Assembly: GCA_964613815.1 (NCBI GenBank) | Contig: CAZTKG010000006.1 | Location: forward strand, 10,973 to 74,972 | Direction: 5' to 3' | DNA length: 64,000 nucleotides | DNA from: an uncultured Gammaproteobacteria bacterium | GTDB lineage: Bacteria; Patescibacteriota; Patescibacteriia; UBA9934 | Part shown: positions 1 to 64,000 of the stretch, in pieces | Layout of the letters: each line of letters starts with the position of its first letter | Position numbering within the stretch: position 1 is the first letter of the stretch | Translations under genes and position numbers: made by a program | The notes under the pieces: model-generated | What the model was told of the DNA's origin: nothing | What the model saw: the letters and a program-made list of their open reading frames with translations, nothing else | Databases searched by the model: none

Positions 1-1111
1 GGAAAAATCTTCTACAGGCGATAGTTTGGCAGTAGAGGAGAATGTCTTCGAGTTTTCTTGTGGCTACTTGTTTTTCCGCTTGGTCTTCGATTTGATTGAT
101 GAAGTATTCTTGTTTTGATTTGTCGGCGAATGTGTAGAAAAGAATGCATTTACTTGGGAGGCCGTCGCGTCCTGCACGACCTGTTTCTTGGTAGTAGCCT
201 TCGATGGTTTTGGGGAGGTCCATGTGGATGACGGTGCGGACGTTTGGTTTGTTGATGCCCATGCCGAAAGCGATGGTTGCAGCGATGATGGGGGTTTTGT
301 CGTGGATGAAGTTTTCTTGGATGTTTGCTCGGTCGTCTTTTGAGAGGCCGGCGTGATAAGCGGCGGCTTTTAGGCCGGCTTTTTGAATGCTTGCAGCGAT
401 GGACTCGGTGTTTTTGCGGGAGTAACAGTAGATGATGGCGGATTCTTCTGGGGAGGCTTTTAGGATGTCGATGAGCTGGGCGGTGGCTTTGATTTTGGGG
501 CGGACGTGGTAGGTGAGGTTGGCTCTGTTGAAAGAGGATTTGAATGTTTTTGCGTTTAGGATGCCAAGTTGTTTGATGATGTCTTGTTCGACTTGTGGGG
601 TAGCGGTTGCGGTGAGGGCGACGATGGGGGCTCCGGTGGTTTTGAGGGATTTGAGGGTGCGGTAGTCTGGGCGGAAGTCGTGGCCCCATTCGCTGATGCA
701 ATGGGCTTCGTCGATGGCGATGAGATTTACGCGGAGGTCTGATAGGGCTTGGCGGAAGCTGTAGGTGCTTACGCGTTCTGGGGCGAGGTATAGGATTTTG
801 ATGCGGCCTTCTGTGGCGTTTTGGATGACGGTTTGTTGTTGTTTGGGTGTGAGGGATGAGTTGAGGAAGGCGGCTTGGATGCCGTTTGCGTTTAGGGCGT
901 CGACTTGGTCTTTCATGAGGGCGATGAGGGGGGAGACGACGAGGGTGAGGCCTGGGAAGACGAGAGCAGGGAGTTGGTAGCAGAGGGATTTTCCTCCGCC
1001 GGTTGGCATGAGGACAAGCGTGTCGTTTTTTGCGAGGATGGAATCGATGATTTGCTTCTGCATTGGGCGGAAGCTTGTGTAGCCGAAGTGTTTTTTGAGG
1101 ATGGATTCCAT
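1..1111 (-). CDS. recQ: ATP-dependent DNA helicase RecQ, N-terminal about 370 aa; the 3' end lies beyond the window start
   Basis: Manual translation of the minus strand from the ATG at 1109-1111 gives MESILKKHFGYTSFRPMQKQII...LMPTGGGKSLCYQLPAL...IDEAHCISEWGHDFRPDY..., which are canonical RecQ helicase motifs I, II (DEAH) and onward. This ORF is not in the supplied track because no stop falls inside the window. Confidence 0.85.
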   Translation of the reverse strand, partial: MESILKKHFGYTSFRPMQKQIIDSILAKNDTLVLMPTGGGKSLCYQLPALVFPGLTLVVSPLIALMKDQVDALNANGIQAAFLNSSLTPKQQQTVIQNATEGRIKILYLAPERVSTYSFRQALSDLRVNLIAIDEAHCISEWGHDFRPDYRTLKSLKTTGAPIVALTATATPQVEQDIIKQLGILNAKTFKSSFNRANLTYHVRPKIKATAQLIDILKASPEESAIIYCYSRKNTESIAASIQKAGLKAAAYHAGLSKDDRANIQENFIHDKTPIIAATIAFGMGINKPNVRTVIHMDLPKTIEGYYQETGRAGRDGLPSKCILFYTFADKSKQEYFINQIEDQAEKQVATRKLEDILLYCQTIACRRFF

Positions 1112-1196
1112 AGTGATTTTGTTTGGAGACGAAAAGCCGGCTTTGTAGCCGGCTTTGAAAGGATTGATATAATTTTATCGTGATTTTGATGGGATG

Positions 1197-1580
1197 TCAA
1201 TTTGCTTGTTTTTTGATCCAGTTGATGATTTGTTTCTTTGAGCGTTTTTTTGATGCGATGTTGATCATGAATTGTTTTGTTTGCCTTGGTGGTGTTTTGA
1301 GGTTTTTTCCATTTATGGCGAGGAATATTTTTGTTGCAAGTAGGGCGGTTCGTTTGTTTCCGTCGAAGAATGGGTGATAGTTTGTGAGTGCTTCTAGTAG
1401 CGTTGCTGCTTTGGATTCGATGGAGGGATAGAGTTCGATCTTTGTGATGGTTGTTTTGGGTTTTTCGCAGGCGGCAAAAAGAAGTCCTGGGTCACGAAGT
1501 CTTTCTTTCCCCCCTGTTTCTTCTAGGATTCGTTTGTGGATGGCGATGATTTCTTCTGGGGTGAGGTAGGTGATTTTCAT
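1197..1580 (-). CDS. doc: Fic/Doc-family toxin (death-on-curing-like)
   Basis: The 127-aa ORF carries the Doc/Fic signature HPFFDGNKRTA. Its start overlaps the stop of the upstream small antitoxin ORF by 4 nt (ATGA). Confidence 0.8.
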   Translation of the reverse strand: MKITYLTPEEIIAIHKRILEETGGKERLRDPGLLFAACEKPKTTITKIELYPSIESKAATLLEALTNYHPFFDGNKRTALLATKIFLAINGKNLKTPPRQTKQFMINIASKKRSKKQIINWIKKQAN

Positions 1581-1792
1581 GCGTCCTTTAGGGCGATGAG
1601 GAGGTCTTTGTCTTCCTCGATGAATTTGTTTGTCCAGGCGATGATTTCTGGGCGGACTGAAGGGGAGGATGGTTTTGTTTTGGAGATGTTGACGTGAATG
1701 TTGTCTCCGATTTTTGCGTTTGCTTCTCGGAGCATTGTTTTTGGGAGGATGACGGCTGCGGAGTCGCCTACTTTTATGATTTTTCTGTTCAT
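1577..1792 (-). CDS. AbrB/MazE/SpoVT-fold antitoxin partnered with the Doc toxin
   Basis: The 71-aa ORF reads MNRKIIKVGDSAAVILPKTMLRE, a swapped-hairpin AbrB/MazE-like N-terminus. It overlaps doc translationally. A TATAAT box sits immediately 5' of the ATG, suggesting a leaderless transcript. Confidence 0.7.
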   Translation of the reverse strand: MNRKIIKVGDSAAVILPKTMLREANAKIGDNIHVNISKTKPSSPSVRPEIIAWTNKFIEEDKDLLIALKDA

Positions 1793-1844
1793 ATATTATA
1801 ATGATATTATAATGGGCTGTTTTGTCAAGTGATTTGTTGCTGTT

Positions 1845-2594
1845 GTGTTATGCTTTGAGCCCATGGAACGAGAAGTGAAAATTAAGATTCCTGGGACGAA
1901 GAAGTTTGTGTATGTGAAGGTTCGAGGGAGTTTGAAGAAGCCTTTGGTGGTTTTTGTGCCGGGGCTTTTTTGTCGTATCAACGAGCATTATTTTTTTAAT
2001 GGGGCGAAGTATTTTGAGAAGGCGGGGTATGCGGTTTGTCGGATGAATTTGTATAGCTATCAGAAAGACGCTCGGAAGGCGGCGGGGTGTACGTTAAAGA
2101 CGCATGCGAATGATTTGGATGTTGTTGTGAGGTATTTTCGGGGGAAGGGGGTGCGGAAGATTTTTGTTGTGGGGCATAGTAATGGTGGAGCGGTGGTTTT
2201 GCTTTCGAAGAAGAAGGATTTTGATGGGGTTTCGCTTTGGGATTCGGCGCATGAGGAGATTAGTGGGTATAAGCAGTATTCTTATGTGAAGAAATTGTCG
2301 GGGATGAGTGGATATCGATTGCGATGGGCGATTGATTATATTTTGCCGAAGAATCTTGTGGAGGAAGCAGAGACGATCAAGTATGAGCATTTGATTGAGG
2401 ATATCGTGGCGCCTGTTCAGGTCATCGTCGCGGAGAAGGGGGTGTTGGTGCCTTATGGGAAAAGATATTATGAACGGGTTAAGGGGGAGAAGGATTATCA
2501 TCTACTTAGGGGAAGTGGGCATACGTTTAATGAAGATGGGGTTGAGGAGAAATTGTTTGCGGTGACGCGGGGGTGGTTTGATAAATGGCGGTAG
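1845..2594 (+). CDS. alpha/beta-fold hydrolase
   Basis: GHSNGG nucleophile elbow (GxSxG) and a plausible acid/His downstream. The true start may be M7 at 1863. Confidence 0.6.
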   Translation: MLCFEPMEREVKIKIPGTKKFVYVKVRGSLKKPLVVFVPGLFCRINEHYFFNGAKYFEKAGYAVCRMNLYSYQKDARKAAGCTLKTHANDLDVVVRYFRGKGVRKIFVVGHSNGGAVVLLSKKKDFDGVSLWDSAHEEISGYKQYSYVKKLSGMSGYRLRWAIDYILPKNLVEEAETIKYEHLIEDIVAPVQVIVAEKGVLVPYGKRYYERVKGEKDYHLLRGSGHTFNEDGVEEKLFAVTRGWFDKWR

Positions 2595-2653
2595 GGGTTG
2601 GTGATTTTTGGGAGGTAGGCGTTTTGGGCTTCTTGTGTTACAATGTCTTACAT

Positions 2654-2875
2654 ATGGATCAGCCTACGATTACGTTGCGATTGCCGAAAAAGATTAAGAA
2701 GCGACTTGATTCTTTTGTGAAATCTGAGCAGCGGAATCGGAGTGAGGTTGTGCGGGATGCGCTTCGGCAATATTTTGCGAAAGAGGAGTTTCGGGCGCTT
2801 CGGGCGAAGATGGTTCCTCGGGCTCAGGGGCGAGGGGTGTTTACAGATGATGATGTGTTTGATCGGGTTTCATGA
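2654..2875 (+). CDS. ribbon-helix-helix (CopG/VapB-like) antitoxin
   Basis: Internal ATG at 2654 gives MDQPTITLRLPKKIKKRLD..., a typical RHH N-terminal beta-strand plus helix. It overlaps the downstream PIN gene by 4 nt. Confidence 0.65.
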   Translation: MDQPTITLRLPKKIKKRLDSFVKSEQRNRSEVVRDALRQYFAKEEFRALRAKMVPRAQGRGVFTDDDVFDRVS

Positions 2876-3267
2876 GGGTGTTTTTTGATACGAATGTTTT
2901 GATTGCGGCGTTTGTTTCGCATGGAGGGTGTGCGGATGTTTTTGTGCATGCGATGGGGCATCATTCGGTTTTTGTTTCTGAATTTGTTTTGGGGGAACTA
3001 GAGCGAGTGCTTATGAAAAAGTTTGGATATGTGGAGTCAGATGTGACGGAGGTTTTGATATTTTTAAGGAATCAGCTAGGGGTTGTAGAAAGCGAGGGGC
3101 TTAATGTGAAGATTTGTCGGGATGAGGATGATGATTTTGTGCTTGCCGGGGCATTTGTGGCTCGGGCGGATTTTCTTGTTAGTGGGGATGAGGATTTGTT
3201 GGTTCTTGAGGAGATTGAGGGGGTTCGGATTATTTCCCCGAAAGATTATTGGAAACAGTTAACGTGA
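2872..3267 (+). CDS. vapC: PIN-domain ribonuclease toxin (VapC-like)
   Basis: MRVFFDTNVLIAA... is the PIN hallmark. Acidic residues lie further along (DEDDDFVLAG; SGDEDL). The gene is 131 aa and coupled to the RHH gene. Confidence 0.8.
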   Translation: MRVFFDTNVLIAAFVSHGGCADVFVHAMGHHSVFVSEFVLGELERVLMKKFGYVESDVTEVLIFLRNQLGVVESEGLNVKICRDEDDDFVLAGAFVARADFLVSGDEDLLVLEEIEGVRIISPKDYWKQLT

Positions 3268-3271
3268 TGGT

Positions 3272-3886
3272 ATGAAATATAAGTTGGTGATGTTTGATTT
3301 TGATGGGGTGCTTGTTGATTCTTTTGAGGATGCTTATGCGACGATGGATGCGGTGACGGAGGAATCGCTTTCTCGGGAGCGGTATCGGGATATGTATTTG
3401 GGGAATATTTATGATTCGAAGGAGGTGAAGGAGGAGAGGGAGGTTGAGGATTGGGCGGAGAATTCTTTTTTTAAGGTGTATATTCCGAAGATTTTGGCGA
3501 TGGAGCCTGTAGCGGGGATGCGGGAGGTTTTGGAGGGGCTTCAGGCGTGTGGGGTGAAGATGGTGGTGGTGAGTTCTTGTGTGGATGTGGCGATTCGGGG
3601 GTGGGCGGAGAAAAATGAGTTTTTGGAATTTTTTGAGGGGATTTATGCGGTGGATGTGGATACGAATAAGGTGCGGAAGATTGGGAAGGCGCTCGGGGAT
3701 GTTGGTGTGGGTGCGGATGAGGCGGTTTTTGTGACGGATACGCTTGGGGATGTTCGGGAGGCGAGGAAGGCTGATGTGGAGAGTGTTGCGGTGGGGTGGG
3801 GGTTTCATGGAGAGGATCGGTTGTTTTTGGATGGGGAGGTTCGGATGGTGCATAGTGCGGGTGAGCTTGGGGAAATTTTGAGGTAG
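3272..3886 (+). CDS. HAD-superfamily hydrolase (phosphatase)
   Basis: MKYKLVMFDFDGVLVDS is HAD motif I (DxDG). The C-terminal GD..D motif reads TDTLGDVREA. Confidence 0.75.
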   Translation: MKYKLVMFDFDGVLVDSFEDAYATMDAVTEESLSRERYRDMYLGNIYDSKEVKEEREVEDWAENSFFKVYIPKILAMEPVAGMREVLEGLQACGVKMVVVSSCVDVAIRGWAEKNEFLEFFEGIYAVDVDTNKVRKIGKALGDVGVGADEAVFVTDTLGDVREARKADVESVAVGWGFHGEDRLFLDGEVRMVHSAGELGEILR

Positions 3887-3902
3887 ATTTTTGAGAAAAA
3901 AA

Positions 3903-3945
3903 TGGACCCCTGCCAACCAATATGGTCGGCAGGGGTTTCACGGTG
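3903..3945. terminator. hairpin (cccctgcc..ggcagggg) flanked by A7 on one side and a U-run on the other
   Basis: Minus strand: cccctgccgaccatattggttggcagggg followed by tccattttttttt. Plus strand: a7 then hairpin then tttcac. Confidence 0.5.
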
Positions 3946-4602
3946 GGGACTCGCGCACTACCGCGATCGCGTTGCTCGCCAATTTTACGGCAAGCTGCCC
4001 TTTTCGGTGCCTGTGATTTTGGGCTTCCATGACTCTTTTGGTCGGGGCAGTGACTCCCGACTGATCGCATTCAGATTGCCGCATGTCGCGACAACCCTAT
4101 ACCCTTGAATGACCGTAAGTTGCCATTCCATCCAGCTCTTTCGAGTGCTGAACGGCCCTGACTTACCAGGGTGCAGTTTTTGCTGCTCCGTCGCCTTCGC
4201 GACTACATCGCGTTGGCACTTCGTAACCTATCCTTATTCGCCTACCAGGGGCGAAGTGTTGATTCATGCTTTTCCAGCCTTTCCACCTTGGTTGTCGGTG
4301 GACTTAGGCGCTTGGGGATGTTTGTCCGGCACGTCTCTCGACCTCTGTAGGGCGTCCCTATTTTTTTTAGCGGGAAGAACTGTTGCATCCGTTTTCGCGT
4401 TGAGGTGAAGAGGTTTCCCTCGTTCTGGGTGGTTTTCCTCAGATAACCTTTTCTGCTCTATGGCGTCCACCGACGACATTGCCTAAGCATCTCCTAAGGA
4501 TGCAGGCGGCAGGTAGGTGCGGGGTATGCGTGAGAGTTTTTTCAGCGTGACTGCTGCCTGGTGCTCTCGCTCAATTCGGTCGGTTTTCTTCAGGTGAACT
4601 GT

Positions 4603-4626
4603 GTGATTGTTTATCACACAGTTGTA
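4603..4626. promoter_or_regulatory. perfect 9-bp inverted repeat (ctgtgtgat-N5-atcacacag) at +25 to +50 of the promoter above; candidate operator
   Basis: Sequence tgtgtgattgtttatcacaca is seen directly, immediately downstream of the predicted TSS. Confidence 0.45.
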
Positions 4627-4654
4627 TAAATGCCTTAACATCTACACGACGTCG

Positions 4655-4690
4655 ATAATATAGCATATTTTGTTAAGTTTGTCAAGTGTT
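4655..4690 (-). promoter_or_regulatory. sigma70-type promoter: TTGACA, 17 nt, TATATT
   Basis: Reverse complement of 4655-4690 reads cacTTGACAaacttaacaaaatatgcTATATTatcgacg, a perfect -35, 17-nt spacer and a near-perfect -10. Confidence 0.55.
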
Positions 4691-4786
4691 TTTTGTTGGT
4701 TTTTTGTAAAAAGGTTAATGAAAGTATTGTTTTTTATGTTTTTTTGTAAAGTTAAAACCGTGCGTCTGCACGGCTTGATGGAGGTG

Positions 4787-5181
4787 TTTATGTGAGGGCG
4801 GCGGCGATGAGGGTCGTTACGCCGGTCACGGTGATAAACGTCCATTTTCTGTTTTCACGAGGCTTGTGGATTTCCTTGTGAATCAGGGTGCTGAAGATTT
4901 GGGAGAGGATCATCAGTGGGAGGATGTATCCTGCGAGGCCGGAGATGGTGAGTCCCCAGATGCAGGTGCCGATCCCGACGGCAGTTGGGATGATTGGATG
5001 GTTGGCGAAGATATGTTCGCCGATGTGGTTTCTGCGTGCGTGCGCGGTGAATGTGATGAGTTCGAGACCGCTCAGGGTGAGAAGGAGTGATGGGTCTTGC
5101 GTGATGAGGGTGCAGAGTACGATGAGGGGGTCCCATCCAGAGGATGAAATGACCCCAACGGTCGATCCATCTGCTTGTCAT
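4787..5181 (-). pseudogene. small polytopic membrane protein gene with an apparent frameshift
   Basis: A strong SD-plus-ATG (aaGGAGAcaacATG) at 5181 opens a frame that becomes Arg/His/Pro-rich nonsense after about 10 codons. The +1 frame instead encodes a continuous hydrophobic protein (...GIGTCIWGLTISGLAGYILPLMILSQIFSTLIHK...) running to a TAA at 4787. A hairpin + T-run terminator follows at about 4755-4785. Confidence 0.4.
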
Positions 5182-5305
5182 GTTGTCTCCTTGGTTGTTT
5201 GTAGGGATACCATACTGTTGATTTTGTTATTTGTTAAGTATCTTGGTATTTTCGTTGATTTTTTTGTCAAAATGCATTAGGGTTTGGGTGTCGAATTTTC
5301 GGCTT

Positions 5306-5701
5306 ATGCTCTTTGGAGTGGGCTTGTCACTGCGGTTGCTGGTTGCTTTTGATAATTGGCCTTCGTTCAATGCTGATTTGGATGATGCTGAAACGATGCT
5401 CAATTTGGATGAGGCGGTTACGCGGATTCTGGTTGATATGGGTATTGGAGGGATTTCTGATGGGAGCCAGGTGCTTGTGAGCGCCGGGACTCGTCAAATT
5501 CGTTTGGATCGTCGGATTCTGGTTGTGCGGATTGAGGATCTTGCAGGGAAGCTTCAGATGCGGCTTGCGGAGTATATGGAGCTTCGTGATCGAGTCGGTG
5601 CTGCTGTTCGTGCTGATCTTCCTGGATGGACTTCGGAGATGGTTTTGACTTCTGTGGAGGTTGATGTGACGCGTGTTGGTCGTCTTTCTCGCGCTAGTTA
5701 G
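5306..5701 (+). CDS. hypothetical protein
   Basis: ORF with protein-like composition. The start was chosen at the internal ATG (MLFGVGLSL...), because the upstream part overlaps the probable promoter of the divergent membrane-protein gene. Confidence 0.35.
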   Translation: MLFGVGLSLRLLVAFDNWPSFNADLDDAETMLNLDEAVTRILVDMGIGGISDGSQVLVSAGTRQIRLDRRILVVRIEDLAGKLQMRLAEYMELRDRVGAAVRADLPGWTSEMVLTSVEVDVTRVGRLSRAS

Positions 5702-5754
5702 CGCGATCTTGCCCGGTTTCCGGGCGATTCTTTTTTTGGGTATACTCTGCGTAT

Positions 5755-6822
5755 ATGTATTCTAAAATGTTTTTTACGATGATCGCCGGTTTGGTGATTT
5801 TGGTTGTACTTGTGATTGTTGCGTTGTTTTTGCCAGGGATGAGTGACGAGGAGTTTTATGATGATGAGATTGATGTGGTTCCTTATGGGGAGGATGGGTT
5901 GGGAGATGTTGATGAGGAGGTAGAGATTGAAGATGAGGGGGTGGGCTTGAGCGCGGGGACGGTTCGTGAAAGTTCTTTGACTGTTCGTGTTGATGAGGGT
6001 TATGACGTGGATGAGTTGGAGAAATTTGAAGGATTTATTGTTAATCAGACGACGGGGGATCGGCAGTCGGTTCGTGTTTATAAGCCGTCTGTTGGCATTG
6101 ATTTGCCACTTGTTGTTTTTGTTCCTGGTGGGAGTGGAAGTGGGGCTGGTTTTGAACGTCCTGGGCCGAATGGAGATAGTGATGCGGAGGCTTTGGTTCG
6201 AGAGGGGGTGGTGGTTGTGATTTATGATCCGCTTGGTACTGGCGAAAGTGAGGGGGATTATGATTATCAGGGGTATGCTGATCAGGATGGGATTGCGGAT
6301 ATTTTATTTGGCGTGAAGGAGTTTGATTATGTCGACGATGCAAATATTGGTATTGCGAGTTTTTCTTATGGTGTGACCGGAGCGGCTGGGGTGCTTGCGC
6401 GGTATCCGGGGATGGGGATGAAGTTTTGGTCAGATTGGGAGGGGCCTTCCAGTCGGTTTTATACAACGGTTGAGTGTGGAGAAGGAAGGGCTGCTACTGG
6501 GCGAGATGGGGGTCCGGGATCATTTGATTGTGATGATGAGGAGCATTGGATTGGGCGTGAGGCTGCTGTGAGCGCGTTTGATGTGCATGTTGATTATTAC
6601 TGGCGCGTGCAGCAAGAGAATGATCATGTGCAGGATTCGTATGGGCATACGCTTGAGATGGTGGAGGCTCTTGTTTTGAATGATGTGGTGGATTTGGTGA
6701 GGGTAAACGATGGGAAGGTGAATGTGGTTTATGAAGAGGATGATGAAGTCCCTGTGGTGGAAAATGGAAATTTTTATGGCTTGTATGTGATGTCGAATAT
6801 TCTTGAAATGATTGATATGTAA
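5755..6822 (+). CDS. membrane-anchored alpha/beta-hydrolase-like protein with an acidic linker
   Basis: N-terminal TM helix, DE-rich linker, and a GIASFSYGVTGAAG nucleophile elbow. A bidirectional terminator lies at 6825-6850. Confidence 0.6.
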   Translation: MYSKMFFTMIAGLVILVVLVIVALFLPGMSDEEFYDDEIDVVPYGEDGLGDVDEEVEIEDEGVGLSAGTVRESSLTVRVDEGYDVDELEKFEGFIVNQTTGDRQSVRVYKPSVGIDLPLVVFVPGGSGSGAGFERPGPNGDSDAEALVREGVVVVIYDPLGTGESEGDYDYQGYADQDGIADILFGVKEFDYVDDANIGIASFSYGVTGAAGVLARYPGMGMKFWSDWEGPSSRFYTTVECGEGRAATGRDGGPGSFDCDDEEHWIGREAAVSAFDVHVDYYWRVQQENDHVQDSYGHTLEMVEALVLNDVVDLVRVNDGKVNVVYEEDDEVPVVENGNFYGLYVMSNILEMIDM

Positions 6823-6850
6823 AAAAAGATCCTCGCCTTGGGCGGGGATT

Positions 6851-7249
6851 TTAGTAGCAGTTCTCGAAGAGGGTTTTGTAGGCGAGGCGTTCGATAGGGG
6901 CGAGGTTTCTGGCGGTTATCGTGTGGGGGAGCATGCCTTTTGCGATACCGCGCGGGTGCCAGATGAACTTGGTGAAGAGAAGTAGGCTTGCTGCGCAGGA
7001 TTCCATAGAGGGATTGTCTGTGCGGATTTTTCCTGAGCGATTGAGACATCCCCATTCCTCTGGGTCGTAGTAGCAGATGAGGGTTTGGCAGGCGATGATC
7101 GCGTTTTCGATTTCGACTTTTTTTGATGGATCGAGCTCCATCATTTTGTTGAGGAGTGAATGGATGATGTCGAGACAGAAGAGCATTTCGCCGAGTTTTT
7201 GTCCGGTGAGGTTTGGGGGTTTCCAGGGGGAGATGCGCGTGGTGGCCAT
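6851..7249 (-). CDS. hypothetical protein
   Basis: 132-aa ORF convergent with the hydrolase gene. No motif recognised. Confidence 0.45.
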   Translation of the reverse strand: MATTRISPWKPPNLTGQKLGEMLFCLDIIHSLLNKMMELDPSKKVEIENAIIACQTLICYYDPEEWGCLNRSGKIRTDNPSMESCAASLLLFTKFIWHPRGIAKGMLPHTITARNLAPIERLAYKTLFENCY

Positions 7250-7320
7250 TTGGTCTCCAGAAAGAGCTGATGCGTTAGTTTAGAGGGGATATTGTTTTGT
7301 GTCAATTTGATTCGTGTTTG

Positions 7321-7356
7321 ATCATGTGTTAATATGTTAATACTAAGTATTACACT
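7321..7356 (+). promoter_or_regulatory. promoter/operator of the RHH-RelE module: direct repeat TGTTAATA x2 and palindrome TAATACTaAGTATTA
   Basis: Sequence gtgttaatatgttaatactaagtattacact lies immediately 5' of the antitoxin ATG. Confidence 0.5.
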
Positions 7357-7593
7357 ATGGCTAGAAAAACAAAGATTGTTTCTGTGTCACTTCCGGAGAA
7401 GATGGCAAAAGCGATTGATTTACTTTCTGAGGAAATGGATCAGACTCGAAGTGAGCTGATTCGTGATGCTGTGCGAGATTATTTGATTGATGCTCATCGA
7501 GATCGGGAGAGATTTTTAGAGATTTATGCTGCGACGCGTGGTGAGAAAATGGTTCCATTGGAAGAGTTTCGAAAGGAGTGTGGGTTGATTTAG
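7357..7593 (+). CDS. ribbon-helix-helix antitoxin (ParD/CopG-like)
   Basis: MARKTKIVSVSLPEKMAKAIDLLSEE..., an RHH fold signature. The stop sits 1 nt from the toxin start. Confidence 0.7.
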   Translation: MARKTKIVSVSLPEKMAKAIDLLSEEMDQTRSELIRDAVRDYLIDAHRDRERFLEIYAATRGEKMVPLEEFRKECGLI

Positions 7594-7594
7594 T

Positions 7595-7864
7595 ATGTAT
7601 CGGGTTGTTCTTTCCTCCCATTATCGACGGGCGTTTAAAAAGCTGAATTCTCGGGATCAGAAGCGCATTGATCGCGCTGTTTCGCTACTCGTTGATGATC
7701 CGTTTTTATGTGTGAATATTGAGTCAATTAAGGGGGTTCGAGAAAAAGCGTTTCGTCTTCGGGTTGGTCGTTATCGGGTTGTTTATTTTGTGATTACGAA
7801 AGATTTTGTGGTCGAAGTTTTGGGATTGTTTTTGAAGAAGGGTAAGGAGGATTATCAGATGTGA
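7595..7864 (+). CDS. relE: RelE/ParE-family toxin
   Basis: 89 aa with FRLRVGRYRVVYFV, the RelE core motif. Confidence 0.75.
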   Translation: MYRVVLSSHYRRAFKKLNSRDQKRIDRAVSLLVDDPFLCVNIESIKGVREKAFRLRVGRYRVVYFVITKDFVVEVLGLFLKKGKEDYQM

Positions 7865-7879
7865 TATCCTGCGTGCATT

Positions 7880-9184
7880 ATGGCAGGAAAGATTAAGATT
7901 AGTAAGGATTTTAAACGCGCGTTTCAGTTGATGAATGAAACGGATTTGCATTTGTTTTTGACCGGGCGTGCTGGGACGGGAAAGTCGACGCTTTTGACGT
8001 ATTTTCGGAAGCATACGAAAAAACAGATTGCGATTTTGGCGCCTACGGGGGTGGCGGCGCTTAATGTGAAGGGGCAGACGATTCATTCTTTTTTTGGGTT
8101 TAAGCCGAGTGTGACGAAGGAGACGGTGCGGCGAGCGAAGAAGGATCAGCTTGATATGTTTGATAAATTGGAAGCGATTGTGATTGATGAGATTTCGATG
8201 GTGCGAGCGGATCTTTTGGATTGTGTTGATCGAGCGCTTCGGCTTAATCGGGCGAAGCCAGATATTCCGTTTGGTGGGGTGCAAATGATTTTTATTGGAG
8301 ATTTGTATCAGTTGCCGCCGGTGCTTACGGATCAGGAGCGGTTTATTTATGAGATGATGTATCAATCGCCGTACTTTTTTTCTGCGTATGCGCTTGGGGA
8401 TTTTGATATTACGGTTGTTGAATTGAAAAAAGTTTATCGGCAGAAGGATAAGGATTTTGTGAATCTGTTGAATCGGGTTCGGGATAATCAGCTCCTTAGT
8501 GATGATTTGGATGTTTGGAATGGGCGGCATGATCCGTTTTTTGATCCTGAGGAGCATGGGGAGGCGGTGCATTTGACGACGACGAATAAGATGGCGCAGT
8601 TGCGGAATGATTTTGAGTTGAGGCGACTTGAGGGGGAGGAGTGGGAGTTTAAGGGGGTGACGAGTGGGGAGTTTGATTCGCGGCGTGTGCCGGCGCCGGC
8701 GACGTTGAAATTGAAAGCTGGTAGCCGCGTGATGTTTACGTGTAATGATGTGCATCGACGGTGGGTGAATGGGTCGATTGGGACGGTTGTTTCTGTGAAG
8801 AAGGATCGGCCGCTTGCGAAGCATCCGACGGTTCGGGTGGAGCTCACTACAGGTGATGAGGTGAGAGTGGAGCCGCATACGTGGAATACCTATACGCATG
8901 TATTGAATCAGTCGAATGGGGATGTGGAGACGTCGCCTATTGGGTCTTACACGCAGTTTCCGCTTATGCTTGCTTGGGCGGTGACGATTCACAAGAGTCA
9001 GGGGAAGACGTTTGATAAGGTTTTGGTGGATGTGGGGTATGGGACGTTTGCGCATGGGCAGTTGTATGTGGCGCTCAGTCGATGTACGACGTTGAAGGGG
9101 ATTACGCTTCGGAAGCCGTTTCGGGCGAAGGATGTGATTTTGGATGATCGGGTGGTGGATTTTGTGAAGGCTTATACGGAATAA
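7880..9184 (+). CDS. Pif1/RecD-family 5'-3' DNA helicase
   Basis: Walker A (TGRAGTGKST), a Walker B DExx-like block (IVIDEISMV), and the C-terminal block LYVALSRCTTLKGITL typical of Pif1/RecD2/TraA-like helicases. Confidence 0.8.
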   Translation: MAGKIKISKDFKRAFQLMNETDLHLFLTGRAGTGKSTLLTYFRKHTKKQIAILAPTGVAALNVKGQTIHSFFGFKPSVTKETVRRAKKDQLDMFDKLEAIVIDEISMVRADLLDCVDRALRLNRAKPDIPFGGVQMIFIGDLYQLPPVLTDQERFIYEMMYQSPYFFSAYALGDFDITVVELKKVYRQKDKDFVNLLNRVRDNQLLSDDLDVWNGRHDPFFDPEEHGEAVHLTTTNKMAQLRNDFELRRLEGEEWEFKGVTSGEFDSRRVPAPATLKLKAGSRVMFTCNDVHRRWVNGSIGTVVSVKKDRPLAKHPTVRVELTTGDEVRVEPHTWNTYTHVLNQSNGDVETSPIGSYTQFPLMLAWAVTIHKSQGKTFDKVLVDVGYGTFAHGQLYVALSRCTTLKGITLRKPFRAKDVILDDRVVDFVKAYTE

Positions 9185-9214
9185 AAATGCGGTTTTGGTG
9201 TATACTTTTTTTGT

Positions 9215-10408
9215 ATGAATAAAGAATCTTTGAAACGTTTTTTTGCATCGGTTCCGGCTTGGGGGTATGGATTAGTTGTTGGTGGAGGGGTGTTTTTGGT
9301 GGGAATGTTGGTGTTGTTTTTGGCTTTTGATGAGGGTGAGCCTGTGGATGTTGTGGTTGTGGATCCTGATCCTGTGGTAGATCCGTTGGATCCGGATTTG
9401 GAGGATGGCGAGCTTTCTCTTATTGATGTAAATCCTCCTGAGCGAGCCGTGATTTATGCCGCGGTTGTGACGCATAATGAGGATACGCTCAGTCCTCGAT
9501 TTCCAGATTATTTAGAGGACGAGGAGACGTTTTGGGCGCATCGCGATGGGACGGTTTTGCTTGCGCAGATGCTTTATGATGAGGGGGTTGAGTTTAATTT
9601 TCAGACGGATTGGAATTATCTTTTAGGGTCGCTTGCGTTTGATCATGGGACGGAGAGTACGAATGGGAAGAATTTATTGAATTGGCTTGTGGAGGATATG
9701 GGGTTTTCTGTGGATCCGCATTCGCATGAGAATTTAGGGTATAACTATGCAGACGTGGCGTATTTGATTGAGCAGCATGGGGTTGAGGCTAGTGGAGTGG
9801 TTGGAGGATTTCTTGCGGCGCCGGTGAGTGATTCGAAATGGGATTATTTGCAGCTTCCTATTCGGGCGAACAAGTATGATTTTGTTTGGACGCCGGAGAT
9901 TGCGTGGGGTGGAGGAACGGCTTTGCATCAGAATGAGGAAGATTTGTGGATTTCTGGGGTTTGGATTCCGGAGAGCGCTGAGGCGCATGATGTTCATGAT
10001 TCGGATGGGCGGTTGCCGAATGTTGGAGGGTATACGCCTGATTGGGATGGATTGCAGGAACTTATTGATATGCATGAAGATGGGGAGCTTGATTCGACGA
10101 AGATTTACACGTTCTCTAAGACGCTTGCGCAGGATTGGTTGGATGAGGCGTTTGTGGAGGAGGTACGGGATGAGATTCGTGCGGTTCAGGGGGCGGTGGA
10201 TGATGGAGTGCTTGCTTGGGCGACGATTCAGGAGATTGTGGAGGTTTGGGAGTCTGAATATGAGAGTGAGGGGAATGTGTTGAAGTATGATGATGGTGCT
10301 GTTGCGACGAATGATGCGTCTGCGGGGGGTGGGGTTTTTGCGTGTGGGGATGGATCTTGTAGTTTTATTGAGCGGAAATTTGGGAGTTGTCCGGTGGATT
10401 GCGAGTAA
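9215..10408 (+). CDS. N-terminally membrane-anchored, probably extracytoplasmic hypothetical protein
   Basis: TM helix, acidic Pro/Asp linker, and C-terminal Cys cluster CGDGSCSFIERKFGSCPVDCE. Confidence 0.55.
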   Translation: MNKESLKRFFASVPAWGYGLVVGGGVFLVGMLVLFLAFDEGEPVDVVVVDPDPVVDPLDPDLEDGELSLIDVNPPERAVIYAAVVTHNEDTLSPRFPDYLEDEETFWAHRDGTVLLAQMLYDEGVEFNFQTDWNYLLGSLAFDHGTESTNGKNLLNWLVEDMGFSVDPHSHENLGYNYADVAYLIEQHGVEASGVVGGFLAAPVSDSKWDYLQLPIRANKYDFVWTPEIAWGGGTALHQNEEDLWISGVWIPESAEAHDVHDSDGRLPNVGGYTPDWDGLQELIDMHEDGELDSTKIYTFSKTLAQDWLDEAFVEEVRDEIRAVQGAVDDGVLAWATIQEIVEVWESEYESEGNVLKYDDGAVATNDASAGGGVFACGDGSCSFIERKFGSCPVDCE

Positions 10409-10432
10409 AAAAAGAATCCCGCGAGTAGCGGG

Positions 10433-11110
10433 TTAGCGGAATTTGTGGTAGATGACACGGCCTCTCTTCTGACTTGTGGGTGGGGGAGGGGCTGTTTTTG
10501 CCATTTCGATTCCGTGGGCGATGATGCAGGGTTGTTGTTCGGTCGCTTTGACGATGTGTTCGATCGTGGCGTTGATCGTGCATCTTTCGGCGTCGACGTC
10601 GTCTGCGTTGGTGGCCAGTTGGAGGTCTCCAGCGAGTCCAATGAGAAAGTGTTCGATTTCGTTCAGCATCGCTTGTGCGCGATCTGCGTTTTCTCGTAGT
10701 TCGCTTGATCGATCAATTTCTCGTAGGGCGCGAGAGGTGTCGTTGATGCTTGGTGCCCCTCGAAGGCTTTTTCGTGCGATTCGAATGGCGACTGATTGAT
10801 CGCGCGTGAGCAGGACAGTGTGTCTGGCGAGGATTGGTGCGTACGTGTTTGCGACTAGGCTTACTTGGCCGCGTTCGTGGGTCCAGTAGTCTGTCCGGAT
10901 GTGAGATAGGCACCTAGCGTGGGCTTTGTTGATGCCTCGGGTCATCTGCCAAACGTGGATTTTGAGAATTAACTTGCGGAGGAGTTTCCATTTCGGGCGT
11001 TTTCTGATTCGCCAGAATCGATGGACGAGCAGCGGGATTGTGATGATCAATCCGATGAGGCTGCCGATGATCATGAGAGAGAGGATTGTGTTGAATATGG
11101 TGTGTAGCAT
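10433..11110 (-). CDS. membrane-anchored hypothetical protein
   Basis: N-terminal TM helix. A promoter (TTGACA-17-TAATGT) lies at about 11150-11185. Confidence 0.5.
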   Translation of the reverse strand: MLHTIFNTILSLMIIGSLIGLIITIPLLVHRFWRIRKRPKWKLLRKLILKIHVWQMTRGINKAHARCLSHIRTDYWTHERGQVSLVANTYAPILARHTVLLTRDQSVAIRIARKSLRGAPSINDTSRALREIDRSSELRENADRAQAMLNEIEHFLIGLAGDLQLATNADDVDAERCTINATIEHIVKATEQQPCIIAHGIEMAKTAPPPPTSQKRGRVIYHKFR

Positions 11111-11276
11111 TGGATTCTCGATGGATGTTGAAAGAACTGTTGGTGGATGACATTAGCAATGATATTGCTTTTTGTCAACTCTGTCGTTCGCGATCGATAG
11201 GGTGTGCCTCGTGGCATTGGAGGATGCTTTGAGTAGTGTATAAAAAAATCCCTCGTGGGTGCGAGGGGGGTGGATA

Positions 11277-12065
11277 TCACCAGGCGGTGGGGAATGTGTG
11301 GACGGTGAAGTTGCCGAGCATGGCGTCCATGCTGCGGTGGATGTATTCGACGTCGCCGAGGTCGTTCTGGCCGCGGATGAGAACGGAGCCTTGGTAGACG
11401 GGGCCAATGATGTCGCCGTGGACGGGCATCTGGGTGGAGAATTCGTACACGCCGTTTGGCATGGCGGTGTAGGTGAGCTTTCCGTCGATGACCTGAGGCG
11501 GGTTGTAGCGTGAGCAGTGCAAGCCGCGCCATGCTGGGGACATGTCGTCGCCGTGGATGACGCGATGGCCTTCCGGGTAGCCTTGACAGTAGAGAGGTTC
11601 TCCGTTCTCGATGATCGGGCCGTAGGAGGGCATGGTGCCGGGGCGGCCGGTGTGGCGGTTGCCCCAGACGACGGTGTGGTTGTCGCGGCTGTCGATGCCG
11701 ACGAAGAGCGGGGCTTCGTCTACCATGATGACGGGGGCGGCGGCCTGGAAGGTGGTCAGCTCGACGCCGGCGAATTCGGCGAAGCCGCGGTTGTCGGAGA
11801 TGCGGTAGAACCAGCCGTAGTTGGCCTCCCCCCATCCGACAGTGGATCCGTCGTCGCCGTTTCGGGCGACGTAAACGGGGTCGCCGTCGACGAAGTCGAA
11901 GACTTCGATGTCGTGAAAGGTGACGCTGCCGTTGTCCCAGGTGAGGGTGCAGGTGTAGTGGAGTTCGTTTGTTGTGGCGACGAGGCTTGGGGCATCGAGG
12001 CCTTCGGGGATGATGCAGTCGATGGGGACGGGATTGTTGAGGAAGCCGAGGACGAGGGGTGTCAT
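11277..12065 (-). CDS. hypothetical protein
   Basis: 262-aa ORF. A promoter (TTGACA-17-TAACCT) lies at 12095-12125. A terminator hairpin + T-run lies at about 11235-11270. Confidence 0.5.
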   Translation of the reverse strand: MTPLVLGFLNNPVPIDCIIPEGLDAPSLVATTNELHYTCTLTWDNGSVTFHDIEVFDFVDGDPVYVARNGDDGSTVGWGEANYGWFYRISDNRGFAEFAGVELTTFQAAAPVIMVDEAPLFVGIDSRDNHTVVWGNRHTGRPGTMPSYGPIIENGEPLYCQGYPEGHRVIHGDDMSPAWRGLHCSRYNPPQVIDGKLTYTAMPNGVYEFSTQMPVHGDIIGPVYQGSVLIRGQNDLGDVEYIHRSMDAMLGNFTVHTFPTAW

Positions 12066-12104
12066 GGATTGCTCCTGGTTGGGTGAAATGTACGAAGGGG
12101 GAGG

Positions 12105-12419
12105 TTAGCGTGTTTTTGGGTGTTTGTCAAGGGTTTGAAGAATTCGTTGTTCTGCGAGTTTGTAGATTTTTGATCGATGTCCGATGATGTAAACGATGAC
12201 AGTTTGTTTTTGAATTTTGTATATAATTCGATAATTACCTACTCGGAGAGAGAGGTAGCCTTTTAGCGGAGGGACGAGATGTTTTCCGAAAAGATGAGGT
12301 TTTTTTCTGAGTTTTTCGCGTATTGATTTGTCGATGCGTTTTTTGATGGAGTTTGAAAATTTTGGAACATCTTTTTTGAGCACGCTTTCACGATATGCTA
12401 TTTGATAGGTGTTCCCCAC
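12105..12419 (-). CDS. relE: RelE/ParE-family toxin
   Basis: Core LSLRVGNYRIIYKIQKQTVIVYIIGHRSKIY. The proposed GTG start (VGNTYQIAYRE...) overlaps the antitoxin stop by about 20 nt. The track ORF begins further upstream at a non-credible start. Confidence 0.65.
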   Translation of the reverse strand: MGNTYQIAYRESVLKKDVPKFSNSIKKRIDKSIREKLRKKPHLFGKHLVPPLKGYLSLRVGNYRIIYKIQKQTVIVYIIGHRSKIYKLAEQRILQTLDKHPKTR

Positions 12420-12625
12420 ACTTCTTCGTGCGTTAATAGTTTTTCGTCTTTTCGTGCGTCGGCTAGCTCTGTCCAAATCATGTCTTCTTGCTCACTTATC
12501 GCTTTTTCTAATAAATCGGTGGCGATTTTTGTTTTTGAGACACCTTTATATTTAGCGAGTTTTGAGATCCAGAATTCCAGCTTTTCATTCAGAATTAGGT
12601 TTAGTCTTGGTTTTGTTGTAGGCAT
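12398..12625 (-). CDS. antitoxin of the RelE module (RelB/ParD-like)
   Basis: A 75-aa ORF starts at the ATG at 12625 (MPTTKPRLNLILNEKLEFWISKLAKYKGVSKTKIATDLLEKAI...). It lies immediately upstream of, and overlaps, the toxin gene. Confidence 0.55.
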   Translation of the reverse strand: MPTTKPRLNLILNEKLEFWISKLAKYKGVSKTKIATDLLEKAISEQEDMIWTELADARKDEKLLTHEEVWGTPIK

Positions 12626-12723
12626 ATATTTAGTGTGACACCAGTGTATCACTTTTGTTTGAGGATGTAAAATCAGGGACTGCTTGTGCAGTCCCTGTGA
12701 GAGGAGCTGATCATGGAGGATGA

Positions 12724-13518
12724 TCAGGAGATGAAGCCGCCGGCGGCGGTGGTGGAGAAGGCGGCGGCGGTCTGGCTGGCTCGGACGGCCGAGCGGGAGA
12801 AGACGTTGAAGGCGGCGCGGATCTCGGTGGGGGTGCCGGAGGGGGTTAGGATCCATTCGTCCTCGAGGCCCATGGAGCGGAAGACGGCCGTGAAGTCGGT
12901 GGAGCCGTCGTCAATGCCCATGGCGGCCACGATGTGGGTCTCGGCGGCCAGCATGTCGGAGACGACCTTCTTGATCTTCGCCGGGGTTTGGCGACGAGAG
13001 GTGCAGTCGGCGCCGTCGGTGATGATGAGGGTGACGGTGCGGCACGGGACGCCGTTGTCTTCGAACTCCTGCGCCTTGGCGAGGACGGTCGCGAGGATGA
13101 CGGCGGTCTCGTCGTAGAGCGGGGTCATGCCCATGGGGTCGTAGTTCGAGGTGTCCATGGTGGGGACGCCGGAGAGGGGCGAGTAGGGGTAGAGGATGGT
13201 GCCGTTCAGGTACCGGGTGTGGGCGATGATGCCGTCGCCCTGCTTGGAGTCCTTGAGGGCGTCGATGACGAGGTTGTGACCAGCGCGTACAGCGTCCGCG
13301 TTCTTGCCGAAGCGGATCGAGCCAGAGTCGTCGATGAGCATGGTGACCAGCACGACTTCGCTTGCGGTGACGTCGTCGACGGCGACGCCGAGGCCGGCGG
13401 CGATGTTGGCGCCGATGTCGGGGATGTTGAGGGCCATGACGGAGGCGGGGGTGAGCGTGCCGTCGTCGGTTGCGGCGTTGAAGAGGGAGGCGACGTTTGC
13501 TACGGTGGAGGAGGACAT
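12724..13518 (-). CDS. von Willebrand factor A (vWA) domain protein, TerY-like
   Basis: MIDAS motif DxSxS (MLIDDSGSI), plus TLIITDGADC and a further T/D. It is the last gene of the PP2C-kinase-amidase-vWA operon. Confidence 0.75.
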   Translation of the reverse strand: MSSSTVANVASLFNAATDDGTLTPASVMALNIPDIGANIAAGLGVAVDDVTASEVVLVTMLIDDSGSIRFGKNADAVRAGHNLVIDALKDSKQGDGIIAHTRYLNGTILYPYSPLSGVPTMDTSNYDPMGMTPLYDETAVILATVLAKAQEFEDNGVPCRTVTLIITDGADCTSRRQTPAKIKKVVSDMLAAETHIVAAMGIDDGSTDFTAVFRSMGLEDEWILTPSGTPTEIRAAFNVFSRSAVRASQTAAAFSTTAAGGFIS

Positions 13519-13700
13519 GGGGAGCTCCTTTGGAGCGATGATGTCCCTGCGGGACGGATAGAGCCCTTTTGGGGCGATAGGGATCCTGCGGATCGATAGA
13601 TGGCCACTCTTCGCGCTGCCGGGAAGCTTTGCGAAGAGTGGTTTTTGGGTTGCGTTTGGTACACTCCCGCCGGAGTTGTTTGATGATGATGTTGACTTGA

Positions 13701-14750
13701 TTAGGAGATGATCAGGTCAGGCCAGTCATTCATTGGGGTCATGGACTCGACGAGATGCATGCCGGCGGATTCGAAGCGCTTGAGGGCGGCTTCGGACTCG
13801 GGGGTGAAGTCGGCCACGAAGCCTCCGGCGCCGTCCGGGATCGCGACCGAAGACATGCAGTCGGTGAGGATGTAGACCTTGCTGACGAGCGACGGGTCGC
13901 GGGCGGCGATGTCGTCGAGGAGGTCGTCGATGGAGGACTTGACGCAGTGGCTTGCGGCCTGGCCGGCGATGATGACGGCGTCGGAGTCCACGAGCTTCTT
14001 GAGGAAGCCGGCGTTCCTCTGGGCGAGGGGGGCGCCGTCGTGACGGGTGAGGACTTCGGGGCGGAAGACGCTGTAGTTCTCGGTGAGCGGATGGCCGCCC
14101 TTCACTTCGCACCACGACTGGGAGCCGCGGGTGAAGCTGTGGAACAGGCGCGCTTCGTGGATGTTGCCGGCGAGGGCGTGACCGGTGGATCCGAGGAGGC
14201 AGTGCGGGGGCCAGAGGTAGAGGGCATACTTGCCCTCGCGTTCGAGCTCCTTGGTGTAGTGGATGACCTGCTTGAGGAGCCAGGCGTAGTTGCCGCTACA
14301 AAGCCACCAGGCCATCGCAGGGTTCGGACGGACGGCACCGGACTTGATCTCGGTGGTGGTGATGACGCGGAAGGGGGTGAGGGGAGCGCCAGCGCTATCG
14401 ATCCAGAATGACGCGAAGAAGATCTGGTACGCGAAGTGCGTGTCCATGGTGGTGGTGATGTCGGTGATGGCGCCGAGGTTCCGGTAGATGAATTCGGCGG
14501 TGCGGCGGGAGTCGTCGATGGCGCCAGAACCGGAGCGGCCGCCGACGTAGAGCGTGCCTTCGGGGAAGCAGAAGTCGCGCTGGACGTCGATGAGGAGGAG
14601 GTGGATGCGGGTTCGGTCGCTGGCGGCGGGGGTGATGGAGTTCGACTTGCGGTAGTCCGTCGCTGCGGCCATCAGGGTCATCTGGTCGGGGTTGTAGTCG
14701 AAGCGGGCGGAGGTGGGGGTGTAGAAGCTGGGCAGGGGGAGGGTGGTCAT
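13701..14750 (-). CDS. pncA: PncA-type nicotinamidase / isochorismatase-family cysteine hydrolase, 349 aa with insertions
   Basis: LLLIDVQRDFCFPEGTLYVGG, WPPHCLLGSTGHAL and IIAGQAASHCVKSSIDD match the PncA blocks IVDVQNDFCEGGSLAVTGG, WPPHCVSGTPGADF and VVGIATDHCVRQTAEDA. Catalytic D, K-region and C are present. Confidence 0.75.
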   Translation of the reverse strand: MTTLPLPSFYTPTSARFDYNPDQMTLMAAATDYRKSNSITPAASDRTRIHLLLIDVQRDFCFPEGTLYVGGRSGSGAIDDSRRTAEFIYRNLGAITDITTTMDTHFAYQIFFASFWIDSAGAPLTPFRVITTTEIKSGAVRPNPAMAWWLCSGNYAWLLKQVIHYTKELEREGKYALYLWPPHCLLGSTGHALAGNIHEARLFHSFTRGSQSWCEVKGGHPLTENYSVFRPEVLTRHDGAPLAQRNAGFLKKLVDSDAVIIAGQAASHCVKSSIDDLLDDIAARDPSLVSKVYILTDCMSSVAIPDGAGGFVADFTPESEAALKRFESAGMHLVESMTPMNDWPDLIIS

Positions 14751-14887
14751 GGGGATCTCCTTTGAGCGGTAGAGCCCTTTTGGGCGATAGGGATCCTTGC
14801 GGATCGATGGGGGCGCTTTGCGCCGACAGGGTTCAGCGAAGCTGAACGATAGGGTTGTTGTTGAACGTGCGTAGATTTTTCCAAGCT

Positions 14888-16753
14888 CTACGCGAGCTTG
14901 AGGAGGGAGATGTCTTTGTGATTTACCACGTAGATGCCTCCTGGCGCGGGGAAGAGGGCGCTTTCGGTGGTGACGAATGGTGCCGTTTTTGGGAACTCTT
15001 TGGCTTTTGTGATGGAAGAGCTATTGATGTCCATGCGGACGATGCCGTCGTCGGTTGCTGCGAGCAGCATGGGGCCTATTGCGCATTTTCCTCGAATGGT
15101 GCCGAGCCAGGTTCCGTCCTTTGAATGTGTCTCGGCGGATGCGATGACGGATCCATTCTGTTTGATGACGGTGCATCTATTGAGAATTTTTCCGGCATGC
15201 TTGTAGGTGACGAACAGCCAGCAGTGGGTGTGCGAGAAGCTGCAGGTTATGTCGATGAGCTGACCAGGGATTTTGGGCAGGTTGATCGAGTCATTGAGGC
15301 TTCTTGCGCCTTTTGTGAACATGAACGCGACGTTCATGGTTCCGGCTCGGTAGAGGCCGAAACCGAAGGTTTCTCCGGTCCAGATGAGGGTTTGGCCTTC
15401 GAGAATGTCGCCGATGTAGACTTCGCCGAAGTCATCTGCTTTCCGGAGCTGATGTCCTCTGGTGAAGAATGTGTGTTCACCGTTTGCGTCGAAGATGGGG
15501 AGATTTCGGAAGGATCCGATTGCTTTGCGCTCTGGAGGTCTTCCTGATTTGAGAGAGACGAGTATGCCGTTTCGGCCGAGGATTGTTTTGTTGCCAGAGA
15601 TGCGGTAGCGCATTTTTGGCTCGAACGATCCTGTGGTTACGCGGCGGCCGTCTTCTCGTTTGAGGGCATTGTTTTCGTGGTAGATCCAGCGGAGTTTTCC
15701 GTTTTGGACTGTCGCGAATACGATGTGACCTGAAGTGCGGAAGAATCGGTTGTTTGTGACGTTTCCGATAACGGTGACGGTTTCTTTGACGGCTGTTGCT
15801 GGAGTTCCAGCGCATGCGGGGCAGGTGAGTCTGGCGTGAACGAGATCGCAATGCGTGCATGTTTTCCAGTCCAGGTTTTTGATGAGGTGCTCAGGGAATG
15901 ATCCTCGGGCATCTTTTTTGAAGACCTGGTAGAAGTGCTGAAGAAGGTCGTCGGGGATGGAGTGCAGCGGGAGGGCTGGCTTGGGGTAGCGGACTTCGTC
16001 GTCGAAGAGGGTGATGCGACGAAGGGGGCGCTCCGGATGTTTGACGCGTTTTTTCTTGTCCCTTGGCTTGTAGACACCTCCGAATGGGCCGACACAGAGG
16101 AGGCAATACATGAGCATGGTGGTGAATGCGTACCAGTCTGAGTTCTCATTGTGCGGCTTGTGCAGCGTGAGATGAGACTGGTTCGGATCTGCGAGAAGCG
16201 GGTCCATGTAGCGTTCGGTGTACATGCGCGCGAACCATTTGCCGTACTGAAAGCTGTCAGCGTCGATGATGTAGGCCTCGGCGTCACGTATGAGGACGTT
16301 GAGGTCGTTGAAGTCGCCGATGACGACTCCGCGGGCGTGGATGGCTCCGACGGTTTTGTGCAGGTCAAGGAATATTTTGACGATGCGTGCCGGGTCCACG
16401 GTGAGGCGGAATTGTTTTTCGCTGAAGGCTCTGAGCGGGTCTGCACCTGGAATCAGGCGCATGGTGTAGCCAGCTATTTGATTGCCGCGTTTGCTTGTGG
16501 CGAGATCGATTGGGGTGATGACTCTTGCGGGGAGACCTTTTGGAAAGGCAGGAAGCTTTGCCTGATGTTCTTTGATTCGAGCTTTGGCGTTTGCTTGCTC
16601 TCCGGGGTCTCCGTGGAAGTCGGCATGGCTTGCGGTTTTGAAGATCTTGGCCGCTTTGCCTGAGCCGATGTCGTAGACGTCCGCCTCGCTCCCTTTGCCG
16701 AGTGTTCGGCTGGGATCGATACGAATGCGCCGACCGTTGATGTAGGTGTGCAT
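14888..16753 (-). CDS. atypical protein-kinase-like protein with a Cys4 zinc ribbon and a C-terminal beta-rich domain
   Basis: The N-terminus carries a Gly-rich loop LGKGSEADVYDIG, a VAIK-like AAKIFK, a catalytic-loop-like HARGVVIGDFNDLNVLI and a DFG-like IIDADSF. These are followed by CTHCDLVHARLTCPAC and about 280 aa of beta-strand-rich sequence. Confidence 0.7.
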   Translation of the reverse strand: MHTYINGRRIRIDPSRTLGKGSEADVYDIGSGKAAKIFKTASHADFHGDPGEQANAKARIKEHQAKLPAFPKGLPARVITPIDLATSKRGNQIAGYTMRLIPGADPLRAFSEKQFRLTVDPARIVKIFLDLHKTVGAIHARGVVIGDFNDLNVLIRDAEAYIIDADSFQYGKWFARMYTERYMDPLLADPNQSHLTLHKPHNENSDWYAFTTMLMYCLLCVGPFGGVYKPRDKKKRVKHPERPLRRITLFDDEVRYPKPALPLHSIPDDLLQHFYQVFKKDARGSFPEHLIKNLDWKTCTHCDLVHARLTCPACAGTPATAVKETVTVIGNVTNNRFFRTSGHIVFATVQNGKLRWIYHENNALKREDGRRVTTGSFEPKMRYRISGNKTILGRNGILVSLKSGRPPERKAIGSFRNLPIFDANGEHTFFTRGHQLRKADDFGEVYIGDILEGQTLIWTGETFGFGLYRAGTMNVAFMFTKGARSLNDSINLPKIPGQLIDITCSFSHTHCWLFVTYKHAGKILNRCTVIKQNGSVIASAETHSKDGTWLGTIRGKCAIGPMLLAATDDGIVRMDINSSSITKAKEFPKTAPFVTTESALFPAPGGIYVVNHKDISLLKLA

Positions 16754-16762
16754 TGATTGATC

Positions 16763-17578
16763 CTATTTGGAAGCGGTTTTTCTTCCACAGATGATGGTGG
16801 TGTCGTCTTCGAGCAGCCCAGAAAAACGTGTAATACGTCTTCCAGGCCAGTCCACTTTTTGACCGTCACGGTTCATGATTCTGAGGCGTCTGTTGATCGC
16901 CTCTGGGTTTTTGTAGAACCGGTCATTTGTCCAGAACTGGTCGATTCCTCCTACGACTTCGTGTTTTCCTGGAAGGAGACAGTCAGCGCGTTTGATGATA
17001 TTTTCGGCGCCATCTGTTCCGATGAGGAAGTGCTTCACTTCGCTTGTTGGGCCCTGCCATGCGACCTGTAAGGTCATGGATTCAGGGGCCACGTCTTTGA
17101 GGCTGGTGGGGACGAGGTCGTATGCGATGTAGATTGGTGTATTGCCTTCTTGAGGGTTCAGAATGATTGTTTTGTCGTTGATCTGGATCATTCCGTCACC
17201 GCAGAAGAAAGCGGTTGTGGTGTCTTTTTGCACCATGATGCCGATAATGGTGAAGAGGAAGTGGTCGGCGATGATGCGGTTGGGGTTTGCGCCCATGTTT
17301 CGTGCGAGGGTGAGGATCTGCTGTTTGATCATGCCGCTGGCGGCGAGCAGTCCTGTGCTTGCAGGGAGGTGCGTACAGTTTGCAATTGCTTTTGCTGCGA
17401 TGTGCGCGCCGATTTTGGCGCCTACTTCGCTGTGAGGTGCGCTTCCACATCCGTCTGTGACGATGGCGATGAAGCCGTCTTTGATGGGGATGATGCGGAA
17501 GCCGTCCTGGTTGTTTTTTCCCGATTTTCGATGCGATCTGCCCGTAACGGTGCCGTTCGCAAGTTCGAAGGTGGTCAT
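16763..17578 (-). CDS. PP2C-family Ser/Thr protein phosphatase
   Basis: FIAIVTDGCGS, FFCGDGM and FLIGTDG are the metal-binding Asp motifs of PPM phosphatases. It is the first gene of the operon, and its stop lies 10 nt from the kinase start. Confidence 0.8.
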   Translation of the reverse strand: MTTFELANGTVTGRSHRKSGKNNQDGFRIIPIKDGFIAIVTDGCGSAPHSEVGAKIGAHIAAKAIANCTHLPASTGLLAASGMIKQQILTLARNMGANPNRIIADHFLFTIIGIMVQKDTTTAFFCGDGMIQINDKTIILNPQEGNTPIYIAYDLVPTSLKDVAPESMTLQVAWQGPTSEVKHFLIGTDGAENIIKRADCLLPGKHEVVGGIDQFWTNDRFYKNPEAINRRLRIMNRDGQKVDWPGRRITRFSGLLEDDTTIICGRKTASK

Positions 17579-17803
17579 TGGGTTTCCGGGGTTGAGTTGT
17601 GAAAGGGCTGCTGCGTTTATACGCAGATTGCGGGAGGGAAGTGGCTATCTTCCAACCCAGAATCTGGGTATAATTGTTTTATTGACACTAAGTACTTGGA
17701 AAAATTTTTATGGAGGGTTTGTGGCCTTTGGCCGTTTGTATCGCTTTGCGATGTTTGTGGCCCTTTGGGCCGTTTGTTGGAATTTGTTGTTGTTGATATT
17801 ACA

Positions 17804-17866
17804 CTAACTAACACATAAAAAAATAGTTGTCAACCCCGTAAAAATCAGCGAGCTGATTCACGTGGC
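17804..17866 (-). promoter_or_regulatory. promoter of the PP2C-kinase-pncA-vWA operon (TTGACA-16-TTAGTT) with a conserved upstream module GCCACGTG-N-AATCAGCgaGCTGATT-TTTAC-GGGG
   Basis: Reverse complement reads gCCACGTGaatcagctcgctgattTTTACggggTTGACAactatttttttatgtgTTAGTT. The same architecture recurs at 18668-18731 and 24112-24171. Confidence 0.5.
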
Positions 17867-17876
17867 ATGGTCTCTT

Positions 17877-17956
17877 TCCCATCTCGACCTTGTGGAGAGA
17901 TCTGATAGCGACCAGGGCATGAGATCTCTCCACAGGGTCGAGATGGGAAGAGGGGG
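17877..17956. repeat. complete copy of a dispersed inverted-repeat element: 26-bp arms CCCATCTCGACCTTGTGGAGAGATCT / AGATCTCTCCACAGGGTCGAGATGGG around an 18-nt centre, followed by AAGAGGGGGG
   Basis: Seen directly. It is homologous to the copies at 38970, 42524, 48921 and 63089. Confidence 0.7.
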
Positions 17957-17959
17957 GTG

Positions 17960-18643
17960 TTAGATATGCATAATGTCTATTTCTTTGAATGATCGGGACT
18001 TGAAGCTGTAGAGGGCGGCGGGACGGTTGGCTTGACCTGTTTGTTTGCGGCCGGTGGGTTTGATGAGGTCTAGGGAGAGGAGTTTTCGGCGGAAGTTTCG
18101 TTTGTCTAGTTTTTTGCCGAGGATTGTTTCGTAGGTTGCTTGGAGGTCTGTGAGGGTGAATTCTTTTGGAAGAAGGGACCAGACGATGTTGGTGTAGCCG
18201 AGTTTTGCCTTTAATCGCTTATGCGCGAGTTTGATGACAGTTTTGTGGTCGTAGGCGAGGGGAGGGAGTTTTTTGATGGAGACCCAGCGGACGTCTTTGT
18301 ACTTTTCTGAAGTTTTGAGGGGGTAGCGGCCACTTGGGAGAAGGGCGAAGTAGGTGATGGAGATGACGCGGCCCAGGGGGTCTCGTTTGATGTCGTCGAA
18401 GGTTTGGAGTTGTTCTAAGTATGCTGATTTGACGCCTGTCTGTGCATTTAGGATGCGAATTGTGGCGTCTTTTGATGTTTCGGCTTGTTTGATGAGGCCT
18501 CCTGGAACGGCCCATTTGTCTGTGAATGGGGCGCGTTTCATTTGGATGAGGAGGACTTTGAGGTCATTGTTTTGGACGGTAAAAATGACTGCATCGGCAG
18601 CGATTTTGATGTTTTGTCCGTTCCAATGTTTCGGGGTAGCCAT
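17960..18643 (-). CDS. NrtR-like regulator: NUDIX hydrolase domain fused to a C-terminal winged-helix domain
   Basis: Nudix box GGLIKQAETSKDATIRILNAQTG (GX5EX7REUXEEXGU-like), with about 90 aa of C-terminal basic/helical sequence. The start was taken at the ATG (MATPKHWNG) because the track's GTG start lies inside the -10 box. Its own promoter (TTGACA-17-TACTTT) lies at 18668-18697. Confidence 0.65.
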   Translation of the reverse strand: MATPKHWNGQNIKIAADAVIFTVQNNDLKVLLIQMKRAPFTDKWAVPGGLIKQAETSKDATIRILNAQTGVKSAYLEQLQTFDDIKRDPLGRVISITYFALLPSGRYPLKTSEKYKDVRWVSIKKLPPLAYDHKTVIKLAHKRLKAKLGYTNIVWSLLPKEFTLTDLQATYETILGKKLDKRNFRRKLLSLDLIKPTGRKQTGQANRPAALYSFKSRSFKEIDIMHI

Positions 18644-18667
18644 AGGGTGTTTGTGTCGTATGTACAC

Positions 18668-18731
18668 AAAGTATCATGGGTTTTGGGTGTTGTCAACCTC
18701 TGTAAAGATCAGTAGGGCTAATCCGCGTGGC
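18668..18731 (-). promoter_or_regulatory. promoter of the NrtR-like gene, carrying the same upstream module (GCCACGCG...TTTAC..GGTTGACAA)
   Basis: Reverse complement reads GCCACGCGgattagccctactgatcTTTACagagGTTGACAacacccaaaacccatgaTACTTT. Confidence 0.5.
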
Positions 18732-18799
18732 ACGGGAGGGGCTGGTGTTGACAAAGTGTTGGTTTTGTGGTAGTTTTTTGTCGTTCTTTGGAGGTAGAG

Positions 18800-19219
18800 A
18801 TGTCTGGTGATTCTCTTGTGTGCAAGATTGTGATTTCTGGTTCTCGAAAGGGGTTGCAGTATTTCATGTGCCGTGGACATCGTGAGGGAAGTACGACAAC
18901 GCTTGTTACTACGTTTGATTTGACGTTGGCGACGATTGACGTGCTTCTGGATGAGCTTCGTGAAGAGGTGAATGGTCTTTATTGTGATGTAGAGTTCCTA
19001 GAGACTGAGTCGGTGGAGATGTTCCGACGCGAGGCCGCTGCTGATGCGACGAGGAAGGCTGAGGGGGTTGCTCAAGAAGTTGCCAATATTGCACCGGCTG
19101 TATTTCGTCGGATTATGGCTTCTGCTGATTCTTCAACGGCCGTGCGTCTGACCGTCGATGTGACCGTGATGGGCCGTTCGGCGACTCAAACGGTGCAGCT
19201 TTCGGCGCAGAGTATTTAG
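18800..19219 (+). CDS. hypothetical protein
   Basis: ORF with SD ggagg 6 nt before the internal ATG (MSGDSLVCK). It is followed by a strong terminator. Confidence 0.4.
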   Translation: MSGDSLVCKIVISGSRKGLQYFMCRGHREGSTTTLVTTFDLTLATIDVLLDELREEVNGLYCDVEFLETESVEMFRREAAADATRKAEGVAQEVANIAPAVFRRIMASADSSTAVRLTVDVTVMGRSATQTVQLSAQSI

Positions 19220-19235
19220 TCTCTTCTGATAGCAC

Positions 19236-19258
19236 GCGGTTTCGCGTGTTTTTTTCTT
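19236..19258 (+). terminator. rho-independent terminator: cacgcg-gttt-cgcgtg + T7
   Basis: Sequence cacgcggtttcgcgtgttttttt. Confidence 0.6.
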
Positions 19259-19515
19259 TGATACAAAAGTGGTCCGTACGGACCACTTTTGATACAAGGA
19301 GGATGGGGGGGTGTTGTTTGTTTTAGGTAATGAAATATGTGTTTTTTGATTTTTGTATTTGGTTTCTCTCTGTATTTAATATGCTCCGTACGGATTGTTT
19401 TTGTATCAAGGAGGTTGATGGGCGAGTGATGAGGGAGGATTTTTTTGGGATGTGTGATTAGTTGACATTGTGGGATTTTTTTGTTATGTTTTTTTCGTTC
19501 TTTTGAGGAGGGACT

Positions 19516-19995
19516 GTGTACGTTTTTCTTTGTCTTTTGTTTTTGGCTTGTGGATTTGACGGTGGTGATACTGCCTCTGCTGATACGGCGGCGGTGACGG
19601 TCACGATGACGACAGGGAGTGGGTCGACAGGTTCAGTGACGACTTCTTCGACATCTGCTACGACTACTACGCTTGTGACCTCTACGACGTCTGGGACTTC
19701 ATCGACAGGTGGTGTTCCTGAGCGTTATGGTTCTGAGGCGGAGGAGATTCCGCCGGGGACGATGGAATGTTTGTGGGAGTATGTGAAGGCGCAGACGGAG
19801 TACTACTGCGCGGATACGCCGGGGATGTGGGCGTGTCAGGGGTATGCGGATCGTGACGGCGATGGGTATGGGGATGCGAACGACGGGGGGAGTCGGGAGG
19901 ATTACTCGTACATCTGTCCTGGGGAGGAGCTTCGTGAGGGGTACACGCTTGGTCCGGATACGGATCGGGATGACTGGGACGCTTTGGTGCATTGA
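19516..19995 (+). CDS. putative lipoprotein with a Thr/Ser-rich linker and a Cys-containing acidic C-terminal domain
   Basis: MYVFLCLLFLACGFDGG has a signal peptide with lipobox L-A-C. A promoter (TTGACA-17-TATGTT) lies at 19451-19485. Confidence 0.55.
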   Translation: MYVFLCLLFLACGFDGGDTASADTAAVTVTMTTGSGSTGSVTTSSTSATTTTLVTSTTSGTSSTGGVPERYGSEAEEIPPGTMECLWEYVKAQTEYYCADTPGMWACQGYADRDGDGYGDANDGGSREDYSYICPGEELREGYTLGPDTDRDDWDALVH

Positions 19996-20016
19996 TCAGT
20001 GAGATCGTGCGCTTTT

Positions 20017-20427
20017 TTATTTGTTTAGAAATGTTTCAAAAGCTGGATGGAGGTTTGGGATGAGGGATTCGTTTTGATAATTGAGGGGATCGATCCATTT
20101 GAAGGCTGAGTGGTCTTCGGAGAGAGTGACGTTTTGGGTGTTTGATTGGCAGTGGAAGAAGGTTCCGACGATTTGCCACTGTTCACCTCTTACTGTTGGG
20201 CGCCATTCGTTCATGAAGAAGGGGGTTCCGATGGTGACTGTGAGGCTTGTTTCTTCCATGATTTCTCGTTTTAAAGCGTCTAGGAAGTGTTCGCCTGGGT
20301 TTAGGCGGCCTCCTGGGACGTCGAATTGACCTCGGTTTGATGCGTCTTTGTAGGATTGTGATTCTGCGAGGACGAGGATTTTTCCGTTGTGTTCGATAAA
20401 GGCTTTTGTGGCTACGAAGAGGCGCAT
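20017..20427 (-). CDS. NUDIX hydrolase
   Basis: Nudix box GGRLNPGEHFLDALKREIMEETSL. Confidence 0.75.
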   Translation of the reverse strand: MRLFVATKAFIEHNGKILVLAESQSYKDASNRGQFDVPGGRLNPGEHFLDALKREIMEETSLTVTIGTPFFMNEWRPTVRGEQWQIVGTFFHCQSNTQNVTLSEDHSAFKWIDPLNYQNESLIPNLHPAFETFLNK

Positions 20428-20491
20428 AGGGGGATTTTTTGATTGTTGATGTCATTATCTTGACATGATTTACTTTATTGTGTAAGTTTTC

Positions 20492-20890
20492 TTGTTCTTT
20501 TCTGGAGGCGTGATGGGGACGATGATTCGTCTTGGGCGCGCGTCTCAGATTGTGACGTGCGTTGAGTTGACTGGATACTCTTCGGTGACCGTGGGGCTTT
20601 TGATGCGTTCGCGGGTTTCGATCAATGCTGGTTGGGCGTACGACTTTCATTTTTTCTTTCTTCTGAATGGTGAGCGGATTCCGCTTCAGGTGCGAGCTTC
20701 TTGTGACCGGCGTGACCGGCGGAGTTTGCAAGTTGGGTTTCAGCCTATTTGGGAGCAGGTGACGGATCTTGAGCAGGCGGCGCGTGATGGTGTGCTTGAG
20801 CTTCTCATCGTTCATCATTTTCGTGGGGCTTTTCATACTCACCGTGTGTGGGTTGAGGCTCCTGGGGAAGGAGTTCTCTCGGCGTGCTGA
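20492..20890 (+). CDS. hypothetical protein (weak PilZ-like RxxxR / D-x-S-x-x-G resemblance)
   Basis: 132-aa ORF. Only a weak motif resemblance was found. Confidence 0.3.
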   Translation: MFFSGGVMGTMIRLGRASQIVTCVELTGYSSVTVGLLMRSRVSINAGWAYDFHFFFLLNGERIPLQVRASCDRRDRRSLQVGFQPIWEQVTDLEQAARDGVLELLIVHHFRGAFHTHRVWVEAPGEGVLSAC

Positions 20891-20913
20891 TGTGCGTCGG
20901 GTTTTTTGATAGA

Positions 20914-22293
20914 ATGGAGGATATGGGGTTTTTTGATTTTTTGAAGCGTCGGCCGGAGCAGAAAGAAGTAAAGGAGCGAGAGCGGCTTCAGTTTACGAGT
21001 TCTGAGGTCACGGAGGCGAGTTTGGCGCATCCGGATCGGAATGAGGATGCTTCTTTTGTGTCTGCGGAGGATGGATTTATGGTTGTTAGTGATGGAGCCG
21101 GTGGGCATGCTGGAGGGGATGAGGTTAGTCGGCGTATTGTTCAGTCTTTTGCGGAGACGCTTGAGCATGTGCGTGGAGTGGAGCTTGGGGAGGATTCTTT
21201 AGAAAAGGCGAGTGAGCTTTTGGAGATGCAGGTTTTGAAGGCTGCGCAGGATGCGTATACGTTTTCGATGGAGGTGGCGCAGACGCTTGATGATCCTAGG
21301 AAGCGGCCGATGGCGACGGTGATGGCTGGGCGGGTGATTCGGACGGAGCAGGGGATTCGTGCGATTATCAAAAGCGTTGGGGATGGACTTGCGTATGTGC
21401 GGCGAGCGAATGGGGAGGTGGAGCAGGTGCCGATTGTCGAGGATAGTTATGTGGCAATGTATTTTGAGAAGAAGGTGCGGAAGGGGGAGCTTTCTGAGGA
21501 GGATGTGTATCGGATTATGAATTGTTCTAGTCCTTTGGATTTTGATTTTGAGCCGGATTTGGTGAAGGGGGCGCTATTGAAAAAAGAAGCGCAGTTTTAT
21601 TTTAAGAAACGGAATGTTGTCACTGCTTCGCTTGGGAGTGATTTGCCTGATTCGCTGGATGTTCATTCGGCGATTGTGGCGCTGGATACGGGGGATGAGC
21701 TTTTCTTTATGAGTGATGGGGTGGAGAATTTGACGGATGATGAGCGGAAGATGCTTTTGAGTGGTGGGCCGCATTTGCAGTCTCGGGCGGAGGCTTTGAT
21801 GAGTAGTTCTGTTGCGCGGAGTCAGAGTCGGTCGAGGCGGTCGAAGAAGGATGATGTGACGGTGACGGGGCTTGAGGTGCGGGATGTGGTGCATGAGGAG
21901 ATGGAGAAGGCAGCTGCGGTGAATGCGAAGATTGAGCGGTTGCGTGATAGGCAGGAGGTGTTTGCTGGACGTGTGCGGGAGCTTGGAAAGCTTGTGAGAC
22001 GGAAGGGGGCTCGGCCTTTGGAGCGGATGGATTTGTATCAGACGCAGATGCAGCTTGCGGATGTGCAGTATGCGATTGGGAAGGCGCAGTTGGAGCTTTA
22101 TGATGAGGGGACGGATGATAAGCGGGATCAGTTTGAGATTCAGCGGCATAAGGAGACGATGCGGCTTGCGAAAGCGAATCGGACTCGGGCGGAGAATGCG
22201 CTCGGTCGGCTTCAGGGTGCTAGAGATGATGTTGACCGGGTGAAGGCTGATAAGGCTCGGGCGGCTGCGCGGAATGCGAGTAAGGGGGCTTGA
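20914..22293 (+). CDS. PP2C/SpoIIE-family phosphatase with a long C-terminal coiled coil
   Basis: HPDRNEDASFV, MVVSDGAGGHAGG, VGDGLAYV and FFMSDGV are PPM motifs. The C-terminal 130 aa is heptad-rich (ERLRDRQEVFAGRVRELGKLV...). The start is uncertain (M11/M14 of the track ORF). Confidence 0.7.
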   Translation: MEDMGFFDFLKRRPEQKEVKERERLQFTSSEVTEASLAHPDRNEDASFVSAEDGFMVVSDGAGGHAGGDEVSRRIVQSFAETLEHVRGVELGEDSLEKASELLEMQVLKAAQDAYTFSMEVAQTLDDPRKRPMATVMAGRVIRTEQGIRAIIKSVGDGLAYVRRANGEVEQVPIVEDSYVAMYFEKKVRKGELSEEDVYRIMNCSSPLDFDFEPDLVKGALLKKEAQFYFKKRNVVTASLGSDLPDSLDVHSAIVALDTGDELFFMSDGVENLTDDERKMLLSGGPHLQSRAEALMSSSVARSQSRSRRSKKDDVTVTGLEVRDVVHEEMEKAAAVNAKIERLRDRQEVFAGRVRELGKLVRRKGARPLERMDLYQTQMQLADVQYAIGKAQLELYDEGTDDKRDQFEIQRHKETMRLAKANRTRAENALGRLQGARDDVDRVKADKARAAARNASKGA

Positions 22294-22323
22294 TAGATTT
22301 TTTGTAGCTGATAGGATTTTGGC

Positions 22324-23313
22324 ATGCGAATACTTGGAATTGAGTCTAGTTGTGATGAGTCGGCGATTGCTTTGCTTGATGGCAAGGGTGATGATTTGAC
22401 CGTGGTTTCATCGGTTGTTTTGTCGCAGGTTGATATTCATAAGGAATTTGGGGGGATTGTGCCGGAGGTTGCGGCGCGGGAGCATGTGCGGGGGTTGTTG
22501 CCACTTTTTGATGGGGTTGTGGAGCGTGATGGTTCTGATATTGATGCGATTGCTGTGACGCGGGGGCCGGGGCTTAGTACCTCGCTTCAGGTTGGGCTGG
22601 AGACGGCTAAGTCGCTATCATACGTTTGGAATAAGCCTTTGGTTGGGGTAAATCATTTGAAGGGGCATGTGTATTCTGCTTGGCTTGGGGAAGGGGTGCC
22701 GGAGTTTCCTGCGCTTTGTCTTTTGGTGAGTGGGGGGCATACGGAGCTTGTGGTGATGCGAGGACATGGGGATTTTGAGAAAATTGGGTCGACGATTGAT
22801 GATGCGGCTGGGGAGGCGTTTGATAAGGTGGGGAGTATGCTTGGGCTTGAGTATCCTGGGGGGCCGAAGGTTTCGACGTTGGCTGTAGAGGGGGATGAGA
22901 AGGCGTTTGATTTTCCTCGGCCGATGATTGATCGGGATAATTATGATTTTAGTTTTTCTGGGTTGAAGACGTCTGTTTTGTATAAGCTTCGGAAGATGGA
23001 TGATGTGGATGCGGTGCGTGCGGATGTTGCGGCGAGTTTTGAGGAGGCGGTTGTGGATGTGCTTTGTAAGAAGACGTTTCGGGCGATTGAGGAGTTTGGG
23101 GTGAAGAATTTGATTGTGGCTGGTGGGGTGGCGGCGAATCGGAAGTTGCGTGCGCGATTGGTTGATGGGGCGGGGGTTGATGTTTATTTGTCTGAGATGC
23201 AGTATGCGACGGATAATGCGGCGATGATTGCTGCTGCGGGGTATTTTGATTATCTGTCAGGCGTACGTGATGATGCGTTTGATTTAATTATTGATACTAA
23301 TTTGAATTTTTAG
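22324..23313 (+). CDS. tsaD: tRNA N6-adenosine threonylcarbamoyltransferase
   Basis: MRILGIESSCDESAIALL..., with HxxGH metal site HLKGHVYSAW and the Kae1/TsaD fold. Confidence 0.9.
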   Translation: MRILGIESSCDESAIALLDGKGDDLTVVSSVVLSQVDIHKEFGGIVPEVAAREHVRGLLPLFDGVVERDGSDIDAIAVTRGPGLSTSLQVGLETAKSLSYVWNKPLVGVNHLKGHVYSAWLGEGVPEFPALCLLVSGGHTELVVMRGHGDFEKIGSTIDDAAGEAFDKVGSMLGLEYPGGPKVSTLAVEGDEKAFDFPRPMIDRDNYDFSFSGLKTSVLYKLRKMDDVDAVRADVAASFEEAVVDVLCKKTFRAIEEFGVKNLIVAGGVAANRKLRARLVDGAGVDVYLSEMQYATDNAAMIAAAGYFDYLSGVRDDAFDLIIDTNLNF

Positions 23314-23315
23314 GT

Positions 23316-23762
23316 ATGGAGGTCAAGAAAACATCTAGTTTAGAAGAAACTTGGAGCGTTGCTGAAGATTTTTTGAAGCTGTTGAAGGCTGGAGAGGTTG
23401 TTGGGCTTGTGGGGGATTTGGGAGCTGGGAAGACGGCGTTTGTGCAGGGAATTGTGAAGGCGATGGGAGCTGATGTGCAGGCGAAGAGTCCGACGTTTAC
23501 GTTTGTGCGTGAGTATTCGGTGGATTTTGAGGGGATTAAGAAGGTTGTGCATGCGGATTTTTATCGGCTTGAGGATGCGAAGGGTGTGGAGGCGCTTGCG
23601 ATGCATGATTTGATGGGGGATGATGTGGTGATGTTTGTGGAGTGGGTGAATAAGGTTGAGGAGCATGGGGTGAAGCCGGATTGGATTGTGGAGATTTCGG
23701 GGAGAGATGAAGGAGAACGGGAGATTGGGATTAGGAGGGTTGAAATCGTTGAAAGCGTTTAA
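23316..23762 (+). CDS. tsaE: tRNA threonylcarbamoyladenosine biosynthesis ATPase TsaE
   Basis: P-loop LVGDLGAGKTAFVQG, about 150 aa, lying immediately after tsaD. Confidence 0.8.
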   Translation: MEVKKTSSLEETWSVAEDFLKLLKAGEVVGLVGDLGAGKTAFVQGIVKAMGADVQAKSPTFTFVREYSVDFEGIKKVVHADFYRLEDAKGVEALAMHDLMGDDVVMFVEWVNKVEEHGVKPDWIVEISGRDEGEREIGIRRVEIVESV

Positions 23763-23847
23763 AACGTTGATGACAAAAAAGACCCTGGTGGGTCTTTTTT
23801 GGCTTTCGATGATAATGACAGGGTCATTGGCATTGAGAGGCCCCGGG

Positions 23848-24078
23848 TTAGCGGGGGAGGGAGTTGGTGACGATCACTTCGTGGCGCTGGCTGAAGGCCA
23901 GGTTTGCGATGTGACCGAGGAGGGCTCCGGACGCGAGGGCGAGCCAGGAGATTGCCTTGAGGTTTGCGTTGTCGATCTGGATGTCGGCGAGGTTGATGAT
24001 GCCCTGCACGGATCCCAGGAGGACGATACCGAAGGTGAAAGAAAGGATGATCGTACGGGTCAGGTCGTTGGGCTGCAT
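23848..24078 (-). CDS. small membrane protein (hypothetical)
   Basis: 76 aa with two hydrophobic segments. It has its own promoter carrying the conserved upstream module (24112-24171). Confidence 0.4.
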   Translation of the reverse strand: MQPNDLTRTIILSFTFGIVLLGSVQGIINLADIQIDNANLKAISWLALASGALLGHIANLAFSQRHEVIVTNSLPR

Positions 24079-24111
24079 TTACTGCTCCAGCTTCAGGTTG
24101 TCAGCGGTTGA

Positions 24112-24171
24112 ATAGTAGCATATTTTTTGGGTTTTGTCAACCGCGTAAAGACAATAAATTGTCCACGTGGC
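24112..24171 (-). promoter_or_regulatory. promoter (TTGACA-17-TACTAT) with the conserved upstream module GCCACGTG-GACAATttATTGTC-TTTAC-GCGG
   Basis: Reverse complement reads GCCACGTGgacaatttattgtcTTTACgcggTTGACAaaacccaaaaaatatgcTACTAT. Confidence 0.5.
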
Positions 24172-24232
24172 GCGGCCATGTTTGAAAAAAATAGGGCCAA
24201 TGTTGGCTCTATTTTTGGCTCTTTGTTTATAT

Positions 24233-26032
24233 TTATAGTCCTGCTATTCTTTGAATTTCTTCGATTGAAATGTGTCCTTCGTACGCCTTTAGGAGGCCGT
24301 CTTGAGTCATGGTGAGCATGCCTTGTTTTTGGGCAACTTCTTTCATGGCATATTCGGATACCTCGCCGGAGAGGATGAATTTTTCGATGTCGGCGTCTTT
24401 GATAAGGATTTCGTAGATTCCCATTCGGCCTTTGTATCCGGTGTTGTTGCACTTAGGGCAGCCTTTTGCTTTTTTGAATTGTGTTTTTGTGAGGTCTGGT
24501 GGGGTTTCGCCGGATGCTTCTGGGATTGTAGTGAGGAGTTCGGTGATTTTTTTCATGACTTCGGCGTCTGGGGTGTCGGGTTCGCTACATTCTGCGCACA
24601 ATCTGCGCGCGAGGCGCTGTCCCATGATGACGTTGACGGCTGGAGCGAGGAGGAATGGTTTGACGCCCATGGCGTTGAATCGTGGGATGGCTCCGGAGGC
24701 GTCGTTTGTGTGGATGGTGGAGAGGAGGAGGTGACCGGTGAGGGCTGCTTGGATGGCTGTTTCCGCTGTTTCTAGGTCTCGGATCTCACCGACCATGACG
24801 ACGTCTGGGTCTTGGCGGAGAATGGAGCGGAGACCTTTGGCGAAGGTGTATTCTTTGGAGTGGTTTATTTGGCTTTGGTTGAGGCCTTCTACTTTGTATT
24901 CGATTGGGTCTTCTAGAGTGATGATTTTGGTTCCAGCGACGTTTAGTCTGGAAAGGATAGCGTATAGCGTTGTGGTTTTTCCGGATCCTGTTGGTCCGGT
25001 GGTGATGATCATGCCGTGTGGCTTTGAGAATTCTTTTTCTAGACGTTTGAAGGATGCTTCGCGGAATCCAAGGTCGGAGAAGTCTAAGGAGATAGAGTCT
25101 GGATTGAGGATACGCATGACAACAGATTCTCCCCAGGCGGTTGGGAGAGTGGAGGTACGGACGTCGATTTTTTTGCCTTCTGCGTTGATGGTGAATCGAC
25201 CGTCTTGTGGTTTGTCGAGGATGTTCATTTTGAGGCCGGCGACGAGCTTGATGCGGTTGATCATTTTTTTCCACTCGTCTTTGTTGATGGTTGTGATCTC
25301 TTGAAGCATGCCATCGACACGGAATCGCACAGTGATGCCTTTTTCTTCGGCTTCGATGTGGATGTCGGAGGTCTTTACTTTGAGCGCGGCGGCGATGACG
25401 ATGGCGATGATGTCTGTGGTGCTAGCGTCTTTGAGGACGCTGGCAATGTCTGCGAAGCTGTTGATTTTGTCTTGGAATTGTTTAAGTTCCTCTTCTGAGA
25501 TTTCTACGCCTTTTTTGATTTTTTGGATGCGCGGGAGTGTGGAGTAGAGTTTTTTTCCATGTTCTAAACTGTCCTCGGTGATTTGGTAGATTGATCCGTG
25601 TGCCTTGTTACGTTCTGTGAGTTGAAAGAGAAGGTCTTTGATTTCTTGTTTTTGTGGTTCTACAGCGCCAATTCGGATTTCTGGTCCAGTAAAAAGAAAA
25701 CAAATGACTTGTTGTTTTTTGGCGACCATGAATGGAATTTGCGAAAGGGCGTCTGCGGAGATTGGGTACCCTTTGAGGTCGATATATTCGAAGCCGGATG
25801 TTTTTGCTTTGACTTCTGTTTCTTTTTCTTTGCTTGATCGAGTGATGTTTTGCAATTTTGTATCAAGTTCCTCGGTGACGGATGCTTTTGGCGGCGTAGA
25901 TGCTTTTGGTTTGCTTGGTTGTTTGGGAGGGGCTGGCTGTGCGGGTGCTGATGTTGCCTGCTTTTTTTTGAGGAGGTCTTCGATGGATGGGAGTGCGTCT
26001 GACATAGGTTGGGTTACTTGCGTGTGAGCCAT
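24233..26032 (-). CDS. pilB: type IV pilus / type II secretion assembly ATPase
   Basis: Walker A GPTGSGKTT, an Asp box and His box, CxxC...CxxC tetracysteine (CAEC...CPKC), and a GspE N-terminal domain. Confidence 0.85.
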   Translation of the reverse strand: MAHTQVTQPMSDALPSIEDLLKKKQATSAPAQPAPPKQPSKPKASTPPKASVTEELDTKLQNITRSSKEKETEVKAKTSGFEYIDLKGYPISADALSQIPFMVAKKQQVICFLFTGPEIRIGAVEPQKQEIKDLLFQLTERNKAHGSIYQITEDSLEHGKKLYSTLPRIQKIKKGVEISEEELKQFQDKINSFADIASVLKDASTTDIIAIVIAAALKVKTSDIHIEAEEKGITVRFRVDGMLQEITTINKDEWKKMINRIKLVAGLKMNILDKPQDGRFTINAEGKKIDVRTSTLPTAWGESVVMRILNPDSISLDFSDLGFREASFKRLEKEFSKPHGMIITTGPTGSGKTTTLYAILSRLNVAGTKIITLEDPIEYKVEGLNQSQINHSKEYTFAKGLRSILRQDPDVVMVGEIRDLETAETAIQAALTGHLLLSTIHTNDASGAIPRFNAMGVKPFLLAPAVNVIMGQRLARRLCAECSEPDTPDAEVMKKITELLTTIPEASGETPPDLTKTQFKKAKGCPKCNNTGYKGRMGIYEILIKDADIEKFILSGEVSEYAMKEVAQKQGMLTMTQDGLLKAYEGHISIEEIQRIAGL

Positions 26033-26997
26033 TTTAGGACTGCTTGCGTTCCGGCTGTGATGCCGTATTGGTTGATTCGTTTGTATAGGTTAACCCAAAC
26101 GGCGTAATTGTACGAGGTGATGAGTCCGATTCCTGCTAAGTAGACGAGGGCTCCGGCGAATGTACTGAGAATGCCGACAGCGACTGATGCTGGCCAGATG
26201 TTTGCGTGTAGCGCTGCGAAGAATGCTGCTGCGGATGGGAGGGCGAGTAGGGCGATGATGAGGGCGAGCGCGAGGAAGAGGATGATGTTTGCGACGAGAA
26301 GGAAGAGGCCGGTTTCCGTGCAGGCGACCCAGTGTGATTTGAATAAATTTGTCGCGTGTTTGATGGCGGTTGTGAGGGGTTTTTCTTTGAGGACGACGGT
26401 AATGAGGGAGAGGGCACCGATGAGATTGATTGTGATGAGGATTGGAATTGAGGTTGCAAAAATGGCGGTGTAGATGAGGCTTGTTGCGGCGGATGTTGTA
26501 CTGATGAAATAGATGGTGATGAGGGCTGCTCCGAGGGTGGTGATTGTGGTGAGGAGGTAGGTGAGAATGTTTATGGTGAGCATTCTGATGACGTGGATGT
26601 GTTTTAGGTTGCTGAGAATTTTTTGAAAAGATGTCTTTGTTGGGTGTTTTTTTGCTCTTGCGACTCCGGTGATGAGGAGTTGCTGTGCGGCGATACCTGC
26701 GCCGGCGATGACGATGGCGAGGATCGTGATAGCTGAAAGGGTGATGATGAGGTTCGAGGTTTGTAGGGTTGAGAGATTCTGGAGGTAGATCGTGGTCCAA
26801 TTTTGATTTGCGATGTTTGAAATTGTGCCTCCGTTTATGATGCTGAGCTGTGAAATTATGGCGTGAAAAATACTTCCGCCGGATAGGGGGATGGAAGCGA
26901 TTGCTCCGATGAGCCAAAGTTCTTTGTGGTTCCATGCGGTTTGCCAAGATGTTTTGAAGATCTTTTTGTAGCTTGCGGCGGATTTACGGATTGGCAT
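26014..26997 (-). CDS. polytopic integral membrane protein (hypothetical)
   Basis: 327 aa with at least 7 hydrophobic helices. It overlaps the pilB start and is followed by a bidirectional terminator at 27010-27050. Confidence 0.55.
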   Translation of the reverse strand: MPIRKSAASYKKIFKTSWQTAWNHKELWLIGAIASIPLSGGSIFHAIISQLSIINGGTISNIANQNWTTIYLQNLSTLQTSNLIITLSAITILAIVIAGAGIAAQQLLITGVARAKKHPTKTSFQKILSNLKHIHVIRMLTINILTYLLTTITTLGAALITIYFISTTSAATSLIYTAIFATSIPILITINLIGALSLITVVLKEKPLTTAIKHATNLFKSHWVACTETGLFLLVANIILFLALALIIALLALPSAAAFFAALHANIWPASVAVGILSTFAGALVYLAGIGLITSYNYAVWVNLYKRINQYGITAGTQAVLKWLTRK

Positions 26998-27052
26998 ATG
27001 CGTGGATTATATCATGTGATTTTAAAACACCGCCTTTTGGGCGGTGTTTTAA

Positions 27053-28900
27053 TTATGCCGGTTGAATTTCTAGCTTTGGTGCCTTTTTGGGCTCTCCTGC
27101 AATTTCTTCGAATTCTTCTTTTTCGATTGTTTCTTTTTCGAGTAGATGCTTTACAATTTTTTCCAGCATGGGTCGGTTTTTTGTGATGACTTCTTTTGCT
27201 GTTTTGAATGCTGCTTCGACAAGGGATGAGATTTCTGTGTCGATGTCTTGCGCGGTTTGTTCTGAGTAGTCGCGTTTTTCTCGGATTTCTTTTCCGAGGA
27301 AGACCATGTCGTCACGTTGACCGAATGTTCTTGGGCCGAGTTTTTCGCTCATGCCGAAGCGCGTTACGAGGTTGCGAGCGAGTTTTGTTGCGCGTTCTAG
27401 ATCGTTCGATGCACCGGTGGTAATGTCGCCGAAGATGAGTTTTTCTGCGGCGTATCCTCCGAGCATCATAGCCATTTCGTCTAGGAACTCTGCGCGGAAT
27501 TGCATTTTTTTGTCTTCGTCGGGAAGGCTCATGGTGTAGCCAGCTGCTTGGCCGCGGGAGATGATGGAGATTTTGTGTACTTCATCTGCGTGCGGGAGCA
27601 TGTGACCGACGAGGGCGTGGCCTGCTTCGTGGTAGGCGGTGATTTTTTTCTCGTCTTTTGAGAGGATGTGTGATTTTCGTTCTGGGCCAAGCATGACTTT
27701 TTCGATGGCTTCGAGCATGTCGTGTTGTTCAACCTTTTTGCGATTGTCCCGTGCGGCGAGGATTGCGGCCTCATTCATGACGTTCATGATGTCGGCGCCG
27801 GAGAATCCAATGGTGCGTTGCGCGATGCGTTTGAGATTGATTTCTTTCGCGAGTGGCTTGTTCTTCGCGTGGATTTCTAGGATTTCCTGTCGATCTTTTA
27901 GCGATGGGAGTCCTAGGATCACGCGGCGGTCGAATCGGCCTGGGCGGAGGAGGGCAGGGTCTAGGACATCTGGGCGGTTTGTTGCTGCAATGACGATGAC
28001 GCCTAGGTTTGGATCGAATCCGTCCATTTCTACCAAGATTTGGTTGAGGGTTTGTTCGCGTTCGTCGTGGCCTCCGCCGAGTCCTGCTCCGCGTTGGCGT
28101 CCGACGGCATCAATTTCGTCGATGAAGATGATGCATGGGGCGGATTTTTTTGCTTTGGCGAAGAGGTCTCGTACGCGAGAAGCTCCGACTCCGACGAACA
28201 TCTCTACGAATTCTGAGCCGGAGATGTGGTAGAAGGGGGCGTTTGCTTCGCCCGCAACGGCTCTAGCCATGAGCGTCTTTCCGGTTCCTGGAGGACCCAT
28301 GAGAAGGACACCTTTTGGAATTTTGGCTCCGACTTCTGCGTATTTTTTGGGCGATTTGAGAAAGTCGACGACTTCGAAGAGTTCTTCTTTAGCTTCCTTT
28401 GCTCCGGCGACTTCTTTGAAGGTAACCTTGTTCTTTTTGTTTGAGACTTCGCGTGCTTTTGATTGTCCGAATGTGAGAGCGCGGTTGTTTGCGCCCTGCA
28501 TCTGACGAACGATGAACCAGAAGATGATGAGGAACCCGATGAGGAAGATGACTGTTGGTAGTAGCGTTCGTAATAGGGTTACGCCGATTCCTGGTTCGGT
28601 TACTTCGATTTGTAGGCTCGCTAGTTCTTCTGTGGTTACTCCGTAGTTTGTGAGGAGTTCGGAAAGGGATTCGCCGGCTTCTTTTTTTGCCGTGAATTCT
28701 GTTCCGTCTGCTGCGATGATTGCGAGCGTGTCTTCTTTGACCTCGATTGATTCAATTTCGCTGGCTCGGATTTTTTCTACAACTTCAGATGTTGCAATGA
28801 CTTCTGGTTTGTCGTCAGTGATGTTGTAGTTGGAGAAAATGATTCCGGCGGCGAGAATGACGAGGATGAAGACGATGATGTTTTTTGACAACGGCTTCAT
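27053..28900 (-). CDS. ftsH: ATP-dependent zinc metalloprotease FtsH
   Basis: N-terminal TM helices, AAA motifs [18 protein letters not shown] and [11 protein letters not shown], and the HEAGHAL zinc site. Confidence 0.9.
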
Positions 28901-28909
28901 AGGTGTGGG

Positions 28910-30208
28910 CTATGACGCTGGAGCGTCTGTTGTTTCTGATGAGGTTTCAGTTGATTCTGATTCGGTTTCTGGCGTTGTTTCGTTTGTTGTTTCTGATGGT
29001 GTCTCTGCTGTTGGCGGGGTTTCTGTTTGTGTTTCCTCTGTCGCTGGCGCAGGTGTTTCTTCTGGAGTTTCTTTTGTTGGTGTTGTTTTTGGTGCGCTGT
29101 CTTTGAGTGCCTTTAGTGAGAGGCCGAGTCGGTGTTCTTTTGGTTCGATGGAGACGATTTTGAATTTTACAACATCGCCAACTTGACCGAGTTTGAAGAC
29201 GTTCTCGACTGGTTTTTCTGAGAGTTCAGAAACGTGTGCAAGACCGTGAATGTCTTGGTCGAGCTCAACGAAGAATCCGAATGGATTGATTTTGAGGATT
29301 TTTCCTTCCACGGTGTCTCCGACTTTGTATTTCTTTTCGACGCCGGTCCATGGGTCTTCGATGAGTTTTTTGATAGATAGGAAGATTTTGCTTCCTTCGA
29401 TGCCGATGATTTCTGCTTTGACTTCTTGATCCATTTTGAGGATGTCTTTTGGATGGTCAATGCGTTGCCAGGCGATTTCTGAGATGTGTACGAGTCCTTC
29501 GAGGGATGTATTTGGATCTCCGCTCGGTTGGAATTTAATGAAGGCTCCGAAGTCTGCGAGGGCGGTGATTTTTCCTTCGATTTTGTCGCCAATGTGAATT
29601 TGTGAGATGACGTTTCGTTGTTCGCTTTCCCAGACGGCTTTTTCGCTGACGATGAGTTTTTCGTCTTGTTCATTGAGGTCGAGGATGCGGACGCGGAATG
29701 TGCTTCCAACGAATTTTTTAAGCTTTTCGAGGATTTTTTGTTTGTCACCTCCGCTTACGCGCGGGTAGTGTTCTGGAGCGAGTTGGGAAACTGGCAAGAA
29801 CCCAGAAATGAATGAAACTTTGACGATGAGTCCACCCTTGTTTGCGTCGAGCACGGTGGCTTCGATTGGATCGTTTTTTGAGAAGCTCTCTTTGAGGTTT
29901 TCCCAGGCTTTTCTGTTTCCTGCGTATCGGAATGAGAGCTCGACTTCGCCTTGTTCGTTTTCGAGATCGATGACGGTTGCTTCTACTTCGTCTCCTTCGC
30001 GGAGGTTTTGGTACATTGCTCCTTCTGCGAAGAGTTCTCGGCCTCGGACGACTCCTGTGGTCATACCTGAGAGGTCAACGCGGACTTCTCGGCCTTTTGT
30101 TGAAAGGATTTTTCCTGTGATGAGGTCACCTAGTTTTGGAATAACCAAAAAATCTCCTTCATCTAGGAGTTTTGCAAATTCTGACTGAATTGTCGTATCT
30201 TCTGACAT
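28910..30208 (-). CDS. rpsA: 30S ribosomal protein S1 with a Thr/Glu/Pro-rich C-terminal tail
   Basis: Four S1 repeats (GDLITGKIL..., GDEVEATVID..., GDKIEGKITAL..., GDTVEGKILK...). A promoter (TTGACA-17-TAACAT) lies at about 30285-30320. Confidence 0.85.
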   Translation of the reverse strand: MSEDTTIQSEFAKLLDEGDFLVIPKLGDLITGKILSTKGREVRVDLSGMTTGVVRGRELFAEGAMYQNLREGDEVEATVIDLENEQGEVELSFRYAGNRKAWENLKESFSKNDPIEATVLDANKGGLIVKVSFISGFLPVSQLAPEHYPRVSGGDKQKILEKLKKFVGSTFRVRILDLNEQDEKLIVSEKAVWESEQRNVISQIHIGDKIEGKITALADFGAFIKFQPSGDPNTSLEGLVHISEIAWQRIDHPKDILKMDQEVKAEIIGIEGSKIFLSIKKLIEDPWTGVEKKYKVGDTVEGKILKINPFGFFVELDQDIHGLAHVSELSEKPVENVFKLGQVGDVVKFKIVSIEPKEHRLGLSLKALKDSAPKTTPTKETPEETPAPATEETQTETPPTAETPSETTNETTPETESESTETSSETTDAPAS

Positions 30209-30361
30209 AAAAAAGTTCCGATCTGCGCAGTTAGCTCAAGGCTAGTGGGCAAATAGGCGCTAATAGTTAATGAGGGGATGTTATGAGATTTGGTGAGGAT
30301 TGTCAAGAGTGGTAGGGTTTTTTTGTTCTTTTGATGAGGTGAAGGCCTCGAGGAGTGTGTT

Positions 30362-31207
30362 ATGGATGTGATTTCTGTTCATCAGTTTAATGAAGCTGTT
30401 CTGGATGATGCCGTGCGTCGGGCTCGTGCCCGCGACGGTGTGCTTCTGGTGAATACGGGGGTGTGTGGAAGTGCGTTGATGTTCGAAGAGAGGGTTCGCA
30501 GGGCGAGCGTTCTTTGTTCTGACTATGATGGGACGGCGCATCCTGGGAATCATTGGGATGCATTTCGGGGGTTGATGACGGAGGAGGGGCGTGAGCGGAA
30601 TCGTCGTGATGCGTTGGCGTATTGGGCTGGTGATGATCGGTCTGATGAGGGGGAGCGGGCGTTTCTTTTTCGGAGTGTTCGGCTTATTGTTGAGGCTGCT
30701 CCGATGGAGGCTCAGGTGGAAGATGTTGTTGATTTTGTTCCTCGTCCTGGCATTGTCGATTTTGCTCGTACGTTTGGTCCGAATGGGTTTGCGAGTGTGA
30801 GTTATGGGCTGTATGATGCTCAGTTTATGAGTTGGACTCGGTGGCTTGGGGTTTCGAAGGTGAATGCCTATGGTGTGCAGCTTTTGTACACGCCTTATTT
30901 TTCCGGCAGGCGGGTTTCGAGTATGGATTGTCTTTTGGCTGCTACAAGTCGTGATAAGGGTACGTGTCTTCGGCGATTTTGTCAGACGGTTGGGGTTGAT
31001 CCGCGTTTTGCACTTGCGTTTGGTGATGCCGGTGGAGATGAATGGTTGTTTCGCGCGGCTGGGACGTCGGTGATGATTTATCCTCTGGATGATGAGAATC
31101 CGGATCGGGTTGCTGCGAGGCGGCGGGCGCTTCCTCGGTTGTGGCCGCATGTTGATGCGGTGCTTGTGGGGAATTCTTGGGAGGGGATTGCTGCGATGCG
31201 GCAATGA
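30362..31207 (+). CDS. hypothetical protein, possibly HAD-like
   Basis: A weak HAD motif-IV-like block LAFGDAGGDEW. Otherwise no motif recognised. Confidence 0.4.
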   Translation: MDVISVHQFNEAVLDDAVRRARARDGVLLVNTGVCGSALMFEERVRRASVLCSDYDGTAHPGNHWDAFRGLMTEEGRERNRRDALAYWAGDDRSDEGERAFLFRSVRLIVEAAPMEAQVEDVVDFVPRPGIVDFARTFGPNGFASVSYGLYDAQFMSWTRWLGVSKVNAYGVQLLYTPYFSGRRVSSMDCLLAATSRDKGTCLRRFCQTVGVDPRFALAFGDAGGDEWLFRAAGTSVMIYPLDDENPDRVAARRRALPRLWPHVDAVLVGNSWEGIAAMRQ

Positions 31208-31258
31208 CGTGACTGGGTCTTTGGGCCTGGTTTTTTGTTTGTGATAAGATCGAGATAT

Positions 31259-31948
31259 ATGTCACATCCACATCAATCGTTTTTGGACGAGTTTCAGATT
31301 GCTATCGATAAAATGGTTCCGCTTACTCCGCCGGAGTTTGTGGAGGAGGCGAAGAAGTTGCACGCGGAATTGTCTGCGGAAGAGGGGACGAGTGAGAAGC
31401 AGATTCATCAGGCGCTTAGTGTGATTGGGCGGAAGGAATTTCCTTATCGGAAGGCTTATCATGAGATTTGTGCGGGGGATGAGGAGCAGCGGTTGCAGGT
31501 TGCTGTGTTTGAGCGGCTTGAGGATGACTTGAAGAAGAAGGTTGAGGAGTTGACGAAGCATGGGGTGGCTTTGGATCATTTGGTTGAGAGTAAGTTATTT
31601 GAGGAGCAGTTTGAGGGGACGGAGCGGTATCAGATTGAACAGGCGATTTTGATGAGTGAAGAAGTTATTGATAGTCAGTGTGATGACAGGGCGAAGAATC
31701 GGAATGCGCAGTTTGGGGATCTTGTAGAGAAGTGGAAGACGGAGGTTGATCGGTTACAGGGGATGATTGATCGGTTGCGCGCGATGGGGGATGAGGATGC
31801 GAAATGGACGGCGGAGATTCGGGGGAGTGCGGATCGGCTGGAAGAGGGGTGGAGCGTTGTTGAGCGAGATCCGGGCGAAGAGGAAATTGTAAAAGAGATT
31901 GAGTATTGGACGACGGTGCTTCATGAGGGGGAGGATGATGCGGTTTAG
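31259..31948 (+). CDS. hypothetical alpha-helical protein
   Basis: ORF with an internal ATG start (MSHPHQSF). It is charged and helical. Confidence 0.45.
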   Translation: MSHPHQSFLDEFQIAIDKMVPLTPPEFVEEAKKLHAELSAEEGTSEKQIHQALSVIGRKEFPYRKAYHEICAGDEEQRLQVAVFERLEDDLKKKVEELTKHGVALDHLVESKLFEEQFEGTERYQIEQAILMSEEVIDSQCDDRAKNRNAQFGDLVEKWKTEVDRLQGMIDRLRAMGDEDAKWTAEIRGSADRLEEGWSVVERDPGEEEIVKEIEYWTTVLHEGEDDAV

Positions 31949-32014
31949 GTTTGGTGGATGATCGCGTTGTTTTGGATTGGGTGACGTGTTAAGATTCTGA
32001 CGAACAATGATTTT

Positions 32015-32644
32015 ATGCTTCAGATTATTTCTCACGGTTTTGGGTGTTTTTGGATGCAGATTAAGACTGCTTCTGGGGAGGTTTCGCTTGTTACGGATCC
32101 TTATAAGTCAGAAAAAGGGGCTAATTTTCCTAAATCTTTGAGCGCTTCTTTGATTGTGCGGTCGCATGAGGGGGGTGAGACACAAAATGTTTCAGGGGTG
32201 CAGTCTGAGCAGGAGGGGGTAAAGCCGTTTGTTGTGGATCATGCTGGAGAATATGAAGTTCAGGGGATGTTTGTGCGAGGTGTGACGGTTGGGAAAAAGG
32301 GGGATGCGATTTATCGGCTTGGGCTTGGTGATTTTTCTGTGGTGTTTTTTGGGGCTTGGAGCGGCGTGCTTACAGATAAGCAAGTTGAGGCGCTTGGTGT
32401 TGTTGATGTGATGGTTGTGCCCGTTGGAGGGAAGGATGGATTGACGGTTGATGCGGCACGGAGCTTGACGCAGCAAGTTGAGCCGCGGATTGTGGTTCCG
32501 TTTATGTATTCTGGCGATAAGGGTGCAAAGGAGATTGAAGCGTTTTGCAAAGAGCTTGCAAGTCCGGTTGAAGAGGTTTCTAAGATGAAGATAAAAAAGA
32601 GCGCACTTCCACAGGATGGGATGCAAGTTTATGTGCTTTCTTAG
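32015..32644 (+). CDS. MBL-fold metal-dependent hydrolase (UPF0173-like)
   Basis: MLQIISHGFGCFWMQIK...LVTDPY, then HAGEYE, matching the beta-lactamase-fold N-terminal pattern (MKITWLGHACF-like). Confidence 0.5.
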   Translation: MLQIISHGFGCFWMQIKTASGEVSLVTDPYKSEKGANFPKSLSASLIVRSHEGGETQNVSGVQSEQEGVKPFVVDHAGEYEVQGMFVRGVTVGKKGDAIYRLGLGDFSVVFFGAWSGVLTDKQVEALGVVDVMVVPVGGKDGLTVDAARSLTQQVEPRIVVPFMYSGDKGAKEIEAFCKELASPVEEVSKMKIKKSALPQDGMQVYVLS

Positions 32645-32647
32645 GGT

Positions 32648-33199
32648 ATGAAGATTACTCGACCGTCACAGCGTAAGCATCGAGGATTGTTTTTTGGCGC
32701 GCTTGCTGTTGGGGTGGTTGTGTTGTTTGGGATTTGGGGGTTTCAGATTTTGGTCATGGTGGAAGGTAATGCGGAGCGTATGGCTGGGCGTGAGAAGTTG
32801 AGTGAAACGATTGAAGCTGGGCAGGATTATGCGGAGGAGCTTCGGGAGTTGACGCCTCAGCTCGATGGAGATGTGCAGAATTTTGTTTCTGGGATTTCGA
32901 ATTTGTTTTTTGCGGCTGAGGTGAGTGAGGCTGAGGCGGAAGCTGTTGCTGGAGGGGTTGTGGAGGCGCTTTTGGCTGATTTGGACGAGGAGGACGTAAA
33001 GAGCGATGACGCTCCACGTCCCGAGGGGGAAGTTGAAGGCGTTGATTCCGGAGATGAGGAGGGGGGAGATGGGAGTATTGATGGCGGAGGTGATGATCGG
33101 AGTTTGATTTATGCTGAGACTGATGTGGCTGAAGGGGATTTCTCCAGCAAGGTCGAGATGACAGAAGGAGGGGGTGAAGGTGAGGATGTTCGTTTTTAA
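32648..33199 (+). CDS. membrane-anchored acidic hypothetical protein
   Basis: N-terminal TM helix followed by an extremely acidic and Gly-rich sequence. Confidence 0.45.
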   Translation: MKITRPSQRKHRGLFFGALAVGVVVLFGIWGFQILVMVEGNAERMAGREKLSETIEAGQDYAEELRELTPQLDGDVQNFVSGISNLFFAAEVSEAEAEAVAGGVVEALLADLDEEDVKSDDAPRPEGEVEGVDSGDEEGGDGSIDGGGDDRSLIYAETDVAEGDFSSKVEMTEGGGEGEDVRF

Positions 33200-33208
33200 T
33201 GATTTATA

Positions 33209-35803
33209 TTGCATATGGCGAAGAAGAAGGGTGCTGGTGATGAGAAGTTGCCGCTTGTGAAAGAAAATATTATTTCTCAGCCGATGGTTGAGGAAATGAA
33301 ACGGTCCTATCTTGATTATGCGATGAGCGTGATTGTTTCGCGTGCGCTTCCGGATGTTCGTGATGGATTGAAGCCTGTACATCGTCGTATTTTGTATGCG
33401 ATGTGGACGATTGGGCTTCGCTCTACGGCGAAGTTTCGGAAGTCGGCGAATGTGGTTGGAGAGGTGATGGCGAAATATCACCCTCATGGTGATAGCGCGA
33501 TTTATGATGCGATGGTTCGTATGGCGCAGGACTTTAGTTTTCGTCATCCGCTTGTGCGCGGGCAGGGGAACTTTGGGTCCATGGATGGTGATGGTGCTGC
33601 GGCGATGCGTTATACGGAGGCGAAGCTTGAGCTCATCGCAGAAAGTTTGCTTTTGGATATTGAGAAGAAGACGGTTGATTTTCGACCGAACTATGATGAG
33701 AGTCACAAGGAGCCAAGTGTTTTACCTGCGAAATTGCCGAATTTGCTTTTGAACGGGACGCTTGGAATTGCGGTTGGAATGGCGACGAATATTCCTCCGC
33801 ATAATCTTGGAGAGCTTTGTGCTGCTATTTTGCTTTTACTTGATAAGCCGGATGCGACACTTGCGGAGCTTTTGGAGCATGTGAAGGGGCCGGATTTCCC
33901 GACCGGAGCGATTGTGTATGGAGCGAAAGATTTGGAGCAGGCGTATGCGACTGGGCGTGGAGGGATTGTGGTGCGGGCGAAGGCGGATATTGAGGAGCGC
34001 AAGAAGGGTGGGCATCAGATTGTGGTTACGGAGGTGCCGTACATGGTGAATAAGGCTTCGATGCTTGAGAAAATCGCGCTTTTGGTTCGGGAGAAGAAGT
34101 TGGAGGGGATTCGGGATTTGCGGGATGAAAGTAACAAGGATGGTGTACGCGTTGTGATTGAGCTTAAAAAGGATGCATATCCGAAGAAGGTGTTGAATCG
34201 GTTATATCAGGCGACGCAATTGCAGACATCGTTTCATTTTAATATGGTTGCGCTTGTTGAAGGGGGAATGCAACCACGGATTTTGGGGTTGAAAGATATT
34301 TTGGTTGAGTACGTAAAGCATCGGGAAGAAGTTGTTCGTCGTCGGACGGAGTTTGAGCTTGAGAAGGCTCGAGAGCGCGCGCATATTTTGGAGGGGTTGA
34401 AAATTGCGCTTGAGAATATTGATAAGATTATTGCGACCATTAAGAAATCGAAAGATAAAGAAGAGGCTCGAGAGAATTTGATGAAGAAATTTAAGCTCAG
34501 TGAACGGCAGGCGATTGCGATTTTGGACATGCGATTGCAGAGTCTTGCGAATTTGGAGCAGTTGAAAATTGAGCAGGAGTATGAGGAGAAGATGAAGTTG
34601 ATTCGGGCGCTTGAGGCGATTTTGAAATCTCGTGCGAAGATGATGTCTGTGATTCGGGAGGAGATTGAGGAAATTCGGGATCGGTTTAGTGAAGATCGGC
34701 GCACGAAGATTGTGAAGAGTGGGATTAAGGAGTTTTCTATTGAGGATGTTATTCCTGATACGCAGACGATTGTGATGATGACTCGTGATGGGTACATTAA
34801 GCGTTTGAGTCCGGATACGTTCCGAAAGCAGGTGCGTGGAGGGAAGGGAGTTGCTGGTTTGACGACAAAGGAGGCGGATAGTGTTGAGTCGATGTTTGCG
34901 GCGACGACGCATCAGGATATTTTGTTCTTTACGTCTCGTGGACGCGTGTTTAAGTTGAAGGTTTATGAGATTCCAGAGGCGAGTCGGACGGCAAAGGGGC
35001 AGGCGATTGTGAATTTTTTACAGCTTGCGCCTGGGGAGCGCGTGAATGCGACGATGCGTGGGCGTGATTTGGTGAATTCTGAATATATTTTGATGGTGAC
35101 TCGGAAGGGGCTCATGAAGAAGACGGCGGTTAAGGAATTTGCGAGTGTGCGGAAGAGTGGGCTTATTGCGATTAAGTTGAAAGATGGAGATGCGCTTGAG
35201 TGGGTGAAGTCTAGCAGTGGAGAGGATGAGGTGATGATTGTGACGAGTCTTGCTATGGCGATTCGATTTAGTGAGAAAGATGTGCGTCCAATGGGGCGTG
35301 TCGCGGCTGGTGTGCGCGGGATTAAGCTTCGCAGTGAGGATACGGTTGTTGGGATGACGGTTTTGACAAAGGAAGATATTGATGAGGATCGATCTTTGCT
35401 TGTGATCAGTCAGTTTGGATATGGAAAGCGAACGGCGTTTAAGGAATATAAGGTTCAGAATCGTGGAGGGATGGGGATTCGTACGAGTAAGTTGACGAGT
35501 AAGACGGGGAATTTGGTTTCTGCGAAGAAGGTGAGTAAGCGTGATTCTCGTGACCTTTTGGTGGTGAGTGAGGCTGGGCAGGTGATTCGGCTTGGAGTGA
35601 CGAGTATTTCGAAGCTTGGGCGTGCGACGCAAGGTGTGCGGGTGATGCGGTTTAAGAAGGCGGGCGATAGTGTGAGTAGCGTAGCGTTTGTGGAAAGTGA
35701 GCCGGAGATTGTGCCGGAGGATGTGCAGGCGGCGATTGATGATGGAGGTGGTGATGGGAAGAAGAAAGAAAAAGAGAAGGAGAAGAAGAAAGCGAAGAAG
35801 TAG
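33209..35803 (+). CDS. gyrA: DNA gyrase subunit A
   Basis: [28 protein letters not shown] (active-site Tyr region), GyrA-box-like repeats in the C-terminal domain, and a Lys/Glu tail. Confidence 0.92.
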
Positions 35804-35898
35804 ATTTGAAGCGGGGCGCGAGCCCTGTTTTGATTTGTGTAAAAAAAACTCCCCGTCGCTGCGCGAGCGACGGGGCAAGTCCTTGAGAGGGTGTGATG

Positions 35899-37929
35899 CT
35901 AGAGGGCGTCACCGGTGAGGGCGCATTCCTTCTTTTTCTTTGGGCAGGTGAGAAGGTACATGTGGCCTGACCGGAGGACAACCGTTGCACGGATTTGGAC
36001 CCTGTCTTTGAGGACGCGGATGGCTGTGTAGCCGCCGGGGGGTACCGAGATGTCTTCGCCGGGTGACAAGGCGAATTTGTTTCGGTCGATGTCGAGTAGG
36101 TAGTCGATTCCTCCGTTCGGATCGGTGCCGATTCTGGCGAAGGTTCTGATTTCCTTGACTTCCGTTGCCGTTGTTGTGGGAGTCGCTTCCTGGGTGGGTT
36201 GCGAGACCGTTTGAACTGGGGTTTCGGGAGTTGGCGCCGGAGGCTCTTCCATGAAGAACGTTCGATAGCCGAGGATGACCACGACGATCACTAGAAGAGC
36301 GAGAATGGTGCCTTCGATCCAGCCTGCTCGCGAGCGAGGCTGCTCGATTGGCTCGACGCTGAAGGCGGTTGGGATTTTCGCTGAGCCTGGAGCTGCGAAG
36401 GTCCCCCCTGGGACGCGTCTCGTTTGTGGCCGCTCCACTGGATCTGGTTCGTTTGCGAATTCGATGGGAGTTCTCGGGCCAGCCGGAGGTTCAGCTTGGA
36501 TAGGCGGCGGTGTTGGCGCTGAGATCTCGGGAAGTTCGAATTCGGCAAACGTCTGGTTTGTGTCTTGATCCGTTTGCTGCGCCGGTTCGGGCTCTTGGAG
36601 TTCTTCGATGATGGCCATTGCGCCTGTTCCAGCGTGCTGCCGAATGATGGGTGTTGAGCTACGAACCGGAGCAATCGGCTCGCTGATTGATTCCATCGGT
36701 GTCACGATTGCAGCTGGGGCTGGCACGATCGTTGGGGAGGACGCGGGGATTTGAACCGGTCGCGGTCCTCTTGGGACGTGCGCTGTGGCGGGTGCTGGCG
36801 GTGAGGTTTGCGGCTTGATGTGTGTACGCGCCTTTGGCTGAGGCGTTGCCGCGACTTGAGGTGCTTCTGATGGTGTGGGCGCGCGTGGCGTTGCCCTGGG
36901 CATGCTGATCATCAGATGTCTGGGCGGCGATGCTGGACTGTGGAAGTCGCTCGGGAATTCGGTTCTGGTTCCGCCTGAGGATCCTTTTTCGAGTCTTTCT
37001 GTTGAGGGCTTTGGCGTTGTTGGTCGCGCGCGGTTGATGCTGATGACGCCCTTGCTGGTTCTCGCCTCGATTTCCTGAAGCATAGCTTCTGCGGCTGGGA
37101 ATCGTTTGCCAGGATTCCACTGTGTTGCTCTGACGATGATGCCACGCAATGGCTCGGTGATCGGCTGGAGCTCGGAGGCTGGGAACATCTGGCTTCCTCT
37201 CAGGCGTTTTGGTGGGAGTTTTCCGAGCGCGAGGGCGAGCATGGTCACGCCAAGGGCATAGATGTCCGCCGTTTCGCTGATTCGGGTTGGGTCCCTTGCT
37301 TGTTCTGGCGCCATGTATTCCGGGGATCCCATGCGGGATCCTGCGCGCGTGTGCGCGACACCCATGTTGCCTTGGGCGATTCCGAAGTCTGCGAGGACGT
37401 ACTGGCCATGGTCTCCGATGAGGATGTTGTCTGGCTTGACGTCTCTGTGCATGTACCCTTGCGAGTGAGCGAATGAGAGTGCTCGTAAGATGTCGCGTGT
37501 GATTGCGAGAATCTTCCACTGGGAAAGTGGTGATGCACGTCCCTCTTGCCCCTTTCGGATGTACTGTTCGCACGATCCGTGCTTGAAGTACTGGAGTACG
37601 AGATAGTAGATGTGGAACATCTTTCTCTGTGTGCTCTGGTTTGGCAGGATGGTGCGCTGGACGTCGTAGAGCGTGAGGATGTTCGGGTGGCCTCGAAGTG
37701 CGGCGAGAATTGTTGCCTCTTGTGTGAATCGGGCAACTGATTCGTTGTTGCGGCACATTTTTGGGTCGAGGAACTTCAGGGCGAGGGTGATGTTGATGTG
37801 ATCGGCCACGCTTCCGAAGACGCGATCTTCTGCGAGGAAGACCGTCGACATTCCGCCTTCGCCGATTTTTTGCCTGATGCGATATCGATGATCGGCAGGG
37901 AACTGGAATCCATCGAGAAGATTGGACAT
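35899..37929 (-). CDS. Hanks-type Ser/Thr protein kinase with a Pro-rich linker, TM segment and extracytoplasmic C-terminal domain
   Basis: GEGGMSTVFLA, VALKFL, HRDVKPDNILI, DFGIA and SPEYMAPE. The start was taken at the ATG preceded by aaGGAGAaac (M26 of the track ORF). Confidence 0.8.
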   Translation of the reverse strand: MSNLLDGFQFPADHRYRIRQKIGEGGMSTVFLAEDRVFGSVADHINITLALKFLDPKMCRNNESVARFTQEATILAALRGHPNILTLYDVQRTILPNQSTQRKMFHIYYLVLQYFKHGSCEQYIRKGQEGRASPLSQWKILAITRDILRALSFAHSQGYMHRDVKPDNILIGDHGQYVLADFGIAQGNMGVAHTRAGSRMGSPEYMAPEQARDPTRISETADIYALGVTMLALALGKLPPKRLRGSQMFPASELQPITEPLRGIIVRATQWNPGKRFPAAEAMLQEIEARTSKGVISINRARPTTPKPSTERLEKGSSGGTRTEFPSDFHSPASPPRHLMISMPRATPRAPTPSEAPQVAATPQPKARTHIKPQTSPPAPATAHVPRGPRPVQIPASSPTIVPAPAAIVTPMESISEPIAPVRSSTPIIRQHAGTGAMAIIEELQEPEPAQQTDQDTNQTFAEFELPEISAPTPPPIQAEPPAGPRTPIEFANEPDPVERPQTRRVPGGTFAAPGSAKIPTAFSVEPIEQPRSRAGWIEGTILALLVIVVVILGYRTFFMEEPPAPTPETPVQTVSQPTQEATPTTTATEVKEIRTFARIGTDPNGGIDYLLDIDRNKFALSPGEDISVPPGGYTAIRVLKDRVQIRATVVLRSGHMYLLTCPKKKKECALTGDAL

Positions 37930-38132
37930 GGTTTCTCCTTGAAAAACTGGTGAAATTGATAATGAACGAGAGGAATTCTTATCAGAAAAAATGGGTTTTG
38001 TCAAGGAAAAATGATATTTTTTTGTTTGTTTGCTTGGGTTTTTGGTTTATTTTGGCGATTTGGTTGTTTTTGATTCGTGTGTTTGACAATTTGGGCGATA
38101 TTTATTACAGTTCTGGCCGTAATCTATCTTTT

Positions 38133-38402
38133 ATGTCTGTTCCGAAGTTTCGGAATTCTCGTTCTCGTGTTCGACGTCGTCGCGCGCATCATCATTTGAA
38201 ACCTGTATCGCTCCGAAATTGCGGAAAATGTTCCGAGCCTGTTTTGCCTCATGTGGCATGCAAGGCTTGTGGATTTTATAAAGGACGAGAAGTGGTGAAA
38301 AAAGATGTTGTTCCGGTGAGGGTTGAGGCGAAAACTGAAGAATCAAAACCAACTGAGGTTGTAGCCCCTCAAGAAAAAGCTGCAGAAAAGACTCCGGCGT
38401 AA
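38133..38402 (+). CDS. rpmF: 50S ribosomal protein L32 with a C-terminal extension
   Basis: MSVPKFRNSRSRVRRRRAHHHL...CGKCSEPVLPHVACKACGFYKGR, the L32 signature with a zinc ribbon. The track ORF starts earlier at a hydrophobic N-terminus that is unlikely to be real. Confidence 0.7.
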   Translation: MSVPKFRNSRSRVRRRRAHHHLKPVSLRNCGKCSEPVLPHVACKACGFYKGREVVKKDVVPVRVEAKTEESKPTEVVAPQEKAAEKTPA

Positions 38403-38457
38403 TGCGCTGAGTCTTTTTGTGATATTCTTTAGCCACTAATGTTGAATACTTGATTGT

Positions 38458-39036
38458 ATGTCGAATCGTCATTTAGCCCGAACCATGGCTATGCAGTGTC
38501 TTTTTGAATGGGATTTTCGTCGTGGTGATAAAGAGCGGGTGCCGGAGATTGTGCAGTTTGTGAAGGAGGAGTTTGCTCCTCAGTTTGATGATGGGGATTA
38601 TGTGGCTCATCAGGTCGCGGAAACGATTGGGCGGATTAATGAAATTGATGAGATTTTGGAACATTTTGCGCCGGATTGGAATATTCCTGAGATGACGATT
38701 GTTGATCGGAATATTTTGCGGCTTGGGGCGTATGAGTTGAAATTTGATGAGAAGATTCCTAGTAAGGTGGCGATTAATGAGGCGATTGAATTGGGGAAGA
38801 CATTTGGAGGAAGTGCTAGTGGGAAGTTTATTAATGGTGTGCTTGGAGCGGTTTATAAAGATATGGTTGCCAAGGGTGAGTTGAAGAAGGTTGATTTGGA
38901 GAAGCGAGAAGAAAAAGAGAAGAAGGAAGAAGTGGCTGATGCCGGGGAAGGGAAGGAAGGTGAAGAGATCTCTCCACAAGGTCGAGATGGGAAGGGGGAT
39001 GAGAAAGAGGAGAAGAAAGAATCTAGTGACGAATAA
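38458..39036 (+). CDS. nusB: transcription antitermination factor NusB with an acidic/Lys C-terminal extension that contains a repeat-element half copy
   Basis: [21 protein letters not shown]...[14 protein letters not shown] is the NusB core. The tail ...[12 protein letters not shown]... is encoded by the AGATCTCTCCACAAGGTCGAGATGGG repeat. Confidence 0.8.
38970..39002. repeat. half copy of the inverted-repeat element (AGATCTCTCCACAAGGTCGAGATGGGAAGGGGG) inside the nusB 3' coding region
   Basis: Identical to the reverse complement of the left arm at 17877-17902. Confidence 0.7.
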
Positions 39037-39038
39037 GT

Positions 39039-39731
39039 ATGCGAAAAGATATTGCGGCTTTGGCGAAGATGTTGAATACTCCTCATGTTCCTGGTGGGCA
39101 TTTGGAGCAAGCGGTTGTTCATCGTTCTTATTTGAACGAGCATCCGAGTTTTGAGCTTGGGCACAATGAGCGTTTGGAGTTTTTGGGGGATGCGGTACTT
39201 GAGCTTGTGGTGACGGAGTTTTTGTATGCGAATTATGATAATCCTGAAGGTGAGTTGACTAATTGGCGTGCTGCGCTCGTGAATGGGGTGAATCTGGCGA
39301 AGGTTGCTCGCGCGCTTGATATTGAGCCTTACCTTTATTTGTCGCGTGGAGAGCAGAAAGATGCGAGTGTGAAAGCGCGGAATTATATTTTGGCAAATGC
39401 GATGGAGGCTTTGATTGGAGCTGTTTATTTGGACTCTGGTTGGGATGAGGCGAAACGGTTTGTGAGTGATGTGATTTTGAGTACGCTTCCGGAGATCTTG
39501 GAGAAGAAGTTGTATATTGATCCGAAGAGTCGGTTTCAGGAGGAGAGTCAGAGTCGGATGAGTTTGACGCCGACGTATAAGGTGCTTGAGGAGACGGGGC
39601 CGGACCATAATAAGACGTTTCGTGTTGGGGTTTATCTTGGGAGTGCGCTTGTTGCGCAAGGGACGGGGAGTAGTAAGCAGGAGGCTCAGGTGGATGCGGC
39701 GACGAAGGGGATTGAGGCGAAGGGGTGGTAG
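39039..39731 (+). CDS. rnc: ribonuclease III
   Basis: ERLEFLGDAVLELVVTEFLY (RNase III signature), plus a C-terminal dsRBD. Confidence 0.88.
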   Translation: MRKDIAALAKMLNTPHVPGGHLEQAVVHRSYLNEHPSFELGHNERLEFLGDAVLELVVTEFLYANYDNPEGELTNWRAALVNGVNLAKVARALDIEPYLYLSRGEQKDASVKARNYILANAMEALIGAVYLDSGWDEAKRFVSDVILSTLPEILEKKLYIDPKSRFQEESQSRMSLTPTYKVLEETGPDHNKTFRVGVYLGSALVAQGTGSSKQEAQVDAATKGIEAKGW

Positions 39732-39906
39732 TTTGTTTGGTGTATTTTGACAGAATTTTTTATCGTGGTACTGTTTTGTCTAGTTATGGCAATTGATTTT
39801 AAGAAAACTTGTACGTGTAAGAAGATATCGGGGGATATTCTGTTTTAAGGTGATTGCTTAGAAGAGATATCCCCCGGAATTTCCCTCCGGGGGATTTTGT
39901 TTTGTC

Positions 39907-40938
39907 TTGATGATGGTTGCTTGTGGCGATCGTCGTGAGGGTGAAACCTCTGAATGTTCATTTGAGGAGAACAGCATGAGTGTGAGTACGGGCGCGATTG
40001 GTTCCGTTGAGTATGACCCGGTCAGTGATCGATTCAAGGGATTCTGGACACAGGTTCCTGAGACGGTGGAGGGGGTGTCTGTGGTAATTCGGACTGCCGT
40101 TTTGGCCGGCATGATGCGTGGACAGGAGGTTCGGGATACCTGTCGGTTCACTATGCGGATGTTCGTGGGGCCTGGTGTTCGACGGCAGGATCTTCGGCTT
40201 CTGTATGAGGACTGGATGGGTGTTCCGCTTATGTGCGAGGCGTTCATTCCGATTTCTGGGGATTCGCGTGTCGGAGGGCTTGCGTACTTTGGGGGAAATC
40301 GGTCGCTTCGGCGAACGGCGGGTCGAGATGTCGCTCAGCAGTGGGAGATGTGTGCGCGTGTGAGTGATGCTGTGCGGTTCCGGACGACAGCTAGGGCGCC
40401 TTCTGGACATATGCAGCTTGAGTCGATGGATGTTGGAGCTTCTGATGCGGATGTGAGTCAGCTCGTGGAGCTCTACGGTGTCTGTTACCGCTCGTACATG
40501 ACTGTGTTCACGTGGCGGACGGTTCGTAGCATGCTTGCGGAGAACATTGTCGGGATTGTACGTGATAAGCGTTCTGGTCAGATCGTTTCCGTGGGAATGG
40601 CTGAGGTCGCGACGATTTCTGTTGGGCCTGATGACTGGCATGTGGTTGAGCTGACGGAGATGGCGACGCATCCCGAGTTTGGGGGACAGGGGCTCTCTCA
40701 GCGGATTCGGCACCAGCTTGTTCGTGAGGTTCGTGAACGATTTGGTCAGCGTGTGGTGATTCTCTCTGAATCCCGGGCGAACTGGCCGGCGGTCGTGAAG
40801 GCGAATTTGATTCTCGGCATGCGTGTGGCCGGACTTCTCGATCAGGCGGCGGTGATTTCTTCCAACATGGAGGTGCGGCCGCAGGATGGGAAGTATGGGA
40901 GTCTGTTTGTTCTTTATCTTCCGGTTGTGATCCGGTAG
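39907..40938 (+). CDS. hypothetical protein with a C-terminal GNAT-like acetyltransferase fold
   Basis: VVELTEMATHPEFGGQGLSQRI resembles GNAT motif A (Q/RxxGxG/A). The N-terminal 200 aa are unassigned and the start is uncertain. Confidence 0.45.
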   Translation: MMMVACGDRREGETSECSFEENSMSVSTGAIGSVEYDPVSDRFKGFWTQVPETVEGVSVVIRTAVLAGMMRGQEVRDTCRFTMRMFVGPGVRRQDLRLLYEDWMGVPLMCEAFIPISGDSRVGGLAYFGGNRSLRRTAGRDVAQQWEMCARVSDAVRFRTTARAPSGHMQLESMDVGASDADVSQLVELYGVCYRSYMTVFTWRTVRSMLAENIVGIVRDKRSGQIVSVGMAEVATISVGPDDWHVVELTEMATHPEFGGQGLSQRIRHQLVREVRERFGQRVVILSESRANWPAVVKANLILGMRVAGLLDQAAVISSNMEVRPQDGKYGSLFVLYLPVVIR

Positions 40939-40981
40939 ATGCGTGGGGCAGCTTGTGTAGCTGTCCTGTTTTTATTACTGT

Positions 40982-42478
40982 TTGGTTAGTATGAAATTTT
41001 TGAATGGGAAATTTTTTGTTGATGGGCGGTTTTTGGCCGCTGATGTTTTGGTTGAGGATGGGGTGATTGTGCATGCGGGAGATCCTTCCGTCGAGGGTGA
41101 ACATCCCTCGACTCAGGATGGCTGCAGGGCGGAGGAAGTTGTTGATTTGGGTGGGCGATTTGTCTTGCCTGGGTTTGAGGATGCGCATAATCATCCTTCT
41201 CGGCGGAGTCGGACGTTAAGTGAAATTGATTTGCGGCGGGGGGATTTGGATTGGGAAGGGGTTGTTTCTCGTTTGCGTGATGCGTGTGAGGAGGGCTTAT
41301 CAGCCTGGATTGTTGTGCATGGATGGAATGATTCGAAATGGGGGGTGGAGGTGACGCAGGCGCTTGTTGATGAGGTTTGTGGGGATCGGGCGGTGTTCTT
41401 TTTTCATCATACGTATCACATGGGGCTTGTGAGTTCTGCGGGGATTGCGAAATTGCGATCTGAGGGATGGAAAGGGGAGGATGAGGAGGGCGCTGTTCAT
41501 GAGAAAAATTTTGTGGAGGTTGAGGTGCGTACGGCGCCAGGGGTTATGGAGACGGCGGAGAATATTAAGCGGTATTGTGATGGGTGGATGGAGAAGGGGA
41601 TTGTTGCGGTGCATGATATGTATGTGACGAGTTTTGATCAGCTGGAGGCGTATGTGCGACTTTTGGATGATGAGGAGTTTGTGATGAATGTTTCGCTTTT
41701 TGTGGATGCGCGGTTGTTTGAGGAGAGGGGTCGGTTTCGGGCGTATGTTGATCGGTTGAAGGGGCAGATTCAGATTCGTGGGGTGAAGGTGTTTATGGAT
41801 GGGACGATTGGGACGAAGACGGCTTGTTTTAAAGAGGCTTATTGTTGTGGGATGATTGGGTCGACGTTTGTGTGTGAAGAGGAGTTTCGACGTATTGTGG
41901 ATTTGATGGCGTCTTTTGGGTTGAGGGATGTGGCAGTGCATGCGATTGGAGATGGAGGGATTGAGAAGGTTTTGGATATTGTGGAGGCGATTGGAGATGA
42001 GCGTTTGCGATGGCGACTTGAGCATTGTGAGATGCTTGTGCCGGAGGCTTTGGTTAGGATGAAAAAGCTTGGTGTTGTCGCGAGTGTGCAGCCGAATTTT
42101 TTGTGGGATGCGGTGCATTATGGTGATCGGCTTGGGGATCGGGTGAAGGAGCTTGTGCCGCTTCGAAGTATTCTTGATCATGATGTTTTGATGCCGTTTG
42201 GGAGTGATGATATGCCGAGTGGGCCGATGGATGGGATTGGATGGGCAGTTGATGAGGGGCAGTTTCCGCGTCGGGCGGTGACGTTTGCGGAGGCGGTGGA
42301 TGCGTATACGCGGGTGAGTGCGGAGGTGGTTGAGGCGGGGGATCGGCGGGGGAGGATTGCGGAGGGGTGTGAGGCGAGTTTTGTGGTTTATGATGAAGAT
42401 GTTTCGGGGATGATGTCGGCGGAGATGATGAAGGTTTTGCCTCGGGAGGTTTGGGTGAGGGGGAGGAGAGTGAAATAA
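40982..42478 (+). CDS. amidohydrolase-family metal-dependent hydrolase
   Basis: N-terminal FEDAHNHPS (HxH metal motif), VHAIGDGG, and the C-terminal Asp region typical of the amidohydrolase 3 family. Confidence 0.7.
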   Translation: MVSMKFLNGKFFVDGRFLAADVLVEDGVIVHAGDPSVEGEHPSTQDGCRAEEVVDLGGRFVLPGFEDAHNHPSRRSRTLSEIDLRRGDLDWEGVVSRLRDACEEGLSAWIVVHGWNDSKWGVEVTQALVDEVCGDRAVFFFHHTYHMGLVSSAGIAKLRSEGWKGEDEEGAVHEKNFVEVEVRTAPGVMETAENIKRYCDGWMEKGIVAVHDMYVTSFDQLEAYVRLLDDEEFVMNVSLFVDARLFEERGRFRAYVDRLKGQIQIRGVKVFMDGTIGTKTACFKEAYCCGMIGSTFVCEEEFRRIVDLMASFGLRDVAVHAIGDGGIEKVLDIVEAIGDERLRWRLEHCEMLVPEALVRMKKLGVVASVQPNFLWDAVHYGDRLGDRVKELVPLRSILDHDVLMPFGSDDMPSGPMDGIGWAVDEGQFPRRAVTFAEAVDAYTRVSAEVVEAGDRRGRIAEGCEASFVVYDEDVSGMMSAEMMKVLPREVWVRGRRVK

Positions 42479-42523
42479 AAAAACGACCGTGATGAGGTTC
42501 GGTTGTTTTTTGATGAGATCTCT

Positions 42524-42560
42524 CTACTCACTTCGTTCGGTCGAGATGGGCAGAGGGGTT
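42524..42560. repeat. long-form half copy of the inverted-repeat element (AGATCTCTCtactcacttcgttcGGTCGAGATGGGCAGAGGGG)
   Basis: Matches the reverse complement of the left arm of the 63089 copy (agatctctccattcacttcgctcagtcgagatggg). Confidence 0.65.
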
Positions 42561-42757
42561 TATGATATTAGTTGTACGACGTAGTGGCCGGCTATGAGGG
42601 ATAGGCCGATGAGCATGGTGATGAAGGTGATTTTGAGGACGGCTGCGGCGTCGTCGTCGTCTTTGACGAAGGACATAAAGATAAAGCTCGCGAATCCGAT
42701 GATTAGCGCGACGGGAATAACCGTAAGTACAATGCCTGTGATGAGCATGTATGACAT
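42560..42757 (-). CDS. small membrane protein (hypothetical)
   Basis: 65 aa with two TM helices separated by DDDD. Confidence 0.4.
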   Translation of the reverse strand: MSYMLITGIVLTVIPVALIIGFASFIFMSFVKDDDDAAAVLKITFITMLIGLSLIAGHYVVQLIS

Positions 42758-42838
42758 GTGTCTATGATATCAAAATTGGCTAACGCTATCTATTTGTTGA
42801 CGGGATAAGTCTTGTGCGCTATGATCTCGGCACAATTT

Positions 42839-42914
42839 GCGGCGTTAGCTCAGTTGGTAGAGCAGATGGCTCTTAACCATTTGGTCGGAGGTTCGAGTCC
42901 TCCACGCCGCACCA
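42839..42914 (+). tRNA. tRNA-Lys (anticodon CUU)
   Basis: Cloverleaf parsed by hand. Acceptor is gcggcgt/acgccgc, D arm gctc-agttggta-gagc, anticodon stem gatgg/ccatt with loop ctCTTaa, T arm ggagg-ttcgagt-cctcc, then encoded CCA. Confidence 0.85.
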
Positions 42915-43053
42915 CAGGCTTGTTAAAATGTCCTGAGATCGTCCCGAATCTCCGTTCCTCGACTACGTACTTGTATGTACGTTTTACTGCGGTACTCGAT
43001 TCGAAACGATCTCAGAACATTTTTCCTGCGCCTGTCTTGCTGATTACATTTAT

Positions 43054-43131
43054 GCGGCGTTAGCTCAGTTGGATTAGAGCGTCTGGCTTCGGACCAGAAG
43101 GTCGGGGGTTCGAGCCCCTCACGCCGCACCA
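43054..43131 (+). tRNA. tRNA-Arg (anticodon UCG)
   Basis: The acceptor and D arm have the same first 19 nt as tRNA-Lys. Anticodon stem is tctgg/ccaga with loop ctTCGga, T arm ggggg-ttcgagc-ccctc, then encoded CCA. Confidence 0.8.
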
Positions 43132-43207
43132 AGAAGTCCTCGCATTTATGCGGGGGTTTTTTGTTTTGTGAAATCTTGTAAGATATGGATGTTCTTTTGG
43201 AGGCTCT

Positions 43208-43864
43208 ATGTCTTTGTTCTTTTTTTCTTATCTCATCGACGTTAACTTTAGTCCTGATTTTAAATCGTCTGCGTTTTATGCGATGGTATTAACTCTTGTT
43301 CTTGGTGGTTCTTGTTTGAAGCAGTTCATGGAGATTTTTGAACTTGAATCAGATGAATCGTTGGATTTTAAGTTCTTCTCGTATGACGTTGCCGTTTGTT
43401 TTTGTTTTTTTGTGTTTGGATTTGGATTTGGGGATTTTGCAACCATGTTCAATGGATTGTTTCTCGGGGGGATCAATTCATTGATCGTTGTTGGGATTTG
43501 GAAGTATGGCGAGTTTTCGCTTTTTAGATTGGTTTTTCTTTGCGCTTCCCTTTGCCTTGTTCCTGTCATGGTGTTTATTCCTTATCAAGAAATGATGATG
43601 CTTGGTTTAGACGTTGTATTTTTCATTCTTGCGTTGAGTCAGTTAATTACTCTCTGGAAGAGTGGGCGAACAGGTGCGATGGAAAACTCGATGAATGTCA
43701 TGTATTTTGTTTCTGATGTTTTTTGGGCTTGGCACATGCTCTATAGCGGAAAATATTTTCTTGCGGGGATTATTTGTGCCAACGGGTTGATGTTTTTTGC
43801 TACTATCGTTCTTTGGACTAAGTATTGGATTCGGGAGCGTAAGGCTATTGTTTTGGCAGGTTGA
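43208..43864 (+). CDS. polytopic membrane protein (hypothetical; possibly a PnuC-like transporter) in an AT-rich, compositionally atypical segment
   Basis: 218 aa with about 6 hydrophobic helices. Local GC is clearly lower than the flanks (TTT/ATT-rich codons). It lies directly 3' of the tRNA pair. Confidence 0.5.
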   Translation: MSLFFFSYLIDVNFSPDFKSSAFYAMVLTLVLGGSCLKQFMEIFELESDESLDFKFFSYDVAVCFCFFVFGFGFGDFATMFNGLFLGGINSLIVVGIWKYGEFSLFRLVFLCASLCLVPVMVFIPYQEMMMLGLDVVFFILALSQLITLWKSGRTGAMENSMNVMYFVSDVFWAWHMLYSGKYFLAGIICANGLMFFATIVLWTKYWIRERKAIVLAG

Positions 43865-43920
43865 GGGGCTTGCCTGTTTTTTATTGCCAATGTCTTTCGG
43901 ACGCGTTAGACTCTTTGCAT

Positions 43921-45153
43921 ATGAAACAGTCACATCTTTTTACGAAGACGTCGAAGCAGGTTCCTGCGGATGCGGATAGTGCGAATGCTCGGTTTTTGAT
44001 TCAAGGGGGGTTTGTGAGTCAGCTTGCAGCCGGTGTGTATTCGTATTTGCCTCTAGGGCTTCGGGTTCTTGATAAGATTAAAAACATTGTTCGGGAGGAG
44101 CTTGATGCGATTGGGGGGCAGGAGATTTATATGCCTGCGCTTCAGCCGAAGCAGCTTTATGATAAGACGGGGCGATGGGATGCGATTGATGTGCTTTTTA
44201 AGGTTGAGGGGCATGGGAAGGAGTATGGGCTTAGTTGTACGGCTGAAGAGGTTGTGACGCCGCTTGTGAAAGAGTTTGTGAAGTCTTATAAGGATTTGCC
44301 TGTTGCGGTGTATCAGATTCAGGATAAGTTTCGGAATGAGGCTCGGGCGAAAAGCGGGCTTTTGCGGGGGCGGGAATTTTCGATGAAAGATTTGTATAGT
44401 TTTCATGCGGATGAGGCTGACTTTTTGGCGTTTTATGAAAAGGCGAAGGAGGCTTATTTGAAGATTTATTCTCGGTGTGGACTTGAGGCGATGGTTGTTG
44501 AAGCGGATGGTGGGGTGTTTACGGAGAAGCATTCGCATGAATTTCAGGTGATGACTGAAGCGGGGGAGGATCATGTTTATGTTGATAAGGAGACTAGGGA
44601 GGCATCGAATCGAGAGATTGTTCCTGAGGCGGATTGGGGGTCTGATAAATATGAGGTGAAGAAGTCGATTGAGGTTGGCAATATTTTTCCGCTTGAGACG
44701 AAATTTTCTGATGCGTTTAAGTTTTCTGTTCAGGATGCGAAAGGGAAGCAGATCTCGCCGATCATGGGGTGCTATGGGATTGGGCCTAGTCGGACGATGG
44801 GAGCGGTTGTTGAGGTTCATCATGATGAGAAGGGGATTATTTGGCCGAAGGAGATTGCGCCTTTTGGTGTGCATTTGATTAGTTTGGAGGGGCGCGATGG
44901 CGAGGGGCGTGTGCGGGAGGTGAGTGAAGGGCTTTATGATGATTTGCGCGCGGCTGGTGTGGAGGTGCTTTGGGATGATCGTGATGCGCGAGCTGGTGCG
45001 AAGTTTGCGGATGCGGATGTGATTGGGATTCCTGTGCGATTGGTTGTGAGTGAGAAGACGCTTGCGGAGGATAATGTGGAATGGAAAGAGCGGAGTGGGG
45101 ATGAGGTGAAGATGGTGAATGTGGGGGATGTTGTGGGGATGTTGAAGGGATAG
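43921..45153 (+). CDS. proS: prolyl-tRNA synthetase (short form without an editing insertion)
   Basis: LFTKTSKQVPADADSANARFLIQGGF (the ProRS N-terminal block), class II motifs 2 and 3 (FRNE..R..GLLRGREF; GCYGIGPSR), and a C-terminal anticodon-binding domain. The start is the ATG (MKQSHLF). Confidence 0.85.
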   Translation: MKQSHLFTKTSKQVPADADSANARFLIQGGFVSQLAAGVYSYLPLGLRVLDKIKNIVREELDAIGGQEIYMPALQPKQLYDKTGRWDAIDVLFKVEGHGKEYGLSCTAEEVVTPLVKEFVKSYKDLPVAVYQIQDKFRNEARAKSGLLRGREFSMKDLYSFHADEADFLAFYEKAKEAYLKIYSRCGLEAMVVEADGGVFTEKHSHEFQVMTEAGEDHVYVDKETREASNREIVPEADWGSDKYEVKKSIEVGNIFPLETKFSDAFKFSVQDAKGKQISPIMGCYGIGPSRTMGAVVEVHHDEKGIIWPKEIAPFGVHLISLEGRDGEGRVREVSEGLYDDLRAAGVEVLWDDRDARAGAKFADADVIGIPVRLVVSEKTLAEDNVEWKERSGDEVKMVNVGDVVGMLKG

Positions 45154-45197
45154 AGTTTGGAGAGAAATAAAAAATACGCCTGAGAGGGCGTTTTTGG

Positions 45198-45809
45198 CTA
45201 CTGGAGGTTGATGGCTCGACTTGGGTCGTTGAGTTGGTCAGAGAAGAAATTCCAGAAGGCTATCGAGATGTATATACCGATCCAGATGACTACGGTTGCA
45301 GCCGTGGCTATTGCGAGGCATGTCGAGAGTGGCATGGATATTGGGTCTCCCGTGGTGACGAGTGACCATCCCATGACCGGGGCCATCACGATGGCATGGA
45401 CGATGATTGCTGCGAGCGATATCATCCAGATTAGCAGGGCTAGTCCTACTGTATCGCCGAACGTTGGAGGTTCTGGCGGGATATCTTCTTCGCAGGTTTC
45501 TCCGTTTGATGTCCAGCTTGTCGTGTTTAGCAAGCTCTCGAGTGATGATTCGGGTGGATGCCAGCCGAGAACGCCGGCTCTCAGGATGTGGAATAGTAAG
45601 ACCCAAATGAGTTTGATGCACGATGCGATGACACGCCAAGCGAAGATGTGTGGCGGTGCGTGGGTTTCGGTTGGCTTGGATTTGGAGTGGGCTTTGTAGA
45701 GGTGATGAGCGAGCGACATTTGTTTCTCGTTGAGAAGGTGCTTTTTTAGCCTAGCATTGCATTTTTTGGTGTGCAAGTAATGATGGATGATGTGATGATA
45801 CTGTGTCAT
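45198..45809 (-). CDS. membrane protein (hypothetical)
   Basis: 203 aa with several TM helices. Confidence 0.45.
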   Translation of the reverse strand: MTQYHHIIHHYLHTKKCNARLKKHLLNEKQMSLAHHLYKAHSKSKPTETHAPPHIFAWRVIASCIKLIWVLLFHILRAGVLGWHPPESSLESLLNTTSWTSNGETCEEDIPPEPPTFGDTVGLALLIWMISLAAIIVHAIVMAPVMGWSLVTTGDPISMPLSTCLAIATAATVVIWIGIYISIAFWNFFSDQLNDPSRAINLQ

Positions 45810-45931
45810 GATATTTATTTATGCTTGTTTGGTGATTCGGGATTTTTGTTTGTTGGGATTGTAGCGTTTTTGATGATTGGTCGTTGGGCATGTGACTGAT
45901 CTTGATATCCACCTCTTTGTGAGGTGGATTT

Positions 45932-48868
45932 TTGGTAGAATGGTTTTATATGTATGGAGAATTTGAGAATAGCGTTGCCCGTCCTGTGGAGCGTGAGGAG
46001 CAGTTTGAGATGGATTATCGATTCTTTTTTTCTGATCCTGAATGGCCGAGGCGGATGGAAGGTTCTTTACCGGAAGATCATGTAGAGATGGCGAAGTGGC
46101 TTTTGGAACATCGGCGAGTTCGGTTGTTGCTTGATCATCGTGAGTTGTTTGAGATTGAGGATGTAGCTTTGATGGAAATTGCTATTGAGATGGATTCGGG
46201 TGATTTTTCTCGGTTACTTATGAATGAGGGGTTTGTGATGAATATTGGTTCTGTAGCGCTTGTTGCGCGGATGATGGAGGCTCAGTTTTATGATCATGTT
46301 CAGTGGTTTTTGAATAGTCCGTTTTTGGAGGGGGAGAAGCTGTCTCAGGGGCTTTTATTTCAGATGTTGGATGCTGAGATAAGGGTTGATGTTGAGAAGT
46401 TTGAGTATGATCCGACTGAGTTGGCGAAGTATTTGGCTGGGAAGGGAAATTATACTTATGTTAATTGGGGGGAGGAGGTAAGGGCGGAGGTTGATTTTGT
46501 TGATTTGGGGCGGGAGTTGATTCGATTGAATCGGTTGAGTCAGATGATGCATCAGGCGGGGTATAATCAATTGTTTTTGGAGGATGAGCTTCGGGGTGAA
46601 GTGCGAGAAGCGATGTTGAGGCACGTGCCTAATGACGGGGAGTTTCATGTGTTCGGAGAGTATGAGGATGCGTATGATGATGGAAATACTCAGGCGTTTG
46701 CCGAGGAGATGGTTGCGGTTGGCAACGAGGCGACGATGGTGCGAATTTTGAATGGGTTTCGAGGGCTTGATTGGGATTTTGGGAAGCAAGTTTTGGCGAT
46801 GGATGGTGGGCCGGAGGCGGTTGGGCAGGCGCTTAAGGTTGAGGGGGTTTTTGCGAAGAAGGCGGATGAGGATGTGGCCATCGCGCTTCTTGAAGGGGAC
46901 GAGGGTTGTCTTCCGGCGGATGGGAATGGAGTGATTGATTTTGAAATATATTTTGAACGATTTGGTCCTCGTTTTGCGTCGGCTTGTATTGATGCTGGAG
47001 ATCCTGAGACGCTTGTTGATGCGCTTGGGATTTCGCGTGGTTTGTCGGCGAATATGTTTCGTCGTCTTGTAGAGGTTGAAGGAATTGATGTTCTTTTGAA
47101 TAAGAAGAGTGTGATGGCGTTTGATTTTGAGGGAGAGGCGGTTTCTGTTATTGAGATGCTTGTTCAGTGGCGTGCGTCGACTGGGGAGATTGAGCGCGTA
47201 CTTGATCGACATACGTTTTCTTTGGAGGAGACGAAGCGGCTTGTTGAGATTTTTTGTGAGGAGCGAGATTTGTATGCGCTTGCGTATTTGTTAGATGCGC
47301 GTCTTGCAGAGACGCTTGATGCGGATTTGCGGTTTTCCGGTGAGGCGTTTGGGATGCAGCTTGATAAGCGCGTGTATGATTTGGTACGTCGGTTTCGTGC
47401 AGGAGAGTTATCTGAGCAAGATGTTTTTGAGTTGACGCAGTTTGGGATTGCGCATCCTGAACGTGGAGAGGGGGTCGAGTTTGTGCGGGCTGCGCGTCAG
47501 TTTAAGGAAGAGGTGTTTTCTTTTGAGGGAGTTGATACGGGTCGTTTGCTTCATTCGGATTTGCGCATGAAGGTTTTTTTGCATGAGATTCGATTTTCTT
47601 CGGCGGAGTTTGGACAGGATGTTGAGCCTAAATATTTGATTGAGAAATATCAGGAATTGCGGGATGCTGGAAGATTGAAGGAGCTTGATCCGGCGTTTGA
47701 GTCTAGTGAGGTGGTGAATATTGATAAGCTTGATCGAGATGCGCTTGCAGCGTTTCAGTTTACGGATGGGGGGTTGAATCGGTTTGAGGATTTTCGTGGA
47801 GCTCTTGGGAGGGCGTTTGCGATGATTGATAGTGATCAGGCGGCTTCGGGGGTTGTGAATATGATTGGGTATAAGCGAGATCAGCTTGTTCAGGAGCTTC
47901 GAGTGAAGGTGCTTGAAATGGATAATGAACGGGCGGTGGCAGCGATGCAGAAGCGCATTGATGTGCTTGAGGGGATGGATTTTGAGGATATGTCGGATTG
48001 GCGAGAGATGTTTTTGACGTTGTCTTCGTTTCGTGGAGTTTTTGATGAGGAGCTTCGGATTGGTGTGCTTTGGTGGGGACTGCAGCAGCTCAGTGATGAT
48101 CGTCTTGAGGTGGCGCGGGAGTTGGTTCAGCGGACGAGTGTTCGGTCGCGCGTGATGGGGAAGGAGTTTTCTTGGATGGCGAATTTTGTTGGGCACTTGA
48201 TGCGGAAGGAGGTGCTTGCGGAGACGTTTACGGAGGTTGATGAGCGAGGGAAGCGAACGAAGCGTGGGAAGAAGGTTTCTCGGGCGCTTGGGGGGCTTTT
48301 GTCGGTGAAGGGATTGGATCAAGAAGTTGGGCGGCTTCGGGATGTGGGTACGCGAGGGACGATGGAGATGCAGCTTGTTCCGCAGCGGAATATTATGACA
48401 GAATTTTCTGGGCATATTGGGGATGCGTGTTGGGCTGGGAAGGAGGATTCTATGCTTGAGAGGTATCCGAATGTGACAAGTGTGACGATGGTGATGAATC
48501 CGGAGAGTGAGAAGCATCGGCGGCTTGCGGGGAGTATGATGCTTTTGGAGGTGACGGCGGATGATGGGACGGATCTTTTGGTTATGCGAGGTGTGAACCC
48601 GCTCGAGAATGTGATTAATCAGTTGAGTCCCAGGGCGTTTGTGCAGGTGCTTCGTGAATATTTGGAGCCTATTGCCGAGAAGATGGGGCGGAAGCTTGGG
48701 ATGGTGATTGATAAGAAGTCTGGGGATGCGGCGACGAATCGGCCGACGTTGTTTGGGTATTTGAAAGATGAGTTGAAGGGAGAGCTTGTGCAGATGAAGG
48801 TTTCGGATGAGGCTGCGACGTTTAATGGGTATGATATTCGGAATGATGTTTATGTGTTTGGGGATTAG
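45932..48868 (+). CDS. large (978 aa) hypothetical cytoplasmic protein with no recognisable motif
   Basis: Long uninterrupted ORF with protein-like composition. It is followed by a terminator and a repeat element. Confidence 0.6.
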   Translation: MVEWFYMYGEFENSVARPVEREEQFEMDYRFFFSDPEWPRRMEGSLPEDHVEMAKWLLEHRRVRLLLDHRELFEIEDVALMEIAIEMDSGDFSRLLMNEGFVMNIGSVALVARMMEAQFYDHVQWFLNSPFLEGEKLSQGLLFQMLDAEIRVDVEKFEYDPTELAKYLAGKGNYTYVNWGEEVRAEVDFVDLGRELIRLNRLSQMMHQAGYNQLFLEDELRGEVREAMLRHVPNDGEFHVFGEYEDAYDDGNTQAFAEEMVAVGNEATMVRILNGFRGLDWDFGKQVLAMDGGPEAVGQALKVEGVFAKKADEDVAIALLEGDEGCLPADGNGVIDFEIYFERFGPRFASACIDAGDPETLVDALGISRGLSANMFRRLVEVEGIDVLLNKKSVMAFDFEGEAVSVIEMLVQWRASTGEIERVLDRHTFSLEETKRLVEIFCEERDLYALAYLLDARLAETLDADLRFSGEAFGMQLDKRVYDLVRRFRAGELSEQDVFELTQFGIAHPERGEGVEFVRAARQFKEEVFSFEGVDTGRLLHSDLRMKVFLHEIRFSSAEFGQDVEPKYLIEKYQELRDAGRLKELDPAFESSEVVNIDKLDRDALAAFQFTDGGLNRFEDFRGALGRAFAMIDSDQAASGVVNMIGYKRDQLVQELRVKVLEMDNERAVAAMQKRIDVLEGMDFEDMSDWREMFLTLSSFRGVFDEELRIGVLWWGLQQLSDDRLEVARELVQRTSVRSRVMGKEFSWMANFVGHLMRKEVLAETFTEVDERGKRTKRGKKVSRALGGLLSVKGLDQEVGRLRDVGTRGTMEMQLVPQRNIMTEFSGHIGDACWAGKEDSMLERYPNVTSVTMVMNPESEKHRRLAGSMMLLEVTADDGTDLLVMRGVNPLENVINQLSPRAFVQVLREYLEPIAEKMGRKLGMVIDKKSGDAATNRPTLFGYLKDELKGELVQMKVSDEAATFNGYDIRNDVYVFGD

Positions 48869-48919
48869 AATGAGGGTGGATAAAAAAATCGGCCATTGGC
48901 CGATTTTTTTGATTTTTGA

Positions 48920-49276
48920 CTAGATCTCTCCGCCTTGGTCGAGATGGGAGGAGGCGGTGGAAGTTGGTTCTGGTTCAGATGGTGATGTTGCGGCTAAGCT
49001 GCTTTTTACTTCGTCTTTTAGTTTTTTTCCAGCTTTGAATTTTGGCACTTTTACCGCTGGGATGTCGATGATTTGAGATGGGTTTCTTGGGTTCACGCCT
49101 TTTCTTGCGTGGCGTACGCGGGAGGAGAACGTGCCGAATCCGCTGATGGTTACTTCTTCATCGTTTTGGAGGGCTTTGATGATTTCTGCTTGGAAGGCGA
49201 TGAGGAAATCTTCTGCCTCTTTTTTGGAGAGGTTGAGATTGTCTGCAATTTTTTCTGCCAGTCTTGCTTTGTTCAT
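48920..49276 (-). CDS. hup: DNA-binding protein HU with a Ser/Pro/Thr C-terminal tail
   Basis: MNKARLAEKIADNLNLSKKEAEDFL...GFGTF...R.ARKGVNPRNP is the HU/IHF fold signature. Confidence 0.8.
   Translation of the reverse strand: MNKARLAEKIADNLNLSKKEAEDFLIAFQAEIIKALQNDEEVTISGFGTFSSRVRHARKGVNPRNPSQIIDIPAVKVPKFKAGKKLKDEVKSSLAATSPSEPEPTSTASSHLDQGGEI
48921..48950. repeat. half copy of the inverted-repeat element (AGATCTCTCCGCCTTGGTCGAGATGGGAGGAGG) overlapping the hup stop codon
   Basis: The last 9 codons and the stop of hup (SHLDQGGEI*) are encoded by the element. Confidence 0.65.
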
Positions 49277-49287
49277 ATATGAAGAAG

Positions 49288-50817
49288 TTAACGTGCGTAC
49301 TCGCTAACGCGGGTCTCGCGGATGATTGTGATTCGAACTTCGCCGGGGTAGGTGAGGCTACTTTCGATTTTCTTTGCAATGTCTCTTGCTAGCTTGTGCG
49401 CTTCGTAGTCGTCGACTTTGTCTGGCCTTACGAAGACGCGGACTTCGCGACCGGCTTGGATAGCGTAGGCTTTCTCGACGCCTTCGAAACTGTTTGCCGT
49501 GTCTTCTAGGTTTTGGAGGCGCTGGAGGTAGTCTTCCACGTTTGTTCTACGCGCTCCAGGTCTTGCACCGCTGATGGCGTCGGCTGCTTTTACGATTATA
49601 CCCTCTAATGTGCGAGGGCGGTCTTCGTGGTGTGCAATAGATTGGTAACAGAGGTCTTCTGGCCAACCGAATTTTTTCATGATGTTGTAGCCGATTTCTG
49701 GATGGGCGCCTTGCATGTCGTGGTCAACGGCTTTTCCGATGTCGTGGAAGAGTCCGCCTTGTTTGCAGTTTTTGACGTCAGCGCCGAGTTCTTCTGCAAT
49801 CATACCGGAGATACGAGCGACTTCGATGGAATGTTGAAGGACGTTTTGTCCGTAGCTGGTTCGGAATTTGAGTCGGCCAAGAATAGAGACGAGTTTTGGA
49901 TCGATGGATGAGACGGGAATACCGAGTTGATAGAGTGCGTCTTCTCCAGCTTTTTTCATTTCTCGTGCAAGTTCTTTTTTGGCGAGTTCAATGGTGTCTT
50001 CGATTTTGGCTGGCTGGATGCGGCCGTCTTTCATGAGCATCTCGATGGTGCGTTTGGCGATTTGGCGACGGACAGGGGAGAAACCGCTGATGGTGATGGA
50101 TTCTGGTGTGTCGTCGATGATGATTTCGCAGCCTGTGAGGCGTTCGAGCGCCTTGATGTTTCGTCCTTCTTTTCCAATGATGCGGCCCTTCATATCGTCT
50201 GATGGGAGACTGACGTTTGTTGTTGTGGAATCAACAACATGAGAGGCGGCGAATCTTTGAATGGCGAGGGAGAGGATTTTTTTCGCTTTGTTTTCTATTT
50301 CGTCATCGTGCTCTTGCTCCATTTTTCTTACGCGTGAGAGGAGGGCCTCTTTTTGGTCTTGTTCTACGAGATTGAAAAGATGATCTTTTGCTTCGTCTTT
50401 TGAGAGACCTGCGATTGATTGGAGTTTATCGATGGCTTCTTGTCGTTTTTTGTGAACTTCTTCGGCTTTTTGTTCTATTTTTTTAAATTCTTCTTGAATT
50501 TTTGCCTTGCTCTCCTCGAGACCCATGAGTTTGGCGTCGAATTTATTTTGACGGTCGAGAAGTTGGCGTTCGAGGTTTTTGAGCTCTCTTCGACGTTCGT
50601 TTTCCTCTTGTTTTCCTTTTTCGATGAACTTGAGCGTTCGTTCTTTCGCGGCGATGAGCATTTCTTGCTCTTTGTTTTTTGCCTCTTGTAGGATTTTGTT
50701 CGCTTTTATTTCTGCGCCTTCGACTTTTCGTTTGCCGAATGTGCTTCGAGCGATGACTCCGATGAGGATTCCGATAACGAGTGCTCCAAGTCCAGATGCG
50801 ATAATTCCTGTTGGCAT
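49288..50817 (-). CDS. rny: ribonuclease Y
   Basis: N-terminal TM helix, a coiled coil, a KH domain (IIGKEGRNIKALE) and an HD domain (HSIEVARISGMIAEELGAD...GLFHDIGK). Confidence 0.88.
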   Translation of the reverse strand: MPTGIIASGLGALVIGILIGVIARSTFGKRKVEGAEIKANKILQEAKNKEQEMLIAAKERTLKFIEKGKQEENERRRELKNLERQLLDRQNKFDAKLMGLEESKAKIQEEFKKIEQKAEEVHKKRQEAIDKLQSIAGLSKDEAKDHLFNLVEQDQKEALLSRVRKMEQEHDDEIENKAKKILSLAIQRFAASHVVDSTTTNVSLPSDDMKGRIIGKEGRNIKALERLTGCEIIIDDTPESITISGFSPVRRQIAKRTIEMLMKDGRIQPAKIEDTIELAKKELAREMKKAGEDALYQLGIPVSSIDPKLVSILGRLKFRTSYGQNVLQHSIEVARISGMIAEELGADVKNCKQGGLFHDIGKAVDHDMQGAHPEIGYNIMKKFGWPEDLCYQSIAHHEDRPRTLEGIIVKAADAISGARPGARRTNVEDYLQRLQNLEDTANSFEGVEKAYAIQAGREVRVFVRPDKVDDYEAHKLARDIAKKIESSLTYPGEVRITIIRETRVSEYAR

Positions 50818-50873
50818 ATCTGGAATTGTATAAAATGATTACTCACTGACTTTAGCAACGGTTGCTGGGGTCG

Positions 50874-51569
50874 TCAATGCGATTTTTGGATGAGGAGGGA
50901 TTGCCAATTGTCTTTGGTTACGTCTCTGAGGTTAGCGGCGTTTTGGATTGTGTAGGTTCCGATGGTGGATCTGTTTAGGGAAGAGCAGTAGCCGAGGGTG
51001 TTTAGGTGCTTTGCAAGATCCCTCGCGATACACCTGATGTAGGTTCCGGATGAGCACGAAATTGATACATCGATGGTTGTGGTTTGATCGCCTTGGTTGA
51101 TGTTTCGCAGTTTGAAGTCGGTGATGGTAATTTGTCGGGGTTTGCGTTCGATTGTTTTTCCTTGGCGGGCGAGTTCGTAGAGTTTTTTTCCGTTTACTTT
51201 GATCGCGGCGTACATTGGGGGGATTTGGTCCTGGGGGCCGGTCATGGCACCCATCGCGGTTTTAATGTTGGTTTCTGATAGGGATGGGGGTGATTCTGCG
51301 TATGTTATTTTTGATTCTGGGTCTAGGGTTTCTGTCGTTGCTCCGAGGGTGAAGGTCGCTTCGTAGGTTTTTGGGAGGCCGACGAAGCTTGAAATTTCTT
51401 TTGTTGCTTGACGGGATATGGCGAGGATGAGGAGTCCTGTAGCGAATGGGTCGAGAGTTCCGGCGTGACCTATTTTTTTGATGCCGGTGATTTTGCGGAG
51501 CGTGTCGACGACGTCGTGAGAGGTGATTCTGGGGGGTTTGTTTATGAGGAGAAATCCTGATGGTGTCAT
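50874..51569 (-). CDS. truB: tRNA pseudouridine(55) synthase
   Basis: GFLLINKPPRITSHDVVD and GHAGTLDPFATGLLILA (catalytic Asp motif). Confidence 0.85.
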   Translation of the reverse strand: MTPSGFLLINKPPRITSHDVVDTLRKITGIKKIGHAGTLDPFATGLLILAISRQATKEISSFVGLPKTYEATFTLGATTETLDPESKITYAESPPSLSETNIKTAMGAMTGPQDQIPPMYAAIKVNGKKLYELARQGKTIERKPRQITITDFKLRNINQGDQTTTIDVSISCSSGTYIRCIARDLAKHLNTLGYCSSLNRSTIGTYTIQNAANLRDVTKDNWQSLLIQKSH

Positions 51570-51609
51570 ATGAATTGAGTTTAGATGAGGTTGACGTGTT
51601 TGGCTAGGG

Positions 51610-52320
51610 TTGGTAGATTTTTTTTATCGTTCTTTGGGAGAATTGATGTTTTTGATTGGTCTTTTTTTCTCGTTTTTCTTTGTTTCTGATGCTGATGCTG
51701 GGCGCCAATGTGTTCCTCGTCGGGTGTATGACCTCTCTTTGTATCCTGGATTTGATCGGGATGATTGGGATGTCTATGACGCGGAGACCTGCGTTGCGAC
51801 GGTGCACGTTGATTATGATCCTGCTGTCGGTGAAACGATTCGGATGATGGATTCGACTGCGGTGAATGCGGAGGTGACGCGGCTTGTGCTGGAGATTCGA
51901 AGTGTTTTTTTGTGGATTCAGCGGATTCATAAAGAAGATTGGAGTGCGTATCTTCGGTCGATGGGGCATTTTTCGTATGCGCTTTGTTCGGGTGCTCGGC
52001 TCATGTATTACGCGCACGAGCGGCCTGATCGGGTGCCTGATGGGATTGTGATGAGTGCGATTCGTGATCCTGGTGGACGACTTGGAGGGCCTGGGTATGC
52101 GGCAATGTTGATGTATCGGGCTGTGGATCTTGGTTATCGCGATGCGGCGCTTTTGCTTTGGCATGAGCTTGAGCGTGTTGAGGAGGCTGGCGGCGGGTTG
52201 AGTTGTTCGAATGAGATTGAGGGGGCTTCGTCTCGTCGATATGCCGCGGTTCTTGATGAGCGTGGGCAGGAGGCTGCTGATCAGGTGCGAATCAACTTTC
52301 AGTTCTTGCCGCCGAGCTGA
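51610..52320 (+). CDS. secreted hypothetical protein
   Basis: N-terminal signal-peptide-like segment (FLIGLFFSFFFVSDADA). No motif recognised. Confidence 0.45.
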   Translation: MVDFFYRSLGELMFLIGLFFSFFFVSDADAGRQCVPRRVYDLSLYPGFDRDDWDVYDAETCVATVHVDYDPAVGETIRMMDSTAVNAEVTRLVLEIRSVFLWIQRIHKEDWSAYLRSMGHFSYALCSGARLMYYAHERPDRVPDGIVMSAIRDPGGRLGGPGYAAMLMYRAVDLGYRDAALLLWHELERVEEAGGGLSCSNEIEGASSRRYAAVLDERGQEAADQVRINFQFLPPS

Positions 52321-52361
52321 TATCTCCCGCATGCGGGGGATTTTTTTGTTATACTTCTTGC

Positions 52362-52853
52362 ATGACGCATGGATATTCAAATATTGAGGTTTTGACGGCT
52401 GGAGCGATTGTGATGTTTTTGGCGCTTGTTTTGATTGTACTTGGTGGGCCTGATCGGGAACTTCGGGCGGAATATGATGTGGTGCGTCAGGGGGATGTGG
52501 GTGATGTGATGGAAGTGATGCTTGATTTGGAGCTTTCGGATCGGGAGGAATTCGCTGGGGTGGTTGGGCAGGTGACGGATCGGCGTGTGATGCTTGGGAC
52601 GGGGGTTGATTGCAGTGGAGATGTGGGGACGGTATGTACAGATGAAGGGCTTGCGGACGCGTGTTTGGATTTGAGTGGATATTTTGAAGGGCATGATCCT
52701 GATGTGATGCCAGTTGATCCTCGTGATGGGGAGTTTACGATGGAGCGGACGGGGTATTACATTTCTTTTGTTGATGGGTTGATGGAGATTGGGAGTTGTA
52801 ATCCTGAGAGTATGAACGGGGTGTTTTTGCAGAAGCGGTTTGGGCTTGAGTAA
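52362..52853 (+). CDS. type IV pilin-like / pseudopilin protein
   Basis: MTHGYSNIEVLTAGAIVMFLALVLIVLGG has a class III signal with G at -1, Glu at +5, and a hydrophobic helix. Confidence 0.5.
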   Translation: MTHGYSNIEVLTAGAIVMFLALVLIVLGGPDRELRAEYDVVRQGDVGDVMEVMLDLELSDREEFAGVVGQVTDRRVMLGTGVDCSGDVGTVCTDEGLADACLDLSGYFEGHDPDVMPVDPRDGEFTMERTGYYISFVDGLMEIGSCNPESMNGVFLQKRFGLE

Positions 52854-52923
52854 GTTTTTTGCTTTTATTATTGACGCTTTGGGCGTTTTTTTGTATTGTC
52901 CTCGGTATTGAACCCCTACTTCC

Positions 52924-54918
52924 ATGAATATTACGCAGCTTGCTAGACGTCTTCGAGTTACTCCTGAAGAGCTACGCGCAAAATTGCCGGAGCTCGGTTT
53001 TGATATTGGGCAGAAAGCGCTTAAGATTCCGGATCGGGATGCGGGGCGAATTATGTATGCTTGGCGTGAATATAAGAAGCGTCAGTATTTGGAGAAGAAG
53101 CGTGATGAGCAGCGAGCTCGTGCAGAGCGGAAGGAGCGGGTGAAGAGTGGTGATGCTGAGCAGGTCATGCTTCCTTCGACGATGAGTGTGCGGGAATTTG
53201 CTGAGCATATGAACTTGCCGATCGCGAAGGTGATGCAGGAGTTGATGCGACAGGGTATTCTTGCGTCTCTTAATGAGCGGATTGATTTTGATACAGCTGC
53301 TATTGTGGCTGAGGATTTGGGATTTTTGGCGCAGCCGCTTGAAGGGAGCGCGGATGGTTCTGATGAGGAGGTGCAGAGGCTTGAGGCTGTTATGTCAGCT
53401 GAAGATGAGGCTGATCTTGTTCAGCGACCTCCGGTTATTGTGGTGATGGGGCATGTTGATCATGGAAAGACGAAGCTTCTTGATGCTGTGCGGAAGACGA
53501 ATGTTGTTGATAGTGAGCGTGGAGGAATTACGCAGCATATTGGTGCTTATCAGGTTGAGCGGAATGATCATTTGATGACTTTTATTGATACACCGGGACA
53601 CGAGGCTTTTACGGTTATGAGAAGTCGTGGTGCGAAGGTTGCGGATATTGCGATTTTGGTTGTTGCTGCGGATGATGGAATTCAGCCGCAGACAAAGGAG
53701 GCGATTGATATTATTAAGGCTTCTAAGTTGCCGTTTGTTGTTGCGATTAACAAGATTGATGTTGCGGGTGCAAATGTTGAACGTGTGAAGGGGCAGCTTG
53801 CTGAGGTGAATTTTGTTCCGGAAGATTGGGGAGGGAAAACGATTTGTGTTCCGATGAGCGCGAAGACGGGAGAGAATGTTGATCAGCTTCTTGATATGCT
53901 CGTGCTTGTCGCTGATTTGGCGAAGGATGATATTCGTGCGAATCCTGATCGACTTGCGATTGGAACGATTATTGAGTCACACGTTGATAAGGGTGAAGGG
54001 GCTGTTGCAACGGTTTTGGTACAGACTGGGGAGTTGAAGGTTGGGGACGCTGTTGGTCTTCGTGGAGTTAATTATGGAAAGGTTCGCGCGATGCGGACTT
54101 GGGATGGGCAGACGGTGAAGACTGCTGCGCCTTCTACTCCTGTGAAAATTTTGGGATTAAAAGATGCGCCTTCTGTTGGAGATATTTTGGAAGTGCCGGA
54201 AAATCCGAAGTCTTTGGAAAAGGTGAAGTTTAAGCATAGTACGAAGTCTGGTGTGGCGGAGATTTCTGTGAAGAAGACGGTTTCTGTGGATGATGATGAG
54301 GATGAGAAGCCGGTTTTGAATGTGATCGTGAAGGCAGATGTGCTTGGGTCGCTTGAGGCGGTGATTGGCATGATTGAGAAGATTGATAATCCGTATGTTG
54401 ATGTGAAGGTTGTGGCGAAGGGGCTTGGGAATGTGACGGATGCGGATATGCTTCGGGCGGAGGCTGCTGAGGCTCGTGTGTATGCGTTTAATGTGCGTTT
54501 GACAGGAACTGCGGAGACGCTTGCTCGCGACAAAGATTTGTCGTTTGAGCGGTTTGAGATTATTTATCGATTGCATGAAGACATGGAGGAGCGTGTGAAG
54601 GCGCTTGTGCCGAAGGAGAAGGTTTATACGGAACTTGGAAGTTTGCGTGTACTTGCGGTGTTTGGGAAGCTTGAGAAGGGTGTTGTGATTGGAGGGCAGG
54701 TTCTTAAAGGGACGATTGAGCGCGGGGCTGTTGCTCGTGTGATTCGTGAGGAGAAGATTTTGGGGGAGGGGCTTATTGAGACGTTGCAGGCTGGGAAGGT
54801 TGATGTGAAGGATGTTGAGCAGGGGCAGGAATGTGGGATTGGGTTTACGACGAAGACGAAGGTTGAGGTTGGGGATACCTTGGAGATTTATAAGGAGGAG
54901 GAGATTGAACGGAAATAA
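52924..54918 (+). CDS. infB: translation initiation factor IF-2
   Basis: GTP-binding motifs GHVDHGKT, DTPGHEAF and NKID, plus IF-2 C-terminal beta-barrels. Confidence 0.92.
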   Translation: MNITQLARRLRVTPEELRAKLPELGFDIGQKALKIPDRDAGRIMYAWREYKKRQYLEKKRDEQRARAERKERVKSGDAEQVMLPSTMSVREFAEHMNLPIAKVMQELMRQGILASLNERIDFDTAAIVAEDLGFLAQPLEGSADGSDEEVQRLEAVMSAEDEADLVQRPPVIVVMGHVDHGKTKLLDAVRKTNVVDSERGGITQHIGAYQVERNDHLMTFIDTPGHEAFTVMRSRGAKVADIAILVVAADDGIQPQTKEAIDIIKASKLPFVVAINKIDVAGANVERVKGQLAEVNFVPEDWGGKTICVPMSAKTGENVDQLLDMLVLVADLAKDDIRANPDRLAIGTIIESHVDKGEGAVATVLVQTGELKVGDAVGLRGVNYGKVRAMRTWDGQTVKTAAPSTPVKILGLKDAPSVGDILEVPENPKSLEKVKFKHSTKSGVAEISVKKTVSVDDDEDEKPVLNVIVKADVLGSLEAVIGMIEKIDNPYVDVKVVAKGLGNVTDADMLRAEAAEARVYAFNVRLTGTAETLARDKDLSFERFEIIYRLHEDMEERVKALVPKEKVYTELGSLRVLAVFGKLEKGVVIGGQVLKGTIERGAVARVIREEKILGEGLIETLQAGKVDVKDVEQGQECGIGFTTKTKVEVGDTLEIYKEEEIERK

Positions 54919-55216
54919 GAAAAGGAGGTGAATTGAAGAGGGAGAGGCTTTTTTGGGCAATCGGACGCCTTTAACGCCTCTTTTTTGATTTTGGCTTCAG
55001 ATGGATAAAAGAGGGTGGACGGCGTTATTCCTCATGCCTAAAAACACCCCTCCTCCCTCCAATTCACGTTTTTATAGGGGAATGAAAAAACACCGGGGAT
55101 AGCTGGTGCTTTTGATGGTGCCGTGTGGCGTGGGCGCTGCTGGCCTCGCGGGATCCTTTCGGCGCGCTAGGGCTGGCGCGCCTCAGGATGGTGGAGCAAG
55201 GTGGGATTTTGTAATC

Positions 55217-55525
55217 TTATAAGTGTTTTTGGAGTTTTTCTTTTAAACCTTCTTTGCTCATTGATCCTGAGAATTGTTCCACCACCTTGCCGCTTTTGAA
55301 GACGAGGAAGGTTGGGATGGAGAGGATGTTGTATTGTCTTGCGAGATCTGGTTCTGCGTCTACGTTGATTTTGCCGATGGTGACGTGTTCCATTTCTGTG
55401 GCGAGTTCGTCGACGATGGGGGACATCATTTTACATGGGCCGCACCAGGGGGCCCAGAAGTCTACGAGAACAAGGGTTTCGGATTGAAGTACGGCGGCGT
55501 CGAAGTTGTCGGCGGTTAGGTCCAT
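55217..55525 (-). CDS. trxA: thioredoxin
   Basis: WAPWCGPCK active site. The start was taken at the ATG (MDLTADNF), because the track start is a TTG. Confidence 0.88.
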   Translation of the reverse strand: MDLTADNFDAAVLQSETLVLVDFWAPWCGPCKMMSPIVDELATEMEHVTIGKINVDAEPDLARQYNILSIPTFLVFKSGKVVEQFSGSMSKEGLKEKLQKHL

Positions 55526-55606
55526 AGAGATAGATTCAAAATTCAAAGTGGTGATAGTTTATCATATTTCGATTAAAGATTCTGTTTGTGATAAACTCAG
55601 GCCAAT

Positions 55607-56536
55607 ATGGATGATGCAACTCGTGAGGTTATCATTATTGGTTCTGGGCCTGCTGGGTATACGGCGGCTATTTATGCTGCTCGAGCGGATTTGAAGCCGC
55701 TTATGATTGCTGGAGATCAGCCTGGGGGACAGTTGATGTTGACGAGTGATGTAGAGAATTGGCCTGGAGAGGCGGATGGGGTGATGGGGCCGGATTTGAT
55801 GTTGAAATTGAAGAAGCAGTCGGTTCGGTTTGGGACGGAGTTTGTGCAGGATATGGTGACGGAGGTGGATTTTGATGCGCGTCCGTTTGTTATTAAGACG
55901 AAGGATAAAATATATCGTGCGGAGACGGCGATTATTTCAACGGGGGCGAGTGCGATGTGGCTTGGGATTCCGGGGGAGGAGCGATTGCAAGGGAAGGGAG
56001 TGAGTGCTTGTGCGACGTGTGATGGATTCTTTTTTCGTGATAAGGATGTGATTGTGGTTGGTGGGGGAGATAGTGCGATGGAGGAGGCGACGTTTATTAC
56101 GAAGTTTGCTCGGAAGGTGACGATTTTGGTGCGGCGGGATGCTTTGCGGGCGAGTAAGATTATGCAGAAGCGGGCGATGGATAATGTAAAGATTGAGATT
56201 ATGTGGAATACGAGTGCGGTGGAATTGCGTGGGGAGGAGAAGGTTGAGGAGGTTTTGGTGAAAAATAATCAGACGGGGGAGGAGACGGTTTTGAAAGCGG
56301 ATGGGTTTTTTGTGGCGATTGGGCATAAGCCGAATACCGGGATTTTTGCGGGGAAGATTGATTTGGATGAGAAGGGGTATGCGAAGCATGCGCCGGATAG
56401 TACGCGGACGAATGTGGAGGGAGTGTTTGTTGCGGGGGATGTGGGAGATAGTGTTTATAGGCAGGCGGTGACGGCGGCTGGGACGGGGTGTATGGCGGCT
56501 TTGGAGGCGGAGCGGTATTTGGCAAGTCGGGAGTAG
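55607..56536 (+). CDS. trxB: thioredoxin-disulfide reductase
   Basis: GSGPAGYTAAIYAAR (FAD), CATCDG redox centre and GGGDSAMEEA (NADPH). Confidence 0.9.
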   Translation: MDDATREVIIIGSGPAGYTAAIYAARADLKPLMIAGDQPGGQLMLTSDVENWPGEADGVMGPDLMLKLKKQSVRFGTEFVQDMVTEVDFDARPFVIKTKDKIYRAETAIISTGASAMWLGIPGEERLQGKGVSACATCDGFFFRDKDVIVVGGGDSAMEEATFITKFARKVTILVRRDALRASKIMQKRAMDNVKIEIMWNTSAVELRGEEKVEEVLVKNNQTGEETVLKADGFFVAIGHKPNTGIFAGKIDLDEKGYAKHAPDSTRTNVEGVFVAGDVGDSVYRQAVTAAGTGCMAALEAERYLASRE

Positions 56537-56626
56537 GTTTTGATGGAGGCTGTCGGGGTTCTCGGCGGTTTTTTGATTGAAAAAAAGAACCCCTTTAGGG
56601 GGTGAGGGTTTTGCAGAGATGTTGAG

Positions 56627-57241
56627 CTATGCTTCCGCGGCGGCGGAAGAGGTTGGGCTTGTCTGGAGGAGCATGGCGCGTTGGGCGATGTCGATTTCTT
56701 GAATGAGCCTTGCTTGGAGAATGTTGTTTCCGTGATCGGCGAAGCGGGAGCTGGTGCTTGATCCGTGGATGATTACGGATTGTTCATCGTTGGAGATGCG
56801 CGGGGGCTTGAAGTGCGGATGTGGGTTTCCGCAGTGTGAGCAGTAGACGTCTGCAATGGCCTCGTGGGGTGGCCTGTGCTCGATGGAGATGAGGCTGACG
56901 ATTTTGCTCGGTGGAGTGCTTGCGAGGTGGAGGCTTTGCACGATGCGTACTGCGGGTTGGGTGAAGCTCACTGCTTTTGCCCAGGCAGACATGTTGACGA
57001 GTTCGCCCCAGGCGTCGATGAGGAAGTCGATGATTCGAGTTCGGAGGTCTCCGTTTGGGTTGACCGTGCTCGTTGTCGATGCGGTGATGCCGGTTTTGTT
57101 GACGATGAGGGTGAGGTGATCGGTTTCGGTGAACGTTGCCAGGAAGGCGCCGAACAGATTTCGGAAACCGGCTTCGAAGAGGGGGCAGCTTGGGGTGCTG
57201 AGGATGTCGGTCGCGGTGAGGGAGAGTCGGAGTTCTTGCAC
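56627..57241 (-). CDS. member 1 of a four-gene tandem paralog family (hypothetical; C-terminus ...AAAEA)
   Basis: It has its own promoter (TTGACA-16-TATCCT at about 57270-57300) and its own terminator hairpin + T-run (56575-56605). The conserved 3' end is GCxGAAGCATAG. It contains CSHCGNPHP. Confidence 0.5.
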   Translation of the reverse strand: MQELRLSLTATDILSTPSCPLFEAGFRNLFGAFLATFTETDHLTLIVNKTGITASTTSTVNPNGDLRTRIIDFLIDAWGELVNMSAWAKAVSFTQPAVRIVQSLHLASTPPSKIVSLISIEHRPPHEAIADVYCSHCGNPHPHFKPPRISNDEQSVIIHGSSTSSRFADHGNNILQARLIQEIDIAQRAMLLQTSPTSSAAAEA

Positions 57242-57340
57242 GAGGTTTCCTCTTGGGTGAAAAGAACGTTTTTAGGATAGGTCGGTTGGCGTGGTTTTGT
57301 CAATAAGAAAAGAACAACCCTGATGGGTTGTTTGGTTTGG

Positions 57341-58012
57341 CTAGGCTTCGCCGGTTGGTTGGGGTTGCCATGTTCGAGCGGTCCCTGGGACAGGTGCGCC
57401 TTGTTGTTTTCGGGCGCGCCGCGTGTTTGCTTGGTGGGTGATTTCTGCCCGTATTCGAGTGATGATTTCTCGTTTGGTCTGGCGATTGAGCCAGTCTGCG
57501 AAGGGGTAGGGGTCTTGGCATCTCAGGAAGGCGATTCGTCTGGTTCCGTGCGGGGCGGCGAATGCCCTGGCGTGGTTTGCGAATTCGATGTGAGATTCTG
57601 CTGGAGGCTTGTCGATGCCTTGAACTATTCGCGGGATGTTTGGAAGGTCTTCTTCTGTGAGGTCGAAGGCTCGGACGGTTGCCTTGATTGTTTCCTCTGA
57701 GATTCCGCTTTCGATGTGGCGCGTGGCCTTGATGCAGATGATGCGGAGGAGTTTCAGGAGGTCTTTGAGCATCATCGTGTTATTGAAGCTTGGAAGCGCT
57801 CCGAGGATTGCGAATGTTCCGTTTGCCATGTCCATGACGGCCGTGATTTGGTCGCCGGGCTTCATGCGGTGGAGGATGCTGTTTTTGCATTCGGCTTCTG
57901 CTTCTCTGGTGATGTTGTCGCAGTGTGGTGCGGATCGCGCGATGAGCCGTTTGGAGCCGTCCTCTTCGGTAATGCAGATGAAGGTGAGGGAGATGAAGGC
58001 GGGAAGTAGCAT
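57341..58012 (-). CDS. member 2 of the tandem paralog family (C-terminus ...PTGEA)
   Basis: Promoter TTGACA-17-TACACT at 58040-58070. The start was taken at the ATG (MLLPAFISLTF), because the track TTG start lies inside the -35 box. A terminator lies at 57305-57335. Confidence 0.5.
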   Translation of the reverse strand: MLLPAFISLTFICITEEDGSKRLIARSAPHCDNITREAEAECKNSILHRMKPGDQITAVMDMANGTFAILGALPSFNNTMMLKDLLKLLRIICIKATRHIESGISEETIKATVRAFDLTEEDLPNIPRIVQGIDKPPAESHIEFANHARAFAAPHGTRRIAFLRCQDPYPFADWLNRQTKREIITRIRAEITHQANTRRARKQQGAPVPGTARTWQPQPTGEA

Positions 58013-58115
58013 TGGTGCTCGCGGTGAAAAGAACGCGTGGAGTGTATGGGGAGATGGGGGGTTTGTCAAGGTTAGGGAGATAAAAAAGAACAGCCGGGTT
58101 GGGCTGTGTGTTGGG

Positions 58116-58790
58116 TCATGCTTCGGCAGCTGGGCCGCCTTGCCAGTGAATCATGTGGATGTTGTCTGGCATGGGAGGGGGTGTGAACGGTTTTGGGGTC
58201 GGATTGGTTTGACGCCGCATGTGCATTCTGACTCGGGCGATGACGAGTTCTCGGATTCTCTCGTTGATCCATTCGTGGAATGGCGTTTCGCGTGAGTGGC
58301 CAGCGACGATTGCCGCGGTGCATTCTTTCCCTGGCTCGCAGACGTGATTGGGATTTGGGTGTCCGGTGATGTCGATGGGGACGCCTGCGGGCTGGACCCA
58401 GATGTGGTCTTCGATCGGATGGTGATTTTTTAAGAGTTCCATGATGCCATGGAGCATCTTAGGAGTCGCTACTCGTTTTGCTGTTGTTTGCGCGAGAGCC
58501 TCTGCGATCTTGATCGTTTTTGTCCCGATAGTTCTGACTGCGTTGATGAATTGCGGAGGCGGAGATCCTGTGAGGATTTCGACGGTTGTGTTGTCGTGGT
58601 TTGTGGTTGCTTGGATCGCGATTCTGACGTCGAGTACCTCTAGGGTTTCTGTTGGGAATTTTTTACTAGCGAACCGTTCCATCTCTTTGGCGCGTGGCTG
58701 AGTCCGTACGCGGACTTTTTTGACTCGCATTCCAGTTTTGGAGTGGATGCCTTCGGTGACACGGAAGGTGATGATGATGGGGTTTGGCAT
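58116..58790 (-). CDS. member 3 of the tandem paralog family (C-terminus ...GPAAEA)
   Basis: Promoter TTGACA-17-TATCCT at 58820-58852, terminator at 58082-58112, and motif VAGHSRETPFHEWINERIRE. Confidence 0.5.
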   Translation of the reverse strand: MPNPIIITFRVTEGIHSKTGMRVKKVRVRTQPRAKEMERFASKKFPTETLEVLDVRIAIQATTNHDNTTVEILTGSPPPQFINAVRTIGTKTIKIAEALAQTTAKRVATPKMLHGIMELLKNHHPIEDHIWVQPAGVPIDITGHPNPNHVCEPGKECTAAIVAGHSRETPFHEWINERIRELVIARVRMHMRRQTNPTPKPFTPPPMPDNIHMIHWQGGPAAEA

Positions 58791-58886
58791 GATGGCCTCG
58801 ATTGTGAAAAGGGCGTTGGGAGGATAGCGGATTTTTGGGGGTTTGTCAACTATGTTTTGTTGTATGAAAAAATCCTCGATAGAGGA

Positions 58887-59462
58887 TTATGCTTCGGCGG
58901 GGGTTGGGGAGGGGTGGAGTTCGGCTTGGAGTTTTTCCCTGATTCGGCGTTGGAGTTCTGCGTTCATGTATTTGTGGAAGGGGTGGTCGCAAGAGAGGCC
59001 GATGAGGATGACGGGGTTGGTGCCGGTTCTTGTGGCATTTTGGATGATGCCTTGAGCGAGCGACGCGTCGGGGATGATGTGGATGTGTTCGTGGAGTTGT
59101 TCTGGTGGGATGTGAGTAGCGTTTTCGCGGATGACTGAGGTTGGTATGAGGGGAATGGCTCTGTTGATCATGTTCTGTACGACGCTCATTGCAGATGCTG
59201 CCTTGCTGCGCATGTACGTTTCGAGTTGTGAGCTGATGCGAGCATCGGAGATTTCGATCGTTGTTTCGTCTGCTGTTGCGGTGATGGTGATGAGGCTGTT
59301 TTTGGTGAGTGAGGCCGCATTTCTGTTGTTTGAGAGAACTTTTTGGATCGCTGCCGTGAATGCTCGCTCTGTGGTGGGGTCTCTTGGTACTGTGCGGAGT
59401 CTCAGCGTGAAGCTGGATGGGGTTTTGACGGCGTGAAAGATGAACTTTATCGCGTTTGGCAT
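58887..59462 (-). CDS. member 4 of the tandem paralog family (C-terminus ...PTPAEA)
   Basis: Promoter TTGAAC-17-TATAGT at 59480-59515, terminator at 58858-58884, and motif LSCDHPFHKYMNAELQRRIRE homologous to that of member 3. The N-terminus MPNAI... resembles MPNPI... of member 3. Confidence 0.5.
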   Translation of the reverse strand: MPNAIKFIFHAVKTPSSFTLRLRTVPRDPTTERAFTAAIQKVLSNNRNAASLTKNSLITITATADETTIEISDARISSQLETYMRSKAASAMSVVQNMINRAIPLIPTSVIRENATHIPPEQLHEHIHIIPDASLAQGIIQNATRTGTNPVILIGLSCDHPFHKYMNAELQRRIREKLQAELHPSPTPAEA

Positions 59463-59575
59463 GATAGTTCCTGATTTGAAAAGGACATGGCGACTATATG
59501 TTGAACTGGGATTTTGTTCAAGCTCGCCAGGATTGGGAAGTTTTGTTACTCTTTTGAGGACATTAATGATTATTT

Positions 59576-59911
59576 ATGATGGATGTGAGTCCGCAGAAAT
59601 TAAAAGAGGAGGTGACCGGTGGGAAATCGGTTACGATTGTTGATCTTCAGGAGGCGCATGCGTATGCGCATTCTCATATTCCTGGGGCGGTGAATGTGCC
59701 GATGGAGGGGTTTGAGAAGGGGTATGCGGATGTGGTGAAGGATAAGGATTCGATTGTGGTTTTGTATGGGGAGTATGATGAGTTAGGGAAGGGATCGAAG
59801 GCTGGGGAGGTTTTGCAGGCGGCTGGGTATGAGAAGGTTGGGCATGTTGTTGGGGGGCTTCGGGGGTGGCAGGAGGCTGGGTATCCGACTGAGGGAGGGA
59901 AGGAGAGTTAA
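59576..59911 (+). CDS. single-domain rhodanese-homology protein (no active-site Cys visible)
   Basis: Rhodanese-fold layout (TIVDLQEAHAYAHSHIPGAVNVP...LYGEYDELG...GGLRGWQEAGYP). The catalytic-loop Cys is replaced. Confidence 0.6.
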   Translation: MMDVSPQKLKEEVTGGKSVTIVDLQEAHAYAHSHIPGAVNVPMEGFEKGYADVVKDKDSIVVLYGEYDELGKGSKAGEVLQAAGYEKVGHVVGGLRGWQEAGYPTEGGKES

Positions 59912-59924
59912 GGGGTGAAAACGG

Positions 59925-60074
59925 GCCGAAGTTGCACTCTGGGTATGGTGCGACGTCGGGTCGGGACACCTTTAGCGTCCATACCGTTAATTTTGGCTAC
60001 AGGATGGATGGGTGAGGAGCGGCGGTGTCATATCCTCCGCCTCCTTACGCACCATACCCAGAGTGCAACTTCGG
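59925..60074. repeat. 30-bp perfect inverted repeat (gggccgaagttgcactctgggtatggtgcg / cgcaccatacccagagtgcaacttcggccc) enclosing a 90-nt GC-rich loop, 25 nt upstream of leuS
   Basis: Seen directly. Both arms are exact reverse complements. Confidence 0.75.
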
Positions 60075-60098
60075 CCCGTTTTGATTATTTATATTTGT

Positions 60099-63095
60099 AT
60101 GCAATTTGATCATAAGAAGATTGATAAGAAATGGCAGGAGCGGTATGAGGCTGAGGAGCCTTTTAAGGCTTTGGATGATTCTGATAAGGAGAAGGTTTAT
60201 CATCTTGTTGAGTTTCCTTATCCGAGTGGAGCGGGGCTTCATGTTGGGCATGTTCGGAGTTATACAGCGCTTGATATTGTGAGTCGGAAAGCTCGGATGT
60301 TGGGAAAGGAAGTTTTGTATCCGATTGGATGGGATGCGTTTGGGTTGCCGACGGAGAATTATGCGATTAAGACGGGGCGGTTGCCTGCGGAGGTGACGAA
60401 GGAAAATATTGATACGTTTCGGCGTCAGCTCAAGGCGCTTGGGATTGGGTTTGACTGGAGTCGGGAAGTGGATACGACGGATCCGAATTATTATAAGTGG
60501 ACGCAGTGGATGTTTTTGCAGTTTTTTGATGCGGGGCTTGCGTATAAGGCGACAGTGCCGATTAATTGGTGTTTGAGTTGTAAGATTGGGCTTGCGAATG
60601 AGGAGGTGGTTGCTGGGGCTTGTGAGCGTTGTGGGGGTGAAGTTGAGAAGCGAGATAAAGAGCAGTGGATGATTCGGATTACGGATTATGCGGAGCGGCT
60701 TTTGGAAGGGTTGGATGAGGTGGATTATTTGCCGCAGATTGCGAAGCAGCAGTGGGATTGGATTGGGAAGAGTGAGGGATGTGATATTGATTTTGTGGTT
60801 TCTGGTGAGGGAGTGGAAGAGATTGTTGTGGCGACGGGGAATGAGGCGAAGGTTGCGCGGGTGAAGAAATTGCTTGGGCGTGTTTGTGCTGGAGTGAAGG
60901 TTTTCTCGATTAGCGATGCTGGACTTGAAAAGGTTGAGGTTGAGGAGGATGGGTCGCTTGTGGAGAATGCGCGGAAGAAGGCAGTGGCTTATATTGGAAA
61001 AACTGATAAGCCTGTGCTTGGGATGGATACGGCGTTTTATATTGATGGGGAGGAGATTGATCCTTTGGCGGTGAAGCGGAATGCTTTGGGAGGTGCGGAT
61101 GAGAAGGATTTTTCGCAGGAGGAGATTGCGGAGAAGATGCATGCGTTTTATCGGAAGATTGCGGAAAAGCATGGTGGGGATGTTGAGGCGTATTTTGAGG
61201 ATGCGAGTGTGTTGATTTTTGCTGATGGGAGTGAGCGGGTTGAGGTGAATCAGCGGGCGGTTATTTTGACATCGGAAGCGGTTGGGGAGCGGGAGTTGTA
61301 TTTTCCTGTGCGGAATATGTATAAGGTTGCGGCGACGGGGAAGTATGTTGCTGATTCTGATGAGGAGGATGAGTTTGTTGAGCTTGTAAGTTTGATGGGT
61401 GCCTTGCGGAATGTTTGTGCGCCGAGTTTGTGTGTGTTTACGACGCGGCCGGATACGCTTTTTGGGGCGACGTATATGGTTTTGGCGCCGGAGCATCCTA
61501 TGGTTGACGCGTTGACGATTGATGATCAGAAAAAGGTAGTTGATGATTATGTGAAGGCGGCTGGGAGGATTTCTGATCGGGATCGGGGGGATGCTGGTCG
61601 GGAGAAGACGGGGGTGTTTACGGGGGCGTATGTGATTAATCCTGTGAATGATGAAAAGATTCCTGTTTGGGTGGCTGATTATGTCTTGATGGGATATGGG
61701 ACTGGAGCGATTATGGCGGTGCCGGGGCATGATGAGCGGGATTGGGCGTTTGCGAAGAAATTTGAAATTGATATTCGGGAGGTGGTTTCTGGAGGTGATG
61801 TTGATGAGGAGGCGTATGTTGGTGATGGGGAGATTGTGAATAGTGATTTTTTGGATGGGAAGCCTGTAGCGGAAGCGAAGGAATTGATGATGGAGCGACT
61901 TGTGGAGATGGGGGTTGGGCGTGCGAAGGTGAATTATAAACTTCGGGATTGGGTGTTTAGTCGGCAGCGGTATTGGGGGGAGCCTATTCCTTTGGTGCAT
62001 TGTGAGGATTGTGGATGGGTGCCGGTTTCTGATGGGGAGTTGCCTGTTGTGCTTCCTGTGGTTGAGAAATATGAGCCTACGGATAGTGGGGAGAGTCCGC
62101 TTGCGGCGATTGAGGAGTGGGTGCAGACATCGTGTCCTGCGTGTGGAGAGGGGGCTCGGCGGGAGACGGATACGATGCCGAATTGGGCTGGGTCTAGTTG
62201 GTATTTTTTGCGGTATGTTGATGCGCGGAATGATGAGGAGTTTGCATCAAAGGAAAAGCTTGCTGCATGGATGCCGGTGAATTTGTATAACGGGGGGATG
62301 GAGCATACGACGCTTCATTTGTTGTATTCTCGGTTTTGGAATATGTTCTTGTTTGACCGAGGATTGGTTCCGACGAGCGAACCTTATGCGAGGCGACATA
62401 GTCATGGGATGGTGCTTGCGCATGATGGATTGAAGATGAGTAAGTCGAAGGGGAACACGGTGAATCCGGATGAGATTTTGGAAGGACTTGGAGCGGATGC
62501 GCTTCGGATGTACGAGATGTTTATGGGGCCGTTTGAAGATGCGATTCCTTGGAACGAGCAGGGGCTTGTGGGGGTTCGGCGATTTTTGGATAAGGTTTGG
62601 CGGTTGCAGGAGAAGGTATCGGATAGCGAAGATGAGAGTGTGACTCGCGCGGTTCATAAGATGGTGAAGAAGGTTGGAGAGGATGTTGATGGGATGCGGT
62701 TTAATACGGCGGTGAGTGCGTTTATGATTTGTGTGAATGTGATTCAGGAGGCGGGGAGTGTGACGAAGGATTCGCTTGTGATGATGTTGACGGCTTTGAA
62801 TCCGTTTGCGCCGCATGTGACGAATGAGATGTATGAGATTTTGGGAGGAGAGGGACTTTTGGAGAAGTCTGCGTGGCCTGTTTATGATGAAGGGTTGGTG
62901 GTTGATGATGAGGTGACGGTTGCGGTGCAGGTGAATGGGAAGTTGCGTGGGAAGATTGTGGTGCGTGTGGATGCTGCGGAGGTTGATGTGGTTGAGACGG
63001 CGAAGGGGGAGGAGAATGTGGTGAAGTTTTTGGAGGGGGTTGATATTAAGAAGACGGTTTATGTGAAGGGGAGGTTGGTGAATTTTGTGGTTTGA
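60099..63095 (+). CDS. leuS: leucyl-tRNA synthetase carrying an about 210-aa Ham1/ITPase-like insertion
   Basis: HVGHVRSY (HIGH), KMSKS, Zn-knuckle cysteines and the CP1 editing core (FTTRPDTLFGAT...GTGAIMAVPGHDERD). Between the Zn module and CP1 lies EIVVATGNEAKVARVKKLL...VENARKKAVAYIGKTDKPVLGMD..., matching the RdgB/Ham1 signature VLATGNxGKxxE...ENAxxKA...PxLgDDSG. Confidence 0.9.
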   Translation: MQFDHKKIDKKWQERYEAEEPFKALDDSDKEKVYHLVEFPYPSGAGLHVGHVRSYTALDIVSRKARMLGKEVLYPIGWDAFGLPTENYAIKTGRLPAEVTKENIDTFRRQLKALGIGFDWSREVDTTDPNYYKWTQWMFLQFFDAGLAYKATVPINWCLSCKIGLANEEVVAGACERCGGEVEKRDKEQWMIRITDYAERLLEGLDEVDYLPQIAKQQWDWIGKSEGCDIDFVVSGEGVEEIVVATGNEAKVARVKKLLGRVCAGVKVFSISDAGLEKVEVEEDGSLVENARKKAVAYIGKTDKPVLGMDTAFYIDGEEIDPLAVKRNALGGADEKDFSQEEIAEKMHAFYRKIAEKHGGDVEAYFEDASVLIFADGSERVEVNQRAVILTSEAVGERELYFPVRNMYKVAATGKYVADSDEEDEFVELVSLMGALRNVCAPSLCVFTTRPDTLFGATYMVLAPEHPMVDALTIDDQKKVVDDYVKAAGRISDRDRGDAGREKTGVFTGAYVINPVNDEKIPVWVADYVLMGYGTGAIMAVPGHDERDWAFAKKFEIDIREVVSGGDVDEEAYVGDGEIVNSDFLDGKPVAEAKELMMERLVEMGVGRAKVNYKLRDWVFSRQRYWGEPIPLVHCEDCGWVPVSDGELPVVLPVVEKYEPTDSGESPLAAIEEWVQTSCPACGEGARRETDTMPNWAGSSWYFLRYVDARNDEEFASKEKLAAWMPVNLYNGGMEHTTLHLLYSRFWNMFLFDRGLVPTSEPYARRHSHGMVLAHDGLKMSKSKGNTVNPDEILEGLGADALRMYEMFMGPFEDAIPWNEQGLVGVRRFLDKVWRLQEKVSDSEDESVTRAVHKMVKKVGEDVDGMRFNTAVSAFMICVNVIQEAGSVTKDSLVMMLTALNPFAPHVTNEMYEILGGEGLLEKSAWPVYDEGLVVDDEVTVAVQVNGKLRGKIVVRVDAAEVDVVETAKGEENVVKFLEGVDIKKTVYVKGRLVNFVV

Positions 63096-63176
63096 CCCAT
63101 CTCGACTGAGCGAAGTGAATGGAGAGATCTGATAGTGGCAGAGCTGCAAGATTTCTCCGCGATGGTCGAGATGGGA
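63089..63176. repeat. complete long-form copy of the inverted-repeat element directly after the leuS stop
   Basis: Arms cccatctcgactgagcgaagtgaatggagagatct / agatttctccgcgatggtcgagatggg with centre gatagtggcagagctgca, then agatgttgggggg. Confidence 0.7.
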
Positions 63177-63315
63177 GATGTTGGGGGGATTTTGTGAAGT
63201 AATGTGGATGGATCAGTTGACTTAGGTTCGCCATCGGGAGAGAATAGAGACATAGAAGCCCTTGGTTGAATGTATTTTCAACTGGGGGTTTTCGAATTAG
63301 TGATATACTTTTTTT

Positions 63316-64000
63316 ATGCATGGAGGGCATAAACATTCTCGGGTGGCAGGATCGCATCGGTTTGACGTGCGGCATTTTAGTTCTCTGACGAAATTGAGTT
63401 TGAATCGGCTTATTGGGTTTGTGGCGATTGGATTGCTTGGGTTGTATTTTCCGATTTTTTTGTATGAGCTTTTAGGTGGAAATTTGTGGTGGCTCATGGG
63501 ACTTTATTTCATTAGTTTTTTGTTTCGGGTGCTCTTGTTTCCTGTGGCGGGGAAAGTGATTGGGAAGATTGGACTTGTGGCGAGCATGATTATTGGGCTG
63601 ATTGCTTGGATTGCGGAGTTTGTGTTTTTGTGGCTTTTGGAATTGTCTGGGGTGCCGAATGCGCTTCTTTTGGGTGCGGTGATTTTGACGGTTGGAATTT
63701 ATGTGGCGATGTATTGGGCGCCTTATCATGTGGAGTATGCGGAGGTGAGTAAAAAGGGGAAGCGCGGGAAAGAGGTGAGCGGGTTATATGCGGCGCAGCA
63801 GGTGATTGGGATTGTGATGCCGCTTGTGGCGGCGTGGTTAATTTCGACGATTGGATATAGTGCGCTTTTTGTGGGGAGCTTGATTGTGGCGGCGGTATCT
63901 ATTATTCCTTTGTTTGGGTTGAAGAATGAGAAGGTGGTTTATGAGTTTGGATATTTGGAGACGTTTAAGAAAGCGTTTGAAGGGGATTTTAAATATTTGA
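63316..64000 (+). CDS. MFS-type transporter, N-terminal part (continues beyond the window end)
   Basis: Manual translation from the ATG at 63316 gives at least 6 TM helices (GLLGLYFPIFLYELLGG..., LVASMIIGLIAWIAEFVF..., LLLGAVILTVGIYVAMYWAP...) with no stop before 64000. Confidence 0.6.
   Translation, partial: MHGGHKHSRVAGSHRFDVRHFSSLTKLSLNRLIGFVAIGLLGLYFPIFLYELLGGNLWWLMGLYFISFLFRVLLFPVAGKVIGKIGLVASMIIGLIAWIAEFVFLWLLELSGVPNALLLGAVILTVGIYVAMYWAPYHVEYAEVSKKGKRGKEVSGLYAAQQVIGIVMPLVAAWLISTIGYSALFVGSLIVAAVSIIPLFGLKNEKVVYEFGYLETFKKAFEGDFKYL

What the first reader, a model, noticed from the sequence alone, without database searches (positions are those of the whole stretch)
3887..4790. ORF-poor locus with a consensus promoter, operator palindrome and terminators: candidate large ncRNA
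About 900 bp of normal GC content carries no credible ORF. The only ORFs are of 68-99 aa and compositionally odd. On the minus strand a textbook promoter (TTGACA-17-TATATT, 4655-4690) is followed at about +25 by a perfect 9-bp inverted repeat (ctgtgtgat/atcacacag, 4603-4626). The transcript would end at a hairpin + U9 terminator (3903-3940), giving about 750 nt. On the plus strand an equally good terminator (taggg-cgtc-ccta + T8, 4337-4367) exists, so a 465-nt plus-strand RNA is also possible. I could not match RNase P, tmRNA, SRP or 6S consensus blocks by eye.
Basis: seen in the sequence. Interest (0 to 1): 0.6.

Follow-up and report, generated by a model that had tools for sequence, protein, structure and literature searches.

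The report
Orphan 750-nt structured RNA gene candidate
A roughly 750-base stretch in an uncultured marine CPR (Patescibacteria) bacterium looks like a strongly transcribed gene for a large folded RNA that matches no known RNA family, but no relatives could be found, so the case rests on this one sequence.

Summary
Window 3887-4787 is the largest stretch without coding signal in the 64 kb apart from the tRNA locus.

On the minus strand it forms one tidy transcription unit:
- the best sigma-70 promoter in the window (TTGACA-17-TGc-TATATT, 4685-4657);
- a predicted start near 4650;
- two stable 5' hairpins;
- a 14-bp terminator stem plus U7 (3936-3896).

The new and strongest evidence is compositional. 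The genome has an extreme G>C skew on the + strand (mean +0.37), and other intergenic DNA shares it (+0.14 to +0.52). The skew falls to -0.01 exactly between start and terminator, as it does in the two tRNA genes.

The 3' 286 nt fold significantly only on the minus strand (z -3.9 versus -1.2). That domain also holds a candidate 6-bp kissing loop. Unpaired positions are 52% A.

No ORF has host codon usage, and the 71-aa ORF has no homologue among 1.84 billion proteins. Rfam gives nothing, even with lax filters.

Every homologue search failed and all nine assemblies are near-identical, so covariation cannot be tested.

Verdict: a probable (about 0.6) new orphan large non-coding RNA of unknown function. 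The palindrome is more likely an RNA 5' hairpin than an operator. The plus-strand RNA alternative is weak.

The parts
3897..4650 (-). Predicted primary transcript, about 754 nt. It runs from the predicted start (G 4650, 7 nt after the -10 hexamer) to the U-tract of the terminator.
   Evidence: Boundaries set by the promoter and terminator. GC skew is -0.01 across 3900-4650 (G 197, C 200), and 3951-4650 is the lowest 700-nt skew window in the 64 kb. Full-length MFE z is -6.3 on minus against -3.5 on plus with 60 shuffles, and -8.1 against -3.7 with 20 shuffles.
4657..4685 (-). Sigma-70 promoter: -35 TTGACA (4685-4680), 17-nt spacer ending in TGc (extended -10), -10 TATATT (4662-4657).
   Evidence: It matches 11 of 12 positions plus TG and is the best site in the window. 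Only 3 sites reach >=11/12 in 128 kb, against 0.47 expected.
4690..4750 (-). A-rich upstream region (UP-element-like on the RNA strand). It holds a duplicated 21-nt element (4690-4710 / 4730-4750) and a weaker promoter-like site (4750-4723).
   Evidence: (repeat D2). GC is 0.22-0.35 and the skew is back to +0.5 to +0.7. A role as UP element is inferred only.
4624..4647 (-). 5' hairpin 1: a 10-bp stem (GUGUAGAUGU/GCAUUUAUAC) with a UAAG loop. It has 3 G.U pairs, so it forms only in the minus-strand RNA.
   Evidence: mean pair probability 0.97; 61-nt 5' end: z -4.9, MFE frequency 0.61.
4597..4623 (-). It is a perfect 11-bp stem with an AAACA loop, at +28 to +54.
   Evidence: I5; pair probability 0.96; unique in the window.
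4226..4596 (-). 5'/central region with an ill-determined fold. It contains the 52-aa and 71-aa ORFs and the A8 tract plus small hairpin (4369-4347) that reads as a T8 terminator on the plus strand. A possible long-range helix joins 4518-4502 and 4245-4226.
   Evidence: Folding is not significant on its own (z -1.8 minus, -1.1 plus). Skew is about 0 to +0.25. Helices are listed and the inverted repeat I4.
3940..4225 (-). 3' domain of about 286 nt: a chain of about ten hairpins with 0-5-nt linkers, including a GAAA-capped hairpin. A closing helix joins 4191-4188 and 3943-3940.
   Evidence: Minus strand: MFE -109.9, z -3.87, 0 of 200 shuffles as good, centroid close to MFE. Plus strand: -94.8, z -1.18, 23 of 200. 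Helix probabilities are 0.9-0.98.
4161..4166 (-). Loop GUAAGU of hairpin 4171-4156, candidate kissing-loop partner A.
   Evidence: It is the only loop-loop Watson-Crick complementarity of >=5 nt among 18 hairpin loops. A match of >=6 nt arises in 0.7% of loop shuffles.
4115..4120 (-). Loop ACUUAC of hairpin 4127-4108, candidate kissing-loop partner B. It is perfectly complementary to 4166-4161.
3896..3936 (-). Intrinsic terminator: a 14-bp stem (one G.U, which is an A-C mismatch on the plus strand), a 3-nt loop, then CCA-U7. It lies 10 nt from the stop codon of the convergent HAD gene (3884-3886).
   Evidence: I3: 93% complementary as DNA; pair probability 0.96.
4754..4773 (-). Boundary feature: a small terminator hairpin (6-bp stem, AGAC loop, U4) that ends the upstream same-strand membrane-protein gene. 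It separates that gene from the RNA promoter.
   Evidence: Read from the sequence. It is weak, so read-through cannot be excluded.

Best explanation
**What it is.** Window 3897-4650 (minus strand) is a stand-alone gene for a non-coding RNA of about 750 nt in a marine Patescibacteria (CPR) bacterium.

**Shown in silico.**
- It has its own near-consensus sigma-70 promoter with an extended -10, and a strong intrinsic terminator.
- It carries no coding signal.
- Its G/C balance is held at parity against a very strong genomic mutational skew, as in the tRNA genes.
- Its 3' 286 nt fold into a well-defined multi-hairpin domain only on this strand.

**Inferred.**
- The RNA is abundantly and probably constitutively transcribed.
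- Two 5' hairpins that begin at +4 and the 3' terminator hairpin protect its ends from RNase Y/J-type and 3' exonucleolytic decay. That 5' stem-loops act this way is established for bacterial RNAs in general.
- The 3' domain packs into a compact tertiary fold, suggested by abutting helices, a GAAA tetraloop and a 6-bp kissing loop between hairpins 4171-4156 and 4127-4108.
- It therefore most likely acts as a structural or scaffold RNA, that is, an RNP component or a self-assembling RNA in the manner of OLE, ROOL or GOLLD. A short-range antisense regulator is less likely.
- The 5'/central 370 nt may be a loosely structured linker or partner-binding region.

**Unknown.** The cellular function.
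For: 1. **Composition.** GC skew is -0.01 over 3900-4650. The flanks jump to +0.74 on the left (3801-3900) and +0.73 on the right (4651-4750). 3951-4650 is the lowest 700-nt skew window in the 64 kb, and the next lowest is the tRNA locus. Twelve other intergenic gaps have skew +0.14 to +0.52 and GC 0.37-0.56, and the spacer next to the promoter has +0.52 and GC 0.31; the tRNA genes have skew +0.05 and +0.08 and GC about 0.6; the unit has GC 0.53.
2. **Promoter and terminator.**
3. **No coding signal**. The 71-aa ORF has only itself among 1.84 billion representative proteins. Pfam, NCBIfam and PHROGs gave nothing credible for the ORFs and stop-free translated segments tested. All three stop codons are used in confident genes, so recoding is not an escape.
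4. **Strand-specific folding.** The 3' domain gives z -3.87 (0 of 200 shuffles) on minus and -1.18 on plus, and is 15 kcal/mol more stable on minus. The full length gives -6.3 against -3.5. The 5' hairpins give z -4.9. High-probability helices carry several G.U pairs that would be A-C mismatches on the other strand.
5. **Loop composition.** Unpaired positions are 52% A and show C>G, the host's bias direction. This fits long residence with helices kept by selection.
6. **Kissing-loop candidate**, p about 0.007.
7. **Constancy.** The unit is identical in nine assemblies of this population drawn from nine sequencing samples. The only nearby SNP (4675) lies in the promoter spacer.
Against: - No homologue was found by any route, so there is no covariation and no evidence of conservation beyond one near-clonal population.
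- There are no expression data.
- Without the terminator and the 5' hairpins the core gives only z -2.8, and the 5'/central 370 nt are not significantly structured.
- In 150-nt windows the region is not the most extreme by z-score in the window.
- A skew-neutral island could also be recently acquired DNA.
- The locus lies in an accessory, toxin-antitoxin-rich neighbourhood next to a frameshifted gene. Non-functional remnants are plausible in such a place.
Confidence: 0.6

Rival explanations
1. Recently acquired or decaying foreign DNA. This would be a remnant of a mobile element or a pseudogene from a donor without the host's skew. It would happen to carry, or to have landed next to, a promoter and a terminator, and the RNA would have no function.
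For: The neighbourhood is accessory: three toxin-antitoxin pairs and a frameshifted membrane-protein gene directly upstream. There are no homologues anywhere. The neutral skew could reflect donor composition. The 5'/central part lacks significant structure.
Against: - The island's edges coincide, to within about 10 nt, with the predicted transcript ends rather than with repeats. No convincing terminal repeats or duplications were found; only low-complexity A/T matches appeared.
- No translated segment matches any protein family, and no frame has coding signal.
- Predicted loops already carry the host's C>G and A>U bias while the helices stay balanced.
- Folding of the 3' domain is strand-specific.
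- Neighbouring accessory genes all carry the host skew.
Confidence: 0.14
2. An mRNA for one or two orphan small proteins. The candidates are the 71-aa ORF 4264-4479 and possibly the 52-aa ORF 4483-4641 in the same frame. The transcript would have a structured 5' leader and a long structured 3' UTR. A dual-function RNA is a variant of this idea.
For: JGI's gene caller called the 71-aa ORF. An AGGAG lies 11 nt upstream of its AUG. The skew of the 5' half (about +0.1) resembles that of minus-strand genes.
Against: - Codon scores are -0.18 and -0.09, against +0.72 +/- 0.26 for 71-codon pieces of real minus-strand genes.
- The ORF has no homologue among 1.84 billion representative proteins and no family hit.
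- The 11-nt spacing is long compared with 5-6 nt at two neighbouring genes.
- A small-protein mRNA gives no reason for 420 nt of G=C-balanced, well-folded sequence after the stop codon.
Confidence: 0.1
3. The functional transcript is on the plus strand. It would be a structured RNA or 3' UTR of about 430-480 nt that reads through from the HAD gene (3272-3886) and ends at the hairpin plus T8 at 4347-4369.
For: The T8 terminator-like site exists. On the plus strand the 3906-3936 hairpin is followed by only three U residues, so read-through from the HAD gene is plausible. The plus-strand MFE of the whole region is as low as the minus-strand MFE.
Against: - There is no plus-strand promoter-like site in 3000-6000.
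- The plus-strand z-score for 3940-4225 is -1.18, with 23 of 200 shuffles as good.
- On the plus strand the loops would be U-rich rather than A-rich.
- The stem is only 6 bp, and such sites are common by chance.
- This reading leaves the best promoter in the window, on the other strand, unexplained.
Confidence: 0.06
4. A regulatory DNA region. The 11-bp palindrome would be a protein operator, for example for one of the nearby ribbon-helix-helix proteins, and would control a transcript whose body does not matter.
For: The inverted repeat is perfect, unique in the window and just downstream of the start. RHH genes lie at 2585-2875 and 7357-7593.
Against: - The palindrome lies at +28 to +54, not over the promoter.
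- It directly abuts a hairpin that can form only in RNA, so the pair looks like a 5' RNA cap structure.
- There is no second copy of the site near any RHH gene.
- This reading does not explain the 750-nt compositional island.
Confidence: 0.04

Closest known systems
OLE RNA (Rfam RF01071), about 600 nt, from anaerobic or extremophilic Firmicutes
   Same: It is a large stand-alone non-coding RNA with many hairpins and A-rich loops, and it is highly expressed. The ole gene lies beside a small membrane-protein gene (oapA). Here too a small membrane-protein gene (4788-5181) sits directly upstream on the same strand. OLE uses kissing loops and A-minor contacts (PMC12286853).
   Different: There is no covariance-model match even at E<=10 with lax filters. 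The phylum is different. The neighbouring membrane gene has its own terminator, is frameshifted, and matches no Pfam family. No conserved OLE sequence blocks are present.
ROOL (RF03087) and GOLLD (RF01998) RNAs, about 580-800 nt, which form RNA-only nanocages
   Same: The size class is the same and the function is likewise unknown. No obvious protein partner is encoded alongside. They have multi-domain hairpin architectures in which kissing loops and A-minor contacts build tertiary and quaternary structure, and ROOL includes a poorly conserved disordered linker (PMC12286853). That resembles the contrast here between the ill-defined 5'/central part and the compact 3' domain.
   Different: There is no covariance-model match. 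ROOL is encoded in phages and prophages, often near tRNA islands, whereas this locus has no phage genes and nothing similar turned up in IMG/VR seed scans or phage records. Oligomerisation is untested.
Stable-RNA genes of the same genome (tRNA-Lys and tRNA-Arg, 42839-43131)
   Same: They share the compositional signature: raised GC and near-zero GC skew in a strongly skewed genome. They also have a near-consensus promoter upstream.
   Different: The candidate is ten times longer and has no tRNA-like element.
Housekeeping RNAs: RNase P RNA, tmRNA, SRP RNA and 6S RNA
   Same: They are stand-alone, strongly expressed structured RNAs expected once per bacterial genome.
   Different: There is no Rfam match at any threshold. 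ARAGORN finds no tmRNA at default settings. At relaxed settings it makes only implausible 'permuted tmRNA' calls on the plus strand, one with a 4-aa tag. No P4-type pairing partner for the GAGGAAA-like stretch was seen by eye. At 750 nt the RNA is about twice the length of RNase P RNA or tmRNA.

Membership tests
OLE / ROOL / GOLLD / HEARO / raiA (large bacterial ncRNA families in Rfam) | A match to the family covariance model (conserved sequence blocks plus secondary structure). | tested here: not met
   cmscan against all 4227 Rfam 15 families found only the two tRNAs at gathering threshold. At E<=10 over 1.5 kb, 371 nt and 461 nt (the laxest filters) it found only terminator look-alikes and noise.
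OLE / ROOL / GOLLD-like 'ornate' RNAs (functional analogy) | Covariation-supported, complex multi-helix structure with conserved tertiary contacts. | not testable with these tools
   No homologue was retrievable. All nine assemblies are >=99.8% identical across the shared region, and the transcript itself is invariant. Only single-sequence support exists.
Bacterial RNase P RNA (types A and B) | Conserved P4 helix and CR-I to CR-V blocks, with a covariance-model match. | tested here: not met
   No RNaseP_bact_a/b hit at E<=10.
tmRNA | A tRNA-like domain with a 3' CCA-type end and a tag-peptide reading frame. | tested here: not met
   ARAGORN at default settings finds only the two tRNAs. Relaxed thresholds give spurious permuted calls on the plus strand, one with a 4-aa 'tag'. 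There is no Rfam tmRNA hit.
Group I / group II introns and small ribozymes | Catalytic core models (group II domain V/VI, group I P3-P9, and so on). | tested here: not met
   No hit at E<=10. The unit has its own promoter and terminator and does not interrupt a gene.
Independent sigma-70 transcription unit with an intrinsic terminator | -35 and -10 hexamers at 16-18 nt spacing upstream, and a G+C-rich hairpin plus U-tract downstream, on the same strand. | tested here: met
   Promoter: 11/12 plus TG, 4685-4657. Terminator: 14-bp stem plus U7, 3936-3896. This is sequence evidence only; transcription has not been observed.
Protein-coding gene (including small proteins and pseudogenes) | Host-like codon usage in some frame, a ribosome-binding site, and homologues or a family match. 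| tested here: not met
   Codon scores are <=+0.15 in every frame and 40-codon window. The 71-aa ORF is an orphan among 1.84 billion representatives. There are no Pfam, NCBIfam or PHROG matches. Its AGGAG lies at an 11-nt spacing.
Guide or template RNAs of mobile or defence systems (IscB/TnpB omega RNA, retron msr-msd, type III antitoxin repeats, CRISPR) | An adjacent effector gene (IscB, TnpB, RT, Cas or ToxN) or tandem repeats. | tested here: not met
   Neighbours are HAD, PIN/RHH, alpha/beta-hydrolases, ParE/RHH and PIF1. There is no RT, IscB, TnpB or Cas gene within +/-6 kb. No direct or inverted repeat families beyond short low-complexity matches were found.

The most novel reading that the evidence does not exclude
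This is the founding member of a new class of large (>700 nt) 'ornate' bacterial RNA confined to an uncultured marine Patescibacteria lineage. It would be a compactly folded and possibly self-assembling or catalytic RNA. It would be kept by selection in a streamlined CPR genome and driven by the strongest promoter in its 64-kb neighbourhood.
Probability: 0.3. Interest if true: 0.7.

Novelty: new variant of a known kind. Interest (0 to 1): 0.48.

Why it matters
Only a handful of bacterial non-coding RNA classes exceed 500 nt. OLE, ROOL and GOLLD are among the few, and each has turned out to be structurally remarkable. None is known from the Candidate Phyla Radiation. CPR genomes are small and compact, so 750 non-coding bases behind a near-perfect promoter are unlikely to be idle. 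If real, this RNA would be a new target for RNA structural biology and a clue to CPR-specific biology.

A second, more general point concerns method. In genomes with extreme strand skew, islands of G=C parity mark structured-RNA genes. Here they pick out the tRNAs, the spacer between the tRNAs, and this locus. This gives a cheap single-genome detector for non-coding RNAs in lineages too isolated for comparative methods.

Tried and rejected
**Known-family searches**
- Rfam at gathering and at lax E-value thresholds found nothing.
- ARAGORN at default and relaxed settings found nothing credible.

**DNA similarity**
- blastn against the phage and plasmid collections gave no match.

**Synteny route**
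- The next HAD homologues are only <=40% identical. Their contigs (P0002, P0003, P0006, P0007) hold no comparable gap.
- PIF1 homologues at 62-67% identity (P0048, P0049, P0051) show no synteny.

**Strain variants**
- Variants of the same population (P0001, P0171) have an identical RNA.

**Six-frame composite query**
- A composite 'pseudo-protein' sent to the 5.8-billion-protein index returned nothing.
- This result is uninformative.

**Pseudo-protein seed scans (search for related loci)**
- Scans of genome contigs, metagenome contigs and viral contigs gave no confirmed hit.
- Even the source contig was not returned from the metagenome collection.

**Exact 17-mer scans**
- The 17-mers were chosen from the G/U-rich, against-bias segments.
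- They gave 44 metagenome and 59 genome loci, all chance matches; nhmmer found nothing at E<=10.

**Ideas considered and rejected**
- Alternative genetic code: all three stop codons are in use.
- Replication origin: the cumulative skew shows no turn.
- Defence-system or guide RNA: no effector gene lies nearby.

**Failed run**
- The first whole-window z-score scan timed out. It was repeated at lower cost.
Full report
**Setting**

The window is chromosomal DNA of a bacterium. It encodes GyrA, LeuRS, IF-2, FtsH, RNase Y, ribosomal protein S1, TsaD and a type IV pilus ATPase. The named relatives of its PIF1 helicase and HAD hydrolase are Patescibacteria/CPR MAGs, mainly 'Candidatus Uhrbacteria' and the Parcubacteria group, at 55-67% and <=40% identity respectively. 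The same sequence occurs in nine marine metagenome assemblies, on contigs of up to 579 kb.

The genome has an extreme compositional asymmetry. GC skew on the + strand averages +0.37 (sd 0.12 in 700-nt windows) and never changes sign across the 64 kb. Genes on both strands share it, and so does intergenic DNA (+0.14 to +0.52).

**Checking the observation**

- *Promoter.* The minus-strand promoter is TTGACA (4685-4680), a 17-nt spacer, then TATATT (4662-4657). A TG sits at the extended -10 position.
  - I scanned both strands of the whole window. Only three sites reach 11/12 matches, and block shuffles give 0.47 +/- 0.63.
  - The other two sit just upstream of the MazE-like/Fic operon and of the RecQ gene.
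  - The two 10/12 sites with TG precede an ORF at 19516 and a small gene at 24078.
  - Near-consensus promoters in this genome are therefore rare and mark real transcription units. This one is the best of them.
- *Palindrome.* It is a perfect 11-bp inverted repeat (4597-4607 / 4613-4623), unique in the window.
- *Minus-strand terminator.* It has a 14-bp stem (3936-3906) followed by U7.
- *Plus-strand terminator.* The hairpin plus T8 exists (4347-4369). Its stem is only 6 bp, and sites of that quality are expected by chance.
- *Upstream gene.* The same-strand gene ending at 4788 has its own small terminator hairpin (4773-4758 plus U4). The unit is therefore separately bounded.

**Is it coding?**

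No. I trained codon log-odds models on confident genes of each strand.

- Real genes score +0.39 to +0.89 per codon. The ORFs in the region score -0.09 to -0.73, and the 71-aa ORF that JGI called scores -0.18.
- Taking the best of three frames in sliding 40-codon windows, neither strand exceeds +0.15 anywhere in 3880-4660.
- The adjacent frameshifted membrane-protein gene, which was not in the training set, scores 0.7-1.06. A frameshifted host pseudogene would therefore have been detected.
- The 71-aa ORF matches only itself among 1.84 billion representative proteins.
- The ORFs and stop-free translated segments I tested matched nothing credible in Pfam, NCBIfam or PHROGs.
- TAA, TAG and TGA all terminate confident genes, so an alternative code is not the answer.
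- A crude gene call gives 88% coding density. It makes 3887-5230 the largest gap in the window, ahead of the tRNA locus.

**The compositional island**

This is the key new result. In 100-nt steps the skew is +0.74 at 3801-3900. It drops to -0.05 at 3901-4000 and stays between -0.23 and +0.25 up to 4650. It returns to +0.73 at 4651-4750.

Over 3900-4650 there are 197 G and 200 C. The 700-nt window 3951-4650 has the lowest skew in the 64 kb. The next lowest non-overlapping window is the tRNA locus.

| Region | GC skew | GC content |
|---|---|---|
| RNA unit, 3900-4650 | -0.01 | 0.53 |
| tRNA-Lys and tRNA-Arg genes | +0.05, +0.08 | about 0.6 |
| Other intergenic gaps (12) | +0.14 to +0.52 | 0.37-0.56 |
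| Spacer next to the promoter, 4651-4787 | +0.52 | 0.31 |

(All values.)

The edges of the island coincide with the predicted transcript ends. Unconstrained non-coding DNA in this genome is skewed, and the transcribed unit is not. The simplest reading is selection for base pairing, which needs G and C in equal measure.

In the predicted ensemble, unpaired positions are 52% A. They show C>G and A>>U, which is the host's bias direction on that strand, while paired positions are balanced. That pattern fits long residence in this genome with helices maintained by selection. It fits a recent import less well.

**Folding and strand**

| Segment | Minus strand | Plus strand |
|---|---|---|
| Full length | z -8.1 (20 shuffles); -6.3 (60) | z -3.7; -3.5 |
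| Core without terminator and 5' hairpins | z -2.8 | z -2.0 |
| 5'/central 370 nt (4226-4595) | z -1.8, not significant | z -1.1 |
| 3' domain (3940-4225) | z -3.87, 0/200 shuffles, MFE -109.9, centroid -108.6 | z -1.18, 23/200, MFE -94.8, centroid -79.9 |
| 5' end, 61 nt | z -4.9, MFE frequency 0.61 | not tested |

Much of the full-length signal comes from the end hairpins. The signal is concentrated in the 3' domain, where the fold is well defined on the minus strand only.

- High-probability helices there, and in the first 5' hairpin, carry two or three G.U pairs each. The terminator stem has one, which is an A-C mismatch on the plus strand.
- The two 5' hairpins begin at +4.
- Among 18 predicted hairpin loops there is exactly one loop-loop Watson-Crick complementarity of 5 nt or more. 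It is a perfect 6-mer between the loops of two hairpins (4166-4161 GUAAGU and 4120-4115 ACUUAC) that flank a GAAA-capped hairpin with no linker nucleotides. Shuffled loops give a match of >=6 nt in 0.7% of trials.
- In raw energy the minus strand of flanking genes hardly folds at all: -1 to -13 kcal/mol per 150 nt, against -35 to -63 here.

**What it is not**

- Rfam 15 gives only the two tRNAs at gathering threshold. At E<=10 it gives nothing credible, even when only 371 or 461 nt are submitted so that the filters are laxest. That excludes detectable membership of OLE, ROOL, GOLLD, HEARO, raiA, RNase P, tmRNA, SRP, 6S, group I and II introns, and the riboswitch families.
- ARAGORN finds no tmRNA. 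Relaxed settings give only implausible permuted calls.
- The neighbours are hydrolases, three toxin-antitoxin pairs, a PIF1 helicase and unannotated proteins. There is no RT, IscB, TnpB or Cas gene and no PADLOC system that would suggest a guide or template RNA.

**Search for relatives**

All routes failed, and this is the main weakness of the case.

- The flanking HAD gene has no homologue above 40% identity outside the population. Contigs of its best homologues, and of PIF1 homologues at 62-67% identity, show no comparable locus.
- All nine assemblies are >=99.8% identical over the shared 2.6-14 kb (L006 reaches only the RNA's terminal 116 nt), and the RNA is invariant. The one nearby SNP (4675) is in the promoter spacer.
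- Seed-and-confirm scans with translated 'pseudo-proteins' of the RNA found nothing in GTDB species genomes, JGI metagenomes or IMG/VR.
- Two exact 17-mer scans returned 103 loci, all chance matches by nhmmer.
- The phage and plasmid collections have no match.
- One composite six-frame protein search was technically uninformative.

Covariation, the standard proof of a structured RNA, is therefore out of reach with these tools.

**Interpretation**

The most likely explanation (about 0.6) is a stand-alone, strongly transcribed non-coding RNA of about 754 nt. Hairpins protect both ends. The 3' 286 nt form a compact multi-hairpin domain, and the 5'/central part is loosely structured.

By analogy, not by homology, it resembles the large 'ornate' RNAs OLE, ROOL and GOLLD. 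Those build tertiary and quaternary architecture from kissing loops and A-minor contacts, and ROOL contains a poorly conserved, disordered linker (PMC12286853). I therefore favour a structural or scaffold role over antisense regulation. That step is inference.

The rivals, in order of weight:
- non-functional foreign or decaying DNA (0.14);
- an mRNA for an orphan small protein (0.10);
- a plus-strand RNA or 3' UTR (0.06);
- an operator-centred regulatory region (0.04).

**Novelty and score**

If real, this is a new RNA family within a known category, large bacterial non-coding RNAs of unknown function. It would be the first such candidate I am aware of in CPR bacteria; that statement rests on my own knowledge, and two literature searches surfaced none.

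It is an orphan with no comparative or expression support, so interest is moderate (0.48). The skew-parity criterion that singles it out may be more broadly useful.

Noticed in passing
window 4788-5181 (-), run of five G on the + strand at 5126-5130: A small membrane-protein gene has a good ribosome-binding site (AAGGAGA-5 nt-ATG at 5181). It needs a +1 shift at a C5 run to reach the long hydrophobic reading frame that ends at 4788. Coding score downstream of the shift is 0.7-1.06. The frameshift is identical in every assembly that covers the site, so it is a pseudogene, a programmed frameshift or a systematic homopolymer error.
   Followed up: partly
window 42915-43053 (+), between tRNA-Lys (42839-42914) and tRNA-Arg (43054-43131): The 139-nt spacer between the two tRNAs forms a long imperfect hairpin. 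It gives the most extreme 150-nt folding z-score in the window (-10.8) and has a negative GC skew (-0.15). No Rfam family matches. It could be a processing element or a small RNA.
   Followed up: partly
whole window 1-64000: G>C skew on the + strand is extreme and uninterrupted (mean +0.37, up to +0.7), and T>A as well. It affects genes on both strands and intergenic DNA. It relaxes only in structured-RNA genes.
   Followed up: partly
window 60012-63095 (+): The leucyl-tRNA synthetase (1027 aa) has a Pfam Ham1p_like match (E 1.5e-7) at residues 271-358. The stretch lies between the N-terminal catalytic-domain match and the editing domain, which is an unusual insertion.
   Followed up: no
window 23848-24140 (-): A 76-aa hydrophobic ORF (24078-23848) has a GGAG ribosome-binding site and its own terminator. 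It sits behind the promoter TTGACA-17-TACTAT (with TG). That promoter is 80% identical over 30 nt to the promoter of the RNA candidate.
   Followed up: partly
window 8643-8666 (PIF1 gene 7880-9184): One strain (ENA ERZ23499077, locus L119) carries an in-frame 24-bp deletion in the PIF1 helicase gene, giving 426 aa instead of 434 aa. Together with two SNPs at 3786 and 3792 in the HAD gene, it is the only variation seen between that strain and the window.
   Followed up: no
window 1197-1792 (-), 2585-3267 (+), 7357-7864 (+): Three toxin-antitoxin pairs (MazE-like/Fic, RHH/PIN and RHH/ParE-like) lie within 8 kb around the candidate RNA. The area looks like an accessory region.
   Followed up: partly

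Follow-up and report, generated by a model that had tools for sequence, protein, structure and literature searches.

Why does a gene for a nicotinamidase-like (PncA-like) protein lie between the genes of a protein kinase and a stand-alone vWA protein, preceded by a PP2C phosphatase gene and an NrtR-type regulator? An earlier note had read this locus as a TerY-P phosphorylation triad with a nicotinamidase inserted into it, and had proposed a phospho-switch coupled to nicotinamide/NAD metabolism with a plausible role in defense or stress. All five genes were found at the positions given in that note and run in the same direction, on the minus strand of the 64 kb window (the whole stretch of DNA that was analyzed here). 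The domain assignments of the note agreed with our profile searches and structure models (Table 1). The description of the genes as tightly spaced applies to the PP2C and kinase genes alone, which are 9 nt apart. The gaps between the kinase and PncA-like genes and between the PncA-like and vWA genes are 137 and 182 nt long, respectively, and both are structured. No same-strand terminators were predicted between the genes and a good terminator follows the vWA gene, which suggests that the genes are co-transcribed.

The PncA-like and vWA genes share a duplicated leader element and have a GC content of 65–67%, far above that of the kinase and PP2C genes in the window. In the window the module is situated within a compositional mosaic, beside a RelB/ParE pair. 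Profile searches bore out that a RelE-type toxin-antitoxin pair is located directly downstream. With 39% GC and missing from related loci, this RelB/ParE-RelE pair is a neighbor outside the module. The inverted repeat behind nrtR represents a dispersed palindromic repeat, the same arm of which recurs at 38966-38993, and may serve as a terminator or insulator.

Table 1 Features of the locus, in the order of transcription (positions refer to the 64 kb window).
Feature	Position	Strand	Remarks
NrtR operator 1 (predicted)	18650..18670	.	TTTGTGTCGTATGTACACAAA, perfect 21-bp palindrome; 7-27 nt upstream of nrtR ATG; predicted autoregulation site
nrtR	17960..18643	-	227 aa from ATG (upstream GTG start gives 235 aa); Nudix-like effector and NrtR winged-helix domains
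Inverted repeat	17876..17949	.	31-nt arms; directly 3' of nrtR stop codon
NrtR operator 2 (predicted)	17787..17807	.	1 mismatch; overlaps -10 region of TTGACA-type promoter upstream of PP2C
Weaker NrtR-like site	17671..17691	.	2 mismatches; ~100 nt upstream of PP2C start
PP2C_2-family Ser/Thr phosphatase	16763..17578	-	271 aa; PF13672 at 1e-18; metal-binding Asp motifs all intact
Protein kinase	14888..16753	-	621 aa; kinase domain 1-295, Zn ribbon 299-314, all-beta domain; from structure model and invariant residues
Leader repeat copy 1	14770..14808	-	ATCGATCCGCAAGGATCCCTATCGCCCAAAAGGGCTCTA; structured 5' leader of PncA-like gene
Long-form nicotinamidase homologue	13701..14750	-	349 aa; D55/K217/C269 triad; D103/H105/H183 metal ligands
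Leader repeat copy 2	13559..13597	-	5' leader of vWA gene
Stand-alone vWA protein	12724..13518	-	264 aa; complete MIDAS; N-terminal helical extension; conserved C-terminal GGF tail
Intrinsic-terminator-like hairpin	12674..12697	-	10-bp stem, then T-rich tail; operon end
RelB-like antitoxin and ParE/RelE toxin	12105..12625	-	antitoxin 12398-12625, toxin 12105-12383; own promoter

A long nicotinamidase homologue and the co-encoded proteins

The PncA-like protein contains the blocks IDVQRDFC, WPPHC, and SHCVK, in agreement with the earlier note. Its scores remained under the cutoffs of the family models (16.5 bits against 27 for Pfam Isochorismatase PF00857 and 26.8 against 174 for NCBIfam PncA, PRK11609), but a profile-profile comparison with hhalign matched it to canonical nicotinamidases with a probability of 96% and E = 2e-9. 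In this comparison D55, K217, and C269 fall on the catalytic triad, whereas a single-sequence phmmer alignment sets the canonical catalytic lysine against the invariant R208 instead of K217. The triad and the three metal ligands are all invariant, and the catalytic residues of all three enzymes of the module are intact. Sequence matches in the PDB were nicotinamidases only, with single-sequence E-values of 0.004–0.009; judged by sequence, the similarity to characterized nicotinamidases is weak. The protein has the isochorismatase-like fold signature, the D-K-C triad, the D-x-H...H metal site, and the WPPHC motif in common with canonical PncA (M. tuberculosis 3pl1, A. baumannii 2wt9). It differs from these enzymes by ~150 extra residues in all, by an N-terminal extension of ~48 aa, an insertion of ~58 aa that separates DTH from WPPHC, 9 inserted residues ahead of the catalytic lysine, and a longer C-terminus, and also by falling under the family thresholds and by the vWA gene that is always paired with it.

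The long protein might not be a nicotinamide amidase at all and might instead act on a different pyridine or pyrazine carboxamide or on an amide that is linked to a protein or a nucleotide. The vWA protein, kinase, and PP2C might, alternatively, mainly load or mature the metal center of the long protein rather than signal. The low family scores and the extra residues, including the insertion between the metal-binding motifs, are in line with another substrate, as is a further subfamily in which the long domain is joined to a 250-aa domain of unknown type. Moreover, a canonical nicotinamidase is encoded alongside the long one in an Uhrbacteria locus, and hence the long enzyme may do something different. 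Maturation is an option because vWA MIDAS proteins are metal-center maturation factors in other systems. Metallochaperones have also been proposed for PncA (PMC6941528). Maturation would, however, leave the dedicated kinase/phosphatase pair unexplained. As to the substrate, the triad is invariant and so are the metal ligands, which in known enzymes bind nicotinamide through its free ring nitrogen, and nicotinamidases were the sole solved relatives detected. In addition, control by NrtR and adjacency to pncB (see below) are the classic context of pncA (PMC2330246), and both argue for nicotinamidase activity of the long form. We regard a different substrate or a maturation role as unlikely.

No sequence match to the vWA protein was obtained in Pfam, PADLOC, NCBIfam, or the PDB. 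Its AlphaFold model (pLDDT 86) matched solely vWA/integrin-I domains, with a probability of 1.0 and with the ArnAB complex (PDB 8s05) among the structural matches, and the MIDAS residues D63, S65, S67, T132, and D168 are invariant. In a viral structure library the top matches of the model were phage vWA proteins (TM 0.62-0.67). The kinase reached only 0.0021 with Pfam Pkinase, which is under threshold, but in its AlphaFold model (pLDDT 88.8) residues 1-295 adopt a protein-kinase fold, which Foldseek matched to CaMKII, GRK2, IRAK4, and PknB. K36, D147, N152, D164, and D166 are invariant, and so is the CxxC...CxxC Zn ribbon (C299/302/311/314). The C-terminal domain (residues 325-620, ~300 aa) is modeled as all-beta with 29 strands and looks like a 7-bladed propeller. 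In the PP2C phosphatase, D25, D42-G43, G127-D128-G129, D189-G190, and D258-D259 are invariant across 14 homologues.

NrtR and its predicted operators

The regulator matched Pfam NrtR_WHD (1.6e-26) and NUDIX (5e-15) as well as NCBIfam NtrR (3.9e-47, under the equivalog cutoff of that model). Its Nudix box, as read from the sequence, is degenerate (RILNAQ instead of REUxEE), and the protein therefore probably acts as a sensor instead of an enzyme; a degenerate box is typical of non-catalytic NrtR sensors (PMC2330246). The palindrome TTnGTGT-N7-ACACnAA found at this and related loci agrees with the published NrtR signature, which is 21 bp long and built around GT-N7-AC; the same study names ADP-ribose as the anti-repressor (PMC2330246). 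Operator 1 is the sole match without mismatch in the window. When one mismatch was allowed, two matches were obtained versus 0.16 expected, both at the nrtR and PP2C promoters. Across 1.27 Mb of related loci the motif occurred 101 times, and 76 of these occurrences lie in the 3% of the sequence upstream of PP2C or nrtR, while most of the others are located 50–100 bp upstream of the PncA-like gene. The previously suggested link between NrtR and NAD metabolism was right and is strengthened by these conserved operators ahead of the operon. The NrtR of this locus would be expected to respond to ADP-ribose as well.

Conservation and genomic neighborhoods of the module

Within 80 genome loci retrieved via the PncA-like protein, the vWA gene was adjacent in 78/78, a kinase gene occurred in 62/64, and a PP2C gene in 59/62. 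Loci that were retrieved via the vWA protein or the kinase (from Leptolyngbya, Nostocaceae, Parcubacteria, Uhrbacteria, and Yanofskybacteria) contained the four genes in all cases. The same gene order, PP2C-kinase-PncA-vWA, was seen again in Myxococcota (M. xanthus among them), Elusimicrobia, Cyanobacteria, and Patescibacteria, which rules out a one-off insertion into a TerY-P triad. Instead of being an inserted gene, as had been assumed, the PncA-like gene is the most conserved member (~68% identity across phyla, compared with 60% for vWA) of a dedicated module of four genes that at least 432 species genomes carry. A divergent copy with 23-35% identity and the order vWA-PP2C-kinase-PncA is located on a phage-like IMG/VR contig among ThyX, Dam, HNH, and transposase genes. 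In Archangium, a STAND-NTPase/TPR insertion splits the operon, and PncA and vWA remain together with their own NrtR box. This split and, in the window, the common GC content and the duplicated leader element indicate that PncA and vWA behave as a unit.

These data bear on whether an NrtR-pncA salvage unit merely happens to lie beside an unrelated PP2C/kinase/vWA signaling triad. The two longer intergenic gaps could hold separate promoters, and the difference in GC content within the window would also fit such a chance neighborhood. However, the four genes occur together in nearly every locus examined and in at least four phyla, their co-occurrence is kept in the rearranged divergent version, and NrtR boxes precede the PP2C gene too and not PncA alone. 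Furthermore, PncA separates the vWA gene from the kinase gene, which puts the enzyme gene inside the triad. Fortuitous adjacency is effectively refuted by the conservation data, and we consider it extremely improbable.

The neighborhoods examined contained NrtR, pncB, ADP-ribosylglycohydrolase, pncA, and Band_7 genes instead of ter or restriction partners. Often, pncB, an ADP-ribosylglycohydrolase gene, or a canonical pncA directly adjoins the module. In ~20 loci the pncB gene is its neighbor or is found no more than 10 kb away, and in Elusimicrobia it belongs to the same operon; the 64 kb window contains no pncB. An ADP-ribosylglycohydrolase gene is embedded within the Leptolyngbya module, and in Elusimicrobia and Uhrbacteria a gene with weak similarity to NAD kinase is found close by. 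In Myxococcaceae, the flanks of the module are partly syntenic across genera and the locus is not island-like. In Patescibacteria, MazEF, Fic, a HEPN-Nudix protein, restriction-modification, Abi-like, and RelB/YafQ genes were found in the neighborhood of the module.

Relation to TerY-P and a proposed model of regulated NAD salvage

The TerY-P triad (Anantharaman, Iyer and Aravind 2012) consists of vWA, PP2C, and kinase-Zn ribbon proteins, and the TerY-P-like modules of Gao et al. [quoted passage not shown] A kinase-Zn-ribbon-beta-rich domain protein with PP2C and vWA is also known from conflict systems (PMC7159879). Our module resembles TerY-P in having separate genes for a stand-alone MIDAS vWA protein, a PP2C_2-type phosphatase, and a Ser/Thr kinase with a C-terminal Zn ribbon, and in the presumed dependence of the switch on metal and phosphorylation. 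Unlike TerY-P, it has an obligatory fourth member, the long nicotinamidase homologue between the kinase and vWA genes, an additional ~300-aa beta-propeller-like domain on the kinase, and NAD-salvage genes and NrtR as partners rather than ter genes, restriction systems, or nucleases. In PADLOC, PP2C, vWA, and PncA matched no defense model even at E<=10, and the kinase matched PD-T4-6 and generic kinase models only and no TerY-P model in a search that contained no bona fide TerY-P positive control. Since the vWA protein also lacks a Pfam or NCBIfam VWA match, sequence does not place these proteins in the TerY-P family. The earlier assignment to TerY-P agrees with the published architecture but is not supported by the model searches.

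The module could nevertheless be a conflict (anti-phage or stress) system. On sensing infection, a TerY-P-like phospho-switch would drive an effector that destroys nicotinamide and thereby either deprives phages of the nicotinamide for rebuilding NAD+ or frees host NADase effectors from inhibition by nicotinamide. Through NrtR, expression would be tied to NADase-released ADP-ribose, and the phage-like contig would carry its copy as a counter-measure. Besides the TerY-P architecture and the conflict-system precedents, this is compatible with the compositional mosaic beside RelB/ParE in the window, with the toxin, restriction-modification, and related genes near the module in Patescibacteria, with the phage-like surroundings of the divergent copy, and with the phage vWA proteins as top viral structural matches. 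Defense genes are usually patchy and fast-evolving, whereas this module is highly conserved across phyla and lies in synteny across Myxococcaceae genera. The adjacent or co-operonic pncB further implies that the pyridine ring is recycled and not destroyed, the PADLOC results lend no defense-system match, and the module has no consistent link to a toxic effector such as a nuclease or an NADase. We thus consider a conflict function to be improbable. The NAD-gene neighbors (pncB, ADP-ribosylglycohydrolase, canonical pncA) and the Myxococcaceae synteny favor regulated NAD salvage over the defense or stress role that had been suggested.

We found no description of this four-gene module in the searchable literature. 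With the nrtR-pncA-pncB salvage operons (Rodionov et al. 2008, PMC2330246) it shares the Nudix-like and winged-helix repressor, the 21-bp palindromic operator with GT-N7-AC core overlapping promoters, and a pncA-type amidase target, which pncB often adjoins. It differs from them by the divergent 350-aa amidase in place of the 180-230-aa enzyme and by the added kinase, PP2C phosphatase, and vWA genes. That study did not cover Myxococcota, and its tables hold nothing like the module. Stand-alone vWA proteins encoded with Ser/Thr kinases and PP2C-type phosphatases are also known from experimental work on archaea (ArnA/ArnB with the ArnC/D kinases) and on the Deinococcus DRA0331-0334 operon (bioRxiv 10.64898/2026.01.23.701218), but these systems have FHA-domain partners, control motility or the response to DNA damage, and include neither a metabolic enzyme nor NrtR.

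The explanation that we somewhat favor is a conserved, NrtR-repressed and ADP-ribose-inducible nicotinamide-salvage module in which the enzyme/vWA pair is gated by phosphorylation. ADP-ribose released by cleavage of NAD+, the known effector of NrtR, would free the repressor from its 21-bp operators, which precede nrtR and PP2C and in many genomes also the nicotinamidase gene. The operon would then yield the long-form nicotinamidase, and nicotinamide, the other product of NAD cleavage, would be deamidated to nicotinate for the PncB (Preiss-Handler) route. As the two genes always adjoin, we infer that the MIDAS vWA protein is a binding partner or regulatory subunit of the nicotinamidase. The dedicated kinase and PP2C may determine whether the vWA protein, the enzyme, or both are phosphorylated and thereby gate enzyme activity post-transcriptionally, with the Zn ribbon and beta-propeller-like domain as a putative sensor or docking module. 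A PncA-vWA complex, the phosphorylation targets, and the direction of the switch are predicted parts of this scheme. The evidence is in keeping with the phospho-switch coupled to nicotinamide/NAD metabolism that the earlier note had proposed. Why a simple salvage amidase should require not only a vWA partner but also a kinase and a phosphatase is not obvious, which speaks against the salvage reading.

A bolder and rather doubtful possibility is a widespread, hitherto undescribed checkpoint between NAD+ cleavage and a phosphorylation-based decision, in which NADase-derived ADP-ribose induces the module and the kinase/PP2C/vWA switch decides whether nicotinamide is recycled or withheld or destroyed, with the phage-like-contig copy as a viral counter-version. 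If this were true, recycling would allow the cell to recover, while withholding would keep NAD depleted and starve phage NAD reconstitution. The module would then lie at the interface of metabolism and immunity; ADP-ribose is a by-product of NADases in many bacterial immune systems. Read as regulated salvage, the module suggests that NAD recycling in hundreds of bacterial species is subject to a further level of control that has apparently not been described.

Genes of the predicted operon and the long PncA-like enzyme

Five genes, nrtR through vWA, run in one direction on the minus strand of the window (12724-18670). The earlier note had described the four genes from PP2C to vWA as co-directional and tightly spaced; the first part was confirmed, whereas tight spacing applies only to PP2C and the kinase gene, which starts 9 nt downstream, and not to the gaps between the kinase and PncA-like genes (137 nt) and the PncA-like and vWA genes (182 nt), both of which are predicted to be structured. 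From PP2C to vWA, no same-strand terminator-like site was found. The RelE-type toxin-antitoxin genes reported downstream are indeed present as a RelB/ParE-RelE pair, which starts beyond the hairpin 3' of vWA from its own promoter.

Coordinates of features in the window
Feature	Position	Strand	Evidence or remark
nrtR	17960-18643	-	NrtR_WHD 1.6e-26, NUDIX 5e-15 (Pfam); NCBIfam NtrR 3.9e-47
PP2C_2 phosphatase	16763-17578	-	Pfam 1e-18
Kinase	14888-16753	-	621 aa; fold from AlphaFold model
PncA-like protein	13701-14750	-	349 aa; profile alignment (see text)
vWA protein	12724-13518	-	264 aa; fold from structure model
Terminator-like hairpin	12674-12697	-	good; 3' of vWA gene
Putative NrtR operator	18650-18670		perfect; 7-27 nt before nrtR ATG
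Putative NrtR operator	17787-17807		one mismatch; overlaps -10 of TTGACA promoter upstream of PP2C
Putative NrtR site	17671-17691		two mismatches
Leader element, PncA-like gene	14770-14808		leader folding z = -2.8
Leader element, vWA gene	13559-13597		leader folding z = -4.4
Inverted repeat	17876-17949		31-nt arms, 94% complementary
Recurring repeat arm	38966-38993		28 nt, exact
ORF, 262 aa	11277-12065		63% GC
Signalling/Nudix genes	20017-22293 and 35899-38004		
ORF, 978 aa	45932-48868		no Pfam family at E ≤ 1e-5
Leucyl-tRNA synthetase ORF	60012-63095		1027 aa; Ham1p_like, residues 271-358, 1.5e-7

The NrtR-like regulator and the PP2C phosphatase proposed earlier were both recovered by HMM searches. 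The Nudix box of NrtR reads RILNAQ in place of the REUxEE of active hydrolases and the protein therefore looks like a sensor and not an enzyme, a role of the Nudix domain that has been described for NrtR regulators (PMC2330246). The metal-binding Asp motifs of PP2C are all invariant among 14 homologues. The kinase matched Pfam Pkinase at 0.0021, below threshold; its AlphaFold model (pLDDT 88.8) has a protein-kinase fold in residues 1-295, with Foldseek matches to CaMKII, GRK2, IRAK4 and PknB, followed by an invariant CxxC...CxxC Zn ribbon (residues 299-314). The C-terminal region, for which structure prediction had been suggested, was modeled as an all-beta domain (residues 325-620, 29 strands), and the strand pattern suggests a seven-bladed, propeller-like arrangement. 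An active kinase is expected, given the invariance of K36, D147, N152, D164, and D166. The vWA protein had no useful sequence match in Pfam, NCBIfam, PADLOC or PDB searches, and its fold was settled by structure prediction alone: the only PDB matches of the model (pLDDT 86) were vWA, integrin-I, Rpn10, and TFIIH-p44 domains (probability 1.0), and its BFVD matches were phage vWA proteins (TM up to 0.67). Its MIDAS residues D63, S65, S67, T132, and D168 are invariant.

The long PncA-like protein scored below the cutoffs of the models that the earlier assignment had been expected to match (16.5 bits against 27 for Pfam Isochorismatase; 26.8 against 174 for NCBIfam PncA), but the assignment was supported by profile-profile alignment. 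The solved relatives detected were nicotinamidases only (single-sequence PDB matches 3r2j at 0.004 and 3pl1 at 0.009), and a PDB profile search with the family alignment brought no gain (E = 0.002-0.007). As reference for hhalign we used two canonical nicotinamidase-type proteins from related loci, one of which, from the Uhrbacteria locus L088, matches PDB nicotinamidase 2wt9 at 1.8e-23, while the other was found through its similarity to the L088 protein (31% identity). The long family aligned significantly and at full length with this pair over 230 columns (probability 96.3%, E = 2e-9), which placed D55, K217, and C269 opposite the catalytic Asp, Lys, and Cys. In 15 members from different phyla, neither these residues nor the metal ligands D103, H105, and H183 vary. 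The single-sequence method phmmer instead pairs the canonical Lys with R208, which is also invariant; the third triad residue is therefore assigned from the profile alignment. Compared with canonical PncA (180-230 aa), the long family has an N-terminal extension of ~48 aa, two insertions (~58 aa separating the DTH motif from WPPHC, and 9 aa ahead of the catalytic Lys), and a longer C-terminus. That the enzyme acts on a different substrate, or that the accessory proteins serve in metal maturation, is a serious alternative, although one that we consider unlikely.

In another subfamily (P0369-P0371, P0374, P0391, P0408), a long nicotinamidase domain that shares 44-58% identity with the protein of the window is fused to an N-terminal domain of ~250 aa; the latter was matched by neither Pfam nor PDB and does not resemble vWA, PP2C, or kinase. 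An apparent PncA-vWA fusion (P0434) was rejected as a frameshifted read-through artefact.

Conservation and inheritance of the four-gene module

Homologues of the PncA-like protein number in the thousands (~70% identity). An all-against-library search at E ≤ 1e-30 yielded 280 clusters (50% identity), and at least 432 species contain a relative, with one genome scanned per species. Gene neighborhoods were surveyed by tblastn with the proteins of the window in the best 80 loci, which belong to Elusimicrobia and Myxococcota, including Myxococcus xanthus, Archangium, Corallococcus, Haliangium, and Polyangia. Among these, vWA lies directly downstream of the PncA-like gene in all 78 loci with sufficient flank, the kinase lies upstream in 62 of 64, PP2C is present in 59 of 62, and 39 of 80 have NrtR no more than 10 kb away. 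Relative to the proteins of the window, identity decreases from PncA (~68%) over vWA (~60%) and kinase (~42%) to PP2C (~33%). Searches started from vWA and the kinase reached Cyanobacteria and Patescibacteria, and all re-examined neighborhoods contained the four genes; the module of Nostocaceae is known from metagenome-assembled contigs. The proposed insertion of PncA into a TerY-P triad was thus not borne out, as the four genes recur as a module in Myxococcota, Elusimicrobia, Cyanobacteria, and Patescibacteria.

Viral contigs were also scanned and gave six IMG/VR matches. Five of these contigs (81-266 kb, four of them 235-266 kb) carry the ordinary module, may be host DNA, and were not counted as phage carriage. 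The sixth, a 152-kb contig (L106, IMGVR_UViG_3300028327_000833), encodes a divergent module at 4647-8846 in the order vWA (225 aa), PP2C (240 aa), kinase (602 aa), and PncA-like protein (342 aa), surrounded by ThyX, Dam methylase, an HNH endonuclease, a transposase, and many co-oriented ORFans. Its proteins are 23-35% identical to those of the window and the gene order differs. Because two arrangements so divergent keep the same four families, chance adjacency is untenable. The copy on this phage-like contig, together with the island-like context in small genomes, where toxin-antitoxin, restriction-modification, and Abi-like genes lie near the module of Patescibacteria, would agree with a role in defence or counter-defence, such as nicotinamide removal during NAD-depletion immunity, which we nevertheless consider unlikely.

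In Myxococcaceae the module flanks are partly conserved between genera, which indicates vertical inheritance. The module region of the window (10433-18643) is a compositional mosaic, with GC contents of 66.7% for vWA, 65.0% for PncA, 55% for the kinase, 53% for PP2C, 49% for NrtR, and 39% for RelB/ParE, the remaining window being at ~50%; as GC differs from gene to gene, the region was probably assembled by piecemeal horizontal transfer. Strain variants also occur, with locus L002 differing from L001 and L003 in the toxin-antitoxin region.

Several further features of the window were recorded. GC skew is positive in all 2-kb bins (+0.17 to +0.54) and T exceeds A, independent of gene strand; an asymmetry this strong is unusual. 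The inverted repeat immediately 3' of the nrtR stop codon resembles a REP/MITE-like palindrome dispersed in the source genome, because one arm recurs 21 kb away. Further signalling and Nudix genes lie close by. They encode a Nudix protein of 136 aa with a match to the PADLOC candidate PDC-S07 (7.6e-15), a second PP2C_2 protein (469 aa) whose C-terminal region is long and charged, and a canonical Pkinase protein (701 aa). The Ham1p_like (ITPase family) segment inside the leucyl-tRNA synthetase would, if real, be an unusual insertion.

NrtR operators and NAD-related neighbors

Comparison of the nrtR-PP2C intergenic regions across related loci revealed a 21-bp palindrome, TTnGTGT-N7-ACACnAA, often present as two sites 22 bp apart. 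It agrees with the signature published for NrtR, likewise a palindrome of 21 bp, with GT-N7-AC as its core; the same paper showed that ADP-ribose frees NrtR from DNA (PMC2330246). Scanning 68 loci (1.27 Mb) with at most one mismatch gave 101 matches. Of these, 76 fall within the 38 kb assigned to the upstream regions of PP2C or nrtR, and the other 25 are mostly located 50-100 bp ahead of the PncA gene. In the 64-kb window the same threshold returned no matches beyond the first two operators of the table, with 0.16 expected.

The operator upstream of PncA also occurs in Archangium and Hyalangium loci in which a STAND-NTPase/TPR pair separates the kinase from PncA, and in such split loci the PncA-vWA pair retains its own NrtR box. 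In Archangium (L089/L090, 5929-9740, an insertion of ~5 kb) a STAND-type NTPase with weak NACHT/AAA matches and a large TPR protein lie between the kinase and PncA genes; this unrelated pair is encoded on the opposite strand and was rejected as an additional module member. Similar gaps occur in eight other loci (L015, L020, L022, L027, L028, L029, L036, and L046). The enzyme and the vWA protein form the tightest unit of the module: their genes are always adjacent, keep their own NrtR box if split off, and share GC content and a leader element in the window. This element of ~39 nt, ATCGATCCGCA(A)GGATCCCTATCGCCC(C)AAAAGGGCTCTA, contains two small hairpins and sits just upstream of both genes, with no other copy in the window. 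Each leader folds better than its shuffled versions, and the element may serve both genes as a signal for translation or RNA stability.

The gene for NAPRTase, pncB, is found within 10 kb of the module in ~20 loci, divergent from PP2C in Parcubacteria and Yanofskybacteria and directly 3' of vWA in Elusimicrobia. The Leptolyngbya module contains an ADP-ribosylglycohydrolase (L086, 4381-5196). In Elusimicrobia and Uhrbacteria a Band_7 gene is paired with a weakly NAD-kinase-like gene beside the module (303-aa genes, L094/L088; Pfam NAD_kinase 4.6e-4, below threshold), and the Uhrbacteria locus also carries the canonical nicotinamidase (3293-4066).

Relation to TerY-P triads and implications

The combination of vWA, PP2C, and kinase-Zn-ribbon proteins corresponds to the TerY-P triad as defined in PMC10542128, and actinobacterial conflict systems have also been described in which PP2C and vWA accompany a kinase with a Zn ribbon and a beta-rich domain (PMC7159879). 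The TerY-P-like reading of the earlier note therefore stands for the architecture but not for the matches or the partners: the vWA protein matched none of the Pfam VWA models, a PADLOC search at E ≤ 10, run without a TerY-P positive control, gave no TerY-P match for the module proteins, and the module is accompanied by NAD genes and not by ter or restriction genes. We regard the module as a merger of an NrtR salvage operon and a TerY-P-like switch. The best-supported reading, held with moderate confidence, is ADP-ribose-inducible nicotinamide salvage, in which the dedicated kinase/PP2C pair would gate the enzyme/vWA unit post-transcriptionally.

Searchable full text on nicotinamidase, PncA, NrtR, TerY-P, PP2C, vWA, Myxococcus, and phage defence, which covers the subscription literature only in part, contained no description of the module, and a prior description is possible. 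It is not listed in the NrtR regulon paper (PMC2330246).

The module joins a nicotinamidase-type enzyme to its own eukaryotic-type kinase, PP2C, and MIDAS/vWA partner. Control of bacterial NAD salvage is regarded as almost wholly transcriptional, through NadR, NiaR, and NrtR. If the proposed gating is true, this would be the first case known to us of phosphorylation control over the first step of nicotinamide recycling, and the enigmatic TerY-P-type triads would gain an assayable output in the form of enzyme activity. It would also tie Ser/Thr phosphorylation to ADP-ribose signalling, a central theme of present research on NAD-depleting anti-phage immunity. The module is widespread and strongly conserved, and the hypothesis is open to direct tests, as Myxococcus xanthus and the Nostocaceae represent lineages with genetically tractable models; model Nostocaceae such as Nostoc could be used if an orthologue is confirmed there. 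Genome-reduced Patescibacteria probably rely on salvage, and in these organisms the module may be a key control point of this process.

Follow-up and report, generated by a model that had tools for sequence, protein, structure and literature searches.

Why do two genes of one operon in an uncultured Patescibacteria bacterium have nearly the same sequence in front of them? In a 64,000-nt stretch of its genome (the window), a minus-strand operon encodes a PP2C phosphatase, a kinase-like protein, a nicotinamidase-like protein, and a vWA-like protein (Table 1). We asked how the shared sequence arose, whether it forms an RNA structure, and what that structure might do.

Two leaders share a nearly identical block

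The spacer before the vWA-like gene (leader 1, 13519-13700, 182 nt) and the spacer before the nicotinamidase-like gene (leader 2, 14751-14887, 137 nt) have the lengths given by an initial annotation of this DNA, which also described a nearly identical block of about 45 nt in the two. We found that 39 nt are common to both leaders: ATCGATCCGCA[A]GGATCCCTATCGCCC[C]AAAAGGGCTCTA, where the bracketed A and C mark indel positions. The first bases of the longer block (CCATCG...) match leader 2 exactly but not leader 1, which has CCATCTATCG. The two copies differ solely by these two 1-nt indels, which lie in predicted hairpin loops or homopolymer runs. With blastn-short, 40 nt align at 95% identity (E = 2.4e-9), and the pair is the third strongest repeat of the window. 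An nhmmer profile of the two copies gives E = 1.5e-13 and 6.6e-13.

Both copies are followed by the same start context, AAAGGAG(C/A)TCCCCATG (13516-13531 and 14748-14763), as had been noted before. The likeness continues from the block to the start codon, save for one indel the size of a hairpin unit: a global alignment of the 3' parts of the leaders scores 73, versus -16.6 +/- 7.1 for shuffles, and its one long gap region totals about 21 nt. The final ~62-83 nt of both leaders (the block, the ribosome-binding site, and the ATG) would thus be local duplicates, with one unit gained or lost.

The initial annotation suggested that the block might have been duplicated when one of the genes was inserted. 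We reject this origin because the gene order (PP2C, kinase, nicotinamidase-like, vWA) is conserved across phyla, being common to Parcubacteria, Uhrbacteria, and other lineages.

Table 1. Features of the operon, its leaders, and its upstream region, in window coordinates
Feature	Position	Strand	Details
Terminator-like hairpin + U-tract, operon end	12674..12697	-	
vWA-like gene, 264 aa	12724..13518	-	No Pfam match; homologues named vWA/VWFA domain proteins in public sources
Leader 1: hairpin GCUCC-AAA-GGAGC holding ribosome-binding site	13524..13536	-	GGAG 13525-13528; ATG 13516-13518
Leader 1: extra hairpin unit GUCCC-GCA-GGGAC	13543..13555	-	Explains ~21-nt indel; not in leader 2
Block copy 1, vWA-like gene leader	13559..13597	-	ATCGATCCGCAGGATCCCTATCGCCCCAAAAGGGCTCTA; covariance model 70.5 bits
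Leader 1: hairpin GCCC(C)-AAAA-GGGC	13563..13575	-	Second half of block
Leader 1: hairpin GAUCC-GCA-GGAUC	13582..13594	-	First half of block
Leader 1: 11-bp perfect-stem hairpin	13604..13641	-	-21.3 kcal/mol; no U-tract
Leader 1: hairpin CUCC-GGCG-GGAG	13664..13675	-	
Nicotinamidase (PncA)-like gene, 349 aa	13701..14750	-	Weak database matches; DVQRDF, DTH, VKGG, SHCV motifs
Leader 2: translation start AAAGGAGATCCCCATG	14748..14763	-	GGAG 14757-14760; ATG 14748-14750
Block copy 2, nicotinamidase-like gene leader	14770..14808	-	ATCGATCCGCAAGGATCCCTATCGCCCAAAAGGGCTCTA; covariance model 69.7 bits
Leader 2: hairpin GCCC-AAAA-GGGC	14774..14785	-	Second half of block
Leader 2: hairpin GAUCC-GCAA-GGAUC	14792..14805	-	First half of block
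Leader 2: hairpin GGCGC-AAA-GCGCC	14812..14824	-	
Leader 2: hairpin GUUCAGC-UUC-GCUGAAC	14831..14847	-	
Kinase-like gene, 621 aa	14888..16753	-	
PP2C phosphatase gene, 271 aa	16763..17578	-	
Second NrtR-type site, upstream of PP2C gene	17671-17691	-	
PP2C 5' UTR hairpins GGCCC-AAA-GGGCC, AUCGC-AAA-GCGAU, GGCC-AAA-GGCC	17723..17771	-	ACAAAC linkers
NrtR-type site TTAGTGTAATATCAACAAC	17789-17807	-	Overlaps operon promoter
Operon promoter TTGACA-17-TAGTTA	17805-17833	-	Within 17789..17833
nrtR gene	17960..18643	-	Nudix domain + NrtR winged helix
Palindrome TTTGTGTACATACGACACAAA, NrtR-type	18650-18670	-	Overlaps nrtR promoter

The block is part of an array of small hairpins

Rather than standing alone, the block makes up two adjacent units of a larger array of mini-hairpins. 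Leader 1, leader 2, and the PP2C 5' UTR are all arrays of perfect 4-7 bp hairpins. A unit of about 19-20 nt has three parts: a ~6-nt C/A/U linker (CCUAUC-like or ACAAAC), the stem, and a loop of 3-5 nt (AAA, AAAA, GCA, GCAA, or UUC). The block folds into the same two hairpins in both leader contexts. The other hairpins that had been reported, namely the 11-bp hairpin of leader 1 and both GTTCAGC-TTC-GCTGAAC and GGCGC-AAA-GCGCC in leader 2, are all present. The additional unit in leader 1 has compensatory changes in its stem (GUCCC/GGGAC, versus GAUCC/GGAUC in the block).

Are these arrays expected by chance? Each leader has a chain of four consecutive perfect mini-hairpins, and none of 2,000 dinucleotide shuffles matched this for either leader. 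For the PP2C 5' UTR, 1 of 2,000 shuffles reached the observed chain length. Across the 64 kb, chains of at least four consecutive perfect hairpins occur only in the two leaders (block shuffles gave 0.05 per strand), and five of the eight chains of at least three are inside the operon. The minimum folding energy has a z-score of -5.8 in leader 1 and -3.0 in leader 2, but a folding scan of the whole window found similar z-scores for many other intergenic regions, so these values do not set the leaders apart by themselves.

A covariance model built from the two block copies identified a third module in the PP2C 5' UTR (17730-17780, minus strand; 20.1 bits, E about 2.5e-4), with compensatory changes in both stems relative to the block copies. 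(In the alignment for this model, each indel was padded with an N; MAFFT gave ungapped blocks with a shifted middle.) When the three copies are aligned to the model, 31 of 31 cells pair and 6 of the 9 pairs have changed on both sides, but this covariation within one genome is partly circular, because the model that picked out the third copy favours pairing, and the alignment was made to fit that model too. The module has the same orientation in all three untranslated regions.

These results bear on whether the sequence does anything at all. The block copies might be the product of a recent local duplication or gene conversion, with no function and too little time to decay. There are just two near-identical copies, and they differ by 1-nt indels of the slippage type in homopolymer runs, along with one indel of the length of a unit. 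Also, identity is 99.84-100% for the 16 other contigs of this organism that we obtained (from JGI, ENA, and Logan), and these show no difference in the leaders wherever they cover them. The available contigs are all clonal and thus have no variation that would reveal purifying selection on the block. However, three separate regions have hairpin arrays that are far from random, and the diverged units retain perfect stems through compensatory changes, which is hard to square with pure neutrality of the structure. We consider a functionless duplication to be unlikely.

No support for a riboswitch, internal promoter, or NrtR operator

The initial annotation proposed that the leaders form a structure that controls translation, with GGATC in the block pairing with a GATCC that overlaps the ribosome-binding site. 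The first part of this proposal fits our results, as the leaders are folded beyond chance by both z-scores and hairpin chains; the specific mechanism does not. GATCC adjoins the ribosome-binding site only in leader 2 (GGAGATCC), while leader 1 has GGAGCTCC there, and the GGATC::GATCC pairing is absent from the predicted ensembles. According to the partition function, the GGAG of leader 1 pairs with the adjacent GCUCC (probability of being paired about 0.99), and that of leader 2 has two alternative partners, CCUCC within the coding region and CCGCUC. In neither leader does the ribosome-binding site pair with the block. A conserved block that occludes this site is therefore hard to maintain: the block leaves the site unoccluded, and it has no copy in the orthologous operons that we examined.

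This operon shares its context of NAD metabolism with the NAD+ riboswitches. Class I (the nadA motif) is a tandem of two similar stem-loop domains, and class II (the pnuC motif) acts on the ribosome-binding site. The units of the block are too small and lack the conserved internal loops. At the gathering threshold, the only matches to Rfam 15 in the whole window were two tRNAs, and at E <= 10, no family matched either leader (search of 12600-18000), NAD+ riboswitches included. With no Rfam match, no copy in orthologous loci, and no pairing with the ribosome-binding site, we rejected a ligand-sensing riboswitch. Intrinsic terminators or attenuators were rejected as well: no U-tract follows the leader hairpins on the gene strand, and the sole terminator-like site of that strand near the 3' end of the operon is the one at its very end (Table 1).

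The block might instead act as DNA, either by starting transcription internally or by binding NrtR or another transcription factor as an operator. The features to be recognized would be the two GATC-containing palindromes (ATCGAT and GGATCC) and the CTATC direct repeats, which recur every ~19-20 bp. The block does contain palindromic hexamers and a GATCC-N3/4-GGATC dyad, its CCTATC-like linkers recur at about two helical turns, and the operon is linked to NrtR. But we found no sigma-70-like site (TTGACA/TATAAT with 16-18 bp spacing) on the gene strand of either leader, although the locus does have canonical promoters (GGTTGACAAC-17-TAnnTn) ahead of nrtR and the PP2C gene. NrtR operators are 21-bp palindromes with a GT-N7-AC core (Rodionov et al. 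2008, PMC2330246). Such sites precede both nrtR and the PP2C gene, whereas the block, which belongs to the same regulon, is not a 21-bp palindrome and lacks the core on both strands; upstream of the block, leader 1 has only AGTGTACCAAACGCAAC, which resembles a half-site. The spacing of the dyad differs by 1 bp between the copies, which is fine for a hairpin loop but usually not for a dimeric DNA-binding protein, and the distribution of GATC is not unusual. Overall, action as DNA, including the internal promoter or regulator site that the initial annotation offered as an alternative, seems very unlikely.

We tried and rejected three other candidates. A MITE was rejected because the ends of the block (ATCGATCC... 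and ...GGGCTCTA) are not inverted repeats and there is no duplicated target in the flanks of the copies. The block also lacks the defining features of attC sites. Regulation by Dam or a GATC cluster was rejected because the observed/expected ratio of GATC is 0.82 and the sites are evenly spread.

The block was found only in this operon

We searched for the block in 16 other loci (14 orthologous operons and two flanks) with nhmmer and the covariance model and found no copy; the best E value from the covariance model was 0.7. Eight loci from a scan of genome contigs, mostly from cyanobacteria, do not have the block either. An exact 23-base pattern had no matches in viral contigs or in metagenome contigs, but the metagenome collection does not include the source contig either, so that result is uninformative. 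Within this genome, neither the block nor the module was found outside of the operon in ~82 kb (the window and ~18 kb of flanks). We found no close relatives: the best matches have identities of 67% for the vWA-like protein, 53% for the kinase, and 58-65% for LeuRS, and by LeuRS, Uhrbacteria and other Patescibacteria are the nearest named taxa.

Hairpin structures are dispensable for the cassette, as three of the orthologous operons have plain spacers of 29-73 nt (L007, L008, and, before its vWA-like gene, L035). Another operon (L033) has a strong hairpin between its nicotinamidase-like and vWA-like genes; the leaders of L033 and L035 are unrelated to the block. The operons from an Uhrbacteria MAG (L010) and an unclassified-bacterium MAG (L009) have long leaders (127-220 nt) at the same two positions as in the window. 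These leaders have no convincing alignment to ours and are full of unrelated REP-like palindromes, which also recur in other intergenic regions of those loci.

What might the hairpins do?

In Enterobacteria and Pseudomonas, REP/BIME elements are short extragenic palindromes, inside or after operons, whose sequence is lineage-specific. Their tandem arrays alternate two types of hairpins with short conserved linkers. At the RNA level, they are barriers to 3' exonucleases in polycistronic mRNAs, as in malE-malF. REPs are imperfect palindromes of ~35-40 nt that number in the tens to hundreds, are dispersed, and have a link to RAYT transposases. The leaders resemble REP/BIME elements in that they are intercistronic arrays of short palindromic stem-loops with conserved linkers, but the units here are perfect hairpins of 11-17 nt, and they are in one operon only within ~82 kb. 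No RAYT (IS200/IS605-type Y1) transposase was found among the Pfam calls for 1-20408 and 50099-64000 of the window.

Other repeats can be compared to the block. The palindromes of L009 and L010 (GTCATTGCGAGG...CCTCGCAATGAC) come from the nearest sampled lineage and lie in the two spacers of the cassette that correspond to our leaders, and the window has its own REP-like family (CCCATCTCGAC...GGAGAGATCT), with 5 sites in 64 kb. Both families are palindromic and have repeated copies within one locus, as the block does. However, they have no sequence similarity to it, are 60-100 nt long and nested, and are dispersed to other intergenic regions.

We think there is about an even chance that the leaders are a lineage-specific, REP/BIME-like array of intercistronic hairpins that was duplicated locally and that probably acts on mRNA stability or insulates translation starts. 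The long, palindrome-filled leaders of L009 and L010 and the hairpin of L033 are parallels in favor of this reading, as is the position of both indels between the block copies in loops. The operon's mRNA would begin at the sigma-70 promoter under NrtR-type control and end at 12674-12697, and arrays of mini-hairpins would fill every untranslated segment of this one polycistronic transcript, which would encode the PP2C, kinase, nicotinamidase-like, and vWA proteins. By analogy with REP/BIME elements or other intercistronic stem-loops, the arrays would act at the RNA level, supplying folded spacers to an otherwise G-poor and weakly structured transcript. The spacers could stop exonucleases or mark processing sites, or they could shield translation of the nicotinamidase-like and vWA-like genes, at its start, from the coding sequence upstream and provide both genes with near-identical start regions. 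The module's confinement to one operon within ~82 kb weakens the REP-like reading, as true REP families are dispersed in many copies.

That same confinement, with one orientation in three untranslated regions, would suit a cis-acting RNA operator before each translation unit (PP2C and kinase, nicotinamidase-like, and vWA-like). A trans-acting RNA-binding factor, or the ribosome via a standby site, would read the two-hairpin module so that translation or processing of the cistrons is co-ordinated. The block copies are almost identical while their flanks have diverged, loops and linkers are kept while stems vary, and one hairpin unit of leader 1 is formed by the ribosome-binding site itself. The leaders are also similar to protein-binding leaders such as the targets of CsrA/RsmA and to sponge RNAs such as RsmY/RsmZ, which have arrays of short hairpins around the ribosome-binding site with conserved loops and varying stems. 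But the loops of CsrA/RsmA-type RNAs have GGA, while those in our leaders are AAA or GCA, in a single genome and with no cognate protein identified. More broadly, the loops do not have known protein motifs, and no candidate binding protein was identified. The module is missing from all of the orthologous operons examined, its distance to the start codon varies (22, 43, and ~150 nt), and the composition of the linkers just mirrors the A/C-rich bias of the strand. Such an operator is unlikely. It is quite unlikely that the three regions carry an undescribed class of modular RNA element, made of pairs or arrays of perfect mini-hairpins with loops and linkers that are conserved and stems that co-vary freely. 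If they did, a dedicated RNA-binding factor or the ribosome would read the element and so tune how much is made of the phosphatase-kinase pair, of the nicotinamidase-like enzyme, and of the vWA-like protein relative to one another, and NAD/ADP-ribose-responsive control in this Patescibacteria bacterium would gain a post-transcriptional layer.

At face value, the REP/BIME-like array is a lineage-specific structural spacer in one uncultured genome, and it illustrates that near-identical leader blocks need not be riboswitches. In these strand-biased Patescibacteria, the intercistronic regions of the same cassette gather palindromic repeats that differ between lineages. If the arrays are operon-specific and functional, they would be a compact natural case of duplicated translation-initiation regions that are insulated by hairpins. 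The four-gene cassette itself, which is widespread and is linked to NrtR and to NAD salvage genes, is a more promising biological lead than the block.

Tandem hairpin units in the two distal leaders

The spacers ahead of the vWA-like gene (leader 1) and the nicotinamidase-like gene (leader 2) share a 39-nt block on the minus strand, ATCGATCCGCA[A]GGATCCCTATCGCCC[C]AAAAGGGCTCTA. The copies align over 40 nt at 95% identity (blastn-short, E = 2.4e-9), which ranks third in strength among the window's repeats, and they are also detected by nhmmer (E about 1e-13) and by a covariance model (about 70 bits each). AAAGGAG(C/A)TCCCCATG lies downstream of both copies. In a global alignment, the likeness extends beyond the block as far as the start codon (score 73 vs. 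−16.6 ± 7.1 for shuffles), and the sole long gap region totals about 21 nt. These results confirm the shared block and ribosome-binding context that were reported in the initial annotation, and every hairpin it listed was found.

As RNA, the leaders consist of tandem units, each with a linker of about 6 nt followed by a perfect short hairpin, so the block is two consecutive units. The gap between the aligned leaders has the length of one unit, and in leader 1 the 3' arm of one of these units serves as the ribosome-binding site. The final hairpin of leader 2 is weak (3-bp stem, −1.6 kcal/mol). The PP2C 5' UTR is built in the same way, from GGCCC-AAA-GGGCC, AUCGC-AAA-GCGAU, and GGCC-AAA-GGCC hairpins joined by ACAAAC linkers.

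Hairpin units of the two leaders, 5' to 3'
Leader	Unit	Linker	Hairpin	Followed by
2	1 (5'-most)	CCUAUC	GUUCAGC-UUC-GCUGAAC
2	2	CCUGUC	GGCGC-AAA-GCGCC
2	3	CCCAUC	GAUCC-GCAA-GGAUC
2	4	CCUAUC	GCCC-AAAA-GGGC
2	5	UCUACC	GCUC-AAA-GGAG	UCCCC AUG
1	1 (3' of the 11-bp hairpin)	CCAUCUAUC	GAUCC-GCA-GGAUC
1	2	CCUAUC	GCCCC-AAAA-GGGC
1	3	UCUAUCC	GUCCC-GCA-GGGAC
1	4	AUCAUC	GCUCC-AAA-GGAGC	UCCCC AUG

The duplication and the unit architecture are clear, and the hairpins are not random. When we searched the whole window for chains of perfect hairpins (stem of at least 4 bp, loop of 3-5 nt, spacing of 3-10 nt), only leaders 1 and 2 had chains of at least four, and 5 of the 8 chains of at least three were within the operon. 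In block shuffles, each strand yields 0.05 chains of four and 0.6 chains of three. Dinucleotide shuffles matched the observed chain length in 0 of 2000 (leader 1), 0 of 2000 (leader 2), and 1 of 2000 cases (PP2C 5' UTR), and the minimum free energy z-scores were −5.8 (leader 1) and −3.0 (leader 2). A two-copy covariance model identified a third module (20.1 bits, rough E = 2.5e-4) with both stems replaced compensatorily. In the model-fitted alignment, every one of the 31 cells is paired, and 6 of the 9 pairs differ on both sides. This is partly circular: the model that picked the third copy rewards pairing, and the same model was used to fit the alignment.

Switch, promoter, or operator

The initial annotation suggested that pairing of GGATC with GATCC might control translation. 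This is not what the predicted ensembles show: the block folds on itself and never pairs with the ribosome-binding site, while GGAG is paired with the adjacent GCUCC (leader 1) or with either CCUCC in the coding region or CCGCUC (leader 2). Only leader 2 could form the GGATC::GATCC pairing in any case, since leader 1 reads GAGCTCC. The leaders had no match in Rfam. This analysis gives no evidence that the block is a conserved regulatory RNA.

The block had also been proposed as an internal promoter or regulator site, and this did not hold up either. A scan of both leaders found no sigma-70-like sites; canonical promoters (GGTTGACAAC-17-TAnnTn) lie ahead of nrtR and the PP2C gene. These promoters are overlapped by candidate sites for the NAD regulator NrtR, whose operators have the core GT-N7-AC (PMC2330246). 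(Similar TTAGTGTA...ACAC sites precede the cassette in L009 and L010, from MAGs of an unclassified bacterium and a member of the Uhrbacteria.) The core is absent from the block, and the dyad spacing differs by 1 bp between the copies, which argues against a dimeric DNA binder. We consider a DNA-level role to be the least likely explanation. The module could possibly be an RNA operator for a specific protein, since it is restricted to the operon within the available sequence.

Relatives and gene order

The host is an uncultured Patescibacteria bacterium; going by LeuRS, its nearest named relatives are Uhrbacteria and other Patescibacteria (58-65% identity). The databases searched held no close relative, and the best non-self matches were 67% identical (vWA-like) and 53% identical (kinase). 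All 16 of the organism's other contigs were 99.84-100% identical, with the same leaders wherever these were covered.

Neither nhmmer nor the covariance model found the block in the 14 orthologous operons searched or in about 18 kb on the flanks of the window. The hairpin-chain finder, run on 12 of the orthologous loci (L007-L018), detected no arrays in the corresponding spacers. The block sequence is lineage-specific. The orthologous spacers of L007 and L008 are short and plain (29-73 nt), as is the 44-nt spacer ahead of the vWA-like gene in L035, and L033 has just one strong hairpin in the spacer that separates the nicotinamidase-like and vWA-like genes. The spacers of L009 and L010 are long and made of unrelated REP-like palindromes (GTCATTGCGAGG...CCTCGCAATGAC), which reappear in further intergenic regions of these loci. 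From this comparison, long structured spacers at both positions recur in a Uhrbacteria-like lineage. That the block is just a neutral recent duplication seems unlikely to us.

Duplication of the block through insertion of a gene is disfavored by the recurrence of the order PP2C, kinase, nicotinamidase-like, vWA in Parcubacteria, Uhrbacteria, unclassified Patescibacteria, cyanobacteria, and one gammaproteobacterium (where, exceptionally, the vWA-like gene comes before the nicotinamidase-like one). The usual neighbors are NAD genes: NAPRTase, prs and a fused NAD synthase/adenylyltransferase-domain gene (nadE/nadD-like), pncA, pnuC, or nrtR. The cassette (also in L007-L010, L016, L017, L033, and L035) encodes PP2C and kinase-like (~620 aa), nicotinamidase-like (~350 aa), and vWA-like (~260 aa) proteins, with 45-67% identity across Patescibacteria, cyanobacteria, myxobacteria, and gammaproteobacteria. 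PADLOC gave only weak matches, to the kinase, and we found no paper describing the four-gene cassette. The nicotinamidase-like protein has weak isochorismatase and PncA matches and keeps the motifs DVQRDF, DTH, VKGG, and SHCV, which match the catalytic and metal-binding residues of the PncA family. The 264-aa vWA-like protein has no Pfam match.

Features of the window
Feature	Position	Strand	Comment
Leader 1	13519-13700	minus	182 nt
Leader 2	14751-14887	minus	137 nt
Block copies	13559-13597; 14770-14808	minus
Third module	17730-17780
Cassette	12724-18670
nrtR	17960-18643	minus	Nudix domain and NrtR winged helix
PP2C phosphatase gene	16763-17578	minus
Kinase-like gene	14888-16753	minus	621 aa
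Nicotinamidase-like gene	13701-14750	minus	349 aa
vWA-like gene	12724-13518	minus	264 aa; named from homologues in public sources as vWA proteins
Terminator-like hairpin with U-tract	12674-12697		minus-strand end of operon
NrtR-type candidate site TTTGTGTACATACGACACAAA	18650-18670		GT-N7-AC core; overlaps canonical TTGACA promoter of nrtR
NrtR-type candidate site TTAGTGTAATATCAACAAC	17789-17807		GT-N7-AC core; overlaps canonical TTGACA promoter of PP2C operon
NrtR-type candidate site TTAGTGTCAATAAAACAATTA	17671-17691		GT-N7-AC core; upstream of PP2C gene
Palindrome	19255-19300		23-nt arms, no spacer
Terminator-like site	19231-19250		adjoins palindrome
REP-like family CCCATCTCGAC...GGAGAGATCT	17876-17949; 38958-38998; 42516-42550; 48922-48950; 63096-63177
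Perfect 35-nt inverted repeat	59918-59952; 60048-60082		95 nt between arms
leuS start, as placed here	60099
Sequence downstream of infB	54922-55090		~170 nt, intergenic
Toxin-antitoxin-type genes (Fic; RHH + PIN; RHH + unnamed partner; ParE)	1197-1580; 2585-3267; 7595-7864; 12105-12476		around operon
PIF1-family helicase	7880-9184

Other repeats and gene calls

The palindrome has the window's strongest folding z-score (about −9.5, both strands). The dispersed REP-like family forms an inverted pair with 31-nt arms between nrtR and the PP2C promoter, and it resembles GAGATTTCTCC...TCGAAATGAC elements of L009 and L010. The 35-nt inverted repeat is just upstream of leuS and has no Rfam match. LeuRS itself (998 aa) contains an insertion with a weak Ham1p-like match; LeuRS of relatives have Nudix or hydrolase insertions. 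A second copy of the sequence downstream of infB, 90% identical, lies just beyond the window at a distance of about 12.3 kb (L019, the locus holding it, 17158-17327).

In public gene calls on the source contig, two antisense ORFs (218 and 109 aa) replace the nicotinamidase-like gene (L001, L023-L025), and some records likewise lack the kinase and vWA-like genes, with antisense calls in their place. These calls look like an artefact of strand bias. Plus-strand GC skew is extreme in all 1-kb bins of 1-64000 (+0.12 to +0.57, T>A), independent of gene orientation, so minus-strand genes are C/A-rich and have long spurious antisense ORFs.

Likely role of the array

The best-supported explanation is that the leaders are an intercistronic hairpin array, similar to REP/BIME elements, that arose by local duplication in units of about 20 nt. 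We infer that it acts at the RNA level, in stability or insulation. Through the array, the two distal genes would have almost identical, insulated regions for translation initiation. In a transcript that is otherwise poor in G, the array probably also blocks exonucleases or marks sites of processing.
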